Shown: positions 1 through 64,000 of the stretch, piece by piece
Layout: the number at the start of each line of letters is the position of its first letter
Position numbering within the stretch: position 1 is the stretch's first letter
Source of the DNA: Deltaproteobacteria bacterium
GTDB lineage: Bacteria; Bdellovibrionota; FAC87; UBA2466
Direction: 5' to 3'
Assembly: GCA_900299195.1 (NCBI GenBank)
Contig: OMIX01000089.1
Location: forward strand, 2,892-66,891
DNA length: 64,000 nt
Translations under genes and position numbers: made by a program
The notes under the pieces: generated by a model
What the model was told of the DNA's origin: nothing
Databases searched by the model: none
What the model saw: the letters and a program-made list of their open reading frames with translations, nothing else

Positions 1-309
1 GAAGGACAATATTTCAAAGCTGATCACTTAGGCTATGCCGATGCTAAAAATTTAGACGGAAAATTTTATCCTCACTGCGATAAAATTTTGCTGTACGATC
101 TAAAAGAACCCGCCACAGTCAATTTTTTCAATGAATTCCTAGGAACCCTCGCCGACCCTGAAATTTCTGATCGCGAAGACATTCAAGACGTGAAAGTGCT
201 TGCTCATGTTTACGTTGGAGTTCCCGTATTAGGGGCTGTTAAAGTCGATGTTTCTGGAATTTATCAAGGAATGGCAGTTAAAGCCGGCGGCGATTACATG
301 GCCCGCTGA
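1..309 (+). CDS. C-terminal fragment of a hypothetical protein (runs off the window start)
   Basis: Open frame from nt 1 to the stop at 307-309; frame is continuous upstream of the listed ORF (88..309); no recognisable motif. Confidence 0.35.
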   Translation, partial: EGQYFKADHLGYADAKNLDGKFYPHCDKILLYDLKEPATVNFFNEFLGTLADPEISDREDIQDVKVLAHVYVGVPVLGAVKVDVSGIYQGMAVKAGGDYMAR

Positions 310-355
310 TATTTGAGCGGTGTTGTTTGAGAACTTCTCAAGCAACACCATTTTT

Positions 356-1885
356 TTATCCGATAGCTTCTGCTTGAATCCACTGCTTAGAAGCAGGTAA
401 AGGCTCTAAAAACTTGCCTCGACAATTGTCACACTTGCGACAGATTTCCCCATGTTTTTCCCCGAAGTAATCTCTAAAAAAAGTTGCCCGACACTCGGTA
501 GTCTGACCATATTTCATAATCTGTTGAATCCTATCTCTATCCTGACCCAAACGTTCCTCATAATGAGTCAAAAACCGATCCAGATCGTTTCCTTCTAAAA
601 AAATCTTCTTAAGTGAAATTCCCTTTCGGCTTTGAATAATCTTTTCTTTCTCCAAATAAGCTATCAAAACTTGAGCTTTTCTTTTCACAATTCCAGAAAT
701 GGAAACCACTTCTTCCAAAGAAGTTTTTTTAGCACCCACCTCGGTGCATTTAATCAGCGCTGAATAAAGTTGAGAGGCATCAGAACGAGTGGGATATTTT
801 CCACCGAGAAAAAACGAATGAACCCTTTTGTCTTCTAAACGATAAAGCAAAGCGACAATCGCCTTTTTCCCATCGCGACCGGCTCTTCCTGCCTCTTGGT
901 AGTAGCTTTCTACCGAATCTGGAAAAGTATAATGAATCACAAATCTCACATCGGGTTTATCAATGCCCAGTCCAAAAGCCTTAGTCGCTACGATCACTCG
1001 ATATCGGTTAGCCATAAAATCTTCTTGAACAGCATCGCGATCCTTCATTTTCATTTTGCCATGATATTTCCCAGCTATAATTCCTGCTTTAAGAAGTTGA
1101 GCGTGAAGTTCATTGGCTAATCTAACCGTGCTCACATAAACAATTCCAGTTCCTTCAATATCGTGAATTAAAGTAGTCAACCGTTGGAATTTCATTTCTG
1201 CATTCACCGTTCGGTAAACTTCAAAAACTAAATTTTTTCGATCCACTCCCGTATGACAAACTTTTACCTCTTTGAGATTTAATTGTTCTAAAATATCACG
1301 CTCTACTTCCGGAGTAGCCGTTGCAGTCAACGCCAGCACGGGTGGATTACCAAAAGCTTCAATGGCCTTACGAATCGAAAGATAGGCGGGACGAAAATCA
1401 TGTCCCCATTGGGAAACACAATGAGCTTCATCTACCACTAGAAGGGACACTCCGCCCTTTTTAAGAATTTCTAAATACTCTGGGTTCTCTAATCTTTCAG
1501 GAGTGACATAAACAAGCGCATTTTGCCCATTTTTGACATCCCTCACGGCCTGTTTTTCCTCCCGACTTGAAAGAGTGGAATCCAAGTGGGTCGCATCAAC
1601 CCCCACCTCTTCCAACTTGTGGGTTTGGTCATGCATTAATGAAATTAGAGGAGTCACTACAATAGTAGCTTTAGGTAAAAACAGTGCAGGCAATTGATAA
1701 CAAAGGGATTTTCCGGCTCCAGTAGGCATAACACCCAACGCATTTTTCCCGTTCATGACCGCTTCGATCAATTCTTTTTGGCCGGGACGGAGCTCTTCAA
1801 TACCAAAATACTCAAAAGCCTTTTGCCGTAATTTGGCCCAGTTCCACTTAGAAGACACACTTCGATGTTTCTGCCCACGCACCAC
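356..1885 (-). CDS. recQ: ATP-dependent DNA helicase RecQ
   Basis: Walker A 'PTGAGKS', DEAH box 'VVDEAH', helicase C motifs, RecQ C-terminal zinc motif 'CRKCDNC'; 509 aa. Confidence 0.9.
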   Translation of the reverse strand: MVRGQKHRSVSSKWNWAKLRQKAFEYFGIEELRPGQKELIEAVMNGKNALGVMPTGAGKSLCYQLPALFLPKATIVVTPLISLMHDQTHKLEEVGVDATHLDSTLSSREEKQAVRDVKNGQNALVYVTPERLENPEYLEILKKGGVSLLVVDEAHCVSQWGHDFRPAYLSIRKAIEAFGNPPVLALTATATPEVERDILEQLNLKEVKVCHTGVDRKNLVFEVYRTVNAEMKFQRLTTLIHDIEGTGIVYVSTVRLANELHAQLLKAGIIAGKYHGKMKMKDRDAVQEDFMANRYRVIVATKAFGLGIDKPDVRFVIHYTFPDSVESYYQEAGRAGRDGKKAIVALLYRLEDKRVHSFFLGGKYPTRSDASQLYSALIKCTEVGAKKTSLEEVVSISGIVKRKAQVLIAYLEKEKIIQSRKGISLKKIFLEGNDLDRFLTHYEERLGQDRDRIQQIMKYGQTTECRATFFRDYFGEKHGEICRKCDNCRGKFLEPLPASKQWIQAEAIG

Positions 1886-1919
1886 GGCCGGGGAGTGTGC
1901 AACTCATGTGCCCGACAAT

Positions 1920-2384
1920 CTAGCGAGAGTGGAGAGGGACTGTTAAGTTTGAACGGGCTACAAAAATTTGTTCCATTCGATCAAGGTCGGCCTCAAGATG
2001 GTCGGCCAAATGTTCCCAATCAGAATCGCCTGCTAATCTCAAATCCCTTAACTCTTTCCGCACCAATTGATGATCAGCTCTAAGCTCCCGAAAAACTTTT
2101 CTTAAATAACTTCTCCGCGTGGATAATAATCGAGAAGCATGGATCTCCGCTTTCAACACCTCAAACTTGGTTCTCCAACTTTCAATCTCCTCCGCCAGTT
2201 TTTTTTCCCGCTCTATCCGAGTTGAGTCAATGGGAGTTTCCTGTACCGGCTCATCCACTGATCGTTCACTCTCAAGATGAGAAACTTTACCCGTCACTAC
2301 GGCTAAACTAAGCAAAAATAGCCCCCCCATCACAAAAAACCACTTTACCCTTTTACGGAGTTCCGGCTTAAGCTCCATGGGCAC
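1920..2384 (-). CDS. hypothetical membrane-anchored coiled-coil protein
   Basis: N-terminal hydrophobic segment followed by a charged heptad-like region; overlaps the upstream gene by 17 nt. Confidence 0.4.
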   Translation of the reverse strand: MPMELKPELRKRVKWFFVMGGLFLLSLAVVTGKVSHLESERSVDEPVQETPIDSTRIEREKKLAEEIESWRTKFEVLKAEIHASRLLSTRRSYLRKVFRELRADHQLVRKELRDLRLAGDSDWEHLADHLEADLDRMEQIFVARSNLTVPLHSR

Positions 2385-3003
2385 TCTCAGAAGGTGTTAT
2401 GTAACCAAATGCTCCAATTTTTGGGGGCATCATTCTGAGTTTGAATTTACTTCGACCACTTAACCACTGAATGAGTCTCTCTTTCACTTGAATTTCAGAA
2501 AGCCAATGAAAATCTTTTTCCCATCTCTTGACTATTTTTTCTTGTGACTTTTTGCTGAACTGATTCTTAAGAGTCCCCATCAATTTAGGTTCAGCCACAA
2601 AAACTAAATCAAGATTACCTTCTCTCTTTCTCCCTTTTTCCACCCAATCCACAACTTTCTTGCAGGAAACAACAGCTAAATGCCTCTGCGGTTTTTCTTT
2701 ATTGCTATAACTGTGTCGAGGCGTTGCAGTTTGATGTCCCCCTCGGGCAAATGTTTTTGAATCAAACACTCTACCGGGCCGATCCGAAATTAGATCAGAC
2801 CCTTTCGCCTTACCCATGGGAAATTTCCAAGTTTTAATCGAGTTGAGTGTTTGCCCTTGGGCACTCCACTCGTAAACTTTCCCTTGAGTTCTATCCATAA
2901 TGACCACCCAAGTTTTGTTCTCTTGTTTTCTATTCATTCCAAAAGTGCTGCGCAATTCAACGCCCTGATGAGTTTTCTTCCTCGACATATTCACCTCGCT
3001 CAA
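2368..3003 (-). CDS. hypothetical protein, host-attachment (baeRF1-like) family candidate; true start possibly 2937 ('MNRKQENKTWVVIMD')
   Basis: N-terminal 'KTWVVIMDRTQGKVYEW' resembles the conserved start of Host_attach family proteins; otherwise no catalytic motif. Confidence 0.4.
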   Translation of the reverse strand: MSEVNMSRKKTHQGVELRSTFGMNRKQENKTWVVIMDRTQGKVYEWSAQGQTLNSIKTWKFPMGKAKGSDLISDRPGRVFDSKTFARGGHQTATPRHSYSNKEKPQRHLAVVSCKKVVDWVEKGRKREGNLDLVFVAEPKLMGTLKNQFSKKSQEKIVKRWEKDFHWLSEIQVKERLIQWLSGRSKFKLRMMPPKIGAFGYITPSESAHGA

Positions 3004-3025
3004 TAGCTTATCCTTCTTTAAGGAA

Positions 3026-3307
3026 TTGACTGCACTTCTGATGCCGACGTTGGCACCACCTATGCACTACTTAGGATCAAACTGGGAGGAGTCCATGAAA
3101 ATGAAAACAAGTTATTTTTTAAAAATGACCTCGATGATTTTGGGACTAGGTCTGATGTTTTGGGGTATTTACGGCAAAGTCTGGTGGGGAGCCCTGGGAG
3201 TGCCTTTGTTTATTTATGGTATTTCACCCAGAAGATCGGAAGACGAATACACCGTGACTCTACGAGAAGAGGAATCCCGAGAGAAATCTCCCAAAAAAGT
3301 GGCTTAA
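3026..3307 (+). CDS. possible small membrane protein (93 aa)
   Basis: Two hydrophobic helices; lies between minus-strand genes on the opposite strand, so it may be spurious. Confidence 0.2.
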   Translation: MTALLMPTLAPPMHYLGSNWEESMKMKTSYFLKMTSMILGLGLMFWGIYGKVWWGALGVPLFIYGISPRRSEDEYTVTLREEESREKSPKKVA

Positions 3308-5256
3308 TTGCCCAGTAGCTTATTTTTAGCTACTTCAAGCTCGCTAGATAGACGTTCCCATTCCACCATAGCTTGATGAAGTTTGCTCTCAAGTTGCGAA
3401 ATTTGCGACATTAAGGCTTGTTGTTCCTGTGCGGGCCGGCTGGTGAAGCTGCTGTTGGAGGCTATCGCTTGAAGCTCAGATTTTTGAGTTCCTAGTTTCT
3501 CCATTTCAGATTCAAGGGTGCTAACTTTTTTATCCAGCGAATTCACCTGGTTTTTAAGTTTTTTTCGCTCTTCGAAAGAAAGCTTGGGATTAACTGAAGG
3601 GCTCGCTTTGGGAGCTTCCATCACAGGAGCCTGGGAGGGTTTAGCTTTGCCCTCAAAGTGACGAACCAATTCAGGATATTTTTCAAAGAAGGAATTAAGG
3701 TCTCCAATATGATCGGTTAGCACATGATTGCTCGAAAGATAGAGAATTCTCTCGGCAACATCAGACAAAAAGTCTCTGTCATGGGACACAATTAACGTGG
3801 TTCCCTCAAAATCTTTGATCGCCTGTTTGAGCAGCGCTTTGGTTTCAATATCCAAATGGTTAGTGGGCTCATCGAGAAGAATCAAGTTCACCCGAGTGAC
3901 CAAAATCCTAAGCAGAGCTAACCTTGCTTTTTCACCTCCGCTCAATACTTTGGCTTTTTTCTCAATTTCATCATTGCCACTAAACCCAAAGGCTCCCAGC
4001 CATCCGCGAAGCTCCTCTAAGCTCACTCCATGGGCTTTAGCCCTTAAATTGTCCACGACAGTTTGGTCTAAGCTCAATTCAGCGAGCTGATGTTGACCGA
4101 AGTAACCGGTCTCTACCGCATGACCTTTTAAAAGATCCCCTTCTGTCAGTTTTAATCTCTCCCCTAAAACATTCAGCAACGTGGTCTTACCTGCTCCGTT
4201 ATCGCCGATAATAGCCACTCTTTGACCTCGTTTGATGTCTAAAGAAATATTTTTTAGTATCCAGGGTTGTTCTTCTTTGTATTTGAATGACGTATTTTTT
4301 AAGGATAAGGGAAATTTGGCTCCCGTTCCGGAAAGTCGAAATTTAAAATTCAAATTGTAGTTAAAGCCTTCAATACGCTGCAGCCGATCTTTAAGTTCCT
4401 TCTTTTCTACCTCGAGTGTCTCCGCCATTTTCAGTCGATGCTGCGCGCGAGCTGCTGTTTGAGCTTTAGCACGAAACTTGTAAACAAATTCCATGCACTC
4501 ATCGATTTTTTTCTGAATGCCTTCAATGTTTTTTTCTAAGTGACGTTTTTCATCTCCGAGAGAATCTCGAAAAGTTAAATAATCTCGCTGATGGGTTCTA
4601 AAATAGAATTTTCCACCGTGTAGTATGGCCAAAGAATCGGTTACTCTTTTTTGTAAAGCAACGTCGTGAGTGACTAAAATTAAACTGCCTTCGTACTCTT
4701 TTTCTAAAAACTCCTCAAGCCATTGAATCGAAGAAATGTCTAAATGGTTGGTGGGTTCGTCCAACAGCAATACTTCGGGTTTGTCTAACAAAGCCTTGGC
4801 AATAAAAATTCGTAAGAGCCAGCCCCCACTCAACTGACTCATGGGACCTTCCATCCATTCCTTGCTGAACCCTAAACCACTTAAAATTTTTCTAATCTCC
4901 CACTCTTGTTCGGCGGGATCGACAAATTCATCCTCATCCACTGTCATGTGACTCTGGATATATTTTAAAGGAGATTGGCTTTTCTCTTTGTGATGCTGAA
5001 TTTCGGTTACGGCATTCTCTAAGAGAGTTTGATCTAAAAAGCCTATACGTAGTTTCTTTCCGCCCACTACATTTCTTTTGCCTTCAGTGGACTCCGCTTT
5101 ACCTGCTAAGATTCTTAATAGGGTGGATTTACCCGAGCCATTTCTTCCGGCTAAAGCGACTCGCATTCCCTCATAAAGCGTCCAATTCACATCTTGAAAA
5201 AGTAATCGATTGGGTAATCGTACTCCGACATTTTCTAAAACTAGCTGAGCATTCAT
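3304..5256 (-). CDS. ABC-F family ATPase (Uup/EttA-like, two ABC domains plus C-terminal coiled coil)
   Basis: Two Walker A motifs ('GRNGSGKST', 'GDNGAGKTT'), two 'LSGGE'-type signature motifs, two 'LLLDEPTNHLD' segments, no membrane domain, coiled-coil C-terminal tail. Confidence 0.85.
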   Translation of the reverse strand: MNAQLVLENVGVRLPNRLLFQDVNWTLYEGMRVALAGRNGSGKSTLLRILAGKAESTEGKRNVVGGKKLRIGFLDQTLLENAVTEIQHHKEKSQSPLKYIQSHMTVDEDEFVDPAEQEWEIRKILSGLGFSKEWMEGPMSQLSGGWLLRIFIAKALLDKPEVLLLDEPTNHLDISSIQWLEEFLEKEYEGSLILVTHDVALQKRVTDSLAILHGGKFYFRTHQRDYLTFRDSLGDEKRHLEKNIEGIQKKIDECMEFVYKFRAKAQTAARAQHRLKMAETLEVEKKELKDRLQRIEGFNYNLNFKFRLSGTGAKFPLSLKNTSFKYKEEQPWILKNISLDIKRGQRVAIIGDNGAGKTTLLNVLGERLKLTEGDLLKGHAVETGYFGQHQLAELSLDQTVVDNLRAKAHGVSLEELRGWLGAFGFSGNDEIEKKAKVLSGGEKARLALLRILVTRVNLILLDEPTNHLDIETKALLKQAIKDFEGTTLIVSHDRDFLSDVAERILYLSSNHVLTDHIGDLNSFFEKYPELVRHFEGKAKPSQAPVMEAPKASPSVNPKLSFEERKKLKNQVNSLDKKVSTLESEMEKLGTQKSELQAIASNSSFTSRPAQEQQALMSQISQLESKLHQAMVEWERLSSELEVAKNKLLGN

Positions 5257-5258
5257 GG

Positions 5259-5744
5259 TTAAATCAGATTCTTGGTTTTTAGTTCTTCTAAAGCCTTAAA
5301 AATATCTTCAGAAGTTCTACGAGTGATAGCCAGAGGCTCCACATAACGATAAAGTAACTTTTGATCTCTTCCTACGATACAAATGGCTCGGCTCGCTTTT
5401 CCCAACAAAAATGCTGAAGTGCAACGGTAGGCCTTAGCTACTTCATTTTTTACATCTGTGACTAGAGGAAAAGAAAAACCAAATTTCTGAGAAAACTTTT
5501 GATGCTTTTCAGAGCTATCTTTGCTGAGTCCCAGAAGTTGAACATCCCATTTTTCAAAACCACTAAAATTATCCTGATAATCACACAGTTGTTGGGTGCA
5601 AACCGGAGTAAAATCGCCTGGATAAAATATCAAAACGACCGGTCGCTGTTTGCAGGCCTCGGCCAAGTGAAATTGCGTTCCATCGGCTTTCACCAGTTTA
5701 AAATCAGGGGCCATGCTTCCAATGACGGGTTGAGTCTCTTTCAT
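5259..5744 (-). CDS. bcp: peroxiredoxin (Bcp/PrxQ-type thiol peroxidase)
   Basis: AhpC/TSA fold with peroxidatic Cys motif 'FTPVCTQQ'; 161 aa. Confidence 0.8.
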   Translation of the reverse strand: MKETQPVIGSMAPDFKLVKADGTQFHLAEACKQRPVVLIFYPGDFTPVCTQQLCDYQDNFSGFEKWDVQLLGLSKDSSEKHQKFSQKFGFSFPLVTDVKNEVAKAYRCTSAFLLGKASRAICIVGRDQKLLYRYVEPLAITRRTSEDIFKALEELKTKNLI

Positions 5745-5875
5745 AAGGTTTGAGAATAAATCAAAAATTACTCCTAAAGGAAAGGGCTAAATTGTGATCT
5801 AAACCGATAAAATCATTTGGGGAATCGCAACGTGCAACCTATCGTAATCTGTGAGAAACTAAGGTTATCGTCATC

Positions 5876-6811
5876 ATGAACCCTTTCTCCTACAGTCACC
5901 GGCTAAAACTGGGGTTGTCCCTGCTACTACTGATTTTATGGCCTCTCTCCGCTCTGGCTGAGCCTTACGAGCCCCCAGAAGATCGAGAACTTGAACTTAG
6001 ACCTTATTTCGAACCCCCCAATAAAGACCTCACCCCTAGAAACTTTCTTTTGCCCCCTCTCATGTCTTTTCTTATTCCCGGATCTGACCAGTGGGTAGAA
6101 GGTCAAATGAAGCCAGCCGCACTTTATACTGGCGGTGGGGCTTTAGGAGCTTTACTTCTCACACAGGCAAAGAAAACAACTCTGGATAATCGTTATAGAG
6201 ACTTTGCTTGGAGTATCTATTTTACCGCTGGAGGGTTAAGTCTTTATCACAGCTTCCACACGGCTTTAACGACGAGAATGCCAGGGGGCGAGTTTACTTT
6301 TATGGGCTCGGTCCCAGAAAAACCGACTGAGCTATTAGAAGCTCCTATTAACTTTAGCTACTTGGGCCGTTGGACCACGTTACTCCCTCTCAGTCTAGCA
6401 GCTGGCGTCTTTTTTTTCGTAACTCCTAATACCACTGCTGAAAGCACCCCAGCTAATCTCGACGATGCCTTTTATGCAGGCTCGGTAGGTTACATGACCG
6501 GGATAGGCGAAGAGGCTGTTTTTCGAGGTTTTGTCCTTCCAGTGCTTTATCACTACACTTCGGATCAACGGCTTACCCTAGGTCTTTCCAGCATTCTTTT
6601 TGCTTTGGGCCATGGATTGAAAGTGAGCCACTTTGTGACCGCTTTTTTCTTTGGGTTGTACTCGGGCTGGTTAACTCAGGAAAACAACTGGTCCATCGGT
6701 GAGGTCACCTTCATCCACACTTGGTGGGATATCATGGCATTTATGGCCGATTACACTAACCACCGCAAACACGCCTTTTTGAAGTTACCTACCATAGCAA
6801 TCAGCTTCTAA
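5876..6811 (+). CDS. CPBP-family (CAAX-protease-like) intramembrane metalloprotease with signal peptide
   Basis: Multi-TM protein with 'EEAVFRGF' (EExxxR) motif and downstream 'FALGH'/'H' motifs typical of Abi/CPBP proteins. Confidence 0.6.
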   Translation: MNPFSYSHRLKLGLSLLLLILWPLSALAEPYEPPEDRELELRPYFEPPNKDLTPRNFLLPPLMSFLIPGSDQWVEGQMKPAALYTGGGALGALLLTQAKKTTLDNRYRDFAWSIYFTAGGLSLYHSFHTALTTRMPGGEFTFMGSVPEKPTELLEAPINFSYLGRWTTLLPLSLAAGVFFFVTPNTTAESTPANLDDAFYAGSVGYMTGIGEEAVFRGFVLPVLYHYTSDQRLTLGLSSILFALGHGLKVSHFVTAFFFGLYSGWLTQENNWSIGEVTFIHTWWDIMAFMADYTNHRKHAFLKLPTIAISF

Positions 6812-6922
6812 AACGCTATGCGTTACCCCGAAGATTCCCATCCATTCAACCGATTCCATCTTTCCAAGCTGAGAAAACCTCAGTAGAGTGCGCTCAAACC
6901 TTAACTTTTCGGAGGGCAACCC

Positions 6923-7648
6923 ATGTCAGCCAAAACCCCTTATTCGGGACGAATAAAAATTTTCTCTGATGGTGCAGATAAACAAGCCATGTTGGAAATG
7001 AATCAAAACCCTTTGGTTCAAGGGCTTACCACTAATCCAACTCTGATGAAAAAATCTGGCGTGACCGATTATGTTCGCTTTTGCAAAGAGATTTTGAATG
7101 AAATCAAAGTAAAGCCCATCTCTTTTGAAGTGTTTGCAGATGACTTTAAAGAAATGAAAAGACAGGCACTCGAAATCGCAAGTTGGGGTGAAAATGTTTA
7201 TGTCAAAATTCCTATCACCAATTCTGAAGGAGAATCTTCTTTAGGTCTTATCAATGATTTGAGCCAGTCGGGAGTTAAACTTAACGTGACGGCCGTTTTA
7301 ACTTTGGAGCAGTCTTGGGGAGCTTGCCAAGCCCTTAAGGGTGGCGCCCCTTCCATTCTATCTGTGTTTGCAGGTCGAATCGCAGATACTGGCCGTGATC
7401 CTCTCCCTCTCATGCAAGCTTCTTTAGAAATGTGTTTATCGACCGATAAAAACATCGAGCTTTTGTGGGCTAGCTCACGAGAAGTCTTAAATATTGTTCA
7501 AGCCGATCAGATGGGTTGCCACATTATAACCGCCACTAATGATCTGATTAAAAAAATGGCCCAGTTTAACAAGGATCTTTCTCAGCTCAGTTTAGAAACA
7601 GTTCGAATGTTTAAATCAGATGCAGAAAGTGCAGGATTTTCTCTATGA
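6923..7648 (+). CDS. transaldolase-family enzyme (Fsa/TalC-like short form)
   Basis: 'GLTTNP' motif, Schiff-base lysine context 'VYVKIP', 'FAGRIADTGRD' motif; translationally coupled (ATGA) to the downstream SIS gene. Confidence 0.75.
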   Translation: MSAKTPYSGRIKIFSDGADKQAMLEMNQNPLVQGLTTNPTLMKKSGVTDYVRFCKEILNEIKVKPISFEVFADDFKEMKRQALEIASWGENVYVKIPITNSEGESSLGLINDLSQSGVKLNVTAVLTLEQSWGACQALKGGAPSILSVFAGRIADTGRDPLPLMQASLEMCLSTDKNIELLWASSREVLNIVQADQMGCHIITATNDLIKKMAQFNKDLSQLSLETVRMFKSDAESAGFSL

Positions 7649-8244
7649 CCTCATTTTCTGAAAGTTACATTCAAGAAAGTATTTCTATTTTAAAAGATCT
7701 TAACTCGCGTGAGATCGAAAATATGGCCCAGGGTTTAGGAAGAGTGAGAGATCAAGGTGGACGTCTTTTTATTCTTGGAGTCGGCGGTTCTGCCGGTCAC
7801 GCAAGTCATGCAGTCAACGACTTTAGGAAAATATGCGGTTTTGAATCCTATTCCCCTACCGACAATGTTTCAGAACTCACAGCAAGAGTGAATGACGAAG
7901 GTTGGGACACCTCGTTTTCGGAGTGGCTTAAGGTATCAAGACTCTCTTCTAAAGATGCTGTGTTGGTTTTTTCAGTTGGCGGTGGAAACCGAGAAAAAAA
8001 TGTATCTGTCAACTTAGTGAAGGCTCTAGAGCTTTCTCAACAAGTAGGTGCTAGTATTTTTGGGATTGTAGGAAAGGATGGCGGATTTACTAAAACCGTA
8101 TCTGAAAGTTGTGTCATTATTCCCTCTGTTTCCTCAGAAAGAATCACGCCTCACACAGAAGGATTTTGCGCTTTAGTATGGCACCTCTTAGTAAGCCATC
8201 CCGCACTGAAGAAGACGGCAACCAAATGGGAATCGGTCAAGTAG
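7645..8244 (+). CDS. SIS-domain sugar-phosphate isomerase, phosphoheptose isomerase (GmhA)-like
   Basis: 'LGVGGSAGHASHAVNDF' matches the GmhA 'GNGGSAADAQH' region; 199 aa. Confidence 0.7.
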   Translation: MTSFSESYIQESISILKDLNSREIENMAQGLGRVRDQGGRLFILGVGGSAGHASHAVNDFRKICGFESYSPTDNVSELTARVNDEGWDTSFSEWLKVSRLSSKDAVLVFSVGGGNREKNVSVNLVKALELSQQVGASIFGIVGKDGGFTKTVSESCVIIPSVSSERITPHTEGFCALVWHLLVSHPALKKTATKWESVK

Positions 8245-8251
8245 TCGTTCC

Positions 8252-9241
8252 ATGGGGTATCGAGTAGGCATTATCGGAGCTGGCCTTATCGGAAACAAAA
8301 GGGCTAAAGCTCTTCGTTCTGAAGATAGGTTAGTAGCTGTTGCGGATCTCTCTCTTGAAAGAGCCCAATCCCTAGCTGAAACCCACCAAGCCCAGGTGGA
8401 ATCCTCATGGGAAAATCTCATTGAAAGAGCTGACATTGATGTTGTCATCGTGGCCACCTCAAATAATGCTATCCCCCTTTGTGCCGCCAGGGCTCTAAAA
8501 AACAAAAAAGCTATTTTGATTGAAAAACCCGGGGGAAGAAATCCTCAGGAGTTAAAAGGACTACTTGAGCTAGAAAAAGAAACTCAACAAGTGGCTAGAG
8601 TAGGCTTCAATCATCGGTTTCACCCGGCCCTACTCAAAGCCAAAAACATGATCGAAGAAGGTGCCATCGGAGAGATCATGTACTTAAGAGCTCGTTACGG
8701 ACATGGAGGGAGAATCGGCTACGACCAGGAATGGCGAGCTAATCCAGAAATCTCAGGTGGGGGAGAACTTTTAGATCAAGGGGTTCACTTGATCGATCTT
8801 TGTCGATGGCTGGGGGGTGAATTTCATTTGGAGTACGGTCGAGTTCACACTTTTTTTTGGAACATGCCCGTTGAAGACAATGGATTTCTTCTTTTAAAAT
8901 CTCCAGATCAAAAAAGGTTTGCGCATCTTCATGCAAGCTGTACCGAATGGAAAAACATTTTCGATTTTGAGGTTTTTGGTAAGAAAGGGAAACTCCAAGT
9001 GTGGGGGTTAGGTCGAAGTTATGGAACTGAGGAACTTCGTTTTTACAAAGTAAAACCTGAAATGGGAGTTCCTGACTTCTTCGTAGACTCGTTTCCTGAA
9101 GAAGATCATTCTTGGGAACTAGAATGGAAAGCTTTTATTGATTCTCTAGAAGGGAAACCCTCTTCAATCAGCACCCTTCAAGATGCTTATCAAGCCTTAG
9201 ACATCGTCTATAAAGCCTATCAACAATCAGGGAATCGCTAG
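8252..9241 (+). CDS. Gfo/Idh/MocA family NAD(P)-dependent oxidoreductase
   Basis: N-terminal Rossmann motif 'GIIGAGLIGNKRAKAL', 'IEKP' motif, C-terminal dimerisation domain. Confidence 0.8.
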   Translation: MGYRVGIIGAGLIGNKRAKALRSEDRLVAVADLSLERAQSLAETHQAQVESSWENLIERADIDVVIVATSNNAIPLCAARALKNKKAILIEKPGGRNPQELKGLLELEKETQQVARVGFNHRFHPALLKAKNMIEEGAIGEIMYLRARYGHGGRIGYDQEWRANPEISGGGELLDQGVHLIDLCRWLGGEFHLEYGRVHTFFWNMPVEDNGFLLLKSPDQKRFAHLHASCTEWKNIFDFEVFGKKGKLQVWGLGRSYGTEELRFYKVKPEMGVPDFFVDSFPEEDHSWELEWKAFIDSLEGKPSSISTLQDAYQALDIVYKAYQQSGNR

Positions 9242-10996
9242 TTCCTGAATTTGCTCAAAAAACTTTTCGTCCCACAAGTAATTAGGATCGTAGGGATAAC
9301 TTACCATGGACATTATTCGACGATAATAATCTTCTTCTTCTCGTGTTCCTCTGATTTGAGCTTTTATCGGCTGACTATCTTGAGGAAGACTTTCTAAAAT
9401 ATCTTCTAACCCATCATAAATTTTGGGCACTTTGAAAAGTTGCGGAGACCGGAAAAGTGGAAAGAAAGATACTTCCGAAGAGATAGCGCTTTCAATCACG
9501 GCTGAGGAATCATTACAAATACCGACATAGGCATAACCATCTGAGGGATAATCCTTAGCATAAAGCTGGGCCTCTTTGCGAATTCGTCTTAAGTAAAGTT
9601 CAGCGTATCGAGTTGCCTTTTTGATGATGGCTCTATTTTGAGGAGAATTATCAAAAATCTGAAACCGATGGGCTAGGCCGGTCCATTGAGGCCTTTCCTC
9701 GTCAAATTTCGGGAAAAACCCTACCCCGCTAATACCCAAGAAAAAATTCACCCGAGCATTAACGACAGGTCCCGTCACTTGCCAAACAAATTGGGAATGA
9801 GGGGCGGGTAAAAGCAATTCATCACCTGACATCGATTGGATTTGAGTTTTAAACCAAACGGGCCATCGAATATATTTTTCCCCTCTTGCGTAAGATAGAA
9901 AATTCGCAAAGGTTCTCTCATCTCGTAATTCAATGTGATGCCCCGTAGCCCACAAGAGTTCCAAAAACTCGTTCAACTGGGTCACTTTCATTCGTTCGTT
10001 GCCTTCAAAAGGAAAAGATAGCTCATACCCTTTTTGCTCAGCTAGAGCGGTCATAACTGAACTTAAAGCTAAATTTTGAGCCATCATCTTTAAAGGGACC
10101 GATTCTGAGACAAAATGGCCGTAACCGATATTGGGTAATTTGGGATCAACAGCCTGCAATTTTGGATAAGAAGTAAACTCATTACTTGCAATGACATCTT
10201 CCCACTGAGCAGGTAAGAGACTGTTTTCAGAACCTGCTTTCTTCTTTCCGATAAACTTAGATAAATAGGGTCTTAGGAGATTCAATTGATTGACCGAAGG
10301 TAATGTTGGAAATCGGGCTAGAGCTTTTCCATCTTTTTTTGAGAGAACTTGGGTGACTTGACTCACCAGCTTTTGCATTTCCTCTCCAGGAACTGTGTTC
10401 AGCTTCAAAAACTGTGTGAGTTTTTCTGAAAAAACTCTAAGTTCCTCAGGCTGGAGCCCTCGAATAAACTCAGCAAGAGATAATTCAGGACGACCACACC
10501 CCGCTACGCACTCCACGTTCCATAAATCATGGCTCTTAGGAACCACTAAAAGGTAGTTACCGCTCTTTTCAAGTTCGACATGATAAATGAGCTGCTTTTT
10601 AGAGGAACTGGCTCCAGGAGATACCTCTTTAAAAAACCTCTCTTTGTGGTCCGATTCTTTTTTGATTAAAATGTGAGACGTTTTGCTTTCATCGATAAAA
10701 TCTTTGGAAGGCACCACCTTGATTTTTAGTCGGGTATTGCCGAACGAATGATATCGATAGGAGACTTGGATATCTTCAGGAAAATTCTTTTGATTGAGAA
10801 CTAAATTAAAATCTAGAGGGAATTGAAGCTTTGGTTCACCTCTATCTAAGCTATCGGCCCACAGAAGGGAACCACTCAAAACGAAAGTGAATGCGAAAAT
10901 AAAAAGACGATACGCCTTAGGTATCCCAAGCCTCAAAAACACGACTGACCTCCTGAAAAGCAAACGCAAATTAAGGCATTTGCTGCATCGGGTCAA
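9227..10996 (-). CDS. hypothetical exported/membrane-anchored protein (589 aa); downstream partner of the Cys/Arg-rich peptide gene
   Basis: N-terminal hydrophobic anchor; no recognisable catalytic motif; 13-nt gap to the upstream small gene. Confidence 0.5.
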   Translation of the reverse strand: MTRCSKCLNLRLLFRRSVVFLRLGIPKAYRLFIFAFTFVLSGSLLWADSLDRGEPKLQFPLDFNLVLNQKNFPEDIQVSYRYHSFGNTRLKIKVVPSKDFIDESKTSHILIKKESDHKERFFKEVSPGASSSKKQLIYHVELEKSGNYLLVVPKSHDLWNVECVAGCGRPELSLAEFIRGLQPEELRVFSEKLTQFLKLNTVPGEEMQKLVSQVTQVLSKKDGKALARFPTLPSVNQLNLLRPYLSKFIGKKKAGSENSLLPAQWEDVIASNEFTSYPKLQAVDPKLPNIGYGHFVSESVPLKMMAQNLALSSVMTALAEQKGYELSFPFEGNERMKVTQLNEFLELLWATGHHIELRDERTFANFLSYARGEKYIRWPVWFKTQIQSMSGDELLLPAPHSQFVWQVTGPVVNARVNFFLGISGVGFFPKFDEERPQWTGLAHRFQIFDNSPQNRAIIKKATRYAELYLRRIRKEAQLYAKDYPSDGYAYVGICNDSSAVIESAISSEVSFFPLFRSPQLFKVPKIYDGLEDILESLPQDSQPIKAQIRGTREEEDYYRRIMSMVSYPYDPNYLWDEKFFEQIQELAIP

Positions 10997-11009
10997 TACA
11001 CTATTTTAG

Positions 11010-11246
11010 CTAGCAGATACGACGACAGCGGGTTCGGCATCGAACTCTAGCTACCGAGTAACATCGCACCCGTTTCACGCATCTAGAAACCGGCCGAACG
11101 CACCTTCGAGCACAAGGTCTAGCCCTAACAACGGGCGCACAGCCATGGCTTCCACATCTAGCTTCTGCCGGTGTAGGCGCTAATGTAGCTAAAGTTACTC
11201 CGACTAAAAACAACCCTTTAATCGTATTTTTACCAATACTTAACAC
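11010..11246 (-). CDS. secreted cysteine- and arginine-rich cationic peptide precursor (78 aa, GTG start)
   Basis: Signal peptide ending 'PAEA'; mature 49 aa with 10 Cys and about 14 Arg; strong SD 'AGAGGGG' 7 nt upstream of GTG; locally GC-rich. Confidence 0.45.
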   Translation of the reverse strand: MLSIGKNTIKGLFLVGVTLATLAPTPAEARCGSHGCAPVVRARPCARRCVRPVSRCVKRVRCYSVARVRCRTRCRRIC

Positions 11247-11519
11247 AGTTTTACCCCTCTATTAATTCCAACTCCTAGGTGAGAACTGATTGAAAGTTCT
11301 CACTAGGTTCCGTCTGGGCTAAGAGCAATGAATGTACCAAACTAAAAATAGGTTATCTTCGAAGGTTACAATTGTCCTATAGGTGGGCAAACGAAAACTT
11401 GTTAAACAATTTCATTAAAAGCGACAAAATTTGTTACTTTGTGGAACCCAATGGGACCGGACCGTAGCGTTCAGATTTGGATTACCTAGCTACTTCGAAA
11501 AGTGCTTTCCTTCCGCTGA

Positions 11520-12356
11520 TTAGGTTTCAATTTCGATTTCAAGCGCACATTTCAAAATAAAATCAATTTCGGATTCATCCAACGAAAGCAAGACTGAAGC
11601 AAGATCTTCTTCCATGTGTTTAGGCTGGGTAGTTCCAGTCAGAGGCAACATTCCTACTTGTCGAGCAAAAGCAAAAATAATTTGTGCGGGAGTAGCTCCT
11701 CGTTTTTTTGCCATGTCTATCACTTGAGGAAATTGCATCACAAACGGATTGGCTGTGAGAAGAGAAAAACCCTGGTAAGTTATCCTGTGGGCTGCACATA
11801 TTTTTCTCACATGAAAATCCCATCCGGTTTGAGCAAAACATCGATTTTGAACCACTTGAGGTTTGATCCGTGACTTTTCTACCAACTCTGTCAATTGGAG
11901 ATGATTAACATTACTTACTCCAATTTGTTTTGCTTTTCCTTTGTCGTAAACTTTCTCTAAAGCTTCCCAAACTTGCCAATCTTCTTCCCCCAAGTTCGGA
12001 TGATGATAAGGGCCGTGAAGCAAATAAGAATCTAGGTACTCGACTTTTAAATGGTCTAGAGACTTTTCAATCGATTGCTCGACTTGAGTTTTGATTGGCG
12101 CTGTTGGATCGTAAGGAACGCGATGATCTTGCCCCCCGATTGGAGTAAATTTCGTTTGAATAAAAATACTTTCTCTACGATGCCCCTCTTTAAAATAATG
12201 TGCTAAGGCTTCTCCCACTAGAGGTTCGGTGTAGTGCTTAGACTGATTGGCAGTGTCTATTGCGACGAACCCTTTTTTAAGCGCTAATGCTACCAAGTCT
12301 TGGGTTCGTTCCTTTTTCCATGCTGTTCCGTACATTAAAGAAAATTTCACAAACAT
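11520..12356 (-). CDS. aldo/keto reductase family oxidoreductase
   Basis: AKR fold with 'GFVAIDTAN', catalytic Tyr/Lys/His context, 278 aa. Confidence 0.8.
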   Translation of the reverse strand: MFVKFSLMYGTAWKKERTQDLVALALKKGFVAIDTANQSKHYTEPLVGEALAHYFKEGHRRESIFIQTKFTPIGGQDHRVPYDPTAPIKTQVEQSIEKSLDHLKVEYLDSYLLHGPYHHPNLGEEDWQVWEALEKVYDKGKAKQIGVSNVNHLQLTELVEKSRIKPQVVQNRCFAQTGWDFHVRKICAAHRITYQGFSLLTANPFVMQFPQVIDMAKKRGATPAQIIFAFARQVGMLPLTGTTQPKHMEEDLASVLLSLDESEIDFILKCALEIEIET

Positions 12357-13597
12357 TGTCCTTTCAATTCATGCCATTCTTTTTGAAGTCGATCTCTGTC
12401 TTCTGGATGAGCCAAAGAAATCATCGCTTTGACCCGTTGAGAAATATTTTTTCCAAAAAGGTTTACAGCTCCAAATTCAGTCACAACATGGTGAACGTGG
12501 GCACGAGTCGTCACTACCCCGGCACCTCGTTTTAAAGAAGATACAATTCGGGATTGCCCCGATTTCGCTCGAGAAGTAAGTGCAATAATAGCCTTGCCAC
12601 CTTCGGACAAAGATGCCCCTCGGACGAAATCCATTTGCCCCCCGACTCCAGAAATGATTTTGGGGCCTATCGAATCGGCACACACTTGACCGGTAAGATC
12701 AATCTCAACGGCACTATTCACTGCGACCATTTTAGGGTTTTTCAAAATCACACTCGGGTTGTTAACATAACTGGATTCCACTTGAATCACTGAAGGATTG
12801 TCATGAACAAACTGATACAGTCGGCGGGTTCCCATCATGAAAGATGAAACCGTTTTTCCAGGATGCTTCCTCTTTTTTGAATTATCGACTGCTCCGCATT
12901 CGATTAAATCTAAAACTCCATCTGACCACATCTCGGTATGAATGCCTAAGTGTTTGTGGTTTTTTAGAAAACTTGCAACCGCATCCGGAATCGCACCAAT
13001 TCCAAACTGAAGAGTCGAACCATCCTCAATGAGATCCGCGACATTTTTTCCGATTAATGTTTCGTTTTCTTTCAACTGTACTCGTGGGAACTCAGGCAAT
13101 TTTTCATCCACTTCGATGGTCGCATGAAATCGACTTTGGTGAATGAATCCATCCCCATGAACCCTGGGCATCTGGGGGTTGATTTGAGCAATCATACAAC
13201 GAGCGGTCTCAACCGCAGATTTAGCCACATCGACACTCACCCCAAGTGAACACCACCCCTTGCTATCAGGGGGTGAGACATGAATCAGTGCCACATCGAT
13301 CGGCAGTATCCCCGTTCGAAACAGGCTGGGTATTTCTGATAAAAAACAAGGAAGGTAATCGAACCGTTCACAATCCTGCTTTTTTCTTAAGTTAGAGCCC
13401 AAAAAGAGACTATTCACTCTAGTGTTATCTTTAAAGGAATCTTCCGCGTAGGAAAGAGCCCCTTCCGTGTGGAGATGAATAAATTCTAAGTTTTTGTGAC
13501 TACTCCAAACTGGATGAAGTCGCTTTAGTAGCGCTTGAGGAGTCGCTGCCCCCCCGTGAACAAAAATGCGTTGGTTAGAATGAAACAAAGATTCCAT
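12347..13597 (-). CDS. acetyl-CoA hydrolase/transferase family protein (4-hydroxybutyrate CoA-transferase-like)
   Basis: Two-domain CoA-transferase architecture, 416 aa, conserved 'GGQ' and 'SEGG' C-terminal motifs. Confidence 0.75.
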   Translation of the reverse strand: MESLFHSNQRIFVHGGAATPQALLKRLHPVWSSHKNLEFIHLHTEGALSYAEDSFKDNTRVNSLFLGSNLRKKQDCERFDYLPCFLSEIPSLFRTGILPIDVALIHVSPPDSKGWCSLGVSVDVAKSAVETARCMIAQINPQMPRVHGDGFIHQSRFHATIEVDEKLPEFPRVQLKENETLIGKNVADLIEDGSTLQFGIGAIPDAVASFLKNHKHLGIHTEMWSDGVLDLIECGAVDNSKKRKHPGKTVSSFMMGTRRLYQFVHDNPSVIQVESSYVNNPSVILKNPKMVAVNSAVEIDLTGQVCADSIGPKIISGVGGQMDFVRGASLSEGGKAIIALTSRAKSGQSRIVSSLKRGAGVVTTRAHVHHVVTEFGAVNLFGKNISQRVKAMISLAHPEDRDRLQKEWHELKGQCL

Positions 13598-13650
13598 GCA
13601 AACAATATATCGAACGGGGTCTTAACTGGAAAGTTAAGACCCCAAACTTT

Positions 13651-14988
13651 TTACTGTTTCTGAATGGGTGGACCCGATTTCTCTGGAACATCCTTCAATT
13701 CAAAACTGTCGGTCTGAGGAATTTCCTCCGACTTCTGCTGTTTCAGTTGAGATTTCGAAGGTACCTGAGTTTCAGGAATGACTTTCTCCGATGCCTTCAC
13801 CGAAGTGATTGGAGCCGCAGGGGCACTTCCCCATCCCAATGCTAACGAGGCCAAATATCTTCGGCTCTCTCTTCGATTGCCTTCACTAGTCTCCTCACCG
13901 TAAGTCGCTAAATCTAGCCTTAAAGCATAGAGATTGATTCCAAGTCCGGCCGAGAGATATCCCTGATTAAGACCAGCTCTCACTGAGAATCTCCCCATGG
14001 GAACCTCGACCCCCAAGTGAAGTTTCTTAACAAAATCTCCGGTTCTAGCCCCAAAGTCTGCCCGGTTTTCTCCCCCTAAAGAAATATCAGAAATGTCGGC
14101 TAGCACATGGAAGTTATCAATGAAGGAAAATCCTTCAAAAGCGGTATACCAACCCAAGTTAACCGTTCGAACAAGACCTGGAGCCCCGGCGTTTTGTTTA
14201 GCAATCGCAAACTGAGTTGCTAACAAATTACTCAAAACAATCGAAGCTCGACTTAACACCCCAAAAGGAAGTTGTTTTATCTCGTAAGTCGCTCCTAAAT
14301 CAAGATCGACTCCCATCCCACTTCCCCCGATTTTAGCCGGATCAAAATCGATGGCAGAACTATTGTTATATTCGGCAAGAGTAAAGGGTTTTCTGCCAGC
14401 CCCTCGCAACAAACCTTTCAGATTTGCGCCTAGATGTAAGTTGGAATCGAAAAATGATTGGGCATATCCAATGAGCAGTCCCGAATCGCTGATGAAAGAC
14501 ATCTCGGCCACTTCAGTATTCACATCAGCCAAACTAGCGATGTCTGAACTGGATTTCAGAATATTAAAATTGAGTTTGGTATCGGCTAATAAAAGTCCCA
14601 CCGCAAGATTTTTGGTTAGAAAATAGGGTAAAAGCCCCACACTTCCAAACATAGGTTTTTCTTTATGTTTGTCTAATCGATTGATGGCCTGATTAATGTT
14701 GAGATCTCCCAGATCTTTGAAATCATTAAAACCAGAAATGGCATTGGAAGACACATTCCCATTCACTCTCAACATCACTTCAGTGCCACTGCGTCTTAAA
14801 CTTAAACCAGCCGGATTCGAAAAGAGTGCGTATTCATCCTCTGAAATTCCATAGAAGGCTCCGCCCATTCCCATGGACCTTGGGCTGCGTGAAAGACTGT
14901 AAAATTCTTTCACTGCAAATAAGGGGTAAGAAAAAAAAGTTAAACCTAATAGGATAACAAAAAGGTGTTTCATGGAGATCTCTCTCAA
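13651..14988 (-). CDS. FadL/OmpP1/TodX-family outer-membrane transport protein with disordered C-terminal tail (paralog of 37702..39144)
   Basis: Signal peptide; N-terminal hatch motif 'RSMGMGGAFYGISEDEYALFSNPAG' resembling FadL '[26 protein letters not shown]'; Pro/Glu/Lys/Ser-rich C-terminus lacking a terminal aromatic residue. Confidence 0.55.
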   Translation of the reverse strand: MREISMKHLFVILLGLTFFSYPLFAVKEFYSLSRSPRSMGMGGAFYGISEDEYALFSNPAGLSLRRSGTEVMLRVNGNVSSNAISGFNDFKDLGDLNINQAINRLDKHKEKPMFGSVGLLPYFLTKNLAVGLLLADTKLNFNILKSSSDIASLADVNTEVAEMSFISDSGLLIGYAQSFFDSNLHLGANLKGLLRGAGRKPFTLAEYNNSSAIDFDPAKIGGSGMGVDLDLGATYEIKQLPFGVLSRASIVLSNLLATQFAIAKQNAGAPGLVRTVNLGWYTAFEGFSFIDNFHVLADISDISLGGENRADFGARTGDFVKKLHLGVEVPMGRFSVRAGLNQGYLSAGLGINLYALRLDLATYGEETSEGNRRESRRYLASLALGWGSAPAAPITSVKASEKVIPETQVPSKSQLKQQKSEEIPQTDSFELKDVPEKSGPPIQKQ

Positions 14989-15087
14989 AGTGTCTCTGGG
15001 TTAGTGTAAAAGGCATATTATGCCACAGACTAAACCCAAAGAAAAAAACAATACTGAAAAGTTACCACCTTAATACGTTAAGCTCTT

Positions 15088-16038
15088 TTAAAAATCTTTG
15101 GATAACTCGAGGCTATGAGAAAAAGCGATGTCAGACCACTTGAAGATCTCTGGACGATTGGATCGATGAGTCAGAAAAAGCAAACCGGTTTTTTGGTTTG
15201 GATTTTCATGAAATAGGGCACAGATTTCTTTTCCCGTTTTATCTTTGATGATTTGAACATTTTCTGGCAATTGTCCGGTTTGGAAGTATTGATTCAAAAT
15301 TTGGTTTCTCTTTAAAGTGTAACCTTCAGGGGGATTCCATGCGCTTCCGATTAAACGAGTAAAAGCATCGACGGAATCGGGTCGATACTCTTCAGGTAAC
15401 TCTTTCCGAGCAAAGGAGTAAAGCGCTTGAATCTCCTCCATGATAGCTTTTGAGGCCTCAGTGGAAGGCTCCATCCCGATCGCTCTTTTGTAGAGCATCA
15501 CCACACCGAAATGCTGCTGACTATCCGTGACCATTCTGCGATATCCGCCAGCTTTTAGCATCTCGATCATTTGATTTTTTACATGGAGAAAAACTTCAAT
15601 TGGAAGTCCTTTTCTAAGTTGATCGGCATTCAATTTATTGGGGGCCTGGGGCGCTAAGGGGTTTTCTAAGACTAGTCCATCGACCGAAATAGATTCAGGT
15701 TTGGTTTCATCGGGAATTAAAGTAACGTGAACGTAAACTCGTCCCGCAACTTCCCCATTAATTCGTAATCGACCTGTGGGTAAATATTCCAGCCTCAGAG
15801 AAAAAGGGCCTTTCTTACTTTCCACTTCCTTCACGAACGCTTCTGGGAACAACTGAGCCGTCGAAAGTTTTAGATTTCTTTCCTTAAATTGCCAAGGTTC
15901 AAAAGCATTGGGCTTAGAATCAGAAGAGCTAAGCGCAACTTTAGAAAAAATATAGTCACAGTCAGCATAGGAAGGCTCTCCCCCCACCCATGCAATCCCT
16001 AAAAGAAAAATCAAATGGTAAAGCTTCGCCTTTTGCAC
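15088..16038 (-). CDS. hypothetical secreted protein (316 aa)
   Basis: Signal peptide; no recognisable motif. Confidence 0.45.
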   Translation of the reverse strand: MQKAKLYHLIFLLGIAWVGGEPSYADCDYIFSKVALSSSDSKPNAFEPWQFKERNLKLSTAQLFPEAFVKEVESKKGPFSLRLEYLPTGRLRINGEVAGRVYVHVTLIPDETKPESISVDGLVLENPLAPQAPNKLNADQLRKGLPIEVFLHVKNQMIEMLKAGGYRRMVTDSQQHFGVVMLYKRAIGMEPSTEASKAIMEEIQALYSFARKELPEEYRPDSVDAFTRLIGSAWNPPEGYTLKRNQILNQYFQTGQLPENVQIIKDKTGKEICALFHENPNQKTGLLFLTHRSNRPEIFKWSDIAFSHSLELSKDF

Positions 16039-16183
16039 CCGGACAACCCTTTCTAAAGCTCAGTAGCTTTAAGAAGTCTCGAGCGGAATGCAAAATTCGA
16101 TACCAAGTCACATAGGCACTTAAAGGTAAGGCAACCATGACTGTGGTTTCCACAGTCTGACAAAAAAGGTCAGCAGAAATAAA

Positions 16184-16804
16184 TCATTGGAAAGCTAAGG
16201 GCTCATAGTGGACTGATTTTTTAGGGAAAGGCCTATCTTTCAGTTTTTTAGCCGGAACCCCACCCCAAACCTCAAATGGACCCACATCTTTAGTCACTAC
16301 ACTCCCAGCAGCAATGACGGCACCAGACCCGATCGTTACGCCTGGCAAAATCACACAACGGGCACCAATCCAAACGTCAGAACCGATACTGACAGGGGCA
16401 GATGAAAAACCTTGCTGATACATGGGAATATCTGAGCGTTCAAAAGAATGGTTAGCCGTTGTGATATAGGAATAAGCTCCAATCATCACGAAATCACCCA
16501 TTGATAAAGAATCATAAACTCCTAAATGGGTATTTCTTCCGATAAAAAAATTCTTTCCTATCTTTAATTTCGGTTTTGCGTCAACTTCGGATGCAATCCA
16601 AATATTAACTTGTTTTTCAATTCTTCCTGGGCCTTCAATCGAAATATAAGGATAGGGAGATTTTTTGCCAATAAACTCTATGTCTCTCTCAGCGTTAATT
16701 TTAGCTAAGTCGAGTTGTTTGAACCAACGTTTGCGATCGTAATAATAGTTCCACTTGTGAAAACCAGCTCGTAATAGGTCTAAAGGATTAAAATAGGCTA
16801 ACAT
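16184..16804 (-). CDS. hexapeptide-repeat acyl/acetyltransferase (LbH family, maltose/galactoside O-acetyltransferase-like)
   Basis: Repeated [LIV]-G-x-x-x-x hexapeptides ('IGSDVWIGARCVILPGVTIGSGAVIAAGSVV'). Confidence 0.75.
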   Translation of the reverse strand: MLAYFNPLDLLRAGFHKWNYYYDRKRWFKQLDLAKINAERDIEFIGKKSPYPYISIEGPGRIEKQVNIWIASEVDAKPKLKIGKNFFIGRNTHLGVYDSLSMGDFVMIGAYSYITTANHSFERSDIPMYQQGFSSAPVSIGSDVWIGARCVILPGVTIGSGAVIAAGSVVTKDVGPFEVWGGVPAKKLKDRPFPKKSVHYEPLAFQ

Positions 16805-17039
16805 ATTTGATCAATTTTAAGTTTAGATCATAGTATCAGATGGAATCGGTATTTCCATAAAACTTCTAGAACTCGGAGAAAAAAGTGAGACGTGATGAAT
16901 AGAATCGGATTAGGCTTCGCAATGCGCCGTGCGCCCTGACTTGATATTTTTCTCAATCTAAGGGGTGTCATTTTTTTTGACAGTCAACTTTAACTTAGAC
17001 GGTCCCTAAACACGTTTTACAAATCACATATTTCTATGG

Positions 17040-17753
17040 GTGTATTCTAGGCTTAAAATCACTGGATTTTATTTTGCAGCTTCCTCTAAGTGGGGGGGCG
17101 CTGTATCTGTTCAGCGCGATTCAATCATGTATAGCCTTTCGATTCCGCTGCCATTCACACTGTTTTTTCTTTTTCAGTTTTTGTTCTATTCCAACACCCG
17201 TGGGAATGATCACGGTCCCGATTCGAAACAATCGAACCCATCTTTTAGTGCCAGCGATTTTGAATGTGTGAAATCTGAAAATGGATTTCGTCCCCGACAC
17301 AAAGAGATAAAAAAGCCCCTGGGTGCGGGAACTTTTAAAACTCTAGAAACCTGTAAACAAGCAATCAAGGTTTCAAAAAACGATATCGTTTGTGCGTCTA
17401 CCGGGCTCCCAGGAGGATTCAAACCTACTTTCAAAGCTGGGGTCACTCCATCCCGGCCAGATTGGGGATATGTCGGTGGTTCATCAATGACGCTTGAAGC
17501 CTGTCTTTTTGCCACAGAACAATCTCTGCCATCATCTATTTGTTTCTTTGGAGGAAAAGACGGCGTAACTGTCGGAGGTCCCGAAACCCCAGGTTGGTAT
17601 GCAACCCATCCCTCGGGCAATAAAAGCCGAAAAGGTGGCCCCTATGAATCTCTCCAAAAATGTGTCGAAGCGACTCATATAAAGTTCGAAGAGGACAAAA
17701 AACAGTTGAGGGGACTTTTTGAAAGTCTGCCCGATTCTGAAATCGCCCAATAG
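17040..17753 (+). CDS. hypothetical secreted Cys-containing protein (start possibly at internal Met, about 17127)
   Basis: Hydrophobic N-terminal segment; no motif; same strand as and just upstream of the diheme protein. Confidence 0.35.
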   Translation: MYSRLKITGFYFAASSKWGGAVSVQRDSIMYSLSIPLPFTLFFLFQFLFYSNTRGNDHGPDSKQSNPSFSASDFECVKSENGFRPRHKEIKKPLGAGTFKTLETCKQAIKVSKNDIVCASTGLPGGFKPTFKAGVTPSRPDWGYVGGSSMTLEACLFATEQSLPSSICFFGGKDGVTVGGPETPGWYATHPSGNKSRKGGPYESLQKCVEATHIKFEEDKKQLRGLFESLPDSEIAQ

Positions 17754-17777
17754 TTTTGCAAAAGGAGATTTACAGCT

Positions 17778-19562
17778 ATGAACTCAAAAACACCCTTTTT
17801 GGTCTTTTACATGGGATTAATGACTCTGGCCCCGACTGGAACTTTGATTGCAGACCGCAGCTCTTCTCGCTGGGATAGACTAGAAAAGCAACTTAAAGAA
17901 GATTCCCATGACCCTGATTTCCCACAAAGAGTCAAAGAGCTTTCAGACTTTCTTAAGAAAACCCAGCGCCCTTCCTCGAAACAAAAAAACTCAAAAGATG
18001 CCCAAGATTGCGATTGCGAGCCAGAGTCTCTAAAGTCTCCGTTTCACAACCCAAAAACAGCAGATTTGAAACCTCACAACTCTTTAATTACGAATGCCTG
18101 CTTCGATTGTCACTCTTCCCCCAACAGTGGTTTTAAGCTAACTCCATGGATTGATGATAAACAGGAATGGGAGCGAAGACTCAAATCTACGACTGCAGAG
18201 GAAAAACTTGAAGCGGAGAAATTATTAGGTCAGCTTTATCGAACTTTGGTTGATGGAAACAACATGCCTCCTGCTAGCGAATCCACCCTTCGACAACAAT
18301 TTAAAAAACATCCGAACCATGCAACTTTTGTTTCATTTATCAAAGAAAAATTTGAACAACTGCCGCAAAATGCAGTCAATACTCAAACAAGAAAAGCTGC
18401 TTCCAATCGGGTATCAGTCATGGAAGAAAAACTTGAAAACCACTACCGCAGTCTATTACCGAAAGTATCAAGTCAAACGCTGAACAACTTGTTTTCCGAC
18501 CCTAACCTTATTTTTATGGATGAAACTCACTTGGTGGCTGGTTATCAAGATCCAAGCCCCAAGGCAATGGGAGAAAGAACGACAACTTTAGGTTTTAAGG
18601 GTGCGGGTTTTGCCAAAGATGCACCCTATTTGGATAGCAAGGGACATTTAAAATTATGGACGACAGGGTTTGGAGTGGATCAAAGCCCCAACCTTAAACG
18701 GTTCCACTTTTTACAACTTCCCCAAAATGAAATGGGCGAACTTCAAAAGATCAAGGTCTCAAGCCGAAGATCAGCGTCTCCAGATGACGGTATTGTTTAC
18801 GATTGGAAATTTCCCTTGGGAACCGTTTCTGGAGAAGTGATCGCTAGTGTAGACTCTGAAGGCAAAGAGCATGTTCTGGAAGTTAGATTACGAACGAAAG
18901 ATAATTCAGAAGGCCCCTGGGGTGCAGATATTTTCAGACCTTATCCCACCAAAACTATTTTAATGGATGAACTCCTGAAAATCTCTCAAAGCAATAGTCC
19001 GCTTGCATCCGAAGCGGACAGGGTGATGAAAGAGCTTAAACTTCCAGGAAGATTAACGCCACAAAGCTCCGGAATGCACGGCTACCAGAGAGGCGAACTC
19101 AATTCCGATGGTGGCACAGAAGTCTTGCCTGAAATGTCTGAAGCCTTAACAAAAAGATTACTTCAAGTCCCCTTTCAATCCTCACTCGGATCTGAATGGG
19201 ACAGAAATGAAAAAGTTAAAGCCTTTGGGGCAACTTCCGACCAACCTTTTAGTATCGTGCCTCAAAATAACACTGAGGGAAGTGTGCAAGTGGGGCGTGA
19301 AAGTTGCGGACGCTGTCATAAAAACAGTAACACACCCATCAGAGATTTTTTCAATCCCAACCACCCCAAATATTACTCTTCAATTGTGGCTTATGGAAAT
19401 ACCCCAGGCAGCGATCAGCAATTACGTTTCCACCCGTTTGACCAGGAATTGTTTAAATGGTTTGGAAATGACACCTACGAAAAAAAAATCGGAAAAGCGG
19501 ATAACCGAGAGTTTAATCCAGCACTCAAACCTATTTTGGAAATACTTCCGTCCAAAAAATAG
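17778..19562 (+). CDS. secreted protein with two c-type heme-binding motifs (putative diheme cytochrome/peroxidase-like)
   Basis: Signal peptide; two CxxCH motifs ('CFDCH' and 'CGRCH') about 400 residues apart. Confidence 0.5.
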   Translation: MNSKTPFLVFYMGLMTLAPTGTLIADRSSSRWDRLEKQLKEDSHDPDFPQRVKELSDFLKKTQRPSSKQKNSKDAQDCDCEPESLKSPFHNPKTADLKPHNSLITNACFDCHSSPNSGFKLTPWIDDKQEWERRLKSTTAEEKLEAEKLLGQLYRTLVDGNNMPPASESTLRQQFKKHPNHATFVSFIKEKFEQLPQNAVNTQTRKAASNRVSVMEEKLENHYRSLLPKVSSQTLNNLFSDPNLIFMDETHLVAGYQDPSPKAMGERTTTLGFKGAGFAKDAPYLDSKGHLKLWTTGFGVDQSPNLKRFHFLQLPQNEMGELQKIKVSSRRSASPDDGIVYDWKFPLGTVSGEVIASVDSEGKEHVLEVRLRTKDNSEGPWGADIFRPYPTKTILMDELLKISQSNSPLASEADRVMKELKLPGRLTPQSSGMHGYQRGELNSDGGTEVLPEMSEALTKRLLQVPFQSSLGSEWDRNEKVKAFGATSDQPFSIVPQNNTEGSVQVGRESCGRCHKNSNTPIRDFFNPNHPKYYSSIVAYGNTPGSDQQLRFHPFDQELFKWFGNDTYEKKIGKADNREFNPALKPILEILPSKK

Positions 19563-19600
19563 CTCAGTGTTTTTTGAGTTCTTTTTTTTAACTCAGGCTT

Positions 19601-20941
19601 TTAAAGTTCTGTAGCTTTTTCAAGCCGTTGAATCCGTTTCAAGAATGCCCCAGCTTGAAAGCGTAGCTTAGGAATCCAATAATAGGGTTTAAATTCTAAA
19701 AATCGTCTCTGATAGATCGATAGATATCTTTGTACTTGTTCTTGCGAATAAGCCAGTCCATTATCGGCATATTTACCCACATAAATCGAAAAGTCAGAAT
19801 TGAGATCTTGAGTCGTCCACTTCCCATTCAGAGTAACTTTCATAAAATTGCCAATTAATAAATCCTCAAAAATTCCAAGCTGAATCGAAAGCATGAGCGA
19901 ATTTCTTGGAACTTCAAAAGTGATTCCTCTTTGAAATTGTCTAGTTTTCCAAGTCACACGATTATCTACACCGCCAACCCGCACATTGATAAAATCTAAA
20001 TAGTTTCCAAGATGTTCAATCCGCTTAAAATACTTTTCGATCTGTTCAAAATCACCCTTGTGAAGGGGCTCATCCCAATCATCCCCAAATTCTTTACAAT
20101 TTCTAATTTTTATCGGCATAGATTCGGGACGAATTTCAATCCAGCTTTCACTATTAAAATCATACCGAATAAACGCCGGTAAAATCTGACTTATTTCTGA
20201 CTGATACCCTTCGTATAGGTCCTGCATCCTCCTGGAGTAATCATTGGCCCAAGCACTATCATTTCTTTGGAACGCATGGAAGGAACTACTAGGAACAAAA
20301 TACCGGGCTCCAAATCGCTCTGCCTTTTTTGCATTTTCGATACCCGCGGGCGGCCGATTCAAATACTCCTTTGGGACAATGAATTGTCCGTTCTCATCAT
20401 AGTAATTAAGCATATCGGCGATACCTAGCGATGAGATCGAGAAAAGAAATGAATTTTGATATTTTTTGCCTAAATTTTTGATGTAATGGTTTCTGCCAAA
20501 ATCAACAGCATCATTGCAGTTAATTAACAAATTATTTTTTACTTCAATAAGTAAAATCGAGTCCTGATACTGGTCTGACCAACATAAAACTCTGACATTC
20601 TCCGAAAGGGAATACCACTTTCTATCTTTGAGAACTGTAACATCATATCCTTCTGCTCTTAGACCAGAAGCAATGCGCCCTCCCACATGGTCTGCTAACA
20701 ATATCTTTCTGTCCTTGAATTTAGGAAGTGAGTCTGGGTTTAAGTGGTCTGGATGCCCATGCGAAAACCAAACATATTTTGCATTTAGGATCGATTCCAT
20801 CTGAACTTGGGGAATTTGGTAGTTACAAATCCAGCTACCAAAATAAGCGTCTGGAGTGATCCAAGGATCGGTCACTAAGATCGGGGCTTCATCGTGAACA
20901 ATGATGGTTGCATTACCAATCGTTTCAAATCCCAGCTTCAT
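19601..20941 (-). CDS. MBL-fold metallo-hydrolase
   Basis: 'HGHPDH' (HxHxDH) motif near N-terminus; 446 aa. Confidence 0.7.
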   Translation of the reverse strand: MKLGFETIGNATIIVHDEAPILVTDPWITPDAYFGSWICNYQIPQVQMESILNAKYVWFSHGHPDHLNPDSLPKFKDRKILLADHVGGRIASGLRAEGYDVTVLKDRKWYSLSENVRVLCWSDQYQDSILLIEVKNNLLINCNDAVDFGRNHYIKNLGKKYQNSFLFSISSLGIADMLNYYDENGQFIVPKEYLNRPPAGIENAKKAERFGARYFVPSSSFHAFQRNDSAWANDYSRRMQDLYEGYQSEISQILPAFIRYDFNSESWIEIRPESMPIKIRNCKEFGDDWDEPLHKGDFEQIEKYFKRIEHLGNYLDFINVRVGGVDNRVTWKTRQFQRGITFEVPRNSLMLSIQLGIFEDLLIGNFMKVTLNGKWTTQDLNSDFSIYVGKYADNGLAYSQEQVQRYLSIYQRRFLEFKPYYWIPKLRFQAGAFLKRIQRLEKATEL

Positions 20942-21013
20942 GAAGCCCCCTCAGAAAGTGAACATGAAACTCTATTATATTAGCTACGTTAGGGGCTCTC
21001 AAGTAGCCATTTC

Positions 21014-22471
21014 TTAAAGGTTCAAATCCTCAACGCGGGACGAGAGACTGCGAAGAAAATCTTCTAACGCAGCTATTTCATGTTCACTCAAATTCAATGG
21101 CTTTAGCGTTTCCTCTCTAAAACCTACTCCAGAATGAGTCTCCATTTTGTTGTAGTGCTCCAGGACTTCCCTTAAAGTCTTCAATCTACCATCTCTCATG
21201 TATGGAGCAGTCTCTGCTACATTTCTTAGAGTCGGGGTTTTGAACGAACCAATCGCCTCTGGAGTTTCACTGTCCAAGAAATTGAGATCCCGACAGCTTT
21301 CGCTTTTTTGTCTTGAAGAATCTTTCAAAAATATTCCTTGGCAATTAAATCGGTCTTTTTTGACGGTCAACACACCTAAACTTCTCCCTAAATCAAACGG
21401 AGCCTGGCTTTGCGGAAGTCCAATATTGTGAAATTGATTGTCTTTAAAGTAGGGACCACTGTGACAAACATGGCAGGCCCCTTTTCCTAAAAAGATTTGA
21501 AACCCTAGAAACTCAGAGAAATTGAATTTCTCACTAAAATGAACTCTGGGGTCCGGATTTGAACTCTGCATCCACCTGCGGATAAATTGATCGAAAGCAG
21601 AATCTCTGGCAACAATGCCCTTTTCAAAGGCTTCAAAAGCCAGTCCAACGTTTGAGAAAACCCTATCTAACTCAAATCTTTGTTCACGATTCATTCTCCA
21701 GTAGTTAACTGATAATACATCTCCTTTTTGTGGAGATTGATTTCTTAATTTCTGGCGGAACTGTCGGATTTGCTGGGGTGAAAGTGTCAATTCATTCGAG
21801 CCGATTTCAGAGAGCAACTTTGGATTATCTGCTGAAACCATCGTATTTCTCACTACCCCATCAGAAAATTGAGGGCGTTCCCGCAAGGGACGCGCTTTAA
21901 AAGGGAGTGCCTTTTCCAATATTTTTGGAAAGGGGCCAAAAAGATTTTCGTAATCACTACGGGAGTTGTTTAAAATCCAGAAAGCTAATTCGGAACGAGT
22001 CAACCCCTGTTCACCCTCATCCTCAATGGGATTCAACGATTGTGCCGCCAACGAATCGGTGCGACCATCCCAGTAAAACCAAAAACTTGAAAAACTATTG
22101 ATGATAGTTGGGGTATTACGATCTCGTTGAGTTAAACCCTGTGCAGTAGTTTTACCATCCGTAAAGGATAGTTCTGGTTTATGACATGTCGCGCACGAAA
22201 TTTTCCCATTCTTGGATAAGCCAGTCTCGAAAAATAATTTTCTACCCCAATGAGCTAGTTCCCGATCTCTAGGGGTCAACTCGGGATCTTGGAAAACAAA
22301 AAACTGAGCCAACTTCCTAAGTTCGTTATCTGCCAATGGCTTGTTACCCATGGCGTCCCTTAACAATCTAGCCTGCTCTTTGGGAATCATGATGTACCGC
22401 CTGATGCCCACCATCCCAAGGACAATCAAAATCCATAAAAATAAAGTCAGCGAAAGTTTTTTAGAAATCAT
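21014..22471 (-). CDS. diheme cytochrome c peroxidase (CCP/MauG family)
   Basis: Signal anchor; two CxxCH motifs ('CATCH', 'CHVCH'); length and spacing typical of bacterial CCP. Confidence 0.85.
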   Translation of the reverse strand: MISKKLSLTLFLWILIVLGMVGIRRYIMIPKEQARLLRDAMGNKPLADNELRKLAQFFVFQDPELTPRDRELAHWGRKLFFETGLSKNGKISCATCHKPELSFTDGKTTAQGLTQRDRNTPTIINSFSSFWFYWDGRTDSLAAQSLNPIEDEGEQGLTRSELAFWILNNSRSDYENLFGPFPKILEKALPFKARPLRERPQFSDGVVRNTMVSADNPKLLSEIGSNELTLSPQQIRQFRQKLRNQSPQKGDVLSVNYWRMNREQRFELDRVFSNVGLAFEAFEKGIVARDSAFDQFIRRWMQSSNPDPRVHFSEKFNFSEFLGFQIFLGKGACHVCHSGPYFKDNQFHNIGLPQSQAPFDLGRSLGVLTVKKDRFNCQGIFLKDSSRQKSESCRDLNFLDSETPEAIGSFKTPTLRNVAETAPYMRDGRLKTLREVLEHYNKMETHSGVGFREETLKPLNLSEHEIAALEDFLRSLSSRVEDLNL

Positions 22472-22887
22472 TTGTTATCAATGTTTAAAGGAGTTTCAAT
22501 TCGAGTGGTCCCTGTTTTATCCTTAATCAAAAACTGCAGTAACCAATTTCCCGGCATGTGAAACCTGACACCCTCCACCCGATACTCCAGCCTCGAAATT
22601 TTAATCACTTTGGCCTTAGTTACCATTCCATGGTTATGCTGGGGCATTCTGGCATCAAAGGTAAAATCGAGCACCTCCCCCGCCTGTTTCTCAATAGGAA
22701 GCAATGAAACTATCCATGTCGTATGCCGATTTAATTGAAATAGTTCAGCACCTTTTTCAGCTGCCTTGATAGATATTTGAAAGTTGGGAGTCCTCCATTC
22801 ATAAGCCAACCCCAGAGACGAAAAAAAACCAAAACTCATTATCCAAAGGCAACTGTAGCGGAAACAATTCAAAGATTTTTTCATCAT
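22468..22887 (-). CDS. small periplasmic His/Met-rich protein, putative metal-binding partner of the peroxidase
   Basis: Signal peptide; 'MPQHNHGM' and 'FHMPGNW' motifs; stop overlaps the CCP start (ATGA coupling). Confidence 0.5.
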   Translation of the reverse strand: MMKKSLNCFRYSCLWIMSFGFFSSLGLAYEWRTPNFQISIKAAEKGAELFQLNRHTTWIVSLLPIEKQAGEVLDFTFDARMPQHNHGMVTKAKVIKISRLEYRVEGVRFHMPGNWLLQFLIKDKTGTTRIETPLNIDNK

Positions 22888-22919
22888 AGTAATGATAATA
22901 TATCAGTCAGGATCTTAAG

Positions 22920-23978
22920 ATGACAATTCTACAAAAGAACAATTACCTGATTCGGTTTATTTGTTTTATATTCACATCGCTCTTTGCCTCATCAGCCCTT
23001 TCCAGTGATGGGCCTCAAAATAGTGGCCGTCTTCAATTGAAGGCCTCTCAGAACCACCAAGTCGAAGCTATCCTCCAAGTAGATCGGAAAGCGCTTCAAG
23101 AACTTTTTTCAACAGCTAATACAGAAAAAGCGGCTGAGTTTCTGAATTTCTTTTGGGTCAGTTCGCAAGAAGCTATCTGTCCAATGGCCTCCCCGTCTTC
23201 GTTGGCTAATGAAAATACTATCTCAACTACATTTATTCTGAATTGTCCTAAAGCTCCAGAACAACTTAAAATTCAACTCACCCAACTTGAATCACTGCCT
23301 AAGGGGTTCTCCCTAGGAGTAAGAACAAACTTTGAGCATTTTGTTTTGGATATTGATAATACCCAAAAAGAAACTTTTTTAAGTCCTTTTCAAATATTTT
23401 TTCGATCAGGTCTTTCGATATTTAGCTTTTTGGGAGCCCATTCCCAAGGATCACCGTTGGCTCTCTCACAACTTGGACGCCCGTTTCCGCTCTATTTTGG
23501 TGGGCTCAGTATTTTACCAGTGGGAATTTGGTGGCTTTTATTAGTGGCCGCGATTGGTGTATCAAATTTGAAATTTAAGCAAAAAGTATTAGCGGTAGGA
23601 ATGGCTATTTTTTTCTCGGGTTGGGTAGCTTACTTCATTTTGTTTTCTCAAATGTCACTCAGACTTCTTTCTGTTAACCAAATTAGTTTTAGTTACTTGG
23701 CCTGCATTTCCTATCTCACCTTTTTGAGTTTTCGAACCCCAACTGAGCAACAAAAGAAGGGGTGCCTGTTTTTGTTGATCGTACTTTCAATTTTTAGTGG
23801 ATTTGAATTTAGCCTGATGTTGAGATGGCTTGAAGGAAACCGGACAGTTCCTCTGGGAATTTGCATCTCGAGTTTTTTTGCTGGGCTCACACTCAACACC
23901 GCTATTCTCATGACTGCTTTTCTTATTTTAGGGTTTAGTCTTTATTCAGCGATAGCCTTGGCTTTTAAACTCATGTGA
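22920..23978 (+). CDS. hypothetical polytopic membrane protein with N-terminal periplasmic domain
   Basis: Signal peptide followed by a soluble domain of about 150 aa and at least 6 predicted TM helices. Confidence 0.45.
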   Translation: MTILQKNNYLIRFICFIFTSLFASSALSSDGPQNSGRLQLKASQNHQVEAILQVDRKALQELFSTANTEKAAEFLNFFWVSSQEAICPMASPSSLANENTISTTFILNCPKAPEQLKIQLTQLESLPKGFSLGVRTNFEHFVLDIDNTQKETFLSPFQIFFRSGLSIFSFLGAHSQGSPLALSQLGRPFPLYFGGLSILPVGIWWLLLVAAIGVSNLKFKQKVLAVGMAIFFSGWVAYFILFSQMSLRLLSVNQISFSYLACISYLTFLSFRTPTEQQKKGCLFLLIVLSIFSGFEFSLMLRWLEGNRTVPLGICISSFFAGLTLNTAILMTAFLILGFSLYSAIALAFKLM

Positions 23979-24057
23979 GCTCAGCCACTGTTTCTTTCTT
24001 TCGACCAGTAATAGGGATTAATACTTGGTTACTTTTGGTTTCAAAATAAAGAAAGTA

Positions 24058-25665
24058 TCAGGGGGTAGTGCTGCTCTTCTTAAAAATTAAGGAACGACTG
24101 CTGTTGTTTTTTATAAAATGATTCCCCTCAAAAGGTAATAAAGGTGATAATAAATTGAACGGACTAAGTCTTAACTCAATGGAATTGGCGGTCTCTCTGT
24201 TGCCAACGAGATAACGGTCTTTTTGATCTAAAAATAGAGCAATTCTTCCCGTATAAAAATCATAACTACCGCCTCGAAAGTCTTTGGCTGGCCAAAAGGA
24301 TTCGGTATGAATCATTCGTCCCACAAAATTCAATGGAGAAAATGGATTTTCCAAGTTGGAAGGTATTTTCTCAGCTGCGACTCCCACGTTAATTAACAAA
24401 TTATCAAAAGTATATGTACCGGAGAGAGACCCCACTGTAATTTTGTCGGTTGGAAGTTGAGGAAGTTTTGATTTCTGAAAGTAAAAAGTTCCCACCCTCC
24501 CAAAAAGTAGTGAATACCAAACCCCCTCGATAAAATCCTCATTAGCATTCGTAATTTCTAAGACCGCATCCATCTCGTTCACTTCAGTTAATGTGGGTTT
24601 GGCTAAGACAAAATGATTTGAATCTTCGGATAAAAAAACGGGGTCGTAGCGGTAAGTGAGAGCTTCTTGAGATTTAAAATCTCCAAAATAAAGTCTAAAC
24701 AAAGTTGAAAGCCCTATGGGTCCACCTTCGGTTTTTGGAGGCACTATAAAAAAATCTAAGTCAGCTGCTTGATACTCATTAAGCAACTCGTGATGAACAT
24801 ACCCTATGTAAGCGCCCTCCAACTTTCGAGGCTCGATAGTTCTTCTTTGGGAATGCTGGGGAAATTCAGAAGCGGTTGCGAAAAGTTGGGTATGAACCGA
24901 TGCATCCTCACTGGAAGTTTTTTTGTACTGACACGAACCACAGGTCATCCCAGATTCATTAATCAGACAATGCTGATTTTCATACCTACCAAAGAGATCT
25001 AGATTTTGGGTGTAGAAATTATAGGCTCCTGAGAAAAACAAGTTACGAACACAGTAATTGGTTTCCGTACATTGATTTGGGTTTTCAACTCCTATCTCGC
25101 CCACAATTTCATAGTCTGAAAAGGGATGGCCCGTTTTAGTCGTTTCTTGAATACTTCGATAAGTATAGAGCTGAAGCTTTTCTTTTTTGCCTGAGCAAAC
25201 TCCTTCATATTCTCCCCAAAGGGCATCTATCAGGGGATATTTCAGAGCCACTTTTCCATCTTTTCTTAAAATAAGTTCAGGGTGATCCGTAGTGAAGCTC
25301 GTTCGCAAAGTTCCTTTGAGCTCTTCTTCAGAAAACTTAGGAAAGGAAACACTAACCTCTTGATTGATTTGGTCAAAGACTAGCCAATCTCCATGAAGAT
25401 GAGCTGTATCAAAGTGAAAAGAAACATACTCCCGGCTTTTTAAATCACCAAAATAGAACTTGAGAAGCCCTAACCAACTGGAAGGCACTTCAGATTGCGG
25501 ATTAGCTACCAAATCCAAAGTGACATATTGGTCCCTCTGAATCGAATGATGACGAAGGACTCCAGTATATCGAAGTGAAGGAAGAGACGCTCCGGGAGAG
25601 GCAATAGTGAGCAACAATCCTAAAATAAATGATAGTTTGAATTGTTTTTGGAACGTCATTCTCAA
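24058..25665 (-). CDS. hypothetical secreted protein with internally duplicated domain (535 aa)
   Basis: Signal peptide; two homologous halves ('LLKFYFGDLKSREYVSFHFD' / 'LFRLYFGDFKSQEALTYRYD'). Confidence 0.5.
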   Translation of the reverse strand: MRMTFQKQFKLSFILGLLLTIASPGASLPSLRYTGVLRHHSIQRDQYVTLDLVANPQSEVPSSWLGLLKFYFGDLKSREYVSFHFDTAHLHGDWLVFDQINQEVSVSFPKFSEEELKGTLRTSFTTDHPELILRKDGKVALKYPLIDALWGEYEGVCSGKKEKLQLYTYRSIQETTKTGHPFSDYEIVGEIGVENPNQCTETNYCVRNLFFSGAYNFYTQNLDLFGRYENQHCLINESGMTCGSCQYKKTSSEDASVHTQLFATASEFPQHSQRRTIEPRKLEGAYIGYVHHELLNEYQAADLDFFIVPPKTEGGPIGLSTLFRLYFGDFKSQEALTYRYDPVFLSEDSNHFVLAKPTLTEVNEMDAVLEITNANEDFIEGVWYSLLFGRVGTFYFQKSKLPQLPTDKITVGSLSGTYTFDNLLINVGVAAEKIPSNLENPFSPLNFVGRMIHTESFWPAKDFRGGSYDFYTGRIALFLDQKDRYLVGNRETANSIELRLSPFNLLSPLLPFEGNHFIKNNSSRSLIFKKSSTTP

Positions 25666-25748
25666 GCTCCCAAAGGTCTCGGACAGAGTTCTAAAACATT
25701 TTGGGATTTAGATTCAACTTTAAAAAACTGAATAACAAGTTCTTAAAG

Positions 25749-26123
25749 CTAATGTGAGTTAGCTGCGCCTACACACTTGAGATCGGCTAATTCTCTAGGT
25801 CCTGCAAAAGTGGTTTCAGATAATTTTCCGTTCATATCCACTCCTGGAAGCTCCAGCTTAATCGTTGCAAAAAATCCTGCATCAGCCACACGTTGAGCTG
25901 TTCGACAATTTAAGAAGGCTTTTAACGTGTGGTCGGAGGGTTTGGGATATACAACGTTACATTTCATGTTTCCAAACTCGATATCCTCACCATTCACAGT
26001 AAGTTTAGCAGTTTGATGATTAGAGCTAACCTTGAGGTTCCATTTTCCACCACTGCAAAAAATAGGGGCTCCGAAAGAAAATTGAGATACGACCATGAAT
26101 CCCATTAACAAGTAAGTTTTCAT
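25749..26123 (-). CDS. small secreted Cys-containing protein (124 aa)
   Basis: Signal peptide, 6 Cys, no motif. Confidence 0.4.
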   Translation of the reverse strand: MKTYLLMGFMVVSQFSFGAPIFCSGGKWNLKVSSNHQTAKLTVNGEDIEFGNMKCNVVYPKPSDHTLKAFLNCRTAQRVADAGFFATIKLELPGVDMNGKLSETTFAGPRELADLKCVGAANSH

Positions 26124-26400
26124 AAGTACTCCTTAAAAAAGTTACCCCTTTCTAACAGAAAATAACACATTGCGCAACCTGCGCTTTAAGGAATGCTGAC
26201 CTTCCCCCTTAATTAGTGTCAGTTTATGGCTTTAATTACAGCTTACAAGAGCACCACGGCTACTCTTCAACCTTGGTACTGTGAAGGAAATTTTTTGAGA
26301 GCCTCAGCGTAGGCAGGAGTAAGTCGTAAAAAATAATGTCCATTAATATTTTGCACTTCGCCCTACTCCAATGCTCAACATGACAAATTGTTTTTTGTAA

Positions 26401-27645
26401 TCAGTGCTGCGCTGAATGTTCTGTAGCGAGTCTAGCAAAAGATTTCAAACAACGTCGGCTGCCCAAATTAAAGACAAGACTTTCATCCCGAGTTGGCTCC
26501 CCACTGACAAATTCATTAAGATTCTCTTTGTCGAGTAAGCCGGTATTTTGATAAGCCTTGCCGAAGGTCTCGGGAAATGCTTTAGCCACGGCATGAACTC
26601 GTTTGACGGGATCTACTTTAAAAGCACTTTCTAAAAACCGTTCCTTTTCCTTATCCAACTCCGTAGTTGGCGGAAGGAGCTCCCTGAGTTTGGAATTGAC
26701 GAAAGATTCGAAGTCGGTTGCTGCCCGCTTGTTCGAAAGTAATAGCCGAGTGCCCCTTGAGAATAAATCATTAGAATCGACTGAAGAGTTTTTAAATTGA
26801 ATCTGGAAATACATTAACAATAGCGGTTTTCTAAAAAGTTCATGACTGATGGATTGCGCCTGTGAAAACAAATCCTCTGAAGGAACATTTGAGAGCCTTT
26901 GTTGGTAATGTAAACGCTCCGGTGCTGCATAGGACGGAGTAAACATGATGACCTTGGATGTTCCAGTCTCAGAGACACTATCAAGATCCCCAAGCCTTGC
27001 TTGGGCACCCATTATGTTATTACTTTTTAAAAGAAAGTAATTGGAAGGCTTAATGTCTCCATGAACAAGATTATTTGAGTGAAGCGCAAGAAGAGCCCCT
27101 TGACCAGCAAGAAATAAAAGATCAGAACGAATAATTCTTTGGTCTTCAGATAGCCTTTCTGGTTTTTTTGTCTCAAAGGTTCCTTTGGCAAGTGTGGAAC
27201 GGACGACGAATTCAGAACCTTCATATGCGTGCTGCTTCAACCACACTTCTTGAGTGGGTTCATAATTCAGAAAGAAACTCGGATTTGAATCCATTAACTT
27301 GCGATGTTGCGGGCTTCCGTAAAACTGTAAGCTATCTTTACCAGACAGTATTAAGTTGTTCTTTTGATCGCGTATCGGCCTGGCGAATTTCATCGCTTGG
27401 ATCTGTTTGGATCGAGCGCATCCCGAAAGGCACTCCACCTGGTAAACCTCGCCGGAACTACCCTTTCCTAGTATCTTAATAATTTTATACTCGCGATTAT
27501 CTTTATCCACCCAAACTTCCCCGGGTTGGACGGCGTGAATAGTTTTGTAGCACCCAACGAGAAAAAAGAATGTTAAAATAATCCCGAAGCCGAACTCTCG
27601 ACCTTTTTCTAGCGACCGTGCAGTCTTGTGGAGCTCAGGGCGCAT
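26401..27645 (-). CDS. Hanks-type Ser/Thr protein kinase with N-terminal signal anchor
   Basis: Gly-rich loop 'GKGSSGEV', 'AMK' lysine, catalytic loop 'HGDIKPSNY', 'DLD' in place of DFG, 'APE' motif; hydrophobic N-terminal segment after a basic stretch. Confidence 0.7.
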   Translation of the reverse strand: MRPELHKTARSLEKGREFGFGIILTFFFLVGCYKTIHAVQPGEVWVDKDNREYKIIKILGKGSSGEVYQVECLSGCARSKQIQAMKFARPIRDQKNNLILSGKDSLQFYGSPQHRKLMDSNPSFFLNYEPTQEVWLKQHAYEGSEFVVRSTLAKGTFETKKPERLSEDQRIIRSDLLFLAGQGALLALHSNNLVHGDIKPSNYFLLKSNNIMGAQARLGDLDSVSETGTSKVIMFTPSYAAPERLHYQQRLSNVPSEDLFSQAQSISHELFRKPLLLMYFQIQFKNSSVDSNDLFSRGTRLLLSNKRAATDFESFVNSKLRELLPPTTELDKEKERFLESAFKVDPVKRVHAVAKAFPETFGKAYQNTGLLDKENLNEFVSGEPTRDESLVFNLGSRRCLKSFARLATEHSAQH

Positions 27646-28411
27646 AATATCCCAGTACGGCTCTTGTCATATCAAAGTCACGTTCATTTTCGATAAATAA
27701 TATTTTGCGATATTCCGTAGCATCCTCAATCATATTATTCATGGGATCTGCGATAAGATTGCTTTTTGGAAGATAAACAAAGACATGGGAAAATGTTGGT
27801 TCGTTTTTTTCTTCTCGAGCATCTGCAACTCTTAGCTCTGCTTCGATCCCAAGTTGTTTAAGAATTTTATATAAAATGGTGGCCTTGTGGCGGCAAACTC
27901 CTCTATCTTTGACACGGGAATCAAGAAAACTCGAGGCAAAACGAACTGTGTTGGGATGGAGAACCAAAGTAGACCACACGATTTGACCACCTTTTCCATC
28001 ATCACTGGGATCTCCTCCGTAGAGTTTGCTAATAAACATCTTCAATATTTGTTTTAGGTTTTGACCTGAATACTTCAGTAACTCTCTTTCTTCCGCTGTT
28101 AAGTGAGAAACAATATTGTCCCAATCAAAGTAAATACCAAACCCGATGTGAGGTGCCTGACGAGTAAACGACTGGATTTGGTGTATCAAAATGGGAATAG
28201 CTCCAACAGCGGTTAAAGTACCGCCTAATCCGACAATTCTTGTTAAAGTTTGCCGACAGGAGTAGCGAGTAGCAGTTGACTGGATCGAATCCGAAAGGAA
28301 TACAGTTCTCTCGCCTTTTATTTTTTCGATATCTGAAATTTCCAAGCCTAGGGCGCCGATATTTGTTAGACAGATACAAATAAATACGATACTTCCACGG
28401 TATCTCAGCAT
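27635..28411 (-). CDS. transglutaminase-like (TGL) cysteine protease superfamily protein, exported
   Basis: Cys-His-Asp core 'GVCRHKA ... SHVFVYL ... LIADP' with canonical spacing; N-terminal signal sequence; 3' end overlaps the kinase start by 11 nt. Confidence 0.55.
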   Translation of the reverse strand: MLRYRGSIVFICICLTNIGALGLEISDIEKIKGERTVFLSDSIQSTATRYSCRQTLTRIVGLGGTLTAVGAIPILIHQIQSFTRQAPHIGFGIYFDWDNIVSHLTAEERELLKYSGQNLKQILKMFISKLYGGDPSDDGKGGQIVWSTLVLHPNTVRFASSFLDSRVKDRGVCRHKATILYKILKQLGIEAELRVADAREEKNEPTFSHVFVYLPKSNLIADPMNNMIEDATEYRKILFIENERDFDMTRAVLGYYAP

Positions 28412-28556
28412 ACCAAAGCCTTTCTTTGCCCCATTTCTTCTTGGTTAATGCAAATGGGATTCCATGAAAGAGAGATTAAAAAAGCTTTTTTTTCATAGTT
28501 TGAGTTGATCGGGGATAAGACAGAGATTTTTACCAAAGCATTAAAATCGAAAGAGT

Positions 28557-29303
28557 TTACTTTGATGGGACAGATCCGCTTTGTTGGATTGGAATAAGAT
28601 AGACATGGGTATAACCTAGTTCTTGAAGTTGCTTTTTAAACGAGCGGGAAGTTTCTGAGTCGCGAATAAGAATAATTTTATCCCGGTGGGTAATCATTCC
28701 ATGGGTAGCAGTACTGATAGCTTTTTTTAATTGGGTTCGACTCCAATTTTCACTCTTTGCCTTTTCTATCATTTCGCTATGGATCGATTGGGCTCGTTTA
28801 AAATCGGGAGGATTTGATACTTCAATTTCGATCGATTCTTTTAGGGTGATTAAGCTTGGAATTTCTTGGGAAATAGGAAATCCGCTCGCCTTCGAAATAG
28901 GGATGAGATGATTGTTGAGTACGTCCGAACGATCCAGAAGAACTAAGGGGCTAGGGGGGTTCTTAAAAAAGAACATGACATCTAAATCGCTTTTTTGTTC
29001 GGGAGAGTATCCGTAACTGAAATGGGTTCTGCTTCCAAAAAGCACCATCGCCTCAACATCACTAAAGTCTGGGTTGTTTTTGAAGATATCTATGAGCTCA
29101 TTGAGTTGGTTTTGGCTCATACCCATCGGGGTGGGAATGCCCTGATATCGCTTGGCTTCGAAGTTAAGAAGCTCACGGCAGTTAGTTTTGGGAATGGCAA
29201 GAGAGTAATGGCACACAAGCCCAAATGTCATAATAATAGACAGAGCTATATGTTTTTTTACAGTATTCATCGTTTTCTGACTCAATTCCAAATGCCAAAA
29301 CAT
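28557..29303 (-). CDS. Pol-beta-fold nucleotidyltransferase with Sec signal peptide (start probably at 29270, 'MNTVKKH')
   Basis: 'LFGSRTHF...SDLDVMFF' (G-S-x14-D-x-D) minimal nucleotidyltransferase signature; n-h-c signal peptide 'MNTVKKHIALSIIMTFGLVCHYSLA'. Confidence 0.5.
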   Translation of the reverse strand: MFWHLELSQKTMNTVKKHIALSIIMTFGLVCHYSLAIPKTNCRELLNFEAKRYQGIPTPMGMSQNQLNELIDIFKNNPDFSDVEAMVLFGSRTHFSYGYSPEQKSDLDVMFFFKNPPSPLVLLDRSDVLNNHLIPISKASGFPISQEIPSLITLKESIEIEVSNPPDFKRAQSIHSEMIEKAKSENWSRTQLKKAISTATHGMITHRDKIILIRDSETSRSFKKQLQELGYTHVYLIPIQQSGSVPSK

Positions 29304-29362
29304 TTAGGCTGCAATAGAAAGGCCGATTTTTGAGGAAAGGATGTCTCCGGAATGTACCCGGA

Positions 29363-29439
29363 TGGTGGGCGCCACAGGACTCGAACCTGTGACCTCTGCC
29401 GTGTGAAGGCAGCGCTCTAACCAGCTGAGCTAGGCGCCC
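29363..29439 (-). tRNA. tRNA-Val (anticodon CAC) with encoded CCA
   Basis: Reverse complement GGGCGCCTAGCTCAGCTGGTTAGAGCGCTGCCTTCACACGGCAGAGGTCACAGGTTCGAGTCCTGTGGCGCCCACCA folds as a cloverleaf; anticodon loop TTCACAC. Confidence 0.85.
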
Positions 29440-29471
29440 TCGATAAGTTCCATATTAGAAATTTTAATTTT

Positions 29472-29557
29472 TGGTGCGACGGGGGGGACTTGAACCCCCA
29501 CGCCTTTCAGCACATGCACCTCAAACATGCGTGTCTGCCATTCCACCACCGTCGCAC
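29472..29557 (-). tRNA. tRNA-Leu (anticodon GAG), long variable arm, encoded CCA
   Basis: Reverse complement GTGCGACGG...GTCGCACCA; anticodon stem CATGT/GCATG with loop TTGAGGT; type II variable arm; GTTCAAGTC T-loop. Confidence 0.8.
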
Positions 29558-29575
29558 AGAAAATTTTCAAAGAAA

Positions 29576-29935
29576 CTACTTCTTAGCTGGCTCCGCAGGA
29601 GTTGTAGGCTGAGCCGCTTTATTTGCGGGAGCCCCCTCTTTTGCACCTTCAGTCTTTGGAGTCTGAGGAGCTTCGGAAACCGGTTCTTTTCCTATCACAC
29701 TCTTTGTGACATTCAAGCTTCTAGAGCGTGTCAGAAAGAAACTCGTCACTAAAAATAAAACAGCACAAACCGAAGTAGTTTTAGTTAAAAAGTTGCCCGC
29801 TCCTTTGCTACCAAAGATGCTTTGGCTCGAACTTCCACCAAAGGCTACTCCACCATCTGCCTTTCCAGGCTGAAGTAGAATCACAAAAACCAAAAAGGCA
29901 CAAATCGCAATGTGCAAAATAACTAATAGTGTCAC
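29576..29935 (-). CDS. secG: preprotein translocase subunit SecG
   Basis: Two TM helices flanking a Gly-rich loop 'LLQPGKADGGVAFGGSSSQSIFGSKGAGNFL'; located after tpiA as in many bacteria. Confidence 0.75.
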   Translation of the reverse strand: MTLLVILHIAICAFLVFVILLQPGKADGGVAFGGSSSQSIFGSKGAGNFLTKTTSVCAVLFLVTSFFLTRSRSLNVTKSVIGKEPVSEAPQTPKTEGAKEGAPANKAAQPTTPAEPAKK

Positions 29936-29944
29936 GTTTTCTCC

Positions 29945-30715
29945 TTAACTTTTCAAACCTCTATTAACAATTTCACCAAAAGAAAGCGGATCCAAACTCG
30001 CTCCCCCAACCAACAAACCATCAACATCTTCCATGCTCATCAGTTGAGCAGAGTTCTCAGCTTTTACACTCCCACCATACAGAATTCTAGTTCGGTTCGC
30101 AAAGGTTGATGAAATATTCTTAGAAAGCCACTGCCGAATAAATGCATGAACCTCTTGGGCTTGGTCCGGTGTTGCATTTTCTCCAGTTCCAATAGCCCAA
30201 ACTGGCTCATAAGCAATCACTAAAGGTTTTAGGATAGCTTCGCCTAAATCTTTTAACCCTGCTAACTGACCCTCAATGACCGAAAAAGTACGGTTAGCCT
30301 TGCGCTCTTCGAGCTTTTCCCCCACACAAAAAACTGGTGTCAGTCCCTCTTCTAGAGCCGCTTTAAGCCTCGCATTCACTAAAGCATTATCTTCTTTAAA
30401 CACATGGCGTCTCTCAGAGTGGCCCAAAATCACCCAACGAACCCCAAGATCCTTCAACATCACTGGAGAAATTTCTCCGGTAAAAGCGCCCGACTTCGCA
30501 GCTCCACAGTTTTGAGCCGCAACTTGAACGTGAGTGCCTTGAGTCATCTTCGTTAAATCCGATAAGTAAACTGCCACTGGAGCCAGCACCATTTCACCAC
30601 GAGAACTTTGTCTTTGAGTCGCTTCACAAAAAGGCCCTACAAAAGCCTGAACCTCACGGCCCACCTTGTTCATTTTCCAATTTGCTATAAAAAGCGGAGT
30701 TCTTAAGTCCACCAT
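29945..30715 (-). CDS. tpiA: triose-phosphate isomerase (start at 30715 'MVDLRTPLFIANWKMN'; longer ORF to 30739 overlaps pgk)
   Basis: 'ANWKMN', 'ILGHSERR', 'VFCVGE', 'IAYEPVWAIGTG' motifs. Confidence 0.9.
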   Translation of the reverse strand: MVDLRTPLFIANWKMNKVGREVQAFVGPFCEATQRQSSRGEMVLAPVAVYLSDLTKMTQGTHVQVAAQNCGAAKSGAFTGEISPVMLKDLGVRWVILGHSERRHVFKEDNALVNARLKAALEEGLTPVFCVGEKLEERKANRTFSVIEGQLAGLKDLGEAILKPLVIAYEPVWAIGTGENATPDQAQEVHAFIRQWLSKNISSTFANRTRILYGGSVKAENSAQLMSMEDVDGLLVGGASLDPLSFGEIVNRGLKS

Positions 30716-30719
30716 GGAT

Positions 30720-31937
30720 TTATCCCTGCTCTCTTTCAATCCGCTCCAAAACCTTTAGGCCTGGAAGGGTCTTACCCTCTAAATATTCCAGGGTAGCTCC
30801 TCCCCCCGTGCTGATAAAATCAAACGAAGCTTCAAGTCCTGCTTTCATGATCGCAGCTGCAGAATCTCCACCCCCTACCAGTTTGACAGCTTTGGTTTGA
30901 GCCAGAAGTTTGGCCACTTCGAAAGTTCCCTTTGCAAAGGCCGGCTCTTCAAAAACACCCATCGGACCATTCCAAAAAATGGTCTCAGCCGTCTCAAGGG
31001 CAGTAGCAATCTTAGCCACAGTTTTGGGTCCTATATCTAAACCCAATTTATCGTCGGGAATATCAATTCCACTGGTAATTGAAACATTCTGAGTATCACC
31101 AAAAGCTAAGCTGACTACATGATCCTCAGGAAGTATCAATCTAACAGTTCGAGCATCTGCTCCCCGAATAATTTTCTTGGCTAACTGAACCTGTTTCTCT
31201 TCACACAAGCTCTTACCAACTTGAAAACCTTTGGCAGCCAGAAAAGAATAAGCCATGGCACCACCAATGACCACCGTATCAACTTTAGGAAGAAAATATT
31301 CGAGGACCCCAATTTTATCCGAAACTTTGGATCCTCCCATCAGCAGCAGAAAAGGCCGCTTGGGATGATCTTTCAACGGAGCTAAGAATTTCAGTTCTTT
31401 CTCAACCAAAAAACCGATCGCTCGGTTTTTAATGATCTTAGGAAGACCTTCAGTTGAAGCATGGGCTCGATGTAAAGTTCCAAACGCATCACTAATATAA
31501 ACATCACAAAGTTCAGCTAATCGATTGACGAATTCCGGTGAGTTTTCTTCTTCGCCAGGATGGAACCTTAGGTTTTCCAAAAGCATCACATCGCCAGCTC
31601 GCATTTGATGAGAAAGCCCTCGCGGAGCATCTCCTACGCAATCTTCAGTCAATAAAACGTCTTTCCCCAAAACCCGACTTAAATAACTTCCCACAGGCTC
31701 GAGACTGTATTTGGGATTAGGCTGCCCTTTGGGTCGCCCCAAATGAGATCCTAAAATAACCTTTCCCCCTTGTTCCATCACAAAACGAATCGTGGGAAGA
31801 GCTTCCTCAATTCGTCTAGGATCGGCAACTTCGTAAGAATCGCCCGCCTGTTTCAAGGGAACATTAAAATCCACTCGAATAAAAACTCTTTTGTTTTTTA
31901 ATTCAAGTTCAGTGAGTTTCGGATAAGAAATCTTCAT
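30720..31937 (-). CDS. pgk: phosphoglycerate kinase
   Basis: 'RVDFNVPL' N-terminal motif, hinge and ATP-binding motifs, 405 aa. Confidence 0.9.
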   Translation of the reverse strand: MKISYPKLTELELKNKRVFIRVDFNVPLKQAGDSYEVADPRRIEEALPTIRFVMEQGGKVILGSHLGRPKGQPNPKYSLEPVGSYLSRVLGKDVLLTEDCVGDAPRGLSHQMRAGDVMLLENLRFHPGEEENSPEFVNRLAELCDVYISDAFGTLHRAHASTEGLPKIIKNRAIGFLVEKELKFLAPLKDHPKRPFLLLMGGSKVSDKIGVLEYFLPKVDTVVIGGAMAYSFLAAKGFQVGKSLCEEKQVQLAKKIIRGADARTVRLILPEDHVVSLAFGDTQNVSITSGIDIPDDKLGLDIGPKTVAKIATALETAETIFWNGPMGVFEEPAFAKGTFEVAKLLAQTKAVKLVGGGDSAAAIMKAGLEASFDFISTGGGATLEYLEGKTLPGLKVLERIEREQG

Positions 31938-31949
31938 TAAAAAAACCGA

Positions 31950-32972
31950 TTAAAAATTGGATTTTTGCGAGATGAAACTTGCAAGATCCAACATGCGGGT
32001 TGAGAAACCCGTTTCGTTGTCATACCAGGACAATACTTTCACCATCGTTCCATCAACGACCATGGTAGATTCCATATCCACTGAAGAAGACCAAGAAGTC
32101 CCGTTAAAATCTGACGAAACTAAAGGTGCTTTCACAGCTTGTAAAACTCCCTTGAGAGGTCCTGATTTCGCAGCAGCTTCGAAAGCCGCATTCACTTGTT
32201 CCGCAGTGGTTGGCTTTTTCACGTCAGCCACAAAATCGACTAATGAAACATTAGGGGTTGGAACTCGAACCGCAAGTCCAGTTAACTTTCCTTTGAGCTC
32301 GGGCATAACCAATCCAACTGCTTTAGCAGCCCCCGTCGTAGTAGGAATCATATTCAAAGCGCCAGCTCTCATTCTTCTGTAATCGGAATGCCCAAGATCA
32401 AGAATTCGTTGATCATTGGTGTACGAATGGACCGTCGTCATCAATCCGCGCTCAATACCAAAATTCTCGTGAAGAACCTTAACTACCGGAGCTAAGCAAT
32501 TGGTCGTGCAAGAGGCGTTAGAAACAATGTGATCGACCGCGGGATTAAAGGTTTCATGGTTAATTCCGTAAACTAAAGTTTTAATCTTTTGCTCGTCTTT
32601 GCAAGGAGCTGAAATGATCACTTTTTTTGCTCCAGCATTCAAATGTTTGGAAGCTCCGTCAAACCCAGTGAAAATTCCTGTCGACTCAATCACAATATCT
32701 ACATTCAATTCTTTCCAAGGAATTTCACCAGGATCTTTTCTAGTGAAAACTCTAACCTCTTTTCCATCGATCGACAGAGTATCTTTGGTGGACGACACCG
32801 TGTGGTTCCAGACTCCATGCACCGAATCGTATTTCAACAGATGAGCGTTTTGTTCTGTGGGGGTTAAGTCGTTAATGGCCACCACCTCAAACTCAGGTCG
32901 GTCAGCCAAAAGTCGCATAGTCACTCGGCCAATACGGCCAAATCCGTTGATCCCGATTCGTGTTTTTTTCAT
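31950..32972 (-). CDS. gap: glyceraldehyde-3-phosphate dehydrogenase (start probably 32972 'MKKTRIGINGFGRIGR'; ORF extends to 32990)
   Basis: 'INGFGRIGR' NAD-binding motif, catalytic 'SNASCTTNCLAP', 346 aa. Confidence 0.9.
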   Translation of the reverse strand: MKKTRIGINGFGRIGRVTMRLLADRPEFEVVAINDLTPTEQNAHLLKYDSVHGVWNHTVSSTKDTLSIDGKEVRVFTRKDPGEIPWKELNVDIVIESTGIFTGFDGASKHLNAGAKKVIISAPCKDEQKIKTLVYGINHETFNPAVDHIVSNASCTTNCLAPVVKVLHENFGIERGLMTTVHSYTNDQRILDLGHSDYRRMRAGALNMIPTTTGAAKAVGLVMPELKGKLTGLAVRVPTPNVSLVDFVADVKKPTTAEQVNAAFEAAAKSGPLKGVLQAVKAPLVSSDFNGTSWSSSVDMESTMVVDGTMVKVLSWYDNETGFSTRMLDLASFISQKSNF

Positions 32973-33133
32973 AGAACCCTTTCTTCTCAAAAAGAAAAAA
33001 TTTGTTAGCTAGATGTATAGCGAAAAGGTACAGACTTCAACTATTTAGTAAGGATTGACATAATGCAATAAACCAAGTTAAGAGTTGCGCTGAGGAGACA
33101 AGTGGCTCTTAAAGTAGAAGCGATCATTGCCGA

Positions 33134-34117
33134 ATGGATTTTGAAATCTTAAAAGTAGAAAAGTCTTTATTTATCAAAGACTTAAAACCAAAAGAAACGG
33201 TAAGAACCTCGTTCTTGGTTAAATCTAAGGAAGTCTCTTATTCTAAAAACGGGAAACCTTACCTCTCACTTTTACTCAGTGACTCAACCGGGGACCTGGA
33301 GGGTCGTGTTTGGGACAATGCTGAAGATCTGAGTGCTACTTTTTCCGAAGGAAGTATCGTTGCTGTCGGAGGAAAATTAAATGTGTTTCAAAACCGTCAC
33401 CAATTGGTGATTGATCATTTAATTCCCCTGCCATCTGACAAAGCTAAAGTGGAAGATTACTTACCTCAAGGCCTAGAGGATACCGAGGCTCTTTTCGCAA
33501 AACTGATCCACTACTTTGAATCTCTAACTAACCCATGGGTGAAAGAACTAGGTCTTAAACTTCTTAACGATCCTGAAATAGCTCCACGGTATAAAGTTTG
33601 TCCAGCCGCAAAAACCATTCACCACGCTTTTATCGGGGGGCTCCTAACTCACTCGGTTCAACTCTGTGATTTGATCGAAGCTGTTCTTCCGCTTTATCGA
33701 GGGATTGACAGAAACCTCATGTTATTTGGAGCGGCATTTCACGATTTTGGAAAAATTTTCGAACTCAATTACCAAGGAAAATTGGGTTACACCGATGAAG
33801 GAAGACTGGTCGGCCACATCGCCATCGGTGTTGTACTCGTCGATAGAAAAATTCGAGAGATCGCTGATTTTCCTAAAGAACTTGAGTACCACTTAAAACA
33901 TCTTATCCTATCGCATCACGGAAAACTGGAACACGGCTCTCCAAAACGACCTCATACATTAGAATCAGAACTGTTGCACCAGTTGGATCATTTAGATTCC
34001 AGAATTAACAGTATTCAAACCTTCATGAACTCGGAAAAAAACAACTCACGTTGGTCGGGCTACCACAAAACCTTCGACCAATATTATTTCAAGCCCATTC
34101 AAATGCTGTTAGAATAA
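33134..34117 (+). CDS. OB-fold plus HD-domain protein, 3'-5' exoribonuclease YhaM-like
   Basis: N-terminal OB-fold region, HD motif 'HHAFIGGLLTHS ... FHDFGK ... SHHG'. Confidence 0.65.
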   Translation: MDFEILKVEKSLFIKDLKPKETVRTSFLVKSKEVSYSKNGKPYLSLLLSDSTGDLEGRVWDNAEDLSATFSEGSIVAVGGKLNVFQNRHQLVIDHLIPLPSDKAKVEDYLPQGLEDTEALFAKLIHYFESLTNPWVKELGLKLLNDPEIAPRYKVCPAAKTIHHAFIGGLLTHSVQLCDLIEAVLPLYRGIDRNLMLFGAAFHDFGKIFELNYQGKLGYTDEGRLVGHIAIGVVLVDRKIREIADFPKELEYHLKHLILSHHGKLEHGSPKRPHTLESELLHQLDHLDSRINSIQTFMNSEKNNSRWSGYHKTFDQYYFKPIQMLLE

Positions 34118-34122
34118 ACGGC

Positions 34123-34887
34123 ATGAATGAACTTGAATCTATTTTAAATACCGCTACTCAAATTGCAGAACAGGCCGCTGAAATTGCACAATCCTATTTC
34201 AGACAAGCGATTCTTATCGAGATGAAAGAAAACATGACACCGGTCACAGTCGCTGACAAGAAGACCGAAGAATTCATTCGAAAAGAGTTAGCCTCTGCAT
34301 TTCCCGGATTTGGTATTTGCGGAGAAGAATTTGGAGAAGAAGGAAAAGAGCAGGAATTGGTTTGGACCGTCGATCCTATCGATGGAACCAAAAGTTTTAT
34401 CAAAGGAATACCCTTATTCGGGACTCTCTTGGGCCTTTTGCAGCACGGGGAACCCATCATGGGTGTCATGGTGCTTCCGGCCTTAAAAGAAACCTACACC
34501 GCCGCTAAAGACCTTGGAACTTATTGCAACGGACATCAATTACACGTCTCCCAAAAAACCAGCCTGGAATCTTCTTTTGTTTCGATTGGAGACATAGATT
34601 GTTTTGAGGCCTCAAGACAAACTAAGGGATTACATCGATTGCTAGACAAAGCGGAATTTGTTCGAGGTTACACCGATTGTTTTGGGCACTCTTGTGTGAT
34701 GCGCGGAGGTATCGATGCCATGATCGATCCCGTAGTGTCCTTGTGGGACATTGCTCCCCTAGCCTGCTTAATTAAAGAAGCGGGTGGAGAGTATTTCAGC
34801 CTTGGTGGAAGTGAAACTATTCACGAAACGAGTTTCATCACCTGTGGCCCAGGGCTCAAAAAAGAAATACTTTCTATTCTCGGTTAA
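34123..34887 (+). CDS. inositol monophosphatase family protein (SuhB-like); ORF upstream extension to 34051 would overlap the preceding gene
   Basis: 'WTVDPIDGT' (DPIDGT) and 'GGIDAMID' motifs. Confidence 0.8.
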   Translation: MNELESILNTATQIAEQAAEIAQSYFRQAILIEMKENMTPVTVADKKTEEFIRKELASAFPGFGICGEEFGEEGKEQELVWTVDPIDGTKSFIKGIPLFGTLLGLLQHGEPIMGVMVLPALKETYTAAKDLGTYCNGHQLHVSQKTSLESSFVSIGDIDCFEASRQTKGLHRLLDKAEFVRGYTDCFGHSCVMRGGIDAMIDPVVSLWDIAPLACLIKEAGGEYFSLGGSETIHETSFITCGPGLKKEILSILG

Positions 34888-36308
34888 TTCACCAACTCAT
34901 CGGGAGTATAAACTTTAGAAATCGTTAATCGTTTTTCTTGTGGAATATCTTTTTGAAACTCTTCCAAATCCTTTGCAACCACATCTTTATCCGCCACCAA
35001 AGCGATCAACCAACTTTGAGTATTATGTTTTTCTTTTAACACTGATTTTAACTTCTTATTATTGATTCCACCGATTGTCTCAGAAAACTCCTCAGGACTT
35101 AAAATGGGAATGTTGTAGAGATAGCTCGTCAGTTTTTGAGAAACTCTTTTCTCTGCAGTTTCAAATTCAAAGGGATAGGAGTTAATCAAGCTATCTTTAG
35201 CCAAATCCAACTCATCTCCAGAAAGACCACTCTCTAAGTAGGACTTCCACATCTCTAGTGTTTTAAAAATAGTTTTAGATGTGTACTCAACACTAGGAGT
35301 TGAGGAAATACTAAACAGCCCTTGCTGATTCGATACCCCGCCCAACGATGCATAGGAACTGCCAATGGCATAGGTCCATCCCAATTCGCCTCGAATCGTT
35401 TTAAACAAACGAGAAACTAAAGGCTCACCCCCAAAGGAAAAATTTCCAGTTTTTAAGGTGTATCGATCGGGATCTTGAGCGGTAATTCCACCTTGTGCAA
35501 AAAAGAGAGAGCCCGTAGAGGTTTTTGGCTTGTGGATTACTATCAAAGTGGGCTTTTCAGGAATCTGTAACTTAACTGCCCGCTTAGGCGGCTTGGCCCC
35601 ATCGGGAAACTGTCGCCAAATCCGAGCAAAATCGGAAATCATTTCAGATTCAGGAAAAGGTGAAGCTGCTGCAAAAATAATTTTGGGTCGATCAAAATAA
35701 TCATTATATTTTCTTAGAACATCAGAAAGGGAAATTTTCTCAATAGTAGACTGACTTCCTATGACTGGACGCTCTAGAGGAGTGCCTTTAAAAATTTCTC
35801 TCCTCGCCGCGAGTCCGCCCAGTCGATTATTTGAATTTTTCACATGAAGAATGTCATTCAGGATTTCCCTTTTCAACTCTTGGAAATCTTTTTCAGTGAA
35901 AGCGGGATGAAGCAATGCCTCCTCCAAAAGAGCGATAAATTTTTGAGTATTTTCTTTAATCACTCCACCAGAAAATTGAATGGTATCTTGGGTAACGACC
36001 GCCGATAAAGCCCCACCCATTCTTTCCAATTCACTCTGAAACTTTTGTCGACTTCTTTTTTTAGTTCCACGAAGAACCATTTCGGCAACGATATTACTCA
36101 AACCACTTTTTTCTACCGGATCATCTACGCTTCCCGTCATGACGATCACACTCAAAGTGGTGGTCAGCGCTGAGGGATTTTTCTCGTAAAAAACTTTAGG
36201 TGATACAGGAACCCCATTTTCGGTTGCCGGTTCAGCCCGAAATGAGGTTTTGGTTTTTGAAAAAACTGACGATGCAATCAATAAAAAACAAAAGATGATG
36301 CGTAACAT
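34884..36308 (-). CDS. M16-family peptidase, probably the non-catalytic subunit (no HxxEH)
   Basis: Signal peptide; M16 N- and C-domain architecture without the zinc motif; 4-nt overlap with the upstream gene. Confidence 0.65.
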   Translation of the reverse strand: MLRIIFCFLLIASSVFSKTKTSFRAEPATENGVPVSPKVFYEKNPSALTTTLSVIVMTGSVDDPVEKSGLSNIVAEMVLRGTKKRSRQKFQSELERMGGALSAVVTQDTIQFSGGVIKENTQKFIALLEEALLHPAFTEKDFQELKREILNDILHVKNSNNRLGGLAARREIFKGTPLERPVIGSQSTIEKISLSDVLRKYNDYFDRPKIIFAAASPFPESEMISDFARIWRQFPDGAKPPKRAVKLQIPEKPTLIVIHKPKTSTGSLFFAQGGITAQDPDRYTLKTGNFSFGGEPLVSRLFKTIRGELGWTYAIGSSYASLGGVSNQQGLFSISSTPSVEYTSKTIFKTLEMWKSYLESGLSGDELDLAKDSLINSYPFEFETAEKRVSQKLTSYLYNIPILSPEEFSETIGGINNKKLKSVLKEKHNTQSWLIALVADKDVVAKDLEEFQKDIPQEKRLTISKVYTPDELVN

Positions 36309-36313
36309 GGATG

Positions 36314-37687
36314 TTACCCTTTCGATGAAGTTTTAGATTGGGGTCGAACAATAACAACAGAACGAGATTCTTTTTTCAAAAAGTTTTTGGCAGCCTCTTT
36401 TAAATCCTGAGGTTTAAGTTTTTTAAACTCCTCAATAATTTCAAATCCCCTCAGGTAATTGCCACTCACCATTAAATAATCTCCCAACATATTTGCCATC
36501 GAAGAGTTGTCTTCAATCATACCGTAGAGAGACAAAAGTTCTTGGTTTAAAGCTCTTTCAAATTCTTCCTTTTTAATAGTTTGGCTTTTTAACAGGCTGA
36601 CTTCTCGATCAATGATCTCAATCGCCTCTTCTGCTCGATGTTTTTCCGCCAACGAAACAGAAAACTCGAGATAGTCCGGAACATTGCTCACCCCACAACT
36701 TGCTGAAACTGCAATTCCGGTATCTACCAATGTCTTTCTTAATCTTGACTCCATTCCTGTCGAAAGATGCGTACTTAGAAGCGATAATGGAACAATCGAA
36801 GGTGAGTTTACAGGTGGAATTCGATATCCTACCAAAAGAATGTCAGAAGTCGCTTGAGGGTGTTTTTTCTCAACTCGCCTTTCTTTCTTTTGGGAAGGTT
36901 CTTCCGGCATTTGATATCTCGGTATTTCCTGAGATTTCATATCGCCATAATACTTAACGATGAGAGGTAGTAATTCACTCTCCTCAGTATCGCCTACAAC
37001 AATAACGGTTGCATTATTGGGAGAGTAGAACGTTTTATAAAAATATTGGGCTTCTTCCAAAGTAAATCCTTTGATTTCTTCTTCAGTTCCTAAAACCGTG
37101 TACCTAAATGGAGCGACTTCAAAGACGGTGCGATTCAATTCATCCCAGGCTAATCGCCCCGGATTGTCCAAAGCCCGCCTCAACTCTCCAACGACTGCCC
37201 CCTTTTCTTTATCTAAAAGGGCGGCATCTAATTTAAGATTAGCCATTCGATCGGACTCAAGTTCGATTAATTTTTTTAATTGGTTTGAGGGAATACTCTC
37301 ATAGTAGTTGGTTCGGTAAAAATAGGTGGTTGCATTCTGTTTATCGCTTCCAATTCTGGAAGTGATTTCATCAAATTTACCGTCGGGATATTTGTCGGTT
37401 CCTCTAAACATCATATGTTCGAAAAGATGAGCCAATCCTGTCTTTTTAAGTTTTTGATCCATTTTTTCATCAAGAGATCCGATATCAAACCAAGTTTGGA
37501 AGGTCAGGACTTTAGCTTCATGCCTGGGGATCAATAAAACTTTCAACCCATTTGGAAGTTTGTACTCAGAAAGGGTCTCTCCATTGAAAAGTTTTTTATC
37601 GGACACTTTCTCAAAATCAGCTCCGAATACGCCTGAGAAAGTTAGAGCGGTTGCCAGAGTTAAAATATGCCACGATTTTTTATTCAT
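36314..37687 (-). CDS. M16-family zinc peptidase (insulinase/pitrilysin-like)
   Basis: Inverted zinc motif 'HLFEHMMFRGT' (HxxEH) and downstream Glu; signal peptide. Confidence 0.8.
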   Translation of the reverse strand: MNKKSWHILTLATALTFSGVFGADFEKVSDKKLFNGETLSEYKLPNGLKVLLIPRHEAKVLTFQTWFDIGSLDEKMDQKLKKTGLAHLFEHMMFRGTDKYPDGKFDEITSRIGSDKQNATTYFYRTNYYESIPSNQLKKLIELESDRMANLKLDAALLDKEKGAVVGELRRALDNPGRLAWDELNRTVFEVAPFRYTVLGTEEEIKGFTLEEAQYFYKTFYSPNNATVIVVGDTEESELLPLIVKYYGDMKSQEIPRYQMPEEPSQKKERRVEKKHPQATSDILLVGYRIPPVNSPSIVPLSLLSTHLSTGMESRLRKTLVDTGIAVSASCGVSNVPDYLEFSVSLAEKHRAEEAIEIIDREVSLLKSQTIKKEEFERALNQELLSLYGMIEDNSSMANMLGDYLMVSGNYLRGFEIIEEFKKLKPQDLKEAAKNFLKKESRSVVIVRPQSKTSSKG

Positions 37688-37701
37688 AAGATGTCAGATC
37701 C

Positions 37702-39144
37702 TTACTGTTTTGGAGTTTCAAGTTGATATAAAGACTCATCTTCAGAAAACGCAGGAGCCTTAGGCTCAGAGGCTCCTCCCTCTTTTGAAGAAGGCTCAGT
37801 AGAATTCATTTGATTGCTGTCGGATTCAGGCAATTGTTTTTTAACAGGTTCAGATATTTCAGATTCTTTTGGAATCTCAGTATGGGGATCTGATGGAGTT
37901 AATTCTAAAGAAGAATCAATTTTGGGATCGATAGGCGCCTTGGGCACCAATTTAATCTCAACCTCAGGGCTTCCCCCTTCAATCTTTTTCCCTTTGATTT
38001 TAGATTTGAAAGAGCCATTAGGAGCTCCTAACCCCAGAGCCAAAGTTAAAGCATATCTTCGACTGGGTAAACGACCCGGCCCACTTGACAACTCTTCTTG
38101 ATAAGTCGCGAAATCTAATTTGGCATAGGTCAGGTTAACACCTAATCCCACTGAAACATAACCTTGATGAATACCCGTTCTTACAGTCAACGCTCCTACG
38201 GGAACCTCAATCCCAAGATTTAGATGCTTTAAAATTTTTCCAGACCGAGCCCCCAAATGTGGATCGCTCTCTCCACCTAATTGAAACTCGGCAAGATCAG
38301 CCATCACATGATAGTGATCTACTAAATCACCTCCAGAGAAAACAGAATGCCAACCAATTGAAAAAGTACGGGTAAGACCAGGAGGTTGACCGGTGCTTTT
38401 GCTTCCCATAGAAAATGAGCTTGCAAGCAAATTACTCACTACAAATGAAATTCGATTAGCTTGTCCAAAGTCTAAATAGGGAATGTCGTACATGACTCCT
38501 AAATCAAAATCGATCCCAAATCCAGTTCCGCCAAGATCTTTGGGATTCAAATTCACTTTGTCGCCTTGAACCAAATCAGCCAAAGTTAAATTGACTCTGC
38601 CTCCGCTGCGAAGAATCCCTTTTGCCGTTAATCCGATGTGGGTATATTCATTACCCACGGTTCTTCCATAGCTAACCAGCAGTCCGGAATCGATAATTCC
38701 AGTGAAATCGACACTCGAATCGAGTTCTTTCCCAGAGAGCAAATAATCGGCTTTAACATCTCCTAGCAAAACTCCCACAGCTAAATGCTTCATTAAGAAA
38801 TAAGGTAGAACAGAGCCCCCTAAGTAAAGAGGATCTCCTTGATATTGAGCTAAAGCATCAATCGAATCGGCTAAGGATTTTGAAGACAGAGTCTTTTTAG
38901 TTTCAAAGGCAGCAAAAGTACGATTACCGACTTGACTACCGAAATTCACCATCGATTGTGTTTTACCTTGATAAAGGCTAACGCCGGCGGGATTGTAGAA
39001 CAGTGCGTACTCATCATCCGACCGCCCGTAGAACGCCCCCCCCATTCCCAAGGCGCGAATGCTTCGACTGATACCGTAGAACTCTCTCATCGCGAATGTT
39101 GGGACTACAAAAGATAGACATATGAGAAGGGTCAGTCTTTTCAT
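37702..39144 (-). CDS. FadL/OmpP1/TodX-family outer-membrane transport protein with long disordered C-terminal tail (paralog of 13651..14988)
   Basis: 'RSIRALGMGGAFYGRSDDEYALFYNPAG' hatch motif; about 100-aa Pro/Glu/Ser/Lys-rich C-terminus. Confidence 0.55.
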   Translation of the reverse strand: MKRLTLLICLSFVVPTFAMREFYGISRSIRALGMGGAFYGRSDDEYALFYNPAGVSLYQGKTQSMVNFGSQVGNRTFAAFETKKTLSSKSLADSIDALAQYQGDPLYLGGSVLPYFLMKHLAVGVLLGDVKADYLLSGKELDSSVDFTGIIDSGLLVSYGRTVGNEYTHIGLTAKGILRSGGRVNLTLADLVQGDKVNLNPKDLGGTGFGIDFDLGVMYDIPYLDFGQANRISFVVSNLLASSFSMGSKSTGQPPGLTRTFSIGWHSVFSGGDLVDHYHVMADLAEFQLGGESDPHLGARSGKILKHLNLGIEVPVGALTVRTGIHQGYVSVGLGVNLTYAKLDFATYQEELSSGPGRLPSRRYALTLALGLGAPNGSFKSKIKGKKIEGGSPEVEIKLVPKAPIDPKIDSSLELTPSDPHTEIPKESEISEPVKKQLPESDSNQMNSTEPSSKEGGASEPKAPAFSEDESLYQLETPKQ

Positions 39145-39905
39145 TAGTTGAATGTTTCCTTAAGCGCCCGTCTCACCGTATTCGTATTAGAATCGGTGAT
39201 TCCTGGGATGGATAATAATTTACTTAAGGCCCCTGCCAACTCGGTAAAACCAGCTGCGTTAAGGTCAGCGCTGGAGATCGCTTGGATGTCGGATGCACAA
39301 GCATCAACATCGGGTTTACACATTCCTGGACTTCCCGAAACCAATTCTCCATTGGAATCGCCTCCAATATCTACTGCACTCAAAACTCGATTGGCTTGAG
39401 CGTTAGGTGTTGTACAGTCATTGATATCTACATGAGTCGCTTGAAACATATCAGTCCTAGCCATTCGAATCGCACAATGGGAGAACAGAGCGATCGTTTT
39501 TAAAAGAACTGCCTCTTCTTTGTTACTTAAACTATTAAAATTCACACAATGGGTTTTTGCTAAATCTAAATCGGCCGACTTTCTCGAAGTCCACGGAACA
39601 AATTTTTGGGCGTAATTGGGTAACATTTTACTAGAGTTTTGATTCAAGCTATTAACTAAAACCGTTAAGGTGACTCCCCCTCGACTCAAATAGGTCTGAC
39701 AGAGTTTTTGTTGTTTGAGTGTGTTATCTTCCAATTTTTCATACTGCTCCAGGGCACAATCATAATTGGAATCCGATAAGCATTTTTGCGCCTCTTCAAG
39801 TTTATCCAGATCCGAACCGGTGGTATTAAAGGGCGTGTAAAGGTTGCAAGAAATAAGAGAGAGAATGATTAGCAATAAAATAAAGAAATGTAGGAATGGC
39901 TTCAT
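39144..39905 (-). CDS. hypothetical lipoprotein
   Basis: Signal peptide with lipobox-like 'LISC'; stop/start junction with the downstream FadL-like gene. Confidence 0.45.
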   Translation of the reverse strand: MKPFLHFFILLLIILSLISCNLYTPFNTTGSDLDKLEEAQKCLSDSNYDCALEQYEKLEDNTLKQQKLCQTYLSRGGVTLTVLVNSLNQNSSKMLPNYAQKFVPWTSRKSADLDLAKTHCVNFNSLSNKEEAVLLKTIALFSHCAIRMARTDMFQATHVDINDCTTPNAQANRVLSAVDIGGDSNGELVSGSPGMCKPDVDACASDIQAISSADLNAAGFTELAGALSKLLSIPGITDSNTNTVRRALKETFN

Positions 39906-40004
39906 AGCTTTTGTGCGGTATAAGAAAATTTACCACAAAAGCTTATCGAAAAGTATTCAAAGACTTAGAGTTTTATGATGTGGCGAGTTACTAAACGAGT
40001 TTTG

Positions 40005-40580
40005 TCAACAACCCAATCCAAACTGCACAGCCCCCGTACAAAAAGCCGGCCGAACCGGTTGGAGTGAGGGTTGTGTCAAAACATCTCTCTGAACTAATTG
40101 CCAACCCGCTTGTTGAAGTTTTTGAGCACGATCTGAGGTAATTTCAAATCCTCTCGCAACTAAATTAGAGCCGACTCGACTCACAATTCCGCCTAACTGT
40201 GAAATAAACCAAGGTCGGGTTTCAGGATAATTAGCATACTGACCATTCGACATAGTCGAATACATCATAATGAAATTAATTAAATTGTCAGAACACTGCC
40301 CTCCCAAAGAAGGGATTACGGGAAGTCCTCCCCCCATTCCAGCTTGAGGGTTGCTCATCATCATCATGACTGGAGCTAAGCTATTAGCGCCCGATTTTCC
40401 GCATTCTTCTTTTGTTTGTTGGGCTAAAGTAAACATAGTTTGAAGTTGGGCCTGATCGGTAGGGTTATTCAATTTAAGCCCAGGCGGCTGCGGTGGTGGA
40501 GCCGAACTGTCTCCGCATCCAATCATGAAAAGCAGTAAACTTTGAGAAAAGAGAATCAAAATGTGTTTCATAACTAACAC
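40005..40580 (-). CDS. hypothetical lipoprotein, Met/Gly-rich
   Basis: Lipobox 'MIGC'; low-complexity 'MMMMSNPQAGMGGG' region. Confidence 0.4.
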   Translation of the reverse strand: MLVMKHILILFSQSLLLFMIGCGDSSAPPPQPPGLKLNNPTDQAQLQTMFTLAQQTKEECGKSGANSLAPVMMMMSNPQAGMGGGLPVIPSLGGQCSDNLINFIMMYSTMSNGQYANYPETRPWFISQLGGIVSRVGSNLVARGFEITSDRAQKLQQAGWQLVQRDVLTQPSLQPVRPAFCTGAVQFGLGC

Positions 40581-40820
40581 TCCAAGCTAAACGGCTAATG
40601 GGACTCTTAATAAGTAAGGCTGCAACCCTGAGGCCACAAATAGACTACGAATAAACAGCTTACAAAGCTCTGAAGTCATTCACTTTTGTTAAGTTTTTAT
40701 GAGGCTGACTAGAACCTAGACAAAGAATATTTAATCGACAACGGCCCTAGAACTTAAAAAAAACATTGTTAAATCAGTATTTTAGGGTGGCTAGCTTTTT
40801 AGCAACCCAAACGACTAGCT

Positions 40821-41765
40821 TCAGTTCGCTTTAAGCTCTCTAGATAATCTTTCTCGAGTATATTCGACAAAGGACTTAATCCCCTCTTGGATAGAAATTC
40901 TAGGCTCCCAGCCAACTCTTTGCGTTTCTGAGATATCGGCCAAAGTTCTAAAAGCCTCTCCCGGCAACTCCGGCTTAAAAATTGGTTCAAGACCCGATTG
41001 GATTTCATTCTCAATCATTTGGAAAATTTCAAGAATGGAATAGTCTTTACCCGATCCCAAATTATAAATTCCCCCTTGAATGTTTTTCTCTCGTACAAGT
41101 TGGAGATGAAATCGATTGATATCATCGACATGAATAAAATCTCTTCTCTTTTCACCCGTTCCGTAAATGAAAGGTCTTTGTCCTTGTAAAAGCTTGATCG
41201 TAAAAGCACTCATGACCGGAGGAATCACTCTCCGCCAATCTTGGGCTGGACCATAAACATTAAAATAACGAACCGTAGAGATATTTAATCCGTAATAGTT
41301 TTTAAAGCCCTCTGCAATTAAAGCCCCGCTTCTTTTACTGCAAGCATAGATCGACATAGGCTTAACCCGATCAGTTTTAGAGGGAAAAGAGTCAATGCCT
41401 TCGTATTCAGCTGAAGTGTCCGAGTAGATCACATGAGGCACTCGATATTCGACACAAGCCTGCAAAACATTCGCTGTTCCCATCACGTTAATTCGAGCGG
41501 TGTCGACTGGATTTTTAGCACAGTCATCCAAACAATTTCTGGCAGCTAAATGAAAAACGGCCGAAGCCCCCTCTACATACCGGCCAAAATCGGAATCGCA
41601 AACGTCGATTTTCTTAAAATCGACTCCCTCTGGTAAATTTTCTAATGTTCCCGCCAAAAGATTATCGATAGCCACTACGAAATAACCTTCCTGCAATAAC
41701 ATCTTACAAAGATTACTTCCGATAAACCCGGCAGCCCCGGTCACGACTATTTTTTCACGCACCAT
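40821..41765 (-). CDS. NAD-dependent sugar epimerase/dehydratase (extended SDR, GalE/RmlB-like)
   Basis: 'VTGAAGFIGSNL' Rossmann motif, 'YACSK' catalytic YxxxK. Confidence 0.8.
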   Translation of the reverse strand: MVREKIVVTGAAGFIGSNLCKMLLQEGYFVVAIDNLLAGTLENLPEGVDFKKIDVCDSDFGRYVEGASAVFHLAARNCLDDCAKNPVDTARINVMGTANVLQACVEYRVPHVIYSDTSAEYEGIDSFPSKTDRVKPMSIYACSKRSGALIAEGFKNYYGLNISTVRYFNVYGPAQDWRRVIPPVMSAFTIKLLQGQRPFIYGTGEKRRDFIHVDDINRFHLQLVREKNIQGGIYNLGSGKDYSILEIFQMIENEIQSGLEPIFKPELPGEAFRTLADISETQRVGWEPRISIQEGIKSFVEYTRERLSRELKAN

Positions 41766-42483
41766 CGACGAAACTCCTCATTCGGATCAAACTGAGCTCT
41801 CTAAAGTTTTTTAAGGTTCCCCAGATGGGATGGTACCGAGTATCGCTGTCATTAGACCATTCCACAGGGAATTCAGCATGTTTCAGTTTCAGCTTTTTGG
41901 CGACAAGAAGGGCCTCAATATCAAACATGAAACCATCCGTTTTAACCCGTTCAAAAATCGATAGAGCCGCTTTTTTAGAATAAATTTTAAATCCACACTG
42001 AGTATCAGAGACCTGAACCCCCATAAACCCTTTCACAACCCACCAAAAAACTTTAGAACCCACTTTACGGTAAGTGGGTTGCTCCCGCTTGATTTTTGTG
42101 TCTTTTAATCGACGTGAAGCCAACGCAAAATCGGCCCCACCCTCGATTTGCTCAATCCCTTTGATCAAATAAGAAAAAGGAACACAAAGCCCGCTGTCAG
42201 CAAAAGCTATTAAATCCCCTTGAGCGTTCTTGACCCCATAGCGAATTGCATACCCCTTGCCTCGATTACCCCCATAACTCAAAACACGAAATTGCACTTG
42301 GGGCGTAGAAAACTTTTTACTGAGTTCTTCGGCCACTTTTTGGGTTTCATCTTGGCTCCCATCATTAATTATCAAAACCTCAGATGAAAAAGGCTGGGAC
42401 TCCAAAAAAAGACTCGCCGCATTAAAATCAGCATGGATTTTTTTGGCTTCGTTATAAGCAGGAATAATGAGACTTAATTTCAT
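41755..42483 (-). CDS. family 2 glycosyltransferase (polyprenyl-phosphate sugar transferase-like)
   Basis: 'LSLIIPAYNE', 'DGSQDET' (DxD region), GT-A fold length. Confidence 0.8.
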   Translation of the reverse strand: MKLSLIIPAYNEAKKIHADFNAASLFLESQPFSSEVLIINDGSQDETQKVAEELSKKFSTPQVQFRVLSYGGNRGKGYAIRYGVKNAQGDLIAFADSGLCVPFSYLIKGIEQIEGGADFALASRRLKDTKIKREQPTYRKVGSKVFWWVVKGFMGVQVSDTQCGFKIYSKKAALSIFERVKTDGFMFDIEALLVAKKLKLKHAEFPVEWSNDSDTRYHPIWGTLKNFRELSLIRMRSFVDGA

Positions 42484-42586
42484 AAGGTTTTGATAACCAA
42501 ATATCCTTGAAAGGGCAACCCTAAGCTAAGTTTCCGGCCTTTTACCTTTGACACCCTAATCCCCCTCTATCTATAGTGCAAAGCTT

Positions 42587-43660
42587 ATGATTATCACTCG
42601 AACGCCTTTTAGATTTACCTTGGGTGGTGGAGGTACAGACCTACCTTCTTATTATAGTAAATACGGGGGTTTAGTGTTCAGTGCTGCGATTGATAAATAC
42701 ATGTTCATTTCAGTGAATCGCCCTATTGTAGATGATTTGGTAAGAGTCAAATACTCCAAATCGGAGTGTGTGGCTTCAGTGAAAGAACTCCAACATGAAT
42801 TAGCTAAAGCGGCTCTTGAATTCACTGGAATCGAAAACGCTATCGAAATCTTGTCGATGGCCGATATTCCCGCTGGGACTGGACTGGGCTCTTCGAGCTG
42901 TTATGTCGTAGGCCTATTGAATGCTCTTCAATGTTTAAAAAGAGATATTCCTACCCAACCCCAACTCGCTGAGACAGCCTGTTACCTAGAAATGGATGTT
43001 CTCAAAAAACCGGTAGGAAAACAGGATCAATATGTAGCAGCCGTAGGCGGGCTTCCCATTCTAGAAATTGAGAAATCCGGAAAAGTGAATGTTCGCCAAG
43101 CTCACGTCTCCTATGAAGTCATGGACGAATTAAACCGAAACACTCTCATCTTTTACACGGGGATGACTCGATCGGCAGACGATATTTTAAAGCACCAAAA
43201 TTCTTCCGTAAAAAAAGATGATAAAGCAGTTACCGAAAGTTTGCACAGGATTAAGGAAATTGGTTATGAAATTATCGAAGCTATCGAATCGGGGAATTTG
43301 GATAGGTTCGGGCTTTTGATGGATGAACATTGGGAAAATAAGAAACGCTTATCCTCAAAAATTGCAGATTCTAGACTTGATAAAATTTATGCTACCGCCA
43401 AAGCCAACGGAGCACTGGGTGGAAAAGTCACCGGAGCTGGTGGAGGTGGTTTTTTTGTTTTTTATACCAGCCATCGGCACCAGCAACTTCGACGAGCTAT
43501 GCAACGAGAGGGGTTAAGAGAACTTCGTTATCGATTTGATACCGAGGGAAGTAAAGTACTGGTCAATTTATCAGATAGTCGAGGTCGTTATGACAACACT
43601 ACCCCGCAATGGAACGCAGTTCCCCATTACACTGATATCGGGATATCGGGGACTTGCTGA
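42587..43660 (+). CDS. GHMP-family sugar kinase (HddA-like heptose 7-phosphate kinase candidate)
   Basis: GHMP motif 'PAGTGLGSSSCYVVG', C-terminal 'GGKVTGAGGGGFF'. Confidence 0.7.
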   Translation: MIITRTPFRFTLGGGGTDLPSYYSKYGGLVFSAAIDKYMFISVNRPIVDDLVRVKYSKSECVASVKELQHELAKAALEFTGIENAIEILSMADIPAGTGLGSSSCYVVGLLNALQCLKRDIPTQPQLAETACYLEMDVLKKPVGKQDQYVAAVGGLPILEIEKSGKVNVRQAHVSYEVMDELNRNTLIFYTGMTRSADDILKHQNSSVKKDDKAVTESLHRIKEIGYEIIEAIESGNLDRFGLLMDEHWENKKRLSSKIADSRLDKIYATAKANGALGGKVTGAGGGGFFVFYTSHRHQQLRRAMQREGLRELRYRFDTEGSKVLVNLSDSRGRYDNTTPQWNAVPHYTDIGISGTC

Positions 43661-44450
43661 AACAATCCTAGAACAAGCCACTCAAGAAGGCCATCAATTG
43701 TCCGTCTTGGTTAGAAATCAAGGGGCTTTGTCTGAACTTAAAGTAAAATTTCCTGAAGCTTTTTTTTGCATCGGGGATATCAAAAACAAAGTCGACTGTG
43801 AGCGGTGGGTGAACGAGACTCTCAAACGATGGAATCGAATTGATAATCTCATTAACAACGCGGCAATGACTGGCCCCACCGGGAAATTGGAGGAGTTGAA
43901 CTTTTCAGATTTTGAAGAAACCCTTCAAGTTAATTTTTTGGCTCCTATTTTTTTAACTCAATTGGTTCTTCCTTGCTTTCAATTACAAAAAAAAGGCACT
44001 GTCATTAACTTGTCCGGCGGAGGAGCCACGGCTCCGCGACCTTTCTTTGGACCTTACGGGGCAAGTAAATGTGCCCTAGTCAGATTTACTGAATCTTTGG
44101 CTTTGGAGTATCCCGAATTTAATTTTTACTCGATAGCTCCAGGAGCACTGAAGACCCCTATGATGGAGGGCATTTCAAAAACTTCTGCCGATAAAATTGG
44201 GAAAGAACAAGACGAAGCCATTCACCGTATGAAATACGGAGGAGATGATCCTAAGAAGGCTGCACAGCTCATCTTATGGCTATGCCAAAACCAACCTCGA
44301 ATCCTCAGTGGAAAATTAATCAGCGCGAAATGGGATAACTACCTTGAGTACTCATTGAATAACCCTAACATTCCTTATTGGACTTTAAGAAGGGTAGATG
44401 AAGCTTTGATTAAAACTTTGTCAAAAACTGATGGACCCCACTCATGTTAG
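43590..44450 (+). CDS. classical short-chain dehydrogenase/reductase (start chosen at 'MTTLPRNG'; ORF opens at 43536)
   Basis: 'NNAAM' and catalytic 'YGASK' motifs; Rossmann N-terminus. Confidence 0.7.
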   Translation: MTTLPRNGTQFPITLISGYRGLAETILEQATQEGHQLSVLVRNQGALSELKVKFPEAFFCIGDIKNKVDCERWVNETLKRWNRIDNLINNAAMTGPTGKLEELNFSDFEETLQVNFLAPIFLTQLVLPCFQLQKKGTVINLSGGGATAPRPFFGPYGASKCALVRFTESLALEYPEFNFYSIAPGALKTPMMEGISKTSADKIGKEQDEAIHRMKYGGDDPKKAAQLILWLCQNQPRILSGKLISAKWDNYLEYSLNNPNIPYWTLRRVDEALIKTLSKTDGPHSC

Positions 44451-44974
44451 GGAAAGCTCTATTTTTAGATCGAGACGGTATTTTTAATGAATTGGTCTTG
44501 AGAGATGGGACCTACCATTCACCAAGAAACTGGAATGAAGTAACCCATTACAACCTTGAGGGATTAGGACACTTTAAATCTTTAGGTTTTCAGTTGATCA
44601 TGGTCACCAATCAACCCGATATCGAAAGAAAAATCATAGATTCTACTTTTATCGACGAATTGCACCGTTATTACCAAGAACGCTACAGTTTAGATAAAAT
44701 CTATGTCTGCCCCTTTTCTTCAAATGACCACCCTTTAAAAAAACCCAATCCAGGAATGTTTTTCTTAGCTCAAAAAGAATTCCAGTTAGATCTATCTCAC
44801 TGTTTTATTTTGGGAGACACCGAAAAGGATACGTTAGCAGCCCGTCGATGTGGCATGAAAAGTATTTTATGGAACCGAAATTACAATCAAGGTGTTAAGG
44901 CTGACTTTACCGTGGATTCAATCAGTTCTTTACAACAGCTTTTTTGCCGTCTCATCGACCCCGCTTCCATTTAA
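44444..44974 (+). CDS. HAD-IIIA family phosphatase (GmhB/histidinol-phosphatase-like)
   Basis: 'FLDRDGIFN' DxD nucleophile motif, 'KPNPGM' and 'GDTEKD' HAD motifs. Confidence 0.7.
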   Translation: MLGKALFLDRDGIFNELVLRDGTYHSPRNWNEVTHYNLEGLGHFKSLGFQLIMVTNQPDIERKIIDSTFIDELHRYYQERYSLDKIYVCPFSSNDHPLKKPNPGMFFLAQKEFQLDLSHCFILGDTEKDTLAARRCGMKSILWNRNYNQGVKADFTVDSISSLQQLFCRLIDPASI

Positions 44975-45731
44975 ACGAGTCGCCTTTAAGCAGAATTTTA
45001 AAAGTTCCAGGTTCTAAACTGAGATTGTGTTCAGGATTCAAACATCCTACCCAATCCAGATAGGGTTCTTGGGTTTGGGGCTGGGTGTAATCGACTAAGA
45101 CTTCGGTCTTAAGTTGGCTACAGCCAAGCGACCTTATCCCTCCCCCTATCGCTGAGGAGTCTCCAAGACCCGCCGCTAGACTATTTTTGCCGTGAATGAG
45201 TCTTAAAATTAAAGAATCTTTGGCTAGAGCCATGACCTTAAGTTGGGTTTGGGATTGAGAAAAAAGAAAACTTTCTAAGCTCAGACTTTGAAGTGAAATC
45301 CCTCTCTTTAAAAAGATTTCCTTAATGGCTAACCAATCAGCGGTTTCGAGAGAAAGTGGATTTGTTTTGACCTCTTTAATTCTTATTCCGCTGGCCAACA
45401 TATCTTTTAACGCTGAAATCGAATCCGGCCCAAAAGAACTTAATATTAATTGGTCTATATCTTTGATTTTCTGTTTTTTTAGATAAAGCAAAAGACTCCC
45501 GGCTGCCTTTCCTGCATTAATTAAAAAAACCTGTCCGTCTGGCATTTTGACCAATTGAGCCTGAGCGGCATGTGTTTGGGAGTCGGATTTGATTAAGGTC
45601 CATTCAACAAAAGGTCTTTTATCGATCAAGAAGGTAAAGGCTAACAGGTATAAAACAATCCATCCCAAAGCGATGGAGCCCCATTTCAAAAAAAATCTGG
45701 CCCTCTTTTGTTCAGAATGAATTTCTGACAC
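44952..45731 (-). CDS. membrane-anchored protein with degenerate ComEC-like MBL-fold domain
   Basis: 'DGQVFLINAG ... IDQLILSSFGPDSISAL' aligns to the ComEC/MBL 'ILID.G ... LSHxDxDHxGG' region, but the metal-binding His/Asp residues are replaced. Confidence 0.4.
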   Translation of the reverse strand: MSEIHSEQKRARFFLKWGSIALGWIVLYLLAFTFLIDKRPFVEWTLIKSDSQTHAAQAQLVKMPDGQVFLINAGKAAGSLLLYLKKQKIKDIDQLILSSFGPDSISALKDMLASGIRIKEVKTNPLSLETADWLAIKEIFLKRGISLQSLSLESFLFSQSQTQLKVMALAKDSLILRLIHGKNSLAAGLGDSSAIGGGIRSLGCSQLKTEVLVDYTQPQTQEPYLDWVGCLNPEHNLSLEPGTFKILLKGDSFKWKRGR

Positions 45732-45822
45732 TAACTTACCTCCAGCGTCATTTGATATCTGTGGTACACTAAAAACGTCCCAATCGTAAGTGAAATAAAA
45801 CTTTAAAAATAACCATTCGAAT

Positions 45823-46818
45823 ATGAATCTTAAAGACAGGATTTACATCGCTGGTCATCAAGGCTTGGTAGGATCCGCTATCGTAAGGAACTTAAAAGCT
45901 AAGGGTTTTAAAAACATCATCACAGCCGAACGATCGCAACTCAATTTACTCGATCAAACTGACGTACAAGAGTTTTTCAAAGAAAATAACTTTGACTATG
46001 TCCTTGTAGCGGCTGCTAAAGTAGGAGGAATTCTCGCCAATAGCTCCTACCCCGCAGATTTTATTTACGAAAATTTAACGATAGCGACTCATGTCATTCA
46101 TTCCGCTTACCAAAGCAAAGTAAAGAAGCTTTTATACTTAGGAAGTAGCTGTATTTATCCTAAAGATTGTCCTCAACCCATGAAAGAGGAACATCTGCTC
46201 ACAGGACCTTTGGAGCCGACTAACGAAGCCTATGCGATTGCAAAAATTGCGGGGCTAAAACTGTGTGAATTTTATCGTTCTCAATACGGACAAAATTTTA
46301 TAGCCGCCATGCCCACTAATCTGTATGGCCCTTTCGATAATTTTCATCCTCAAAACAGCCACGTTTTACCCGCTCTTATCAGAAGGTTTCATGAAGCTAA
46401 GGAAACAGGGGCTAAACAGGTTACCGTTTGGGGAAGCGGAAGACCCATTCGGGAACTGCTCTTCGTTGATGATTTAGCAGAAGCCCTTGTTCTTCTCATG
46501 GAGAAATATGAATCCGGGGAGGTCATCAACGTAGGAACCGGACAAGGGTACACTATTGCGGAAATTGCTAATCAAGTGCGAGAGGTTGTGGGTTTTGAAG
46601 GTGCGATTGTGTTTGATAAGACAAAACCCGACGGCACACCTAAAAAAGTTCTCAACATAGAAAAAATCTCAAGTCTGGGGTGGAAACCCTCAACGCCTCT
46701 CAAAGAGGGTATTTTGACCACTTATCAATGGGCACTAAAAAATGGAGTCTTCAACCTACCCTCCTCAAAACAAGCACTTCCCACTAACTCAAAGCCTATC
46801 ACAGTAGGGCGCTGCTAA
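45823..46818 (+). CDS. fcl: GDP-L-fucose synthase family (Fcl-like NDP-4-keto-6-deoxy-sugar epimerase/reductase)
   Basis: 'RIYIAGHQGLVGSAIVR', 'YAIAK' catalytic motif, 331 aa, overall Fcl-like. Confidence 0.85.
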   Translation: MNLKDRIYIAGHQGLVGSAIVRNLKAKGFKNIITAERSQLNLLDQTDVQEFFKENNFDYVLVAAAKVGGILANSSYPADFIYENLTIATHVIHSAYQSKVKKLLYLGSSCIYPKDCPQPMKEEHLLTGPLEPTNEAYAIAKIAGLKLCEFYRSQYGQNFIAAMPTNLYGPFDNFHPQNSHVLPALIRRFHEAKETGAKQVTVWGSGRPIRELLFVDDLAEALVLLMEKYESGEVINVGTGQGYTIAEIANQVREVVGFEGAIVFDKTKPDGTPKKVLNIEKISSLGWKPSTPLKEGILTTYQWALKNGVFNLPSSKQALPTNSKPITVGRC

Positions 46819-46876
46819 TCACATTCCCAAAAAACCTTTGTTGTCAGTATTTCAAAAATAGGCGATAAAACCTGAT

Positions 46877-48751
46877 ATGTGTGGAATCATCGGTTATATA
46901 GGTTTTCAAGATCCTAAAGGGATTCTTTTGGATGGACTTAAACGGTTGGAATACCGAGGATACGATTCTGCCGGAATTGCTATTCTTGAGGGAAATAAAA
47001 CTCTCTTATTCCGTTCTGAAGGTAGAATACAAAAATTGGAAAGTAAGCTGACTCAAGAGCACTTTCAAGGGCATTTGGGAATAGGGCATACTCGTTGGGC
47101 TACTCATGGAGCCCCTACTGAAAACAATGCTCACCCCCATCAAGCTGGCCCCATCACTTTAGTCCACAATGGAATATTGGAAAACTACTTAGACCACAAA
47201 CTTAATCTACAAAAAAACAAAGTTTCTTTCTCGAGTGATACCGACACTGAAGTGATTGCCCACCTCTTTCACCAAGAAATTCAATCGGGAATATCTCTCA
47301 AAGATGCGACCTTCAAAATTTTGCCTACCCTGAAGGGATCTTATGCTTTTGTTGTTATTCATGAAAATGAGCCTGATGTAGTAATAGGCACTGCTCAAGG
47401 AGCTCCGCTAATTATTGGACTAGGAGAGAAAGAGACTTTTCTAGCTTCTGACGTGCAAGCTATTTTGCATCGAACCAATAAAGTCATTTATCTCGAAGAG
47501 GGTCAAGTCGCCGTTTGCAAAAATAATCAAGTCGAGCTTTTTTCTCGAGAGGGTAAAAAACTCGTCCCTCAAATAAAAACTCTACAATGGTCAGCGGAAC
47601 AAATGGAAAAAGCTGGCTATCGACACTACATGCTCAAGGAAATCCACGAGCAATCCCAGGCCATTGCCAACACCATCTCGGGCCACATGGAATCCGTAAG
47701 TGGCACTATTCAAATTCCTGAGATCCTGAAAATCAAAGACAAGCTTAAGACCCTTAACAGAATCTCTATTGTTGCCTGTGGAACTGCAAGACATGCAGGA
47801 CTTGTAGGAAAATATTATTTTGAAAAACTTTCAAGAATCTCAACCGACGTCGATTTTGGATCCGAGTTTAGATATCGACAACCCATCTTAGATAAAAACT
47901 CGTTAACTATTTTAATTTCTCAATCAGGCGAAACAGCAGACACTTTGGCTGGACTTAGAGAGTCAAAATCTCAAGGAGTAGCCACCTTATCCATCTGTAA
48001 TGTGAGAGAAAGTTCTCTGGCTCGAGAATCGGATTTGGTTCTTTACACCAATGCAGGCCCCGAAATTGGAGTAGCTTCCACGAAAGCCTTCACCACGCAA
48101 TTAACCATGCTTTACATGTTGGCGGTTCAGCTAGGAGAAATTCGAGGCACCATTACCAAGGAATATGCCAAAGAATTAGCAACCGATTTGATGCATCTCC
48201 CCCACCTGGTAGACCAAACTTTAAGGCTCGAAAATAAAGTTGAAGAGATTGCACAAAGTTTTCAAGACCATCCGTTTTTCTTCTACATGGGGAGAGATTG
48301 CTTGTACCCCATTGCTCTAGAAGGAGCGCTAAAACTTAAAGAGATCAGTTACGCACATGCAGAGGGGTATCCAGCTGGCGAATTAAAACATGGACCTATT
48401 GCTTTGATTGATCGGCAAGCTGCTGTGATTGTTCTTGCGCCTCGAAATAAAGCGCCGGAAACCCAAACGGATCTGAATGATTTTGATCACAATATTCTGT
48501 TTGATAAAATTTTAAGTAATCTTCAACAAGTAAAAGCTCGAGGGGGACAAATTTTGACAGTGGGAAGTGAAGAAGACTCTCTTTTTCCGAAAGAATCTAA
48601 ATATTTTATAGGTCTACCGAAATGTTCTTGGGCACTTAATCCTATTTTGACCACCCTGCCACTTCAGTTGTTGGCTTATCACATTGCCTCTCTAAGAGGA
48701 ACTGACGTCGATAAACCCAGAAACCTAGCCAAAAGTGTTACGGTAGAATAA
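46877..48751 (+). CDS. glmS: glutamine--fructose-6-phosphate aminotransferase
   Basis: 'MCGIIGYIG' N-terminal nucleophile, two SIS domains, C-terminal 'KSVTVE'. Confidence 0.9.
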   Translation: MCGIIGYIGFQDPKGILLDGLKRLEYRGYDSAGIAILEGNKTLLFRSEGRIQKLESKLTQEHFQGHLGIGHTRWATHGAPTENNAHPHQAGPITLVHNGILENYLDHKLNLQKNKVSFSSDTDTEVIAHLFHQEIQSGISLKDATFKILPTLKGSYAFVVIHENEPDVVIGTAQGAPLIIGLGEKETFLASDVQAILHRTNKVIYLEEGQVAVCKNNQVELFSREGKKLVPQIKTLQWSAEQMEKAGYRHYMLKEIHEQSQAIANTISGHMESVSGTIQIPEILKIKDKLKTLNRISIVACGTARHAGLVGKYYFEKLSRISTDVDFGSEFRYRQPILDKNSLTILISQSGETADTLAGLRESKSQGVATLSICNVRESSLARESDLVLYTNAGPEIGVASTKAFTTQLTMLYMLAVQLGEIRGTITKEYAKELATDLMHLPHLVDQTLRLENKVEEIAQSFQDHPFFFYMGRDCLYPIALEGALKLKEISYAHAEGYPAGELKHGPIALIDRQAAVIVLAPRNKAPETQTDLNDFDHNILFDKILSNLQQVKARGGQILTVGSEEDSLFPKESKYFIGLPKCSWALNPILTTLPLQLLAYHIASLRGTDVDKPRNLAKSVTVE

Positions 48752-48800
48752 GAGGCTTTGCTTTTATTTAGCGTTCAGCTTTTCCTGAATATACTAAAAG

Positions 48801-49922
48801 TTACTCATAACCCAGACTTTTTAGTTTTAAAGTAACCCTCTGGATAAACCAGTTTCCCAACTTAATCCCTGGTTCTTCAATTAAAACATGGATGAAACTT
48901 GCCACACTGAAAGACACTGCTACCAACAAAATAAAATGAACCAAACTTCCAAAGTTAGACCCAGTTAAGTACTGGGTAAGACCTATTTTTTGAAACAAAT
49001 AGATAATGGCAAAATGAAATAAATATATTCCATAGCTCTGCCTGCCTAGTTTCACAGTTACAAAATTTACGAAAATAACGACTTGATGTAGGGACAGGAA
49101 CATTACGAATATTGAGATAGCTATAGCATCAACAACCCATTGAGGCATAAACAATGGTGATCCAAAGGGTAAGTAAGACCGGAAAACAGTGATTATAAAG
49201 ATGAATCCACCAATCCAGTAAAATCTAACCTTTCTGATCCCGTTTTTTAAAAAACAAAAAGTGATAATTCCGATTAGAAATACCGGAAACTGCGCCAGGA
49301 AATTTAAATAACAAAAATCTCTAACCAGATATTGCTGATTAACAGGATAATTAAATAAACCCATGATGAAAGGCTCACTCATCTTAAGTATCCATAGACT
49401 TGAGAAGAACATTAAAATTGCAAACACGGGAGACCTAACTTCTGATAACAAAAAGGGCACAAGCAAATAGAAAAAAGCTTCATTTGCTATCGACCATCCT
49501 CCAGGTACCAACGAGTTTATTGTTAAAGGATTAAATCCGTGCAAAAATGTTGCGGTAAGAAAAATGTCCCATCTATTTACTCCCATAGGAGCTGAATATC
49601 TAGGTTTCAATCCATTCAAAATAAGAAAAATCACTATCGCTAGATAAAACAGCGGGGCAATCCTAAAAACCCTTTTTAGATAAAAGTTTAATTTGGGGAA
49701 TCTTTCACTAGCCATTTTTGAATACCAGGACATGCAAATAGCAATAGCAGATACAATGAAAAACAATTGGACTCCTAGCATTCCTTTTTTCATTATTCGA
49801 TTTAATAATTCATTTGTGGGAACAGCATATTGACTAGAATGGACAAGAACGACAGCCAAAATGGCTAATCCCTTAAGAGCATCAAGATAGGGATACTTTT
49901 TTATATCCATTGAATAACCCAT
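48801..49922 (-). CDS. acyltransferase family 3 membrane O-acyltransferase (OafA/NolL-like)
   Basis: 10 or more TM helices; acyltransferase-3 N-terminal pattern 'LDALKGLAILAVVLVHS'; flanked by a 35-bp direct repeat. Confidence 0.75.
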   Translation of the reverse strand: MGYSMDIKKYPYLDALKGLAILAVVLVHSSQYAVPTNELLNRIMKKGMLGVQLFFIVSAIAICMSWYSKMASERFPKLNFYLKRVFRIAPLFYLAIVIFLILNGLKPRYSAPMGVNRWDIFLTATFLHGFNPLTINSLVPGGWSIANEAFFYLLVPFLLSEVRSPVFAILMFFSSLWILKMSEPFIMGLFNYPVNQQYLVRDFCYLNFLAQFPVFLIGIITFCFLKNGIRKVRFYWIGGFIFIITVFRSYLPFGSPLFMPQWVVDAIAISIFVMFLSLHQVVIFVNFVTVKLGRQSYGIYLFHFAIIYLFQKIGLTQYLTGSNFGSLVHFILLVAVSFSVASFIHVLIEEPGIKLGNWFIQRVTLKLKSLGYE

Positions 49923-50002
49923 TCTTACTTAGAGTTGCTGTAGCTAAAGTAGATAGGAAGTAGCGCCAGAAACCTAGCCAAAAGTGTTACGGTGGAATAA
50001 CT

Positions 50003-50800
50003 TTAAGCGACTTGAGGGAGGTCTTTTTCCTTGCTGTAAAGATCTAACATCTCACTTGCAGATCCCAAGGCAATTACTTTGCCTTGCTTCATGTAAACTC
50101 CTCGATTACAAAGCTTGTTAACGGCTTTTTCATCGTGACTCACAAACAAAATGGTACGACCGCTATTAGCTACAGAACGCATTTTATTTATGCATTTGTT
50201 TTGAAAGGCTGTATCTCCAACTGCTAACACTTCATCTACAAACAAAATAGGTTGATCCAAATGAGCTGCGACAGAAAACGCCAATCGAACGTACATCCCT
50301 GAGGAGTAATGCTTAATTGGAGTATCGATAAATTTTTCGACTTCAGAAAAATCTACAATGGCATCAAACTTAGCTTGAATTTCTCTTCTTCTCATTCCTA
50401 AGATCGCACCATTGAGAAAAATATTTTCTCTTCCTGAAAGCTCAGCATGAAATCCGGTTCCCACTTCCAACAAAGCCGAAGATTTTCCCCTGATGACAGC
50501 TCTACCCTCAGTAGGAAAAGTGATTCGAGAGAGAATTTTTAAAAGGGTCGATTTGCCACATCCGTTGCGACCAATCAATCCTACAATCTCACCCGGCTGC
50601 ACAGAGAAAGAGACATCTTTTAACGCCCAAATATAATCGTTGGAATTTTCGTTTTGCTTATTCCCTTTTAACATTCCTATCGGTCCATTCTCTCTAAGAT
50701 TTTTAGAAAACCTATTAAGAACTTCTCTGATTGAAGTCGTACCGATGACACCCAGGCGATACTGTTTGGAAATATTTTGAACTTCAATTATTGGCTTCAT
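50003..50800 (-). CDS. polysaccharide/teichoic-acid-type ABC exporter ATP-binding protein (Wzt/TagH-like)
   Basis: Walker A 'GRNGCGKST', signature 'YSSGM', Walker B 'LFVDE'. Confidence 0.8.
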   Translation of the reverse strand: MKPIIEVQNISKQYRLGVIGTTSIREVLNRFSKNLRENGPIGMLKGNKQNENSNDYIWALKDVSFSVQPGEIVGLIGRNGCGKSTLLKILSRITFPTEGRAVIRGKSSALLEVGTGFHAELSGRENIFLNGAILGMRRREIQAKFDAIVDFSEVEKFIDTPIKHYSSGMYVRLAFSVAAHLDQPILFVDEVLAVGDTAFQNKCINKMRSVANSGRTILFVSHDEKAVNKLCNRGVYMKQGKVIALGSASEMLDLYSKEKDLPQVA

Positions 50801-50803
50801 AAA

Positions 50804-51691
50804 TTAAATAATATCAACAAAGTCTCTTTCTACTCGGTTAAACATCATCAACCCCAACACCACAGAAACCATAGAAACGATTAAGGATACGAATAAATAT
50901 GACACTTCCAAGGCAGAGGTCCCTAAAAAAACATGACGAAACGTATCTACCACTGCAATGAGGGGGTTAAAAACCGTTAAATAATAGAAACGTTCTGGAA
51001 TTTTACTTACAGGATAAACCACTGGGGTCGCATAAAACCATAACTGAATAAAAAACCCTAAGACATGAGTTAGGTCTTTATATTTCACCGTAATAGCTGC
51101 AAACATCAGCCCTAAACCTAAACACATCGCAGAAGTAATGAGGAGAAGCAAGGGAGTCAAAGCCACGATCTTAATGAGATCGGGATGAATGATATTTCCT
51201 GCCGCAGTAAATAATTTATAAAAAATAAGCAACCCCATAAAAACTAGGAGTTGAGTAAAAAAAATCAATGATTTTGAAATCACCACAGAAAGAGGCATTA
51301 CAAGTCTAGGAAAGTAAACCTTTTGAAAAATATAAGCATTGGCAATTAACACATCCGCAGTTTGTTGAAAGGCAACTGAGAAATAGCCCCAAATGACTAA
51401 CCCGCTAAAATAAAAAAGAAGGTGAGGAATTTCATCCGTTGACATCCCTCCTAGTTTTCCAAAAACGGCAGTTAAAACTCCTGACATCATAATAGGTTGT
51501 ACGATGTACCAAATGGGTCCAAGAATGGTTTGGCGATAACGAGCTATAAACTCTTTTTGTACAAAGAGAGTAATCAAATCTCTAAATTGCCACAACTCTA
51601 CCCAATCGATTCTGAACCACTGATAATTGGCGTCAATTACCGTAGTTGAATTGAGACGGTCCGAGTAGACCTTTTTCAAATATGCGCGCAT
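50804..51691 (-). CDS. ABC-2 type polysaccharide exporter permease (Wzm-like)
   Basis: 6-TM ABC-2 permease; 4-nt spacing to the ATPase gene. Confidence 0.75.
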   Translation of the reverse strand: MRAYLKKVYSDRLNSTTVIDANYQWFRIDWVELWQFRDLITLFVQKEFIARYRQTILGPIWYIVQPIMMSGVLTAVFGKLGGMSTDEIPHLLFYFSGLVIWGYFSVAFQQTADVLIANAYIFQKVYFPRLVMPLSVVISKSLIFFTQLLVFMGLLIFYKLFTAAGNIIHPDLIKIVALTPLLLLITSAMCLGLGLMFAAITVKYKDLTHVLGFFIQLWFYATPVVYPVSKIPERFYYLTVFNPLIAVVDTFRHVFLGTSALEVSYLFVSLIVSMVSVVLGLMMFNRVERDFVDII

Positions 51692-51802
51692 GAGCCAAGT
51701 TTGTTGTTATTAGGAAATTAAGAAGATTCATTTATTATCCTACATTTAGCGAGATTGTATAAGCTAAAATTTGATTTGCAGCGAGGCAACGTGCCTAACA
51801 CA

Positions 51803-54034
51803 CTAAGGCCACAAACGCGCCATGGCCTGAGAAGCCCCAGCTATTCCGCTGAGAACAAGTTGGATGCCATCTAAAATAATGCGGTTGGCCGCAGAGTTCC
51901 CTTGAGTAAAACTGACTGTTTTTAGATGGTTTCCATCATTAATAAAATTACCATTAGATTGATACCTTTTGATCAACATTTGATTGGATGCAGTTCCAAC
52001 TATCAAAATCTGACCAGCTGAATCAACTTCAATATCTTTGGCTTCTGTACTTATAGTATCGGTGATGAGACCTGAGCTTCCAAACGTAGTGTCCAAACCC
52101 AGGTTGGTATTCAGCCTGATCACCGCTAGTTGGGAACCGTTAGTTCCAGCGAGTAAAATTTTTCCAGAAGCATTAAAGGCGATTGGATTGACTGTACCTT
52201 GACCAAATTGAGACAGAGTCAAAGTAGGTGGCAAATTAGCCGGATCAAATCGGGTCACTGACATTTTTGAATCAGAAGAAGTGCCCCCTATCACAATATT
52301 TCCAGAGCCGTCCTTCTTAATGCGGGTGGCCAAAGCAGAAAAGGTAGGGTTCACCAGGTTATTAGGATCCATGGCCCCGGTGACTTTCGGCACAAAGATA
52401 AAATTAAATTTGTTCCCTACCAGAACCAAGTTTCCAACATTAGTAGTTTCAATTCCAATGAGCTCGTCATCTAATGCCATCAGATCTCGGGTTTGTACTG
52501 GAAAATCAGAATTGAGTACCAGATCATTACCCATCAAATTAAGTTTTCCATATAACCAATCCTTCCCCGAACTTCCTCCAAAATCGGCCCAGCCAGCAAA
52601 ATAAACATCGGACCCCTCAATCACCATGGAGTTAATACGCGAGGAGTTACCTATGGTATCACTCACATTGAACTCAGACTTAACGGCACCCGTATCTCTG
52701 TCTACCAAAGCTAAATAGCCCCTCTCAACTGAAGAAACGATTTTGTATCCAGCAATCAAATAGCCCTCAGAAATTTTAATGATCGACAAGATTTCTCCAG
52801 GTGAAAGAGCCAACTTGCCATCACTACTAAAAGCAGTGTCCAACACTAAGTGAGTGACGTTAAGGGTAGCCGTAGCGTTAGTTAATCCAGTCGAGCTTCC
52901 AGTGAGAGTCACGCTAGTTACTGCGATAGAGGTGACTTTAAAGAACAGTGCCGCTGAAGGCGACGCACTGCTGATCCCCACCGAAGTTCTAATGTTACTT
53001 CCACTTTGACAATCACTTAAGCTTGTAAAAAACTGACCGTTCCCGCCTGAAGATAAGCTCACGGTCTTATTGTTCTCACTAAACGCATTCCCCAACCCAT
53101 CTCTCGATGTGATAGTGAACGAGCCACTACACACACCGACGTTTAAGGTGGCGGGTGCGGAATCAAAAGTTAACGCGGTAGCCGTTCGGGTCACAGCGAT
53201 AGTGGCTGTTCCATTTGAAACTATCGGATCACTTACTGCCAAAGAAGAAGTGATGACTCTCGAATTGGTATTTATGCTTGTGACTTTAAAAGAAAGATTA
53301 CCCGTTGTGGTATTATTCTCAGGAATGCTGACTGAGGTCGTTTCATTAACACAATCATTCCCAGTATAAAATTTGGCTTCGAAATTAACTCCTAAGCTAA
53401 TCTGGGTTTCAGTTCCTCGGGTAAATGGGTTACCCAGTCCATCGATACTTGTCACCGTAAGTCCACTCGCACAAACACCAACATTAGCCGAATTGGGATT
53501 CCCATTAAACCTAAGGGCCGTAACTACCCTCTTAACCTCCGAGCGGCCTATCTCGCTCGAAAATCCACGACTGCTAGCAGAAAAAGCGACAGGATTGCTG
53601 GTAGCTTGATTGTAATCGTAATTAGTTGGCTTATAGTAAATCAGTTTTCGACTTTCCCCAGCGTTCATGGGAATTGAAGTCATACTCGCGCCAGAACAAT
53701 TGGAAGTAGTATAAAAATTCCCCCCTTGCCCCGTGGCTTCGAGATTCACAACTATAGAACTTTTAAGTCGAACTTCAATAGAGCTTCCTCGATTCACTGC
53801 AGTTGCCACGCTCACATCCACGGGCTCACAGAGGGTCAGTCCGAGTTCCGCTTTTCTTGATTTGATAAGAATACGACTGGGTAACAATGCCGGATCCTCT
53901 GAAAAATTGAGTGCCTGCTTTTGGGGAGCTTTTTCCTCATCAAAAGACATGAAACCAAACTGACAAGAGGTTAAGACAAAGGTAAGAAGAAGAGCTAAAA
54001 GACGATTTAGGAATGTTAAAAACGTGCTTTTCAT
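51803..54034 (-). CDS. large secreted protein with tandem Ig-like repeats and a C-terminal beta-propeller-like region
   Basis: Signal peptide; repeated ~100-aa units ('ALRFNGNPNSANVGVCASGLTVTSIDGLGNPF' / 'ALTFDSAPATLNVGVCSGSFTITSRDGLGNAF'); Gly/Ser/Thr/Asn-rich. Confidence 0.55.
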   Translation of the reverse strand: MKSTFLTFLNRLLALLLTFVLTSCQFGFMSFDEEKAPQKQALNFSEDPALLPSRILIKSRKAELGLTLCEPVDVSVATAVNRGSSIEVRLKSSIVVNLEATGQGGNFYTTSNCSGASMTSIPMNAGESRKLIYYKPTNYDYNQATSNPVAFSASSRGFSSEIGRSEVKRVVTALRFNGNPNSANVGVCASGLTVTSIDGLGNPFTRGTETQISLGVNFEAKFYTGNDCVNETTSVSIPENNTTTGNLSFKVTSINTNSRVITSSLAVSDPIVSNGTATIAVTRTATALTFDSAPATLNVGVCSGSFTITSRDGLGNAFSENNKTVSLSSGGNGQFFTSLSDCQSGSNIRTSVGISSASPSAALFFKVTSIAVTSVTLTGSSTGLTNATATLNVTHLVLDTAFSSDGKLALSPGEILSIIKISEGYLIAGYKIVSSVERGYLALVDRDTGAVKSEFNVSDTIGNSSRINSMVIEGSDVYFAGWADFGGSSGKDWLYGKLNLMGNDLVLNSDFPVQTRDLMALDDELIGIETTNVGNLVLVGNKFNFIFVPKVTGAMDPNNLVNPTFSALATRIKKDGSGNIVIGGTSSDSKMSVTRFDPANLPPTLTLSQFGQGTVNPIAFNASGKILLAGTNGSQLAVIRLNTNLGLDTTFGSSGLITDTISTEAKDIEVDSAGQILIVGTASNQMLIKRYQSNGNFINDGNHLKTVSFTQGNSAANRIILDGIQLVLSGIAGASQAMARLWP

Positions 54035-54405
54035 CGACCGACTACGCCCCTCAATACACTATGATTCACGATTGAGAGGTCCAATTAACATGCCAACAAA
54101 ACTGACAACTGTCTCATCCTTAGTCAGCCAAGCAACTCTGAGTGATTTTGAAGTTCGGAAATTAAGCAACTAATTCAACAACTAAGAAATCACTAAAAAC
54201 AACTCGCAATTATGTCGAACAAATCACATTTATGACTTTTTGAAAATCGTCGAAGAACTATACATTCGGGTTTCGGAAAATGCTAAAACCCTGAAATGAC
54301 TTCACTTTAAACATCTACCCTTTAGACACTCTTATAAAAATAAACTCTACTCACAAAATGAGAATGAATTTCTGATACTTAACTAAAATCATCGAAGAAA
54401 GTGTC

Positions 54406-55182
54406 CTAAAAATTGACACCAAAATCGACAAGAACTAAAGGTTTAAAACCGGTTCCTTTCAAATTCAAACTAGAAAATTCTGGATCACCTAGATACTGAA
54501 ATCCAGCCGCCAACCCCACAACCACTCCAATGTCCAATTTGAATCGGTAGCCCCCGGTCAATAATACCTGTAACTCGGTGGACTGTTGCTCGATACTCCC
54601 AGTCGAACTTGACATAAAAGCAAGTCCACCTGCGACCATAATCCAAAGTTCTTTAAAAAATCCTTTGGGATAGAAATTGCCCGTAAGAAGAATAGAGATC
54701 GAATTCAAAGATTTGGTTGAAGAATTAATATTCAAATAACTTGGCATCACACCCAGAGCAAATTCAGGCTCAACAATTCTTTGAAAGTGCAGGGAAGGAT
54801 ACAAAAATGATAAGCCAACAGTACCACTCAAAGTCAAAAGATGGAAAGGCTCTTTGGTAATCGGTAAACTACTAGTGACGATTTCGGGTTCCACCAATAT
54901 CGCAGGTTTTTTAATAGGCGTGCTGGCGATGACTTTATCTCCACGAGCAATTGATTCACTGCCCTCTTTAAGTCTTAAAATGCAAAAATTCTCTTTGACT
55001 CGAATGACATTTCCACAAGCAAACTCTTTTCCATCTTTAACAACACACAACTTGTCATTAAGTTGCCATCTTCGGGTCACATCGTGAGAAACAGCGACCA
55101 TTCGACTATCACTGCCCACTTTGATAACTTCAGCCCCCCACACAACTCCAGAGACTAATGAAATAAGAAAAATGAGTTTCAT
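54406..55182 (-). CDS. small outer-membrane beta-barrel protein with N-terminal Cys-containing domain
   Basis: Signal peptide; alternating hydrophobic beta pattern; C-terminal 'VDFGVNF' beta-signal ending in Phe; ATGA overlap with gmhB. Confidence 0.45.
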   Translation of the reverse strand: MKLIFLISLVSGVVWGAEVIKVGSDSRMVAVSHDVTRRWQLNDKLCVVKDGKEFACGNVIRVKENFCILRLKEGSESIARGDKVIASTPIKKPAILVEPEIVTSSLPITKEPFHLLTLSGTVGLSFLYPSLHFQRIVEPEFALGVMPSYLNINSSTKSLNSISILLTGNFYPKGFFKELWIMVAGGLAFMSSSTGSIEQQSTELQVLLTGGYRFKLDIGVVVGLAAGFQYLGDPEFSSLNLKGTGFKPLVLVDFGVNF

Positions 55183-55742
55183 GAGACTTTTATTTTTCTA
55201 TCAGGTACCGTTTGGGCCATCGCTAGCAAATCCGAAAAAATCTGATACTTATTATAACCCATTTTGCGTTGGAGTTCAGATAAGGTTTCACTCCCCTTTC
55301 CCGTCAGGACTAAACAACCCTTGCCCCCTAAATTATCAGCCAATTCCAAATCACACATTTTATCCCCTACAGTAAAACTGTCCTCCCAAGAAATCGAATG
55401 TTCACCAAACGTTTTAGGAATGAGCTCAATTCCTGGTTTGCGACAAAAACACTTATCTTCAGGAGTGTGAAAGCAATAAGCAAAGCCATCTACTCGGCAT
55501 TGAAAATCGGAAAGATGAGCACAGAACTTCTCATGAACTTTTTTAAATTCGAGGTCCGAGATCAAACCTCGCCCAACCCCCGATTGATTACTCACCACAA
55601 AAAGTAGATACCCTTTTTCTCTTAAGAGCCTCAACCCTTCGACGGCATTGGGAAGTAATTTTACCTTGTCCGGATCTTTCGGATAGTGTTGGTCCTCAAT
55701 CAGAGTCCCGTCTCGATCCAGAAAAATAGCTGCTAACTTCAA
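55179..55742 (-). CDS. gmhB: D-glycero-D-manno-heptose 1,7-bisphosphate phosphatase
   Basis: 'IFLDRDGTLIED', zinc-binding Cys cluster 'CFHTPEDKCFCRKP', 'GDKMCDLE'. Confidence 0.8.
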   Translation of the reverse strand: MKLAAIFLDRDGTLIEDQHYPKDPDKVKLLPNAVEGLRLLREKGYLLFVVSNQSGVGRGLISDLEFKKVHEKFCAHLSDFQCRVDGFAYCFHTPEDKCFCRKPGIELIPKTFGEHSISWEDSFTVGDKMCDLELADNLGGKGCLVLTGKGSETLSELQRKMGYNKYQIFSDLLAMAQTVPDRKIKVS

Positions 55743-55766
55743 AAGACTTACCCCTTACCGGTACGC

Positions 55767-56657
55767 TTAATTGAGACTTTCTGAGAACTGTTCCACTTTT
55801 TGAGAAACTTCTGCGATTCGCTGACACCCTACCATTAAGTTTTCCAAATGCTTAAGCGGCCAGGCATTAGTAGCATCTGATAAAGCTTGAGAAGGATTGG
55901 GATGAGTTTCAGCAAAAAAACCGGTGACACCCACCGCGGCCCCGGCTCTCGCCAAATGGGGAATAGCCTCTCGTAGCCCAGCCGTAGATTCTCCAAGTCC
56001 CCCAGGAAGTTGAACCGAGTGAGTAATATCAAGTATCAGTTCCGCACCCAATTTTTCCATCTCAGAAAAGCCTGAGAAATCTACTACCAATCGTTGGTAA
56101 CCAAAAGAAACGCCTCGCTCGGTTATCCAAAACCCCTGGGCTTTAAATTCCTCTAATTTATTTAAAATTTGTTTAACGTTGGCAGGACTTAAAAACTGCC
56201 CTTTCTTTACATTGACACATTTGCCAGTCTTGCTGGCAGCCTCTAGGAGGTCGGTTTGTCGACATAGAAAAGCTGGGATCTGCAAAACGTCCGCTACTTC
56301 CGCTACTGGTTTGGCCTGATGGGTCTCATGAATATCGGTAACAATGGGAAGTCCAAATTCTTTTTTTACCCAAGATAATTCTTTAAGCCCCTCTTCAATC
56401 CCCAAACCTCGATAGCTTTTGTGAGAGGTTCGGTTGGCTTTATCAAAAGACGCTTTAAAAACTACCGGAATTTTATGTTTTTCAGAGATTGTCTTCACGC
56501 TCTCAGCAATGGTCCTTAAAACTTCTCGACTCTCGATAACGCAAGGTCCAACGAACCAGAAGGGATTCCTTTGACCTCCCTCTTGTAGCTTATTTTTGAA
56601 GTCAAACATGAAGGTTAACCTACCTTGCCATTCCCGTTCTATCAAGCCTCTAAGCAA
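55767..56657 (-). CDS. kdsA: 3-deoxy-8-phosphooctulonate (KDO-8-P) synthase
   Basis: 'FKASFDKANRTSHKSYRGLGIEEGLK', 'IPAFLCRQTDLLEA' closely match E. coli KdsA. Confidence 0.85.
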   Translation of the reverse strand: MLRGLIEREWQGRLTFMFDFKNKLQEGGQRNPFWFVGPCVIESREVLRTIAESVKTISEKHKIPVVFKASFDKANRTSHKSYRGLGIEEGLKELSWVKKEFGLPIVTDIHETHQAKPVAEVADVLQIPAFLCRQTDLLEAASKTGKCVNVKKGQFLSPANVKQILNKLEEFKAQGFWITERGVSFGYQRLVVDFSGFSEMEKLGAELILDITHSVQLPGGLGESTAGLREAIPHLARAGAAVGVTGFFAETHPNPSQALSDATNAWPLKHLENLMVGCQRIAEVSQKVEQFSESLN

Positions 56658-56715
56658 TCACAGATAAATTAGCTCGTTTTTGCAGTTTTTTTAACTTTAG
56701 GAAGAGCCATTTTTA

Positions 56716-57642
56716 ATGGTAAAACTACGGGGTTTTCGTATGGCACATTCTGAAAAATTTGAATTCAAAAAGCTCACTCCAAGAGCCCGCCCTGTTCTAA
56801 AATGGGCGGGTGGGAAGTCGCAACTACTCCCCCAACTTATTCCCTTTTTCCCTACCCAATTTAATCGTTATATTGAGCCTTTTCTGGGGGCTGGTTCCGT
56901 CTACTTTTCTTTAGATCCCAAATGCCCCGCCTTAATTAATGATGCCAATCCCGAACTTTATGAACTTTACCTTGTTTTGAGAGATCATCCGGCAGCTCTC
57001 TGCCGATTATTAGATAAATACTCAAGGAAATACTCAGAACAATTTTATTATGACCTTAGAGCTTCTCAACCCAGAAACCCCATCTCAAAAGCAGCACGTT
57101 TTATTTTTCTCAACAAGACAGGTTTTAATGGACTCTATCGCTTAAATTCAAAAGGCCACTTTAATGTTCCTTTTGGAAAGAGGGAAAAATGTCCCTTACT
57201 TTACGATGAGGAAAATATTAAACGAGTGTCGGAGCGTTTAAAAAAAAGTCAGATCAAAAATATGGATTTTGAAAAAGTCATTCGCTTAGCCAAAAAGGGA
57301 GATTTTGTTTATTGCGATCCCCCCTATTCCCCACTATCGAGAACTTCATCTTTCAACAGCTACACAGCAGGTGGTTTTTCTGACCAAGAGCAAAATCGCC
57401 TAAAAGAGGCCTGCGCAGAAGCAGCTCACCGAGGAGCTTTTGTGGCTGTTTCCAACTCTTCGGCCCCAATTATTTTAGAACTTTTTAAAGATTGGAAGAT
57501 ACACCTGATTAAAGCTCGACGAAGCATTAACTCTAAGAGCCATTTGCGCGGACCCATTCATGAGGTTTTGACGACCTCCTGGGACTTTAAAAAAAATCAC
57601 TTTAATTCAAATCATCCGGGCCGACCACTTTTCCATCTGTGA
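56716..57642 (+). CDS. dam: Dam-family DNA N6-adenine methyltransferase (orphan)
   Basis: 'LKWAGGKSQLLPQL' SAM-binding N-terminus, catalytic 'DPPY' ('YCDPPYSP'); no adjacent restriction endonuclease. Confidence 0.85.
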   Translation: MVKLRGFRMAHSEKFEFKKLTPRARPVLKWAGGKSQLLPQLIPFFPTQFNRYIEPFLGAGSVYFSLDPKCPALINDANPELYELYLVLRDHPAALCRLLDKYSRKYSEQFYYDLRASQPRNPISKAARFIFLNKTGFNGLYRLNSKGHFNVPFGKREKCPLLYDEENIKRVSERLKKSQIKNMDFEKVIRLAKKGDFVYCDPPYSPLSRTSSFNSYTAGGFSDQEQNRLKEACAEAAHRGAFVAVSNSSAPIILELFKDWKIHLIKARRSINSKSHLRGPIHEVLTTSWDFKKNHFNSNHPGRPLFHL

Positions 57643-58279
57643 GAGTAATCACTCTGTCAGCAAACTTAATCACCCTGGGATCGTGGGATGAAAAAATAAA
57701 AGTAGTCCCATTAATTTCGTTAAGCCTTTGAAAAAGCTGTAAAAGCATTTCTGCAGTGGCAGCATCTAGATTAGCGGTAGGTTCATCAGCAAAGACGATT
57801 TTAGGTTCAGTCACCATGGCACGAGCCACTGCGACCCTTTGTTGTTGGCCTCCAGAAAGCTCCGCAGGCTTTCTATGTTCTAGACCTTGCAACCCAACCT
57901 CCTTGATCCACTCTTTGGCTTTTTGGAGTCGTTCATTACGTTTCATTCCCTTTAAGGCCAAAGGATATTCCACATTTTCTAAAACTGTCAGCACGGGAAA
58001 TAAATTATAGGATTGAAAAATAAAACCGACTTGTCCGCGTCTTAACTCCAGAACTTCATCCGAATTCAAATACTTCAGGGATTGCTCTAATAACTTCACC
58101 TCTCCAAGACTAAAGTCATCGAGCCCAGCCGCAATATTTAATGCTGTAGTTTTTCCCGAGCCTGAGGGACCCGCTAAAGCGATCAACTCCCCTTTTTGTA
58201 TCGAAAAACTCACATTGTGGATTCCAGCTTTATCCTGACCATAAACTTTACTCACTTCATTAAACTCAAGAATATTCAT
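57602..58279 (-). CDS. lolD: lipoprotein-releasing ABC ATPase LolD (start at 'MNILEF'; the longer ORF to 58384 overlaps lolC/E)
   Basis: Walker A 'GPSGSGKTT', signature 'LSGGQQQRVAVARA', Walker B 'VFADEPT'; ATG overlaps the lolC/E stop by 1 nt. Confidence 0.8.
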   Translation of the reverse strand: MNILEFNEVSKVYGQDKAGIHNVSFSIQKGELIALAGPSGSGKTTALNIAAGLDDFSLGEVKLLEQSLKYLNSDEVLELRRGQVGFIFQSYNLFPVLTVLENVEYPLALKGMKRNERLQKAKEWIKEVGLQGLEHRKPAELSGGQQQRVAVARAMVTEPKIVFADEPTANLDAATAEMLLQLFQRLNEINGTTFIFSSHDPRVIKFADRVITLTDGKVVGPDDLN

Positions 58280-59523
58280 TAATGACTCCTTAGCGCTTTC
58301 ATGGGCGTTAAATTTCCTGCGTGTTTGGCTGGAAAATACGAAACTAAAAGAGCTAAACACAGGATGACACTGGTCACTACCCAACTGTTGTATAACCTCA
58401 CGGTGGGGTAACTGATCGTTTGAACTACGGCCCCTTGAATCACAAAGTCTTTAGAAGTGAGCCATCTCAAATCAAAGCCAATCTGGTTAAAAAAGCCCGT
58501 CACAAACCACCCAAATACATTTCCCACTAGCACACCCACTAAGGTGAGTAACATCGTCTCAACAACTACCATTTTAATGACCTCGTCCCTAGCGGTTCCT
58601 ATCGCCAACATCACACCAAATTCCCGAGTTCTTTCCATAATGCTCATGAGAATAGAGTTAGCAATTCCAAGAGCCGCCACACAGAGAATCAAAATCATCA
58701 GAAGTCGATTCACTGCCCTATCCAGTTCGATCATGGCTACCACTGGCCGTTGTAGTTCCTTCCATGAAAAAATTTCTATTTGCGAACCCACAGAGAACCC
58801 CTTTTCAAACAACTCTTTAAACCCTGCGGTTTTTTCTTCTTGTTTCAGAATAACCGCAATCTGATGAAAACTTTGTTCTCCCAAACTGAGAATAGATCGT
58901 GCGTCCTCTAAAGAAATAAACCCCACCGATTTGTCAGCATCAGATTCGGTCTCAAAAATTCCGCTCACAAAAAACAGCTCATTTCCTACGGAGCCATCTA
59001 CACCTTGGGTGAGCACTACAAGTTTTGAACCGATATCGGCCGATAAAGTTTCGGCTGTTTTACTCCCAATCACAATGGAATGACTTTTAGGCGCTATCAA
59101 AAATTCACCCTTAATCATTTTTTGGGAAAAAGCGGTGACTCTGGCTTCGTTTTTTGAATTAACCCCCATCACCCATAAATTGCTTGAGCCACGAGCTGAA
59201 GATAACATCGCAGAAAGAACAACCCGCTCGCTATGAGCTTCCACATCTGAACGCGATTGAATCCACTGGTTCACTGCCGAGCCATCTTTAATGAAAATTT
59301 GGGTTGAGTTGTTCTTTTCAAATCCTTGAGCTGAAATAGCCAAGTGGCCACTGTGATATCGGATCACGTTATGTATGACCTGCTCATGAAAGGTATCATA
59401 ATAATTACGGAGAAAAACAAGAGCCATGACCCCAAGTCCGATAGCATTGATCGTAATAAACGTTCTTCGTTTATTTCTCCAAATGTTCTTCCAGCATAAC
59501 TTTAAGAAATAAGTATTCATCAT
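58279..59523 (-). CDS. lolC: lipoprotein-releasing system permease LolC/LolE (FtsX-like)
   Basis: N-terminal TM helix, large periplasmic domain, C-terminal 3-TM FtsX domain; 414 aa. Confidence 0.8.
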   Translation of the reverse strand: MMNTYFLKLCWKNIWRNKRRTFITINAIGLGVMALVFLRNYYDTFHEQVIHNVIRYHSGHLAISAQGFEKNNSTQIFIKDGSAVNQWIQSRSDVEAHSERVVLSAMLSSARGSSNLWVMGVNSKNEARVTAFSQKMIKGEFLIAPKSHSIVIGSKTAETLSADIGSKLVVLTQGVDGSVGNELFFVSGIFETESDADKSVGFISLEDARSILSLGEQSFHQIAVILKQEEKTAGFKELFEKGFSVGSQIEIFSWKELQRPVVAMIELDRAVNRLLMILILCVAALGIANSILMSIMERTREFGVMLAIGTARDEVIKMVVVETMLLTLVGVLVGNVFGWFVTGFFNQIGFDLRWLTSKDFVIQGAVVQTISYPTVRLYNSWVVTSVILCLALLVSYFPAKHAGNLTPMKALRSH

Positions 59524-59530
59524 GTAACCT

Positions 59531-60334
59531 TTAGAGCTTATCGGAATCCATCGATTCTTTTGACCATCCCGAATCTAAATTGAGAGCGTTGTGAGCTGAT
59601 TCTCTGAGCTTTTCCCGCTCAAACCATTGAGGATGGACTTTCTTATCAAAAATCATCTTTTCGTAGGTCACAATCGTTTGATCCTTAGGAGAACTCGTAT
59701 TTCGAATTTTCAAAACCGTCGGAACAACTCGATCATCCATTTTTCTAAACGAAGATAAAGTCAACGTTCTCACTAATTGGCCTTTTTCATCGTAATAATC
59801 TTCTTTAACCGGCAAATGGTCACTCACTCTTGCCCAATAATTAATTTTTCCCCAAACAACCGGGGCATTAGTCTTAGGTAAACACTCAATCAAATGAACT
59901 TTTTCATTTCCGATTTTTTCGGTTCTGACCCAACGGTGAGTGTAGTCTACCGATAATGAACTCAGTTTCATCAAGTCATCATTGGTGAAATCACTTCCCA
60001 TCCAAGATTGCAGCATGACTGAAGTAGGAATTCGAACCGTTTGATCTGTTTTAGGAAAGAAATTCCACATTTGGTTATCTACTCTCAGAGAGGCAATCCC
60101 TTTCTCTTTGGCAGGAGCAAGAATGGATACCATCGACCGATTTTTTCCTACCGTCCAGGATCTCAGTCTCAACTCTCTTTGATAACTTTCATGTTCAATG
60201 TTCATTTTCATGAGGGTTTGTGTTGAGCGTCCTCTAAGAAGGGATTCCCCTCTTTCTACTATTTCAGTCGGATTGGGTGCCGAAAAAAGCCCCCCACTGA
60301 ATAATACGGTTAATAATAAAACGGTGTTTTTCAT
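59531..60334 (-). CDS. outer-membrane lipoprotein-sorting protein (LolA-like family)
   Basis: Signal peptide, about 260 aa, position immediately downstream of lolC-lolD. Confidence 0.55.
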   Translation of the reverse strand: MKNTVLLLTVLFSGGLFSAPNPTEIVERGESLLRGRSTQTLMKMNIEHESYQRELRLRSWTVGKNRSMVSILAPAKEKGIASLRVDNQMWNFFPKTDQTVRIPTSVMLQSWMGSDFTNDDLMKLSSLSVDYTHRWVRTEKIGNEKVHLIECLPKTNAPVVWGKINYWARVSDHLPVKEDYYDEKGQLVRTLTLSSFRKMDDRVVPTVLKIRNTSSPKDQTIVTYEKMIFDKKVHPQWFEREKLRESAHNALNLDSGWSKESMDSDKL

Positions 60335-60554
60335 AGAATCCCCCCCTAATACCCCAAATGATTAATCTAAAAGTTTTAGACCGTGATTAGGGGACGGTGT
60401 GCTTTTTGTTAATGTGACAACATTTAATTAAAAACAGCATAACTAATTGAAATAATGAAATAATTTAAACTATCATCCTTATTGAAAAAACCATTATTAT
60501 GCGTTGCATAAATATGTTTATTTTGTTACAACGCGGGGCATTCAGGAGGGGCGA

Positions 60555-62711
60555 ATGGCTTTATTTCGAGCTGCGAAAGTAGGTTTTCTCTTTCTCACTT
60601 GTTTTTCGATAGGGGCCATCGCCAAAGAGACTCTTTACTCCAAACTTCCTATTCCCGCTAATTGCGAATCTGACTATCAAAAAGGAAATGAAAAAATCGC
60701 TCATCTGGTAAGCCAAGGCTTTGACCTAGGCAAAAGAGGCGAAACTATTGCAGAGTTAGACAACGCCCTTGAAACCTATCCCCAAGAAAGTCCCTGTCGT
60801 TTTTATTTCTCTGTGGGAATGTTTGATGCTCAGGCCCTTCTTCAGCAAATGGCTTCGCTTGAGTATTTTCTCGAGTTAGATCAAATCAAAATAAATCAAC
60901 AAACTCACACTTTGATTGGAGTTCAAAGTCTTTATCGAGAACGATTTCAAAAACTAGGACTGGATCCGAAATCCCTTCTTAGCCTCCAAAAAGATGAAAA
61001 ACTTAGGACAGAAGCCGTTCGAAATATTTCTGACAATTTAAACAAACTAGCCGACGAAAAATCAGAAGCTATTTTTTTAGGTCGGTTTGTTTTTGTGGGC
61101 CACTCAATGCCCGTTTTCACCCTTTTTGACTACGATTTCGAACCTTCGGGCAAAATAAAGGTCGGGGATAACCATCAAGAGCTGATTCTAGAAGGTTCCT
61201 ATCCCAGAATTGCAAAAATAAACTTCGAAAAAGCTATTGCAGTAGCTAAAGAATATTTAGAATGGCGACCGAGTTTGTTTTTTGGAGAAGACTCATTCTG
61301 GCGAGGGGCTTGGTGGAGATATTTTGGTTCCCCGTATGAAAAATCATTAAGAGAAGTTAAGCAGGAAGGGTACGATCGACTTTTTTTAAGCCACATTAGC
61401 TTTGCTAGAAAACTTCGTTTGGGCACGGATGAATATTTAAAAATCTACCAGCTCATGCTCAACAAAGAGAAAGCGGTTCTAGCTCGAGAATTAAACACTT
61501 ACGAAAAAATGTACAAATACCGCTGGGCTCCAGTCCTTATCCCTGTAGGTATGTACGTCGGCTCGGCTTTATTGGTTAAAAGCACTTTGTTTGCGGCCTT
61601 ACCTTCGGGAACTACTTCTTTCAGTTTCGTGGGGGGCAGCTTAGGTTTGGCTACTAACGCTTCAGCAGCTGTGAGTCTTCTGACTCTTAGTACTTACTCA
61701 GGCCTGGGGGCGAGAGCCGCCTACATGGATTACCAAACGCGCAAAGCTCAAGGACTTCCTTTTAAGACGTCTGATGTTTTCGACTATGTGGTAGGAGCGA
61801 CTTATCAAGCGTTTCCCTTGGCGGCGATTATGCCAGTCATTGTGGGAGGAGCTGTCTACAGTGCTCATGAAGCTTTTATTGCCGCCAAAAGTTTGTTAAG
61901 TAGCACCATCTCCATGGGGAAATCGATCCAAACCTTAGGTTATCAAGGCTCCCTACAGGCCGCTAAAAGCTATTTAATCCAACTCCCTGGAAAACTGGTA
62001 ACTCTTCCCCAGTTTGTGGCTCAAAAGTGGCTTGAATCCTGGTACAAAAATCCCAAAATACTCCTTAGCAATTATGGAGCTGATATCCTAATGACTCTCA
62101 TCTTTGATTGCGGTTATCGACAAGTGAATTTGGAGGGACAGGATGTTTGTGTTTGGAAAGATGAAAACGGAACCCACGTTAACTCTCAATTTCTCTACTC
62201 TCTCTCCTCTACAGTGATTGTGGGTGGAATTTCCAAGCCCGTTACGCTCATTCCCTCGTTTGGTGCTCGCTGGATGACCTACCGGGGAGTAACTTTGCTC
62301 AGTGGTATTGTCAGTCAGCTCATCGTGAGCGGCCATTTAGATGAAAAAAGATTGCTGTTCGATCAAGTGTACGGTGCTGGTCCTTCAAGCGCTAAAGGCG
62401 AGTTTGAGCGTTACATTAGAATGAGTGACTGGGTTCAAAGTCGTTCTACGGTTGAGCAAACTATTCTGCTCATCGCACTGAGAGCCCTGGTACTCTCGCC
62501 CATTGAATCGCCCATCAAAATTTATTTCTTAGATCGGTTTGTCAAAGGACAACTGAGACCTGTTCAAGAGCTCAAAAACTTAATGAAAGATGTAGTTCAG
62601 ATCAGCATCGATGATCTTGATGATGTCGCTGTGGAGCAAGCTATTGAGGCCCTAAGAAATGAAAAAGAGGTTATTGAAGCAATAACCTCTTCTTACAAAC
62701 CTTCTAACTAA
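60555..62711 (+). CDS. large hypothetical protein with central hydrophobic/Gly-Ala-rich membrane region (start at 'MALFRAAK' preceded by a GGAGG SD)
   Basis: SD 'CAGGAGGGG' 5 nt upstream of ATG 60555; signal-like N-terminus; no known motif. Confidence 0.5.
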   Translation: MALFRAAKVGFLFLTCFSIGAIAKETLYSKLPIPANCESDYQKGNEKIAHLVSQGFDLGKRGETIAELDNALETYPQESPCRFYFSVGMFDAQALLQQMASLEYFLELDQIKINQQTHTLIGVQSLYRERFQKLGLDPKSLLSLQKDEKLRTEAVRNISDNLNKLADEKSEAIFLGRFVFVGHSMPVFTLFDYDFEPSGKIKVGDNHQELILEGSYPRIAKINFEKAIAVAKEYLEWRPSLFFGEDSFWRGAWWRYFGSPYEKSLREVKQEGYDRLFLSHISFARKLRLGTDEYLKIYQLMLNKEKAVLARELNTYEKMYKYRWAPVLIPVGMYVGSALLVKSTLFAALPSGTTSFSFVGGSLGLATNASAAVSLLTLSTYSGLGARAAYMDYQTRKAQGLPFKTSDVFDYVVGATYQAFPLAAIMPVIVGGAVYSAHEAFIAAKSLLSSTISMGKSIQTLGYQGSLQAAKSYLIQLPGKLVTLPQFVAQKWLESWYKNPKILLSNYGADILMTLIFDCGYRQVNLEGQDVCVWKDENGTHVNSQFLYSLSSTVIVGGISKPVTLIPSFGARWMTYRGVTLLSGIVSQLIVSGHLDEKRLLFDQVYGAGPSSAKGEFERYIRMSDWVQSRSTVEQTILLIALRALVLSPIESPIKIYFLDRFVKGQLRPVQELKNLMKDVVQISIDDLDDVAVEQAIEALRNEKEVIEAITSSYKPSN

Positions 62712-62745
62712 ATAGAGGGGCTGACCCACCGCCTCTCTTTCAGTT

Positions 62746-63198
62746 TTAGTAATCCTCAACTTCAATGAGTTCTTCGTCTTCTCGCAAACGATACACTAAA
62801 GCAGTTTCGATAGTCTTAGGTTTAAACGCTTTCTTGAGTTCGTTGTAAACCAAATCGGGATCAAAATCTTTACAGCTATAACAGTCAAAAGTGAAGAAGG
62901 GCTTAAAAATACGCCGCTGAATTCCCCTGGGTTTCGGCTTACCGTCTTTTTGACCTTTGGGGAAAGTATGAATGCTGATGTGACTGGTAGCGATGATGGC
63001 TGTTCCAGTGATACCAATATCAGGATGATCTTCTGGACGAACCTTGTAAACGATCGGTAAACCCATACGCTGCATTCCAATTTTGTCAGGTAAAGTCTTA
63101 AGAAAAGAATAAACAACATCAAAAGACATCAATGATTTTTTATCACAATCAAACCCGGAACACATTAAGTGGGGCCATCCTCGATAATTTTGGTCCAT
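62746..63198 (-). CDS. speH: pyruvoyl-dependent S-adenosylmethionine decarboxylase proenzyme (SpeH-type, small class)
   Basis: About 150 aa; 'ATSHISIHTFPK' matches the self-cleavage/pyruvoyl region of class 1 AdoMetDC. Confidence 0.65.
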   Translation of the reverse strand: MDQNYRGWPHLMCSGFDCDKKSLMSFDVVYSFLKTLPDKIGMQRMGLPIVYKVRPEDHPDIGITGTAIIATSHISIHTFPKGQKDGKPKPRGIQRRIFKPFFTFDCYSCKDFDPDLVYNELKKAFKPKTIETALVYRLREDEELIEVEDY

Positions 63199-63355
63199 CC
63201 ATTCATCTCCTTATAAAGCCAGACAGTGCCTGGATTTTTACGAATCAATGATTTTCTTTTTACTCTCTTATTTTGAATTTGCAATTATCAACTTACAGAA
63301 ATTTGAATTTTTTTTAAATTGTCATTTCAAGGTGGGTTAAGAGATAAATTCCTCT

Positions 63356-64000
63356 ATGAATCAGCTTGTAAAGGCCGAGGAGAGTTTACTCTATTTTAAC
63401 TCGGCCAATCTTTCCATTTGCCCACCTACCATTTTGGAAGCCACCGAGAGATATCGTCGAGAATTTGAAAAAAACCCCACTCAAGGACTTAAAAATGCTT
63501 GGAAACAACTGTGGCAAGTTCAAACCTCCCTCGCAGAGTTTTTTGGCGCTAGGCCTAAAGATCTTATTTTGAGAACTAACGTCACTGAAGTCCTTAATAC
63601 GTTCATTTTAGGTTACCCGTTACAGCCAAAAGATGAAATTTTGATAGGAGAACTCGAATACGGCGCGATTGGCAATATCTGTCAATTTAGGGCTCAACGA
63701 GACAACTTGAATTTAAGAGTATTAAAAATTCCACAAAGCCAGGCTGCTTTAGCATCGATGACCGAAGACAGCCTAGTGGATCTCATTTGCTCTCAATTCT
63801 CCCCCCAAACTCGGGTGTTAGTCATAAGTCATGTCATTGCGAGCCTAGGGTTAAAAATTCCCATTGAAAAGTTGGGTAAGACAACCCGGAAGTTAGGTAT
63901 CGCGCTCATTATTGATGGAGCCTATGCCCCAGGCGCCATCCCAATCAATTTTGAATGCTTGGATGAAATCGACTTTTATGGCTGCAGTCTTTACAAATGG
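63356..64000 (+). CDS. class V aminotransferase family protein (cysteine desulfurase / isopenicillin-N-epimerase-like), N-terminal part; runs off the window end
   Basis: Open frame from ATG 63356 to the window end; 'LIIDGAYAPG' and 'SLYKW' (PLP-lysine region) motifs. Confidence 0.6.
   Translation, partial: MNQLVKAEESLLYFNSANLSICPPTILEATERYRREFEKNPTQGLKNAWKQLWQVQTSLAEFFGARPKDLILRTNVTEVLNTFILGYPLQPKDEILIGELEYGAIGNICQFRAQRDNLNLRVLKIPQSQAALASMTEDSLVDLICSQFSPQTRVLVISHVIASLGLKIPIEKLGKTTRKLGIALIIDGAYAPGAIPINFECLDEIDFYGCSLYKW

Follow-up and report, generated by a model that had tools for sequence, protein, structure and literature searches.

A Sec-leader-bearing, MNT-like nucleotidyltransferase encoded next to tRNA-Val represents a rare family of candidate exported effectors

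A gene located next to tRNA-Val in a 64,000-nucleotide stretch of bacterial DNA (hereafter the window) encodes a nucleotidyltransferase (NTase) whose Pol-beta-superfamily, MNT-like fold is well supported and whose N-terminus carries a predicted Sec signal peptide. This protein belongs to a family that is so far rare and previously undescribed, in which the export signal appears, from the sequences, to be conserved as a property of the whole family. The known roles of minimal (MNT-type) NTases are those of cytoplasmic antitoxins or of resistance enzymes; MntA transfers a nucleotide monophosphate (NMP) to HepT, and the ANT enzymes transfer it to antibiotics. We give about even credence to the proposal that the window NTase is an exported effector that transfers nucleotidyl groups. 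The gene, its leader and the neighbouring tRNAs are located as follows.

28557..29303, (-) strand: gene for the predicted exported MNT-like NTase, a complete ORF of 248 aa with an ATG start
29196..29303, (-) strand: predicted Sec signal peptide, aa 1-36, from the translation, with predicted cleavage after SLA36
29178..29180, (-) strand: Cys42, the sole Cys of the mature NTase, a few residues past the predicted cleavage site (column counts)
29363..29439, (-) strand: tRNA-Val(cac), by ARAGORN and Rfam
29472..29555, (-) strand: tRNA-Leu(gag), by ARAGORN and Rfam, downstream of secG in the gap-pgk-tpiA-secG operon

The first-pass annotation had described the NTase gene as adjacent to tRNA-Val and as the first gene after the tRNA pair, and the ARAGORN and Rfam predictions bear this out, with 59 bp between the tRNA-Val 3' end and the NTase ATG. 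A scan for promoters and terminators around the gene gave no signal over the shuffled expectation. The translated N-terminus reads MFWHLELSQKT-MNTVKKH-IALSIIMTFGLV-CHYSLA/IPKTNC, the slash marking the predicted cleavage site. By inspection, the signal peptide proposed ahead of the NTase domain is recognizable as an n-h-c leader of the Sec/SPase I type: its n-region is positively charged, its h-region spans 12 residues, and positions -3 and -1 are occupied by Ser and Ala. All leader calls in this study are heuristics applied to sequence only; a stricter signal-peptide heuristic flagged 31 of the 58 ORFs of the window and, being too permissive, is not used as a statistic. A translation start downstream of the hydrophobic segment had been named as an observation that would speak against this assignment. 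The alternative in-frame ATG, M12 at 29270, keeps the leader intact, and the first Met past the leader is M60, which lies within a conserved motif. Cys42 is located before this Met and its column is Cys in 47 of the 49 occupied rows of the family alignment, so that the start cannot be placed downstream of the hydrophobic segment. A disulfide-linked dimer formed through Cys42 is a reasonable guess.

A model of the NTase protein (pLDDT 92), together with the translation and the family alignment, delimited four elements in the mature region.

28854..29129, (-) strand: NTase core, aa 59-150, with helix 64-76, strand 83-89, the GS loop, strand 107-113, helix 119-140 and the short strand GFPISQEIP
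28977..29039, (-) strand: catalytic signature F89-G-S-R-T-H-F-x-Y-G-Y-x-P-x3-S-D106-L-D108-V, from the translation (letters FGSRTHFSYGYSPEQKSDLDV)
28707..28844, (-) strand: three-helix insertion, aa 154-199, from the model secondary structure and column counts
28590..28694, (-) strand: C-terminal strand-helix-strand, aa 204-238, from the translation, with model strands 210-214 and 234-237

In the model, the leader (1-36) is followed by a helix at 42-52 that precedes the core, and a helix at 219-228 lies between the two C-terminal strands. This C-terminal element, whose family consensus is KEAxxxxR...L...GYxN, probably completes the NTase sheet. The three-helix insertion includes the conserved K193 (K in 41 and R in 14 of the 62 sequences).

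The GS...DLD signature on which the NTase assignment was originally based is thus present, and it is near-invariant in the 62-sequence alignment. However, the bare regular expression hG[GS]x9-14[DE]h[DE]h also matches one other of the 58 ORFs of the window, and the motif alone is therefore weak evidence for the assignment. Three motifs define the Pol-beta-like NTase superfamily (Kuchta et al., PMC2794190). In the window NTase, hG[GS], where the second core helix begins, corresponds to F89-G90-S91, and [DE]h[DE]h in the second core strand corresponds to D106-L-D108-V on model strand 107-113. Candidates for the third carboxylate (h[DE]h on the adjacent third strand) are E147, in GFPISQEIP, and D208, just before strand 210-214; across the family, D or E occurs at 145-148, on the predicted third strand, in 33 of 62 sequences and at 208 in 42 of 62, neither being invariant. 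With a third carboxylate that varies in this way, nucleotide binding without transfer is conceivable for some members or for the family as a whole.

Profile and fold searches led to the same superfamily. The Pfam Polbeta profile (PF18765) matched the window NTase with 20.5 bits and E=5.4e-4, below its gathering threshold of 26.9 bits and over profile positions 1-44 of 93 only; it matched 24 of the 62 family members at E<0.01, the best at 4.3e-7. A profile search of the PDB retrieved the NTase-domain protein 9xbd_E (E=0.04), aligned over the GS...DSDxD region, and a direct PDB sequence search with the single window NTase returned only noise. Foldseek matches of the model were weak (E about 0.01) and fell in the same families, the MNT antitoxins and the ANT resistance enzymes. 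A match to a housekeeping cytoplasmic NTase had been named as an observation that would speak against export; no such profile matched.

Relatives were sought in several searches. A word-indexed homologue search returned three relatives, 97%, 63% and 33% identical to the window NTase, and its repetition with a 62-sequence profile returned only four, because the word index limits the search. When 1.84 billion cluster representatives were searched exhaustively with an HMM of the aligned relatives from the word-indexed search, 69 proteins were detected at E<=1e-3, including 43 at E<=1e-10. Family members are mostly 200-275 aa long and match across the entire mature region. One HMM match, a vWA-repeat protein (P0061), looks spurious. 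Among 185,579 GTDB species representatives, a motif pattern scan matched three genomes, labelled Deltaproteobacteria, Bdellovibrionaceae and Oligoflexales. A scan of genome contigs with an earlier motif pattern gave no matches, and a motif scan of metagenome and viral contigs revealed no relatives; one family alignment was too diverse to yield a search pattern. A fold search of BFVD with the NTase model gave nothing significant. The members known so far come from metagenome-assembled genomes (MAGs) with the labels Bdellovibrionaceae, Oligoflexales and 'Deltaproteobacteria'. This small family is uncharacterised and has no name in Pfam.

The family alignment contains 62 sequences with a mean column identity of 16%. 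Despite this divergence, the catalytic signature is nearly invariant, as the conserved columns indicate (window numbering).

C42: 47/49 occupied
P59: 58/62
G61: 59/62
G90: 61/62
S91: 61/62
R92: 62/62
H94: 50/62
G98: 59/62
P101: 55/62
S105: 61/62
D106: 61/62
L107: 58/62
D108: 60/62
K/R193: 55/62
L226: 60/62
G230: 44/62
Y/F231: 60/62
N233: 49/62

Between the NTase gene and its counterpart in the 97%-identical strain (locus L002) there are 12 synonymous and 8 non-synonymous differences (dN/dS 0.17). The NTase is a real gene under purifying selection.

A strongly hydrophobic segment lies N-terminal to the domain in at least 50 of the 62 family members. Most of the leaderless members begin at or near the conserved PxG or GSR motif and therefore look truncated. 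It is the presence of the leader that is conserved family-wide, its sequence being unconserved. Many of these leaders are textbook signal peptides, for example MKALFYVLIFIFATSASSIA, MRFLVVALSVLLLSSGHAS and MNNFLYFIVLLLTSQSAVA, the first two being short and canonical with AxA-type sites. In the 33%-identical homologue (locus L001), a canonical leader, MFNKSKIKMALLVFLVLFIYDGLAAQA, is restored when translation begins at an in-frame ATG that precedes the called start by 24 nt. Actual export of the NTase and cleavage of its leader would be the expected consequence. One member, P0035 (2071 aa), carries a signal peptide of its own and has the NTase domain at its extreme C-terminus (1883-2070); its N-terminal region contains no recognisable toxin-delivery module, and its contig stops 243 bp after the gene.

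The window Pgk groups with those of uncultured MAGs that carry the labels Deltaproteobacteria, Bdellovibrionales and Bdellovibrionota. In relatives whose Pgk is 81-87% identical, the gap-pgk-tpiA-secG genes and the tRNAs are syntenic with the window up to the tRNA-Val 3' end; blastn synteny with L012, L014 and L015 stops at window positions 29359-29362, which correspond to this end. Beyond tRNA-Val, these relatives carry a tyrosine integrase followed by cargo that differs in each genome. L015 has an intact integrase (356 aa), and its element of about 8 kb is bordered on the far side by a 49-bp stretch that repeats the tRNA-Val 3' end; elsewhere the integrase is reduced to remnants. Backbone synteny returns at the aldo-keto reductase gene (window 11520-12356). 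Within the window itself, we found no second copy of the tRNA-Val 3' end (att-like repeat) and no remaining integrase. The tRNA-Val 3' end is thus an integration hot spot in the relatives. Since synteny ends exactly at this point, with integrases and varied cargo beyond it, the NTase gene sits in a strain-variable island, and its adjacency to the tRNA reflects the hot spot and not a functional link.

Other family members have different surroundings. In L002, homology with the window begins about 30 bp upstream of the NTase ATG, preceded by an HTH gene and no tRNA. In L001, which is syntenic with window 2761-13603, the 33%-identical homologue has the aldo-keto reductase gene on one side and the acetyl-CoA hydrolase gene on the other, and the flanking proteins are 63-88% identical to those of the window. 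Either an inversion of window 12357-29332 together with rapid divergence, or paralogy, would account for this arrangement. Members at L007, L008, L009 and L010 have unrelated neighbours. The first-pass annotation also viewed the NTase gene as leading a run of genes for exported proteins at 24058..29303, which contains the following neighbours.

26217..28538, (-) strand: strain-variable insert with the TGL-like and kinase genes (blastn of L002 against the window, junction sequences)
27635-28411, (-) strand: TGL-like gene (Pfam Transglut_core, E=0.12)
26401-27645, (-) strand: Ser/Thr kinase gene (Pfam Pkinase, E=4e-13)
25749-26123, (-) strand: gene for a small exported Cys protein, located right after the NTase gene in L002
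24058-25665, (-) strand: gene for a 535-aa exported protein, within the genes directly after the NTase gene in L002

These genes are indeed present in the window, but they do not form a fixed unit: the 2.3-kb segment with the TGL-like and kinase genes is missing from L002, which has about 29 bp in its place. The idea of the five-gene run as a conserved unit had to be abandoned, as none of the six other contexts (L001, L002, L007, L008, L009 and L010) contains a conserved neighbour or a HEPN partner, and no homologues of the TGL, kinase, small-Cys or 535-aa proteins were found near other family members. The NTase gene stands alone. With regard to the neighbours themselves, the TGL protein has two hydrophobic segments, and its catalytic domain may therefore be cytoplasmic. 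In the Ser/Thr kinase, a lipobox (LVGC) precedes the kinase domain, which is complete, and the protein is predicted to be a second, extracytoplasmic ATP-using enzyme of the island. The kinase fits the same export logic as the NTase, yet is dispensable in L002.

Several known identities were examined for the window protein and rejected. As an MntA antitoxin, it reached only 15.5 bits (E=0.012) with NCBIfam NF047752, against an equivalog cutoff of 60; no HEPN (HepT) gene is adjacent, the neighbours in the window being tRNA-Val and the TGL-like gene; and a leaderless cytoplasmic protein of about 100-140 aa would be expected, whereas the window protein has 248 aa and a leader. No housekeeping NTase profile matched. 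PADLOC returned no defence-system match for the NTase, and assignments to CBASS/CD-NTases or defence MNTs were set aside. A phage origin was likewise discarded, with no relatives in viral contigs and no significant match in the BFVD fold search.

For the mode of action, we infer a catalytic activity, a nucleotide donor, a target and a site of action as follows. Sec would export the NTase, and the signal peptide (aa 1-36) would be cleaved. Once folded, the exported enzyme would bind NTP-Mg2+ through the GS loop, R92, S105 and D106/D108, and would move a nucleotide monophosphate onto a hydroxyl of a protein or small-molecule target. It would act where NTPs exist, i.e. in or on a prey or competitor cell, or on leaked contents. 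No NTP pool or other nucleotide donor is known in the periplasm of the producer, and an effector working elsewhere therefore seems the most plausible arrangement. Export via Sec in an unfolded state would spare the producer, and an immunity or HEPN partner may be missing because export itself would protect the cell.

An alternative, which we regard as unlikely, is that the NTase serves the producer itself as a housekeeping enzyme of the periplasm or envelope, where it would modify an envelope component or scavenge and process extracellular nucleotides. A Sec signal alone delivers a protein only to the periplasm, homologues are found among ordinary metabolic genes in several genomes and there is no immunity gene, all of which such a role would accommodate. 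However, a housekeeping enzyme would hardly be so rare and patchy (3 of 185,579 GTDB species representatives, 69 clusters) or be located in variable regions. The homologue of L001 is only 33% identical although the flanking genes are at 63-88%, one member is the C-terminal domain of the giant secreted protein P0035 and, as noted above, no periplasmic nucleotide donor pool is known.

Sec signals are typical of periplasmic immunity proteins. On this basis, and given that the third carboxylate is not invariant, the family could also consist of non-catalytic NTase-fold proteins, either exported nucleotide-binding receptors or immunity/binding proteins, like MafI2, which shares the fold. We judge this improbable: 60-62 of the 62 sequences retain G90, S91, R92, S105, D106 and D108, as is typical for an active site; no toxin gene is conserved next to the family; and a position as C-terminal module of a 2071-aa secreted protein suits a toxin or an effector, not an immunity protein. 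Finally, it is very improbable that the protein is a cytoplasmic MNT antitoxin or antibiotic NTase whose hydrophobic N-terminus either is an artefact of annotation or, left uncleaved, anchors it in the membrane with the domain on the cytoplasmic side. Although its closest folds are the MNT antitoxins and ANT resistance enzymes and the charge balance flanking the hydrophobic segment of the window protein is roughly even, it lacks a HEPN partner, its MntA score is 15.5 bits against a cutoff of 60, many family leaders (MKALFYVLIFIFATSASSIA, MRFLVVALSVLLLSSGHAS) are too short for membrane anchors and the conserved region begins before any alternative start that lies past the leader. Thus, active-site conservation and family-wide leaders disfavour both the non-catalytic and the mis-called cytoplasmic readings.

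Returning to the exported nucleotidylyl-transferring effector, a family-wide export signal on an MNT fold points to nucleotidylylation outside the producer cytoplasm and suggests an effector acting on other cells. A more far-reaching proposal, for which we claim less than an even chance and which is put forward tentatively, is that the window NTase is the founding member of a family of Sec-exported nucleotidyl-transferring effectors in Bdellovibrionota-like bacteria, which would AMPylate or nucleotidylylate a target of the prey or competitor with its own NTPs, the lipoprotein kinase being a second ATP-dependent exported effector. If true, this would add a new class of secreted enzyme to the arsenal of Bdellovibrionota-like bacteria, and a new class of biochemical weapon for predatory bacteria. 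It would also provide a compact (about 210 aa) AMPylase scaffold and a worked example of tRNA-linked variable islands gathering exported ATP-using enzymes. The definition of a small, unnamed NTase family in itself helps annotation.

Among known systems, the MNT/MntA proteins of HEPN-MNT (type VII) toxin-antitoxin systems, including HI0073 (PDB 8xeh_E, 1no5, 5yep and 6m6v), have in common with the window NTase the GS...DxD motif with an Arg after GS. By analogy with the AMPylation of HepT by MntA, the reaction is probably the transfer of an NMP to a hydroxyl. In contrast to MNT/MntA, the window NTase has a signal peptide and no HEPN partner, its mature form is about 212 aa long instead of about 100-140 aa, and a spacer of 14 residues with a conserved THFxYGYxP separates GS from DxD. 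Relative to the MNT-type minimal NTases of about 100 residues, it adds the three-helix insertion and the conserved N-terminal Cys. The antibiotic NTases LinB, ANT(4'), ANT(3'')(9)/AadA and AAD(9) are cytoplasmic, unlike the leader-bearing window NTase, with which only their N-terminal ~100 residues align. They carry their helical domain at the C-terminus, the window NTase having its helices inserted before the last strands, and according to Pfam the window NTase is not a member of these families at the sequence level.

Secreted members of the superfamily do exist: the AMPylase domain of Legionella DrrA/SidM (PDB 3nku) is an NTase-superfamily effector. RelA/SpoT-like toxin domains of polymorphic toxin systems are likewise secreted NTase-superfamily toxins (PMC3482391). 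Both belong to other branches of the superfamily (RSH and GlnE-like) and rely on T4SS, T6SS, T7SS or polymorphic-toxin delivery, usually together with immunity proteins, whereas the window NTase has a plain Sec signal and a stand-alone gene with no immunity partner. With respect to the C-terminal domains of polymorphic toxins and effectors, P0035 alone carries the NTase domain at the C-terminus of a large secreted protein. In the literature searched, no minimal NTase is described as exported, periplasmic or secreted, and the secreted NTases that are described come from other branches. The window NTase and the proteins grouped with it therefore constitute a distinct and rare MNT-like family, set apart by a Sec leader, a signature of its own, the inserted helices and the conserved Cys near the N-terminus.

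The 3' end of the tRNA-Val gene is an integration hot spot in the lineage of the window. Synteny with four contigs of related organisms (L012, L013, L014 and L015) stops at this point, which the contig comparison places as follows:

window 29359-29363: end of synteny with the four contigs
L012, L013, L014 and L015, ~12560-12890: the same end point in the relatives

Past tRNA-Val, these contigs carry a tyrosine integrase, intact in L015 and reduced to remnants in L012, L013 and L014, and cargo that differs from contig to contig. In L015, 49 bp of the tRNA 3' end are repeated at 20785-20833 and close an element of ~8 kb. The backbone of the relatives picks up again with the gene for the aldo-keto reductase (window 11520-12356), and window 12357-29362 is therefore a variable region of ~17 kb.

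A further relative (contig L001) has the order aldo-keto reductase (-), nucleotidyltransferase (NTase) homologue (+) and acetyl-CoA hydrolase (+) at 7111-9943. In the window, by comparison, the reductase and hydrolase genes adjoin in the same orientation (11520-13597) and the NTase gene (28557-29303) lies 15 kb off. As judged from gene order, the arrangement is consistent with an inversion of window 12357-29332. Between L001 and the window, the NTase proteins are 33% identical and the flanking proteins 63-88%.

The genes and segments discussed below are:

window 13651-14988 (-): exported protein 1, mature N-terminus KEFYSLSRSPRSMGMGGAF, weak DUF5723 match
window 24058-25665 (-): exported protein of 535 aa, counterpart at 3470-5070 of L002, a contig of a 97%-identical strain
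window 26217-28538: 2.3-kb segment with the transglutaminase-like (TGL) and kinase genes
window 26401-27645 (-): Ser/Thr kinase of 414 aa (Pfam Pkinase, E=4e-13)
window 27635-28411 (-): TGL-like protein (Pfam Transglut_core, weak, E=0.12)
window 37702-39144 (-): exported protein 2, mature N-terminus REFYGISRSIRALGMGGAF

The mature N-termini of exported proteins 1 and 2 are alike, and the two proteins are probably paralogues. The TGL-like and kinase genes overlap by 11 nt. In L002, the whole segment that holds them is swapped for ~29 bp (2883-2913), and no repeats were seen to flank the segment. The 535-aa protein is split in L002 into two called ORFs (130 and 416 aa), suggesting that in that strain the gene is frameshifted or a pseudogene, or that its assembly is wrong there.

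Further members of the NTase family are:

L006 56-6271: P0035, 2071 aa, on a high-GC metagenome contig
ENA contig of 1514 bp: P0201, a near-identical copy of the NTase
L009 5231-5739 and 9998-10723: secG-tRNA-Leu(gag) and a family member ~4.3 kb downstream, in an Oligoflexales MAG

P0035 has its own signal peptide and a long Pro/Ala/Arg-rich region in which no domains can be recognised; its last ~190 residues are the family domain. P0201 departs from the NTase after residue ~231 (ELGY) and continues with 69 unrelated residues ending in GQHDDLLMSLAMAKIGRAHV; this could reflect an insertion into the NTase gene of another strain or a chimeric assembly. L009 and the window share the secG-tRNA-Leu(gag) landmark, with an NTase protein identity of only 25%, and the proximity in L009 could be either coincidental or a remnant of synteny.

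The TGL-like protein, which the first-pass annotation had considered exported, shows a C...H...D pattern. Because it contains two hydrophobic segments (~aa 8-23 and ~aa 60-79), its catalytic domain may instead face the cytoplasm. The 414-aa protein contains a complete kinase domain (motifs GKGSSGEV, HGDIKPSN, DLD and APE). Since a hydrophobic N-terminal segment with a lipobox (FLVGC) at its end precedes this domain, the protein is predicted to be an extracytoplasmic lipoprotein kinase. Such kinases are unusual among bacteria. The protein matches the Legionella effector kinase LegK1 weakly, over its full length (NCBIfam, E=0.006).

Follow-up and report, generated by a model that had tools for sequence, protein, structure and literature searches.

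A single-gene insert between glmS and a wzm-wzt-like operon in an uncultured Bdellovibrio-like lineage

Integration at the 3' end of a conserved host gene has been described for several kinds of elements. Tn7 integrates some 20-25 bp beyond the glmS stop codon and produces a 5-bp duplication (PMC2918618), and our search of the literature for non-Tn7 integration at the glmS end returned only papers on Tn7 and mini-Tn7. Decayed integrative elements known as CIMEs keep attL and attR without the integrase and transfer genes (PMC5704250). In the serotype-converting phage Sf101, the acetyltransferase gene is orf16 and int is orf18, with attP located just upstream of int, and oacB is also present in strains that carry no intact phage (PMC4159516). 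In marine picocyanobacteria, 'tycheposon' islands contain att motifs of about 40 nt as well as degenerated remnants in genomic islands (bioRxiv 10.1101/2020.12.28.424599).

In this study, we analyzed the junction between glmS and a wzt-like gene in a 64-kb stretch of DNA (the whole stretch is hereafter called the window) from an uncultured freshwater bacterium, which is probably predatory. We found that the 35-mer CCAGAAACCTAGCCAAAAGTGTTACGGTAGAATAA, the very end of the essential gene glmS, was present a second time next to wzt (Table 1). The left copy comprises the final 11 GlmS codons and TAA. Only 2 nt separate the right copy from the wzt stop codon, and a single base distinguishes the copies from each other (34/35 identical): A at 48745 versus G at 49994, a synonymous change in a Val codon (gta/gtg). 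No further copy with three or fewer mismatches was detected in the window, none of 100 dinucleotide shuffles yielded even two matches, and no other direct repeat of high identity and a length of 22 nt or more exists within the 64 kb. These observations bear out what the earlier note had reported, namely a 35-bp direct repeat of the glmS 3' end with one A/G mismatch, a second copy ending 2 nt before the stop of the convergent wzt, and one gene between the copies; indeed, the acyltransferase gene was the only open reading frame (ORF) of at least 60 aa there, and the repeat was also found in independent assemblies. The insert together with one repeat copy amounts to 1249 nt.

Table 1. Coordinates (positions in the window) of the features at the glmS-wzt junction and lineages with the empty site.
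Feature	Position	Strand	Remarks
glmS (glutamine--fructose-6-phosphate aminotransferase)	46877..48751	+	624 aa, intact; Pfam SIS 4e-51, GATase_6, GATase_7
Left repeat, attL-like	48717..48751	+	functional glmS 3' end; 'A' variant at 48745; same in occupied strain L010
Unique part of the insert	48752..49965		1214 nt; not in any of the five related lineages
Left non-coding end	48752..48800		49 nt, glmS stop to acyltransferase stop; no terminator or significant structure
AT3-family membrane acyltransferase (Acyl_transf_3, OafA/Oac-like)	48801..49922	-	373 aa, no SGNH domain
Right non-coding end	49923..49965		43 nt, upstream of the acyltransferase start codon; no promoter-like site
Right repeat, attR-like	49966..50000	+	orphan non-coding glmS 3' end; 'G' variant at 49994
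wzt-like polysaccharide-export ABC ATPase	50003..50800	-	265 aa; PF00005 (ABC_tran)
wzm-like ABC-2 permease	50804..51691	-	295 aa; PF01061 (ABC2_membrane); immediately upstream of wzt
Empty-site lineages (n=5)			L007/L009; L020; L016-L019; L021/L022; L023

In all five related lineages sampled, glmS was arranged tail-to-tail with wzt, with only 1-6 nt between the stop codons, at GlmS identities of 76-83% and with full synteny on both sides of the junction. GlmS aligned with its homologs over its full length (100% coverage). BLAST alignments of the relatives with the window skipped 48752-49965, and neither the repeat nor the acyltransferase gene was present in any of the five. Comparison of these junctions shows an ancestral state in which glmS and the wzm-wzt operon were convergent, their stop codons only about 2 nt apart, as the earlier note had proposed for the pair glmS-wzt. 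The same note had named the finding under which its reading would fail, i.e. relatives sharing both the repeat and the gene, with the second copy being part of a functional element such as a terminator. The relatives lack both, and a role of the right copy as a shared terminator or as a functional RNA or DNA structure was rejected (fold z-score about 0, no terminator match, copy absent from relatives). The 35-mer was also rejected as a specially conserved element, its wobble positions varying freely among relatives.

With regard to polarity, the GlmS tree placed the window lineage as sister to L009 and L020, with L016, L021 and L023 outside. Since the window lineage is thus nested among lineages with an empty site, parsimony favors a single gain over two precise losses. 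We therefore consider it nearly certain that the glmS terminus received an insertion of a 1249-bp unit and that, among the sampled lineages, this took place only in the lineage of the window. It could be argued that the occupied state is ancestral and that the relatives lost the acyltransferase gene and the repeat by recombination between the copies, which would give exactly the empty sites observed; moreover, occupied and empty alleles seem to occur side by side. However, this would require at least two independent precise losses, and the orphan glmS terminus would need an insertion or duplication event anyway. In addition, the copies are still 34/35 identical despite the free divergence of wobble positions in relatives, which points to a young duplication. 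Taken together, an ancestral occupied state has very little probability in our judgement.

The same structure, including the A/G difference, was recovered in a MEGAHIT contig (L001/L010), a Logan contig (L004) and a SPAdes contig (L002). Its recurrence in these independent assemblies, which come from at least two samples, excludes an assembly artefact. Contigs in two assemblies broke at the repeat: L011 ended at 48744, L002 spanned 48690-50020, and L005/L006 started at 49966. In a simulation of the k=55 de Bruijn assembly graph, these breakpoints were reproduced only by a mixture of the occupied allele and an empty allele with G. Thus, at least one of the sampled populations may include a minority of cells without the insert, an allele read from contig ends rather than seen as sequence. 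The contig predicted for it would be only 82 nt long and would carry no gene call, and coverages of 16.6 versus 15.7 suggested that it is rare. Two same-species sequences (L024 and P0241) both ended before the junction. No circular-junction branch, as a sign of ongoing excision, was seen in the assembly graph. The region 48071-52185 was free of single-nucleotide polymorphisms (SNPs) between two occupied strains; because this holds for the whole stretch, the absence of SNPs in the insert is uninformative as a sign of recent acquisition.

Like Tn7, the insert makes use of the conserved glmS 3' end and leaves the gene intact. However, the junction here lies at the base after TAA (48752), the ancestral spacer to wzt was only about 2 nt, the duplicated stretch measures 35 nt and not 5 bp, and the insert has neither the structured inverted ends of Tn7 nor tnsABCDE. 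A Tn7-like transposon was therefore rejected on position, on duplication length and on the lack of tns genes and of inverted ends with TnsB sites, in line with the statement of the earlier note that the duplication length does not match Tn7 and that transposition genes are missing. Neither the insert nor any of the 55 window ORFs of at least 150 aa encodes an integrase, transposase or recombinase; an insertion sequence was rejected as well. The inverted repeats that the earlier note had proposed to look for at the insert ends were not found, and the 35-mer has no detectable inverted-repeat core. Folding of the insert ends and of the repeat gave z-scores of -0.01 to -0.38, i.e. no significant structure, and the only Rfam matches in the window were two tRNAs, both elsewhere.

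Part of the earlier interpretation can be refined. It had described an insertion of about 1.2 kb that duplicated its target; the insertion is supported by the five empty-site lineages, whereas the repeat is better explained by an att-type origin than by duplication of the target. In a true target-site duplication, a transposase- or casposase-like enzyme would have made 35-nt staggered cuts, joined a linear 1214-bp element and left the gaps to repair. Transposition classically leaves direct repeats on both sides of an insert, and transposons are known to target the 3' end of glmS (PMC2918618). However, the insert ends have no terminal inverted repeats, there is no transposase, and a duplication ending exactly at the stop codon would be a coincidence. 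At the differing base, the inferred empty allele matches the right copy only. To our knowledge, no described transposon family produces duplications that come anywhere near 35 bp. Staggered cutting is thus hardly to be expected. We prefer the att-type duplication because the identity ends at the stop codon and the wobble base of the left copy differs from the inferred empty allele. An identity that stops exactly there, with the gene restored, is what would be expected for elements that target the 3' end of a gene.

Our preferred explanation is a recombinase-mediated reciprocal crossover in which the end of glmS recombined with a matching copy carried by a small DNA circle, and we give it about an even chance of being correct; this applies to the mechanism, whereas our near certainty applies to the insertion itself and its polarity. 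On the circle, the final 35 nt of glmS would have been present as an attP-like site in the 'A' variant. A single (Campbell-type) exchange with the chromosomal terminus ('G'), within the first 28 identical bases, would produce attL(A)-cassette-attR(G). The left copy indeed carries A, while G is found in the right copy, in the closest relative (L007/L009) and in the inferred empty allele, which fits attP(A) x attB(G) with the crossover to the left of the mismatch. The right copy is also contiguous with wzt, as in the empty sites. The catalyst would most likely be a site-specific recombinase encoded off the insert. The insert itself could be a CIME-like islet, with the one cargo gene that is left from a decayed prophage or integrative element; alternatively, it could be a minimal cassette on which a recombinase acts in trans. 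Several observations speak against this mechanism. The non-coding DNA of 49 + 43 nt leaves little room for arm-type sites of a lambda-like integrase; in addition, the window has no integrase, the searches revealed no parent element, an inverted-repeat core is not detectable in the repeat, and the composition is not foreign.

The insert resembles CIMEs in that its direct repeats correspond to the target gene's 3' end, that gene is restored, and only cargo is present, without genes for integration or transfer. It differs in being much smaller than described CIMEs (1.2 kb with a single gene), and no related intact ICE, IME or prophage was found for it; its target is the coding terminus of glmS in an uncultured Bdellovibrio-like lineage, and its mobility is putative. 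Tycheposon islands are similar in having integrated DNA flanked by att motifs common to element and host, and in retaining partial copies of the target gene from old integrations. However, those islands target tRNA genes and are linked to integrase-bearing elements, none of which was found here. Integron cassettes share with the insert a size of about 1 kb and one apparently promoterless ORF that is oriented for an upstream promoter, whereas the repeat here is a copy of a host gene end and not an attC-type folded site. An integron gene cassette was rejected because of the lack of an attC fold, of flanking inverted repeats, and of IntI/attI or any tyrosine recombinase in the window. A bolder proposal is that the 1249-bp unit belongs to an undescribed class of working, minimal, promoterless single-gene cassettes with the glmS-terminus copy as their only recombination site, which would be inserted at the glmS 3' end and removed again by a recombinase from elsewhere in the genome or from a phage. 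We regard such a class as very improbable. If it did exist, the glmS 3' end would be an integron-like docking point at which natural populations swap modifiers of surface polysaccharides, and the occupied/empty polymorphism would reflect ongoing turnover.

Homologous recombination could account for the repeat with no dedicated recombinase. A circularised fragment with the acyltransferase gene and the glmS 3' end, e.g. excised or transformed from a close relative, might have been integrated by RecA, using the 28-35 identical nucleotides. The copies share 28 nt without interruption, which is close to the shortest stretch on which RecA-dependent exchange can act. The absence of recombinase genes throughout the window and of an att-like inverted-repeat core in the repeat also favors this route, and the host-like codon usage fits a closely related donor. 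However, recombination is very inefficient at such a length, the donor arrangement was not found in the five related lineages, and a circle joining the gene to a glmS terminus that ends at the stop codon must already have existed, which merely shifts the origin of the junction elsewhere. We consider this route unlikely. Alternatively, nothing mobile may have been involved, and the 35 nt were duplicated by template switching during replication or by capture of a fragment at a break. This would agree with the absence of mobility genes and with an event that is unique to one lineage and without sister cassettes. However, the boundaries are cleaner than such an event would predict (gene restored, repeat ending at the stop codon, ORF complete and correctly oriented, short flanks). 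Furthermore, one-sided homology-facilitated illegitimate recombination should, if we extrapolate from the published strand-replacement model, lead to replacement of recipient DNA and not to its duplication. An illegitimate event therefore appears improbable.

We also looked for a source of the insert in public sequences, and no donor, sister cassette, intact parent element or attP-bearing phage was found. The repeat pattern matched only the empty site of a sister species in JGI metagenomes and had no match in IMG/VR, where a pattern scan for the acyltransferase revealed no viral relative either. The phage or island relatives that the earlier note had thought worth searching for did not appear: outside the lineage, the best match to the acyltransferase was 53% identical, and among GenBank phages it was 32%. 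The closest homologs (49-53%) occurred in ordinary glycosyltransferase/methyltransferase contexts and not beside glmS. On the other hand, large serine recombinases abutted the glmS stop codon in 9 IMG/VR viral contigs, and tyrosine integrases did so in at least four. These integrase-bearing contigs come from other organisms, and a direct second copy of the glmS terminus was absent from all 82 viral loci; an apparent one in L051 was rejected as a mirror image that arises from the 3571-nt terminal inverted repeat of that contig. Together with these viral contigs, the insert shows that the glmS terminus serves as an insertion site by non-Tn7 routes. If mobile in trans, the insert would be an unusually small cargo-only element. 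Overall, the locus is a case of a known kind of event, a small and fairly ordinary acquisition of surface-sugar variation, and not a new mechanism.

The acyltransferase gene looks intact, judging from its sequence. Its product scored 94 bits against PF01757 (gathering score 31) and covered positions 2-324 of the 326 in the profile. All 53 columns that were invariant in an alignment with 15-16 homologs were retained, including D14, G18, H28, F54, S58, W143, S144, E148, F151, Y152, S296, Y300, L301 and H303; R17 was nearly invariant. The motifs listed for OacB were matched as well, i.e. DGxRGxxxxxVxxxH, an FFxxSG-type motif, WSxxxExxFY and SxYLxH (PMC4159516). No NCBIfam equivalog match was obtained. 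The overall GC content of the gene (0.347) was the lowest among the 55 ORFs, which is due to the amino-acid content of a membrane protein. GC3 (z-score -1.6) and synonymous codon usage (z-score -0.7) were both within range, and a foreign composition was therefore rejected; the comparison of GC and codon usage suggested in the earlier note thus gave no foreign signal.

Finally, the acyltransferase gene has the orientation of wzm-wzt and follows wzt at a distance of 80 nt, a relationship on which the earlier note was silent. The insertion thus probably extends the wzm-wzt operon, as judged from gene order. No match to a promoter or terminator of its own was found for the acyltransferase gene, which may be transcribed by read-through from the operon. 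Given its family and position, the enzyme may O-acylate the polysaccharide exported by Wzm/Wzt, and this could alter a surface antigen or a phage receptor. In this respect the locus resembles the serotype-converting phages Sf6 (oac) and Sf101 (oacB), in which an AT3 acyltransferase is also a horizontally acquired O-antigen modifier near an att site. However, no phage genes are left here, the best phage homolog is only distantly related, and the gene is wired into an operon of the ABC-transporter pathway, whereas in those phages it is standalone in the prophage. The junction thus offers a natural before-and-after example of a gene for modifying surface polysaccharide being added to an export operon. 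With respect to the exporter itself, the top NCBIfam matches of the wzt-like protein were TagH/Wzt export ATPases, and the wzm-like protein was Wzm/KpsM-like, all below the curated cut-offs.

Sequence comparison of the glmS-wzt junction indicated, with high confidence, that an acyltransferase gene was inserted at the end of glmS and that the insertion is specific to the lineage of the window. First, the 35-nt repeat of the glmS 3' end, the single gene between its copies and the position of the second copy just short of the convergent wzt stop codon, all claimed in the earlier note, were confirmed by repeat search and coordinates (see table), and the identical repeat-gene-repeat structure was present in independent assemblies. 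Translated, the repeat reads (P)RNLAKSVTVE followed by the stop codon, and its only mismatch (A at 48745 versus G at 49994) is synonymous (valine codon, gta/gtg). No other pair of near-identical direct repeats 22 nt or longer occurred in the 64-kb window; no further copy of the 35-mer was found in the window with up to 3 mismatches allowed, and no shuffle of the window contained two matches. The 1214 nt separating the copies consist of a 49-nt spacer, the minus-strand acyltransferase ORF and a 43-nt spacer, with no second ORF of at least 60 aa.

Features of the glmS-wzt locus and other regions of the window
Feature	Position	Strand	Description
Host_attach protein	2368-3003	-	Host_attach (PF10116) and baeRF family 12 domains
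SNP patch	40553-40578		near start of ORF 40005-40580 (-)
glmS	46877-48751	+	624 aa, SIS and glutamine amidotransferase domains
Left repeat copy	48717-48751	+	last 35 nt of glmS, CCAGAAACCTAGCCAAAAGTGTTACGGTAGAATAA
Acyltransferase	48801-49922	-	373 aa, Pfam Acyl_transf_3, 94 bits
Right repeat copy	49966-50000		same 35 nt, one mismatch
wzt	50003-50800	-	stop codon 2 nt beyond end of right repeat
wzm	50804-51691	-	precedes wzt
Beta-propeller protein	51803-54034	-	delta-60-repeat/DUF5122, 743 aa, upstream of wzm
DNA methyltransferase	56716-57642	+	D12-class N6-adenine (PF02086, 4e-58), between kdsA and LolD-like ABC ATPase

Second, empty sites with conserved synteny were found in all five related lineages, which supports the earlier proposal that glmS and wzt were ancestrally tail-to-tail. 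One genome-collection scan and one metagenome scan identified a sister species from Lake Tanganyika (L007/L009; GlmS 83% identical to that of the window), in which gene order around the junction is fully conserved in both directions and 1 nt separates the glmS TAA from the wzt stop codon. Four more GlmS relatives (76-82% identity; L016-L019, L020, L021/L022 and L023, the last from GCA_002359565.1) were looked up, and every contig read had glmS tail-to-tail with wzt at a spacing of 1-6 nt. In the relatives, as in the window, the gene pair is bordered by epimerase, HAD, SDR, GHMP-kinase and GT2 genes and, at the opposite end, by wzm and the beta-propeller protein. BLAST alignments of their loci to the window reached 48751 and resumed at 49966 or beyond. 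When a neighbour-joining GlmS tree was rooted on more distantly related homologs, the window clustered with L009 and L020, the sister group being L016, L021 and L023; given this position, one gain suffices, whereas loss would take at least two precise deletions. Among the relatives, the terminal 35 nt of glmS vary at several wobble positions; thus, the 34/35 identity of the two copies points to a young duplication rather than a conserved motif.

The insertion is probably still polymorphic, with the occupied allele and a G-type empty site together in one sample. The breakpoint evidence came from four contigs in two assemblies, possibly of one and the same sample: L011 (ERZ23495462) ends at 48744, L002 (ERZ11848522; SPAdes-style name, 1331 nt) covers exactly 48690-50020, and both L005 and L006 begin at 49966. 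Contig branch points were predicted by simulating de Bruijn graphs from various combinations of alleles. The occupied allele alone gave none at any k of at least 29; adding an empty site carrying A gave branch points at 48751 and 49995, and adding a circular junction gave 48717 and 49993. With an empty site carrying G (k=55), the nodes were 48690-48744 and 49966-50020, which match the observed ends, although the same breaks are also expected from another cassette with a G-type left repeat. No sequence of the empty allele, expected as an 82-nt contig, was recovered, and the coverages of the insert and wzt contigs (16.6 and 15.7, respectively) show that this allele is rare, consistent with a Logan k=31 contig (L004) passing straight across the right repeat. 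There was no sign of a circular form, as L002 runs unbroken across 48717 and 49993.

With regard to mechanism, we favored a reciprocal crossover, in which the glmS terminus of the chromosome recombined with a matching copy on incoming DNA, over a staggered-cut duplication, because repeat identity breaks off precisely at the stop codon, the glmS gene is left complete, and at the one base that differs between the copies G is shared by the right copy, the nearest relative and the inferred empty allele. The earlier view of an insertion that duplicated its target holds as to the insertion, whereas a staggered cut appears less plausible than crossover with an incoming glmS-end copy. Incoming DNA with attP(A) would have met the chromosomal attB(G), exchange within the first 28 nt would yield exactly attL(A) and attR(G), and a deletion in the parent element could leave a lone acyltransferase gene flanked by the att sites. 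Many elements target the 3' ends of genes and leave repeats of this kind behind. Confidence that a site-specific recombinase was the agent is moderate, at about even chances. However, neither a parent element nor a cognate integrase or sister cassette was found, and the insert retains only 92 nt of non-coding DNA; both points count against such an origin. RecA-dependent exchange over 28-35 nt appears unlikely, and an illegitimate event is more doubtful still; its one-sided, homology-facilitated form is improbable on reasoning, since strand replacement would delete, not duplicate, recipient sequence. The insert fits the known pattern of att-flanked islets lacking an integrase and may best be classed there: CIMEs retain attL and attR after integrase loss (PMC5704250), and att motifs of ~40 nt with degenerated remnants are known in genomic islands of marine cyanobacteria (bioRxiv 10.1101/2020.12.28.424599). 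In Sf101, a serotype-converting phage, int is two genes away from the acetyltransferase and has attP directly upstream (PMC4159516), a gene order offering a route by which deletion could spare just such a gene between att sites.

To see whether any integrase uses the glmS terminus, IMG/VR was scanned for the degenerate coding sequence of NLAKSVTVE plus stop, which matched 102 viral contigs. Nine of them, including L051 (272-1948, -), L039 and L059, carry a large serine recombinase (Resolvase, Recombinase, Zn-ribbon) whose gene points towards glmS and adjoins or overlaps the glmS stop, and at least four others (L028, L105, L115 and L085) have a tyrosine integrase 250-430 nt downstream. From these sequences, the glmS end is a genuine integrase target in other organisms and seems to be a recurrent prophage attB apart from Tn7. 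[quoted passage not shown] This contig has an exact terminal inverted repeat of 3571 nt (1-3571 and 10676-14246), possibly an assembly artefact, and one of its arms has a second, inverted copy of the final 22 nt of glmS (290-311, +) at 2197-2218 (-), the two copies bracketing the recombinase gene. Seven clustered viral contigs (including L053, L055, L080, L084, L089 and L096) encode a ~530-aa Peptidase_S8 subtilase downstream of glmS, starting 70-100 nt past its stop on the same strand.

Several other readings were rejected. Tn7, whose TnsD protein binds a 36-bp site within the glmS 3' end, integrates ~20-25 bp beyond the stop codon and duplicates 5 bp (PMC2918618). In contrast, here 35 nt are duplicated and the junction coincides with the stop codon; moreover, the short inverted repeats sought at the insert termini were absent, and neither the insert nor any of the 55 window ORFs of at least 150 aa had a transposase, integrase or recombinase domain. 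These features exclude Tn7, as the earlier note had argued from geometry and absent transposition genes. A Tn7-like element steered by the orphan right copy would insert within wzt. An integron cassette was rejected (no attC-like fold, z between -0.01 and -0.38; no IntI), as was the note's own counter-reading of the second copy as a shared terminator (no terminator match).

The acyltransferase aligns to the AT3 profile along its full length and retains 53/53 columns invariant among 15 homologs, among them residues that correspond to the four OacB motifs described in PMC4159516. An SGNH domain is absent, as in Oac-type O-antigen acetylases. The gene shares its strand with wzm and wzt, the wzt stop lies 80 nt upstream of it, and no promoter-like or terminator-like site was found between wzt and the gene. 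The simplest reading is that it is now the final gene of the wzm-wzt operon and would acylate the polysaccharide exported by Wzm/Wzt; the event would thus be a lineage-specific one-gene insertion at the glmS terminus that appended an O-acyltransferase to this operon. The GC content of the acyltransferase gene (0.347) was lower than that of any other of the 55 window ORFs, but its GC3 and its choice of synonymous codons were ordinary, and compositionally foreign DNA was rejected. The search for phage or island relatives gave a best phage match of 32% identity; the closest homologs elsewhere (only 49-53%) lie in ordinary polysaccharide loci not adjoining glmS.

The window derives from an uncultured freshwater lineage whose relatives carry the depositors' labels 'Deltaproteobacteria bacterium' or 'Bdellovibrionota bacterium'. 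The Host_attach protein, of a family named for Bdellovibrio attachment to prey, suggests a Bdellovibrio-like bacterium and hints at its lifestyle. The beta-propeller protein looks like a hypervariable repeat-containing surface protein: it has 985-1088 aa in four relatives with the whole gene on the contig, 18/35 SNPs between the two sequenced strains fall in 53039-53211, and the L001 contig terminates in a 63-nt stretch with a 95% match to 52866-52928. The DNA methyltransferase gene has no obvious restriction partner. The flank near kdsA is variable, since relative L021 has a Fic-domain gene after a conserved 258-aa gene in place of the window's HAD and kdsA. Finally, five SNPs in 26 nt versus the second occupied strain (L010) form a patch of local divergence amid an otherwise 99.8% identical region.
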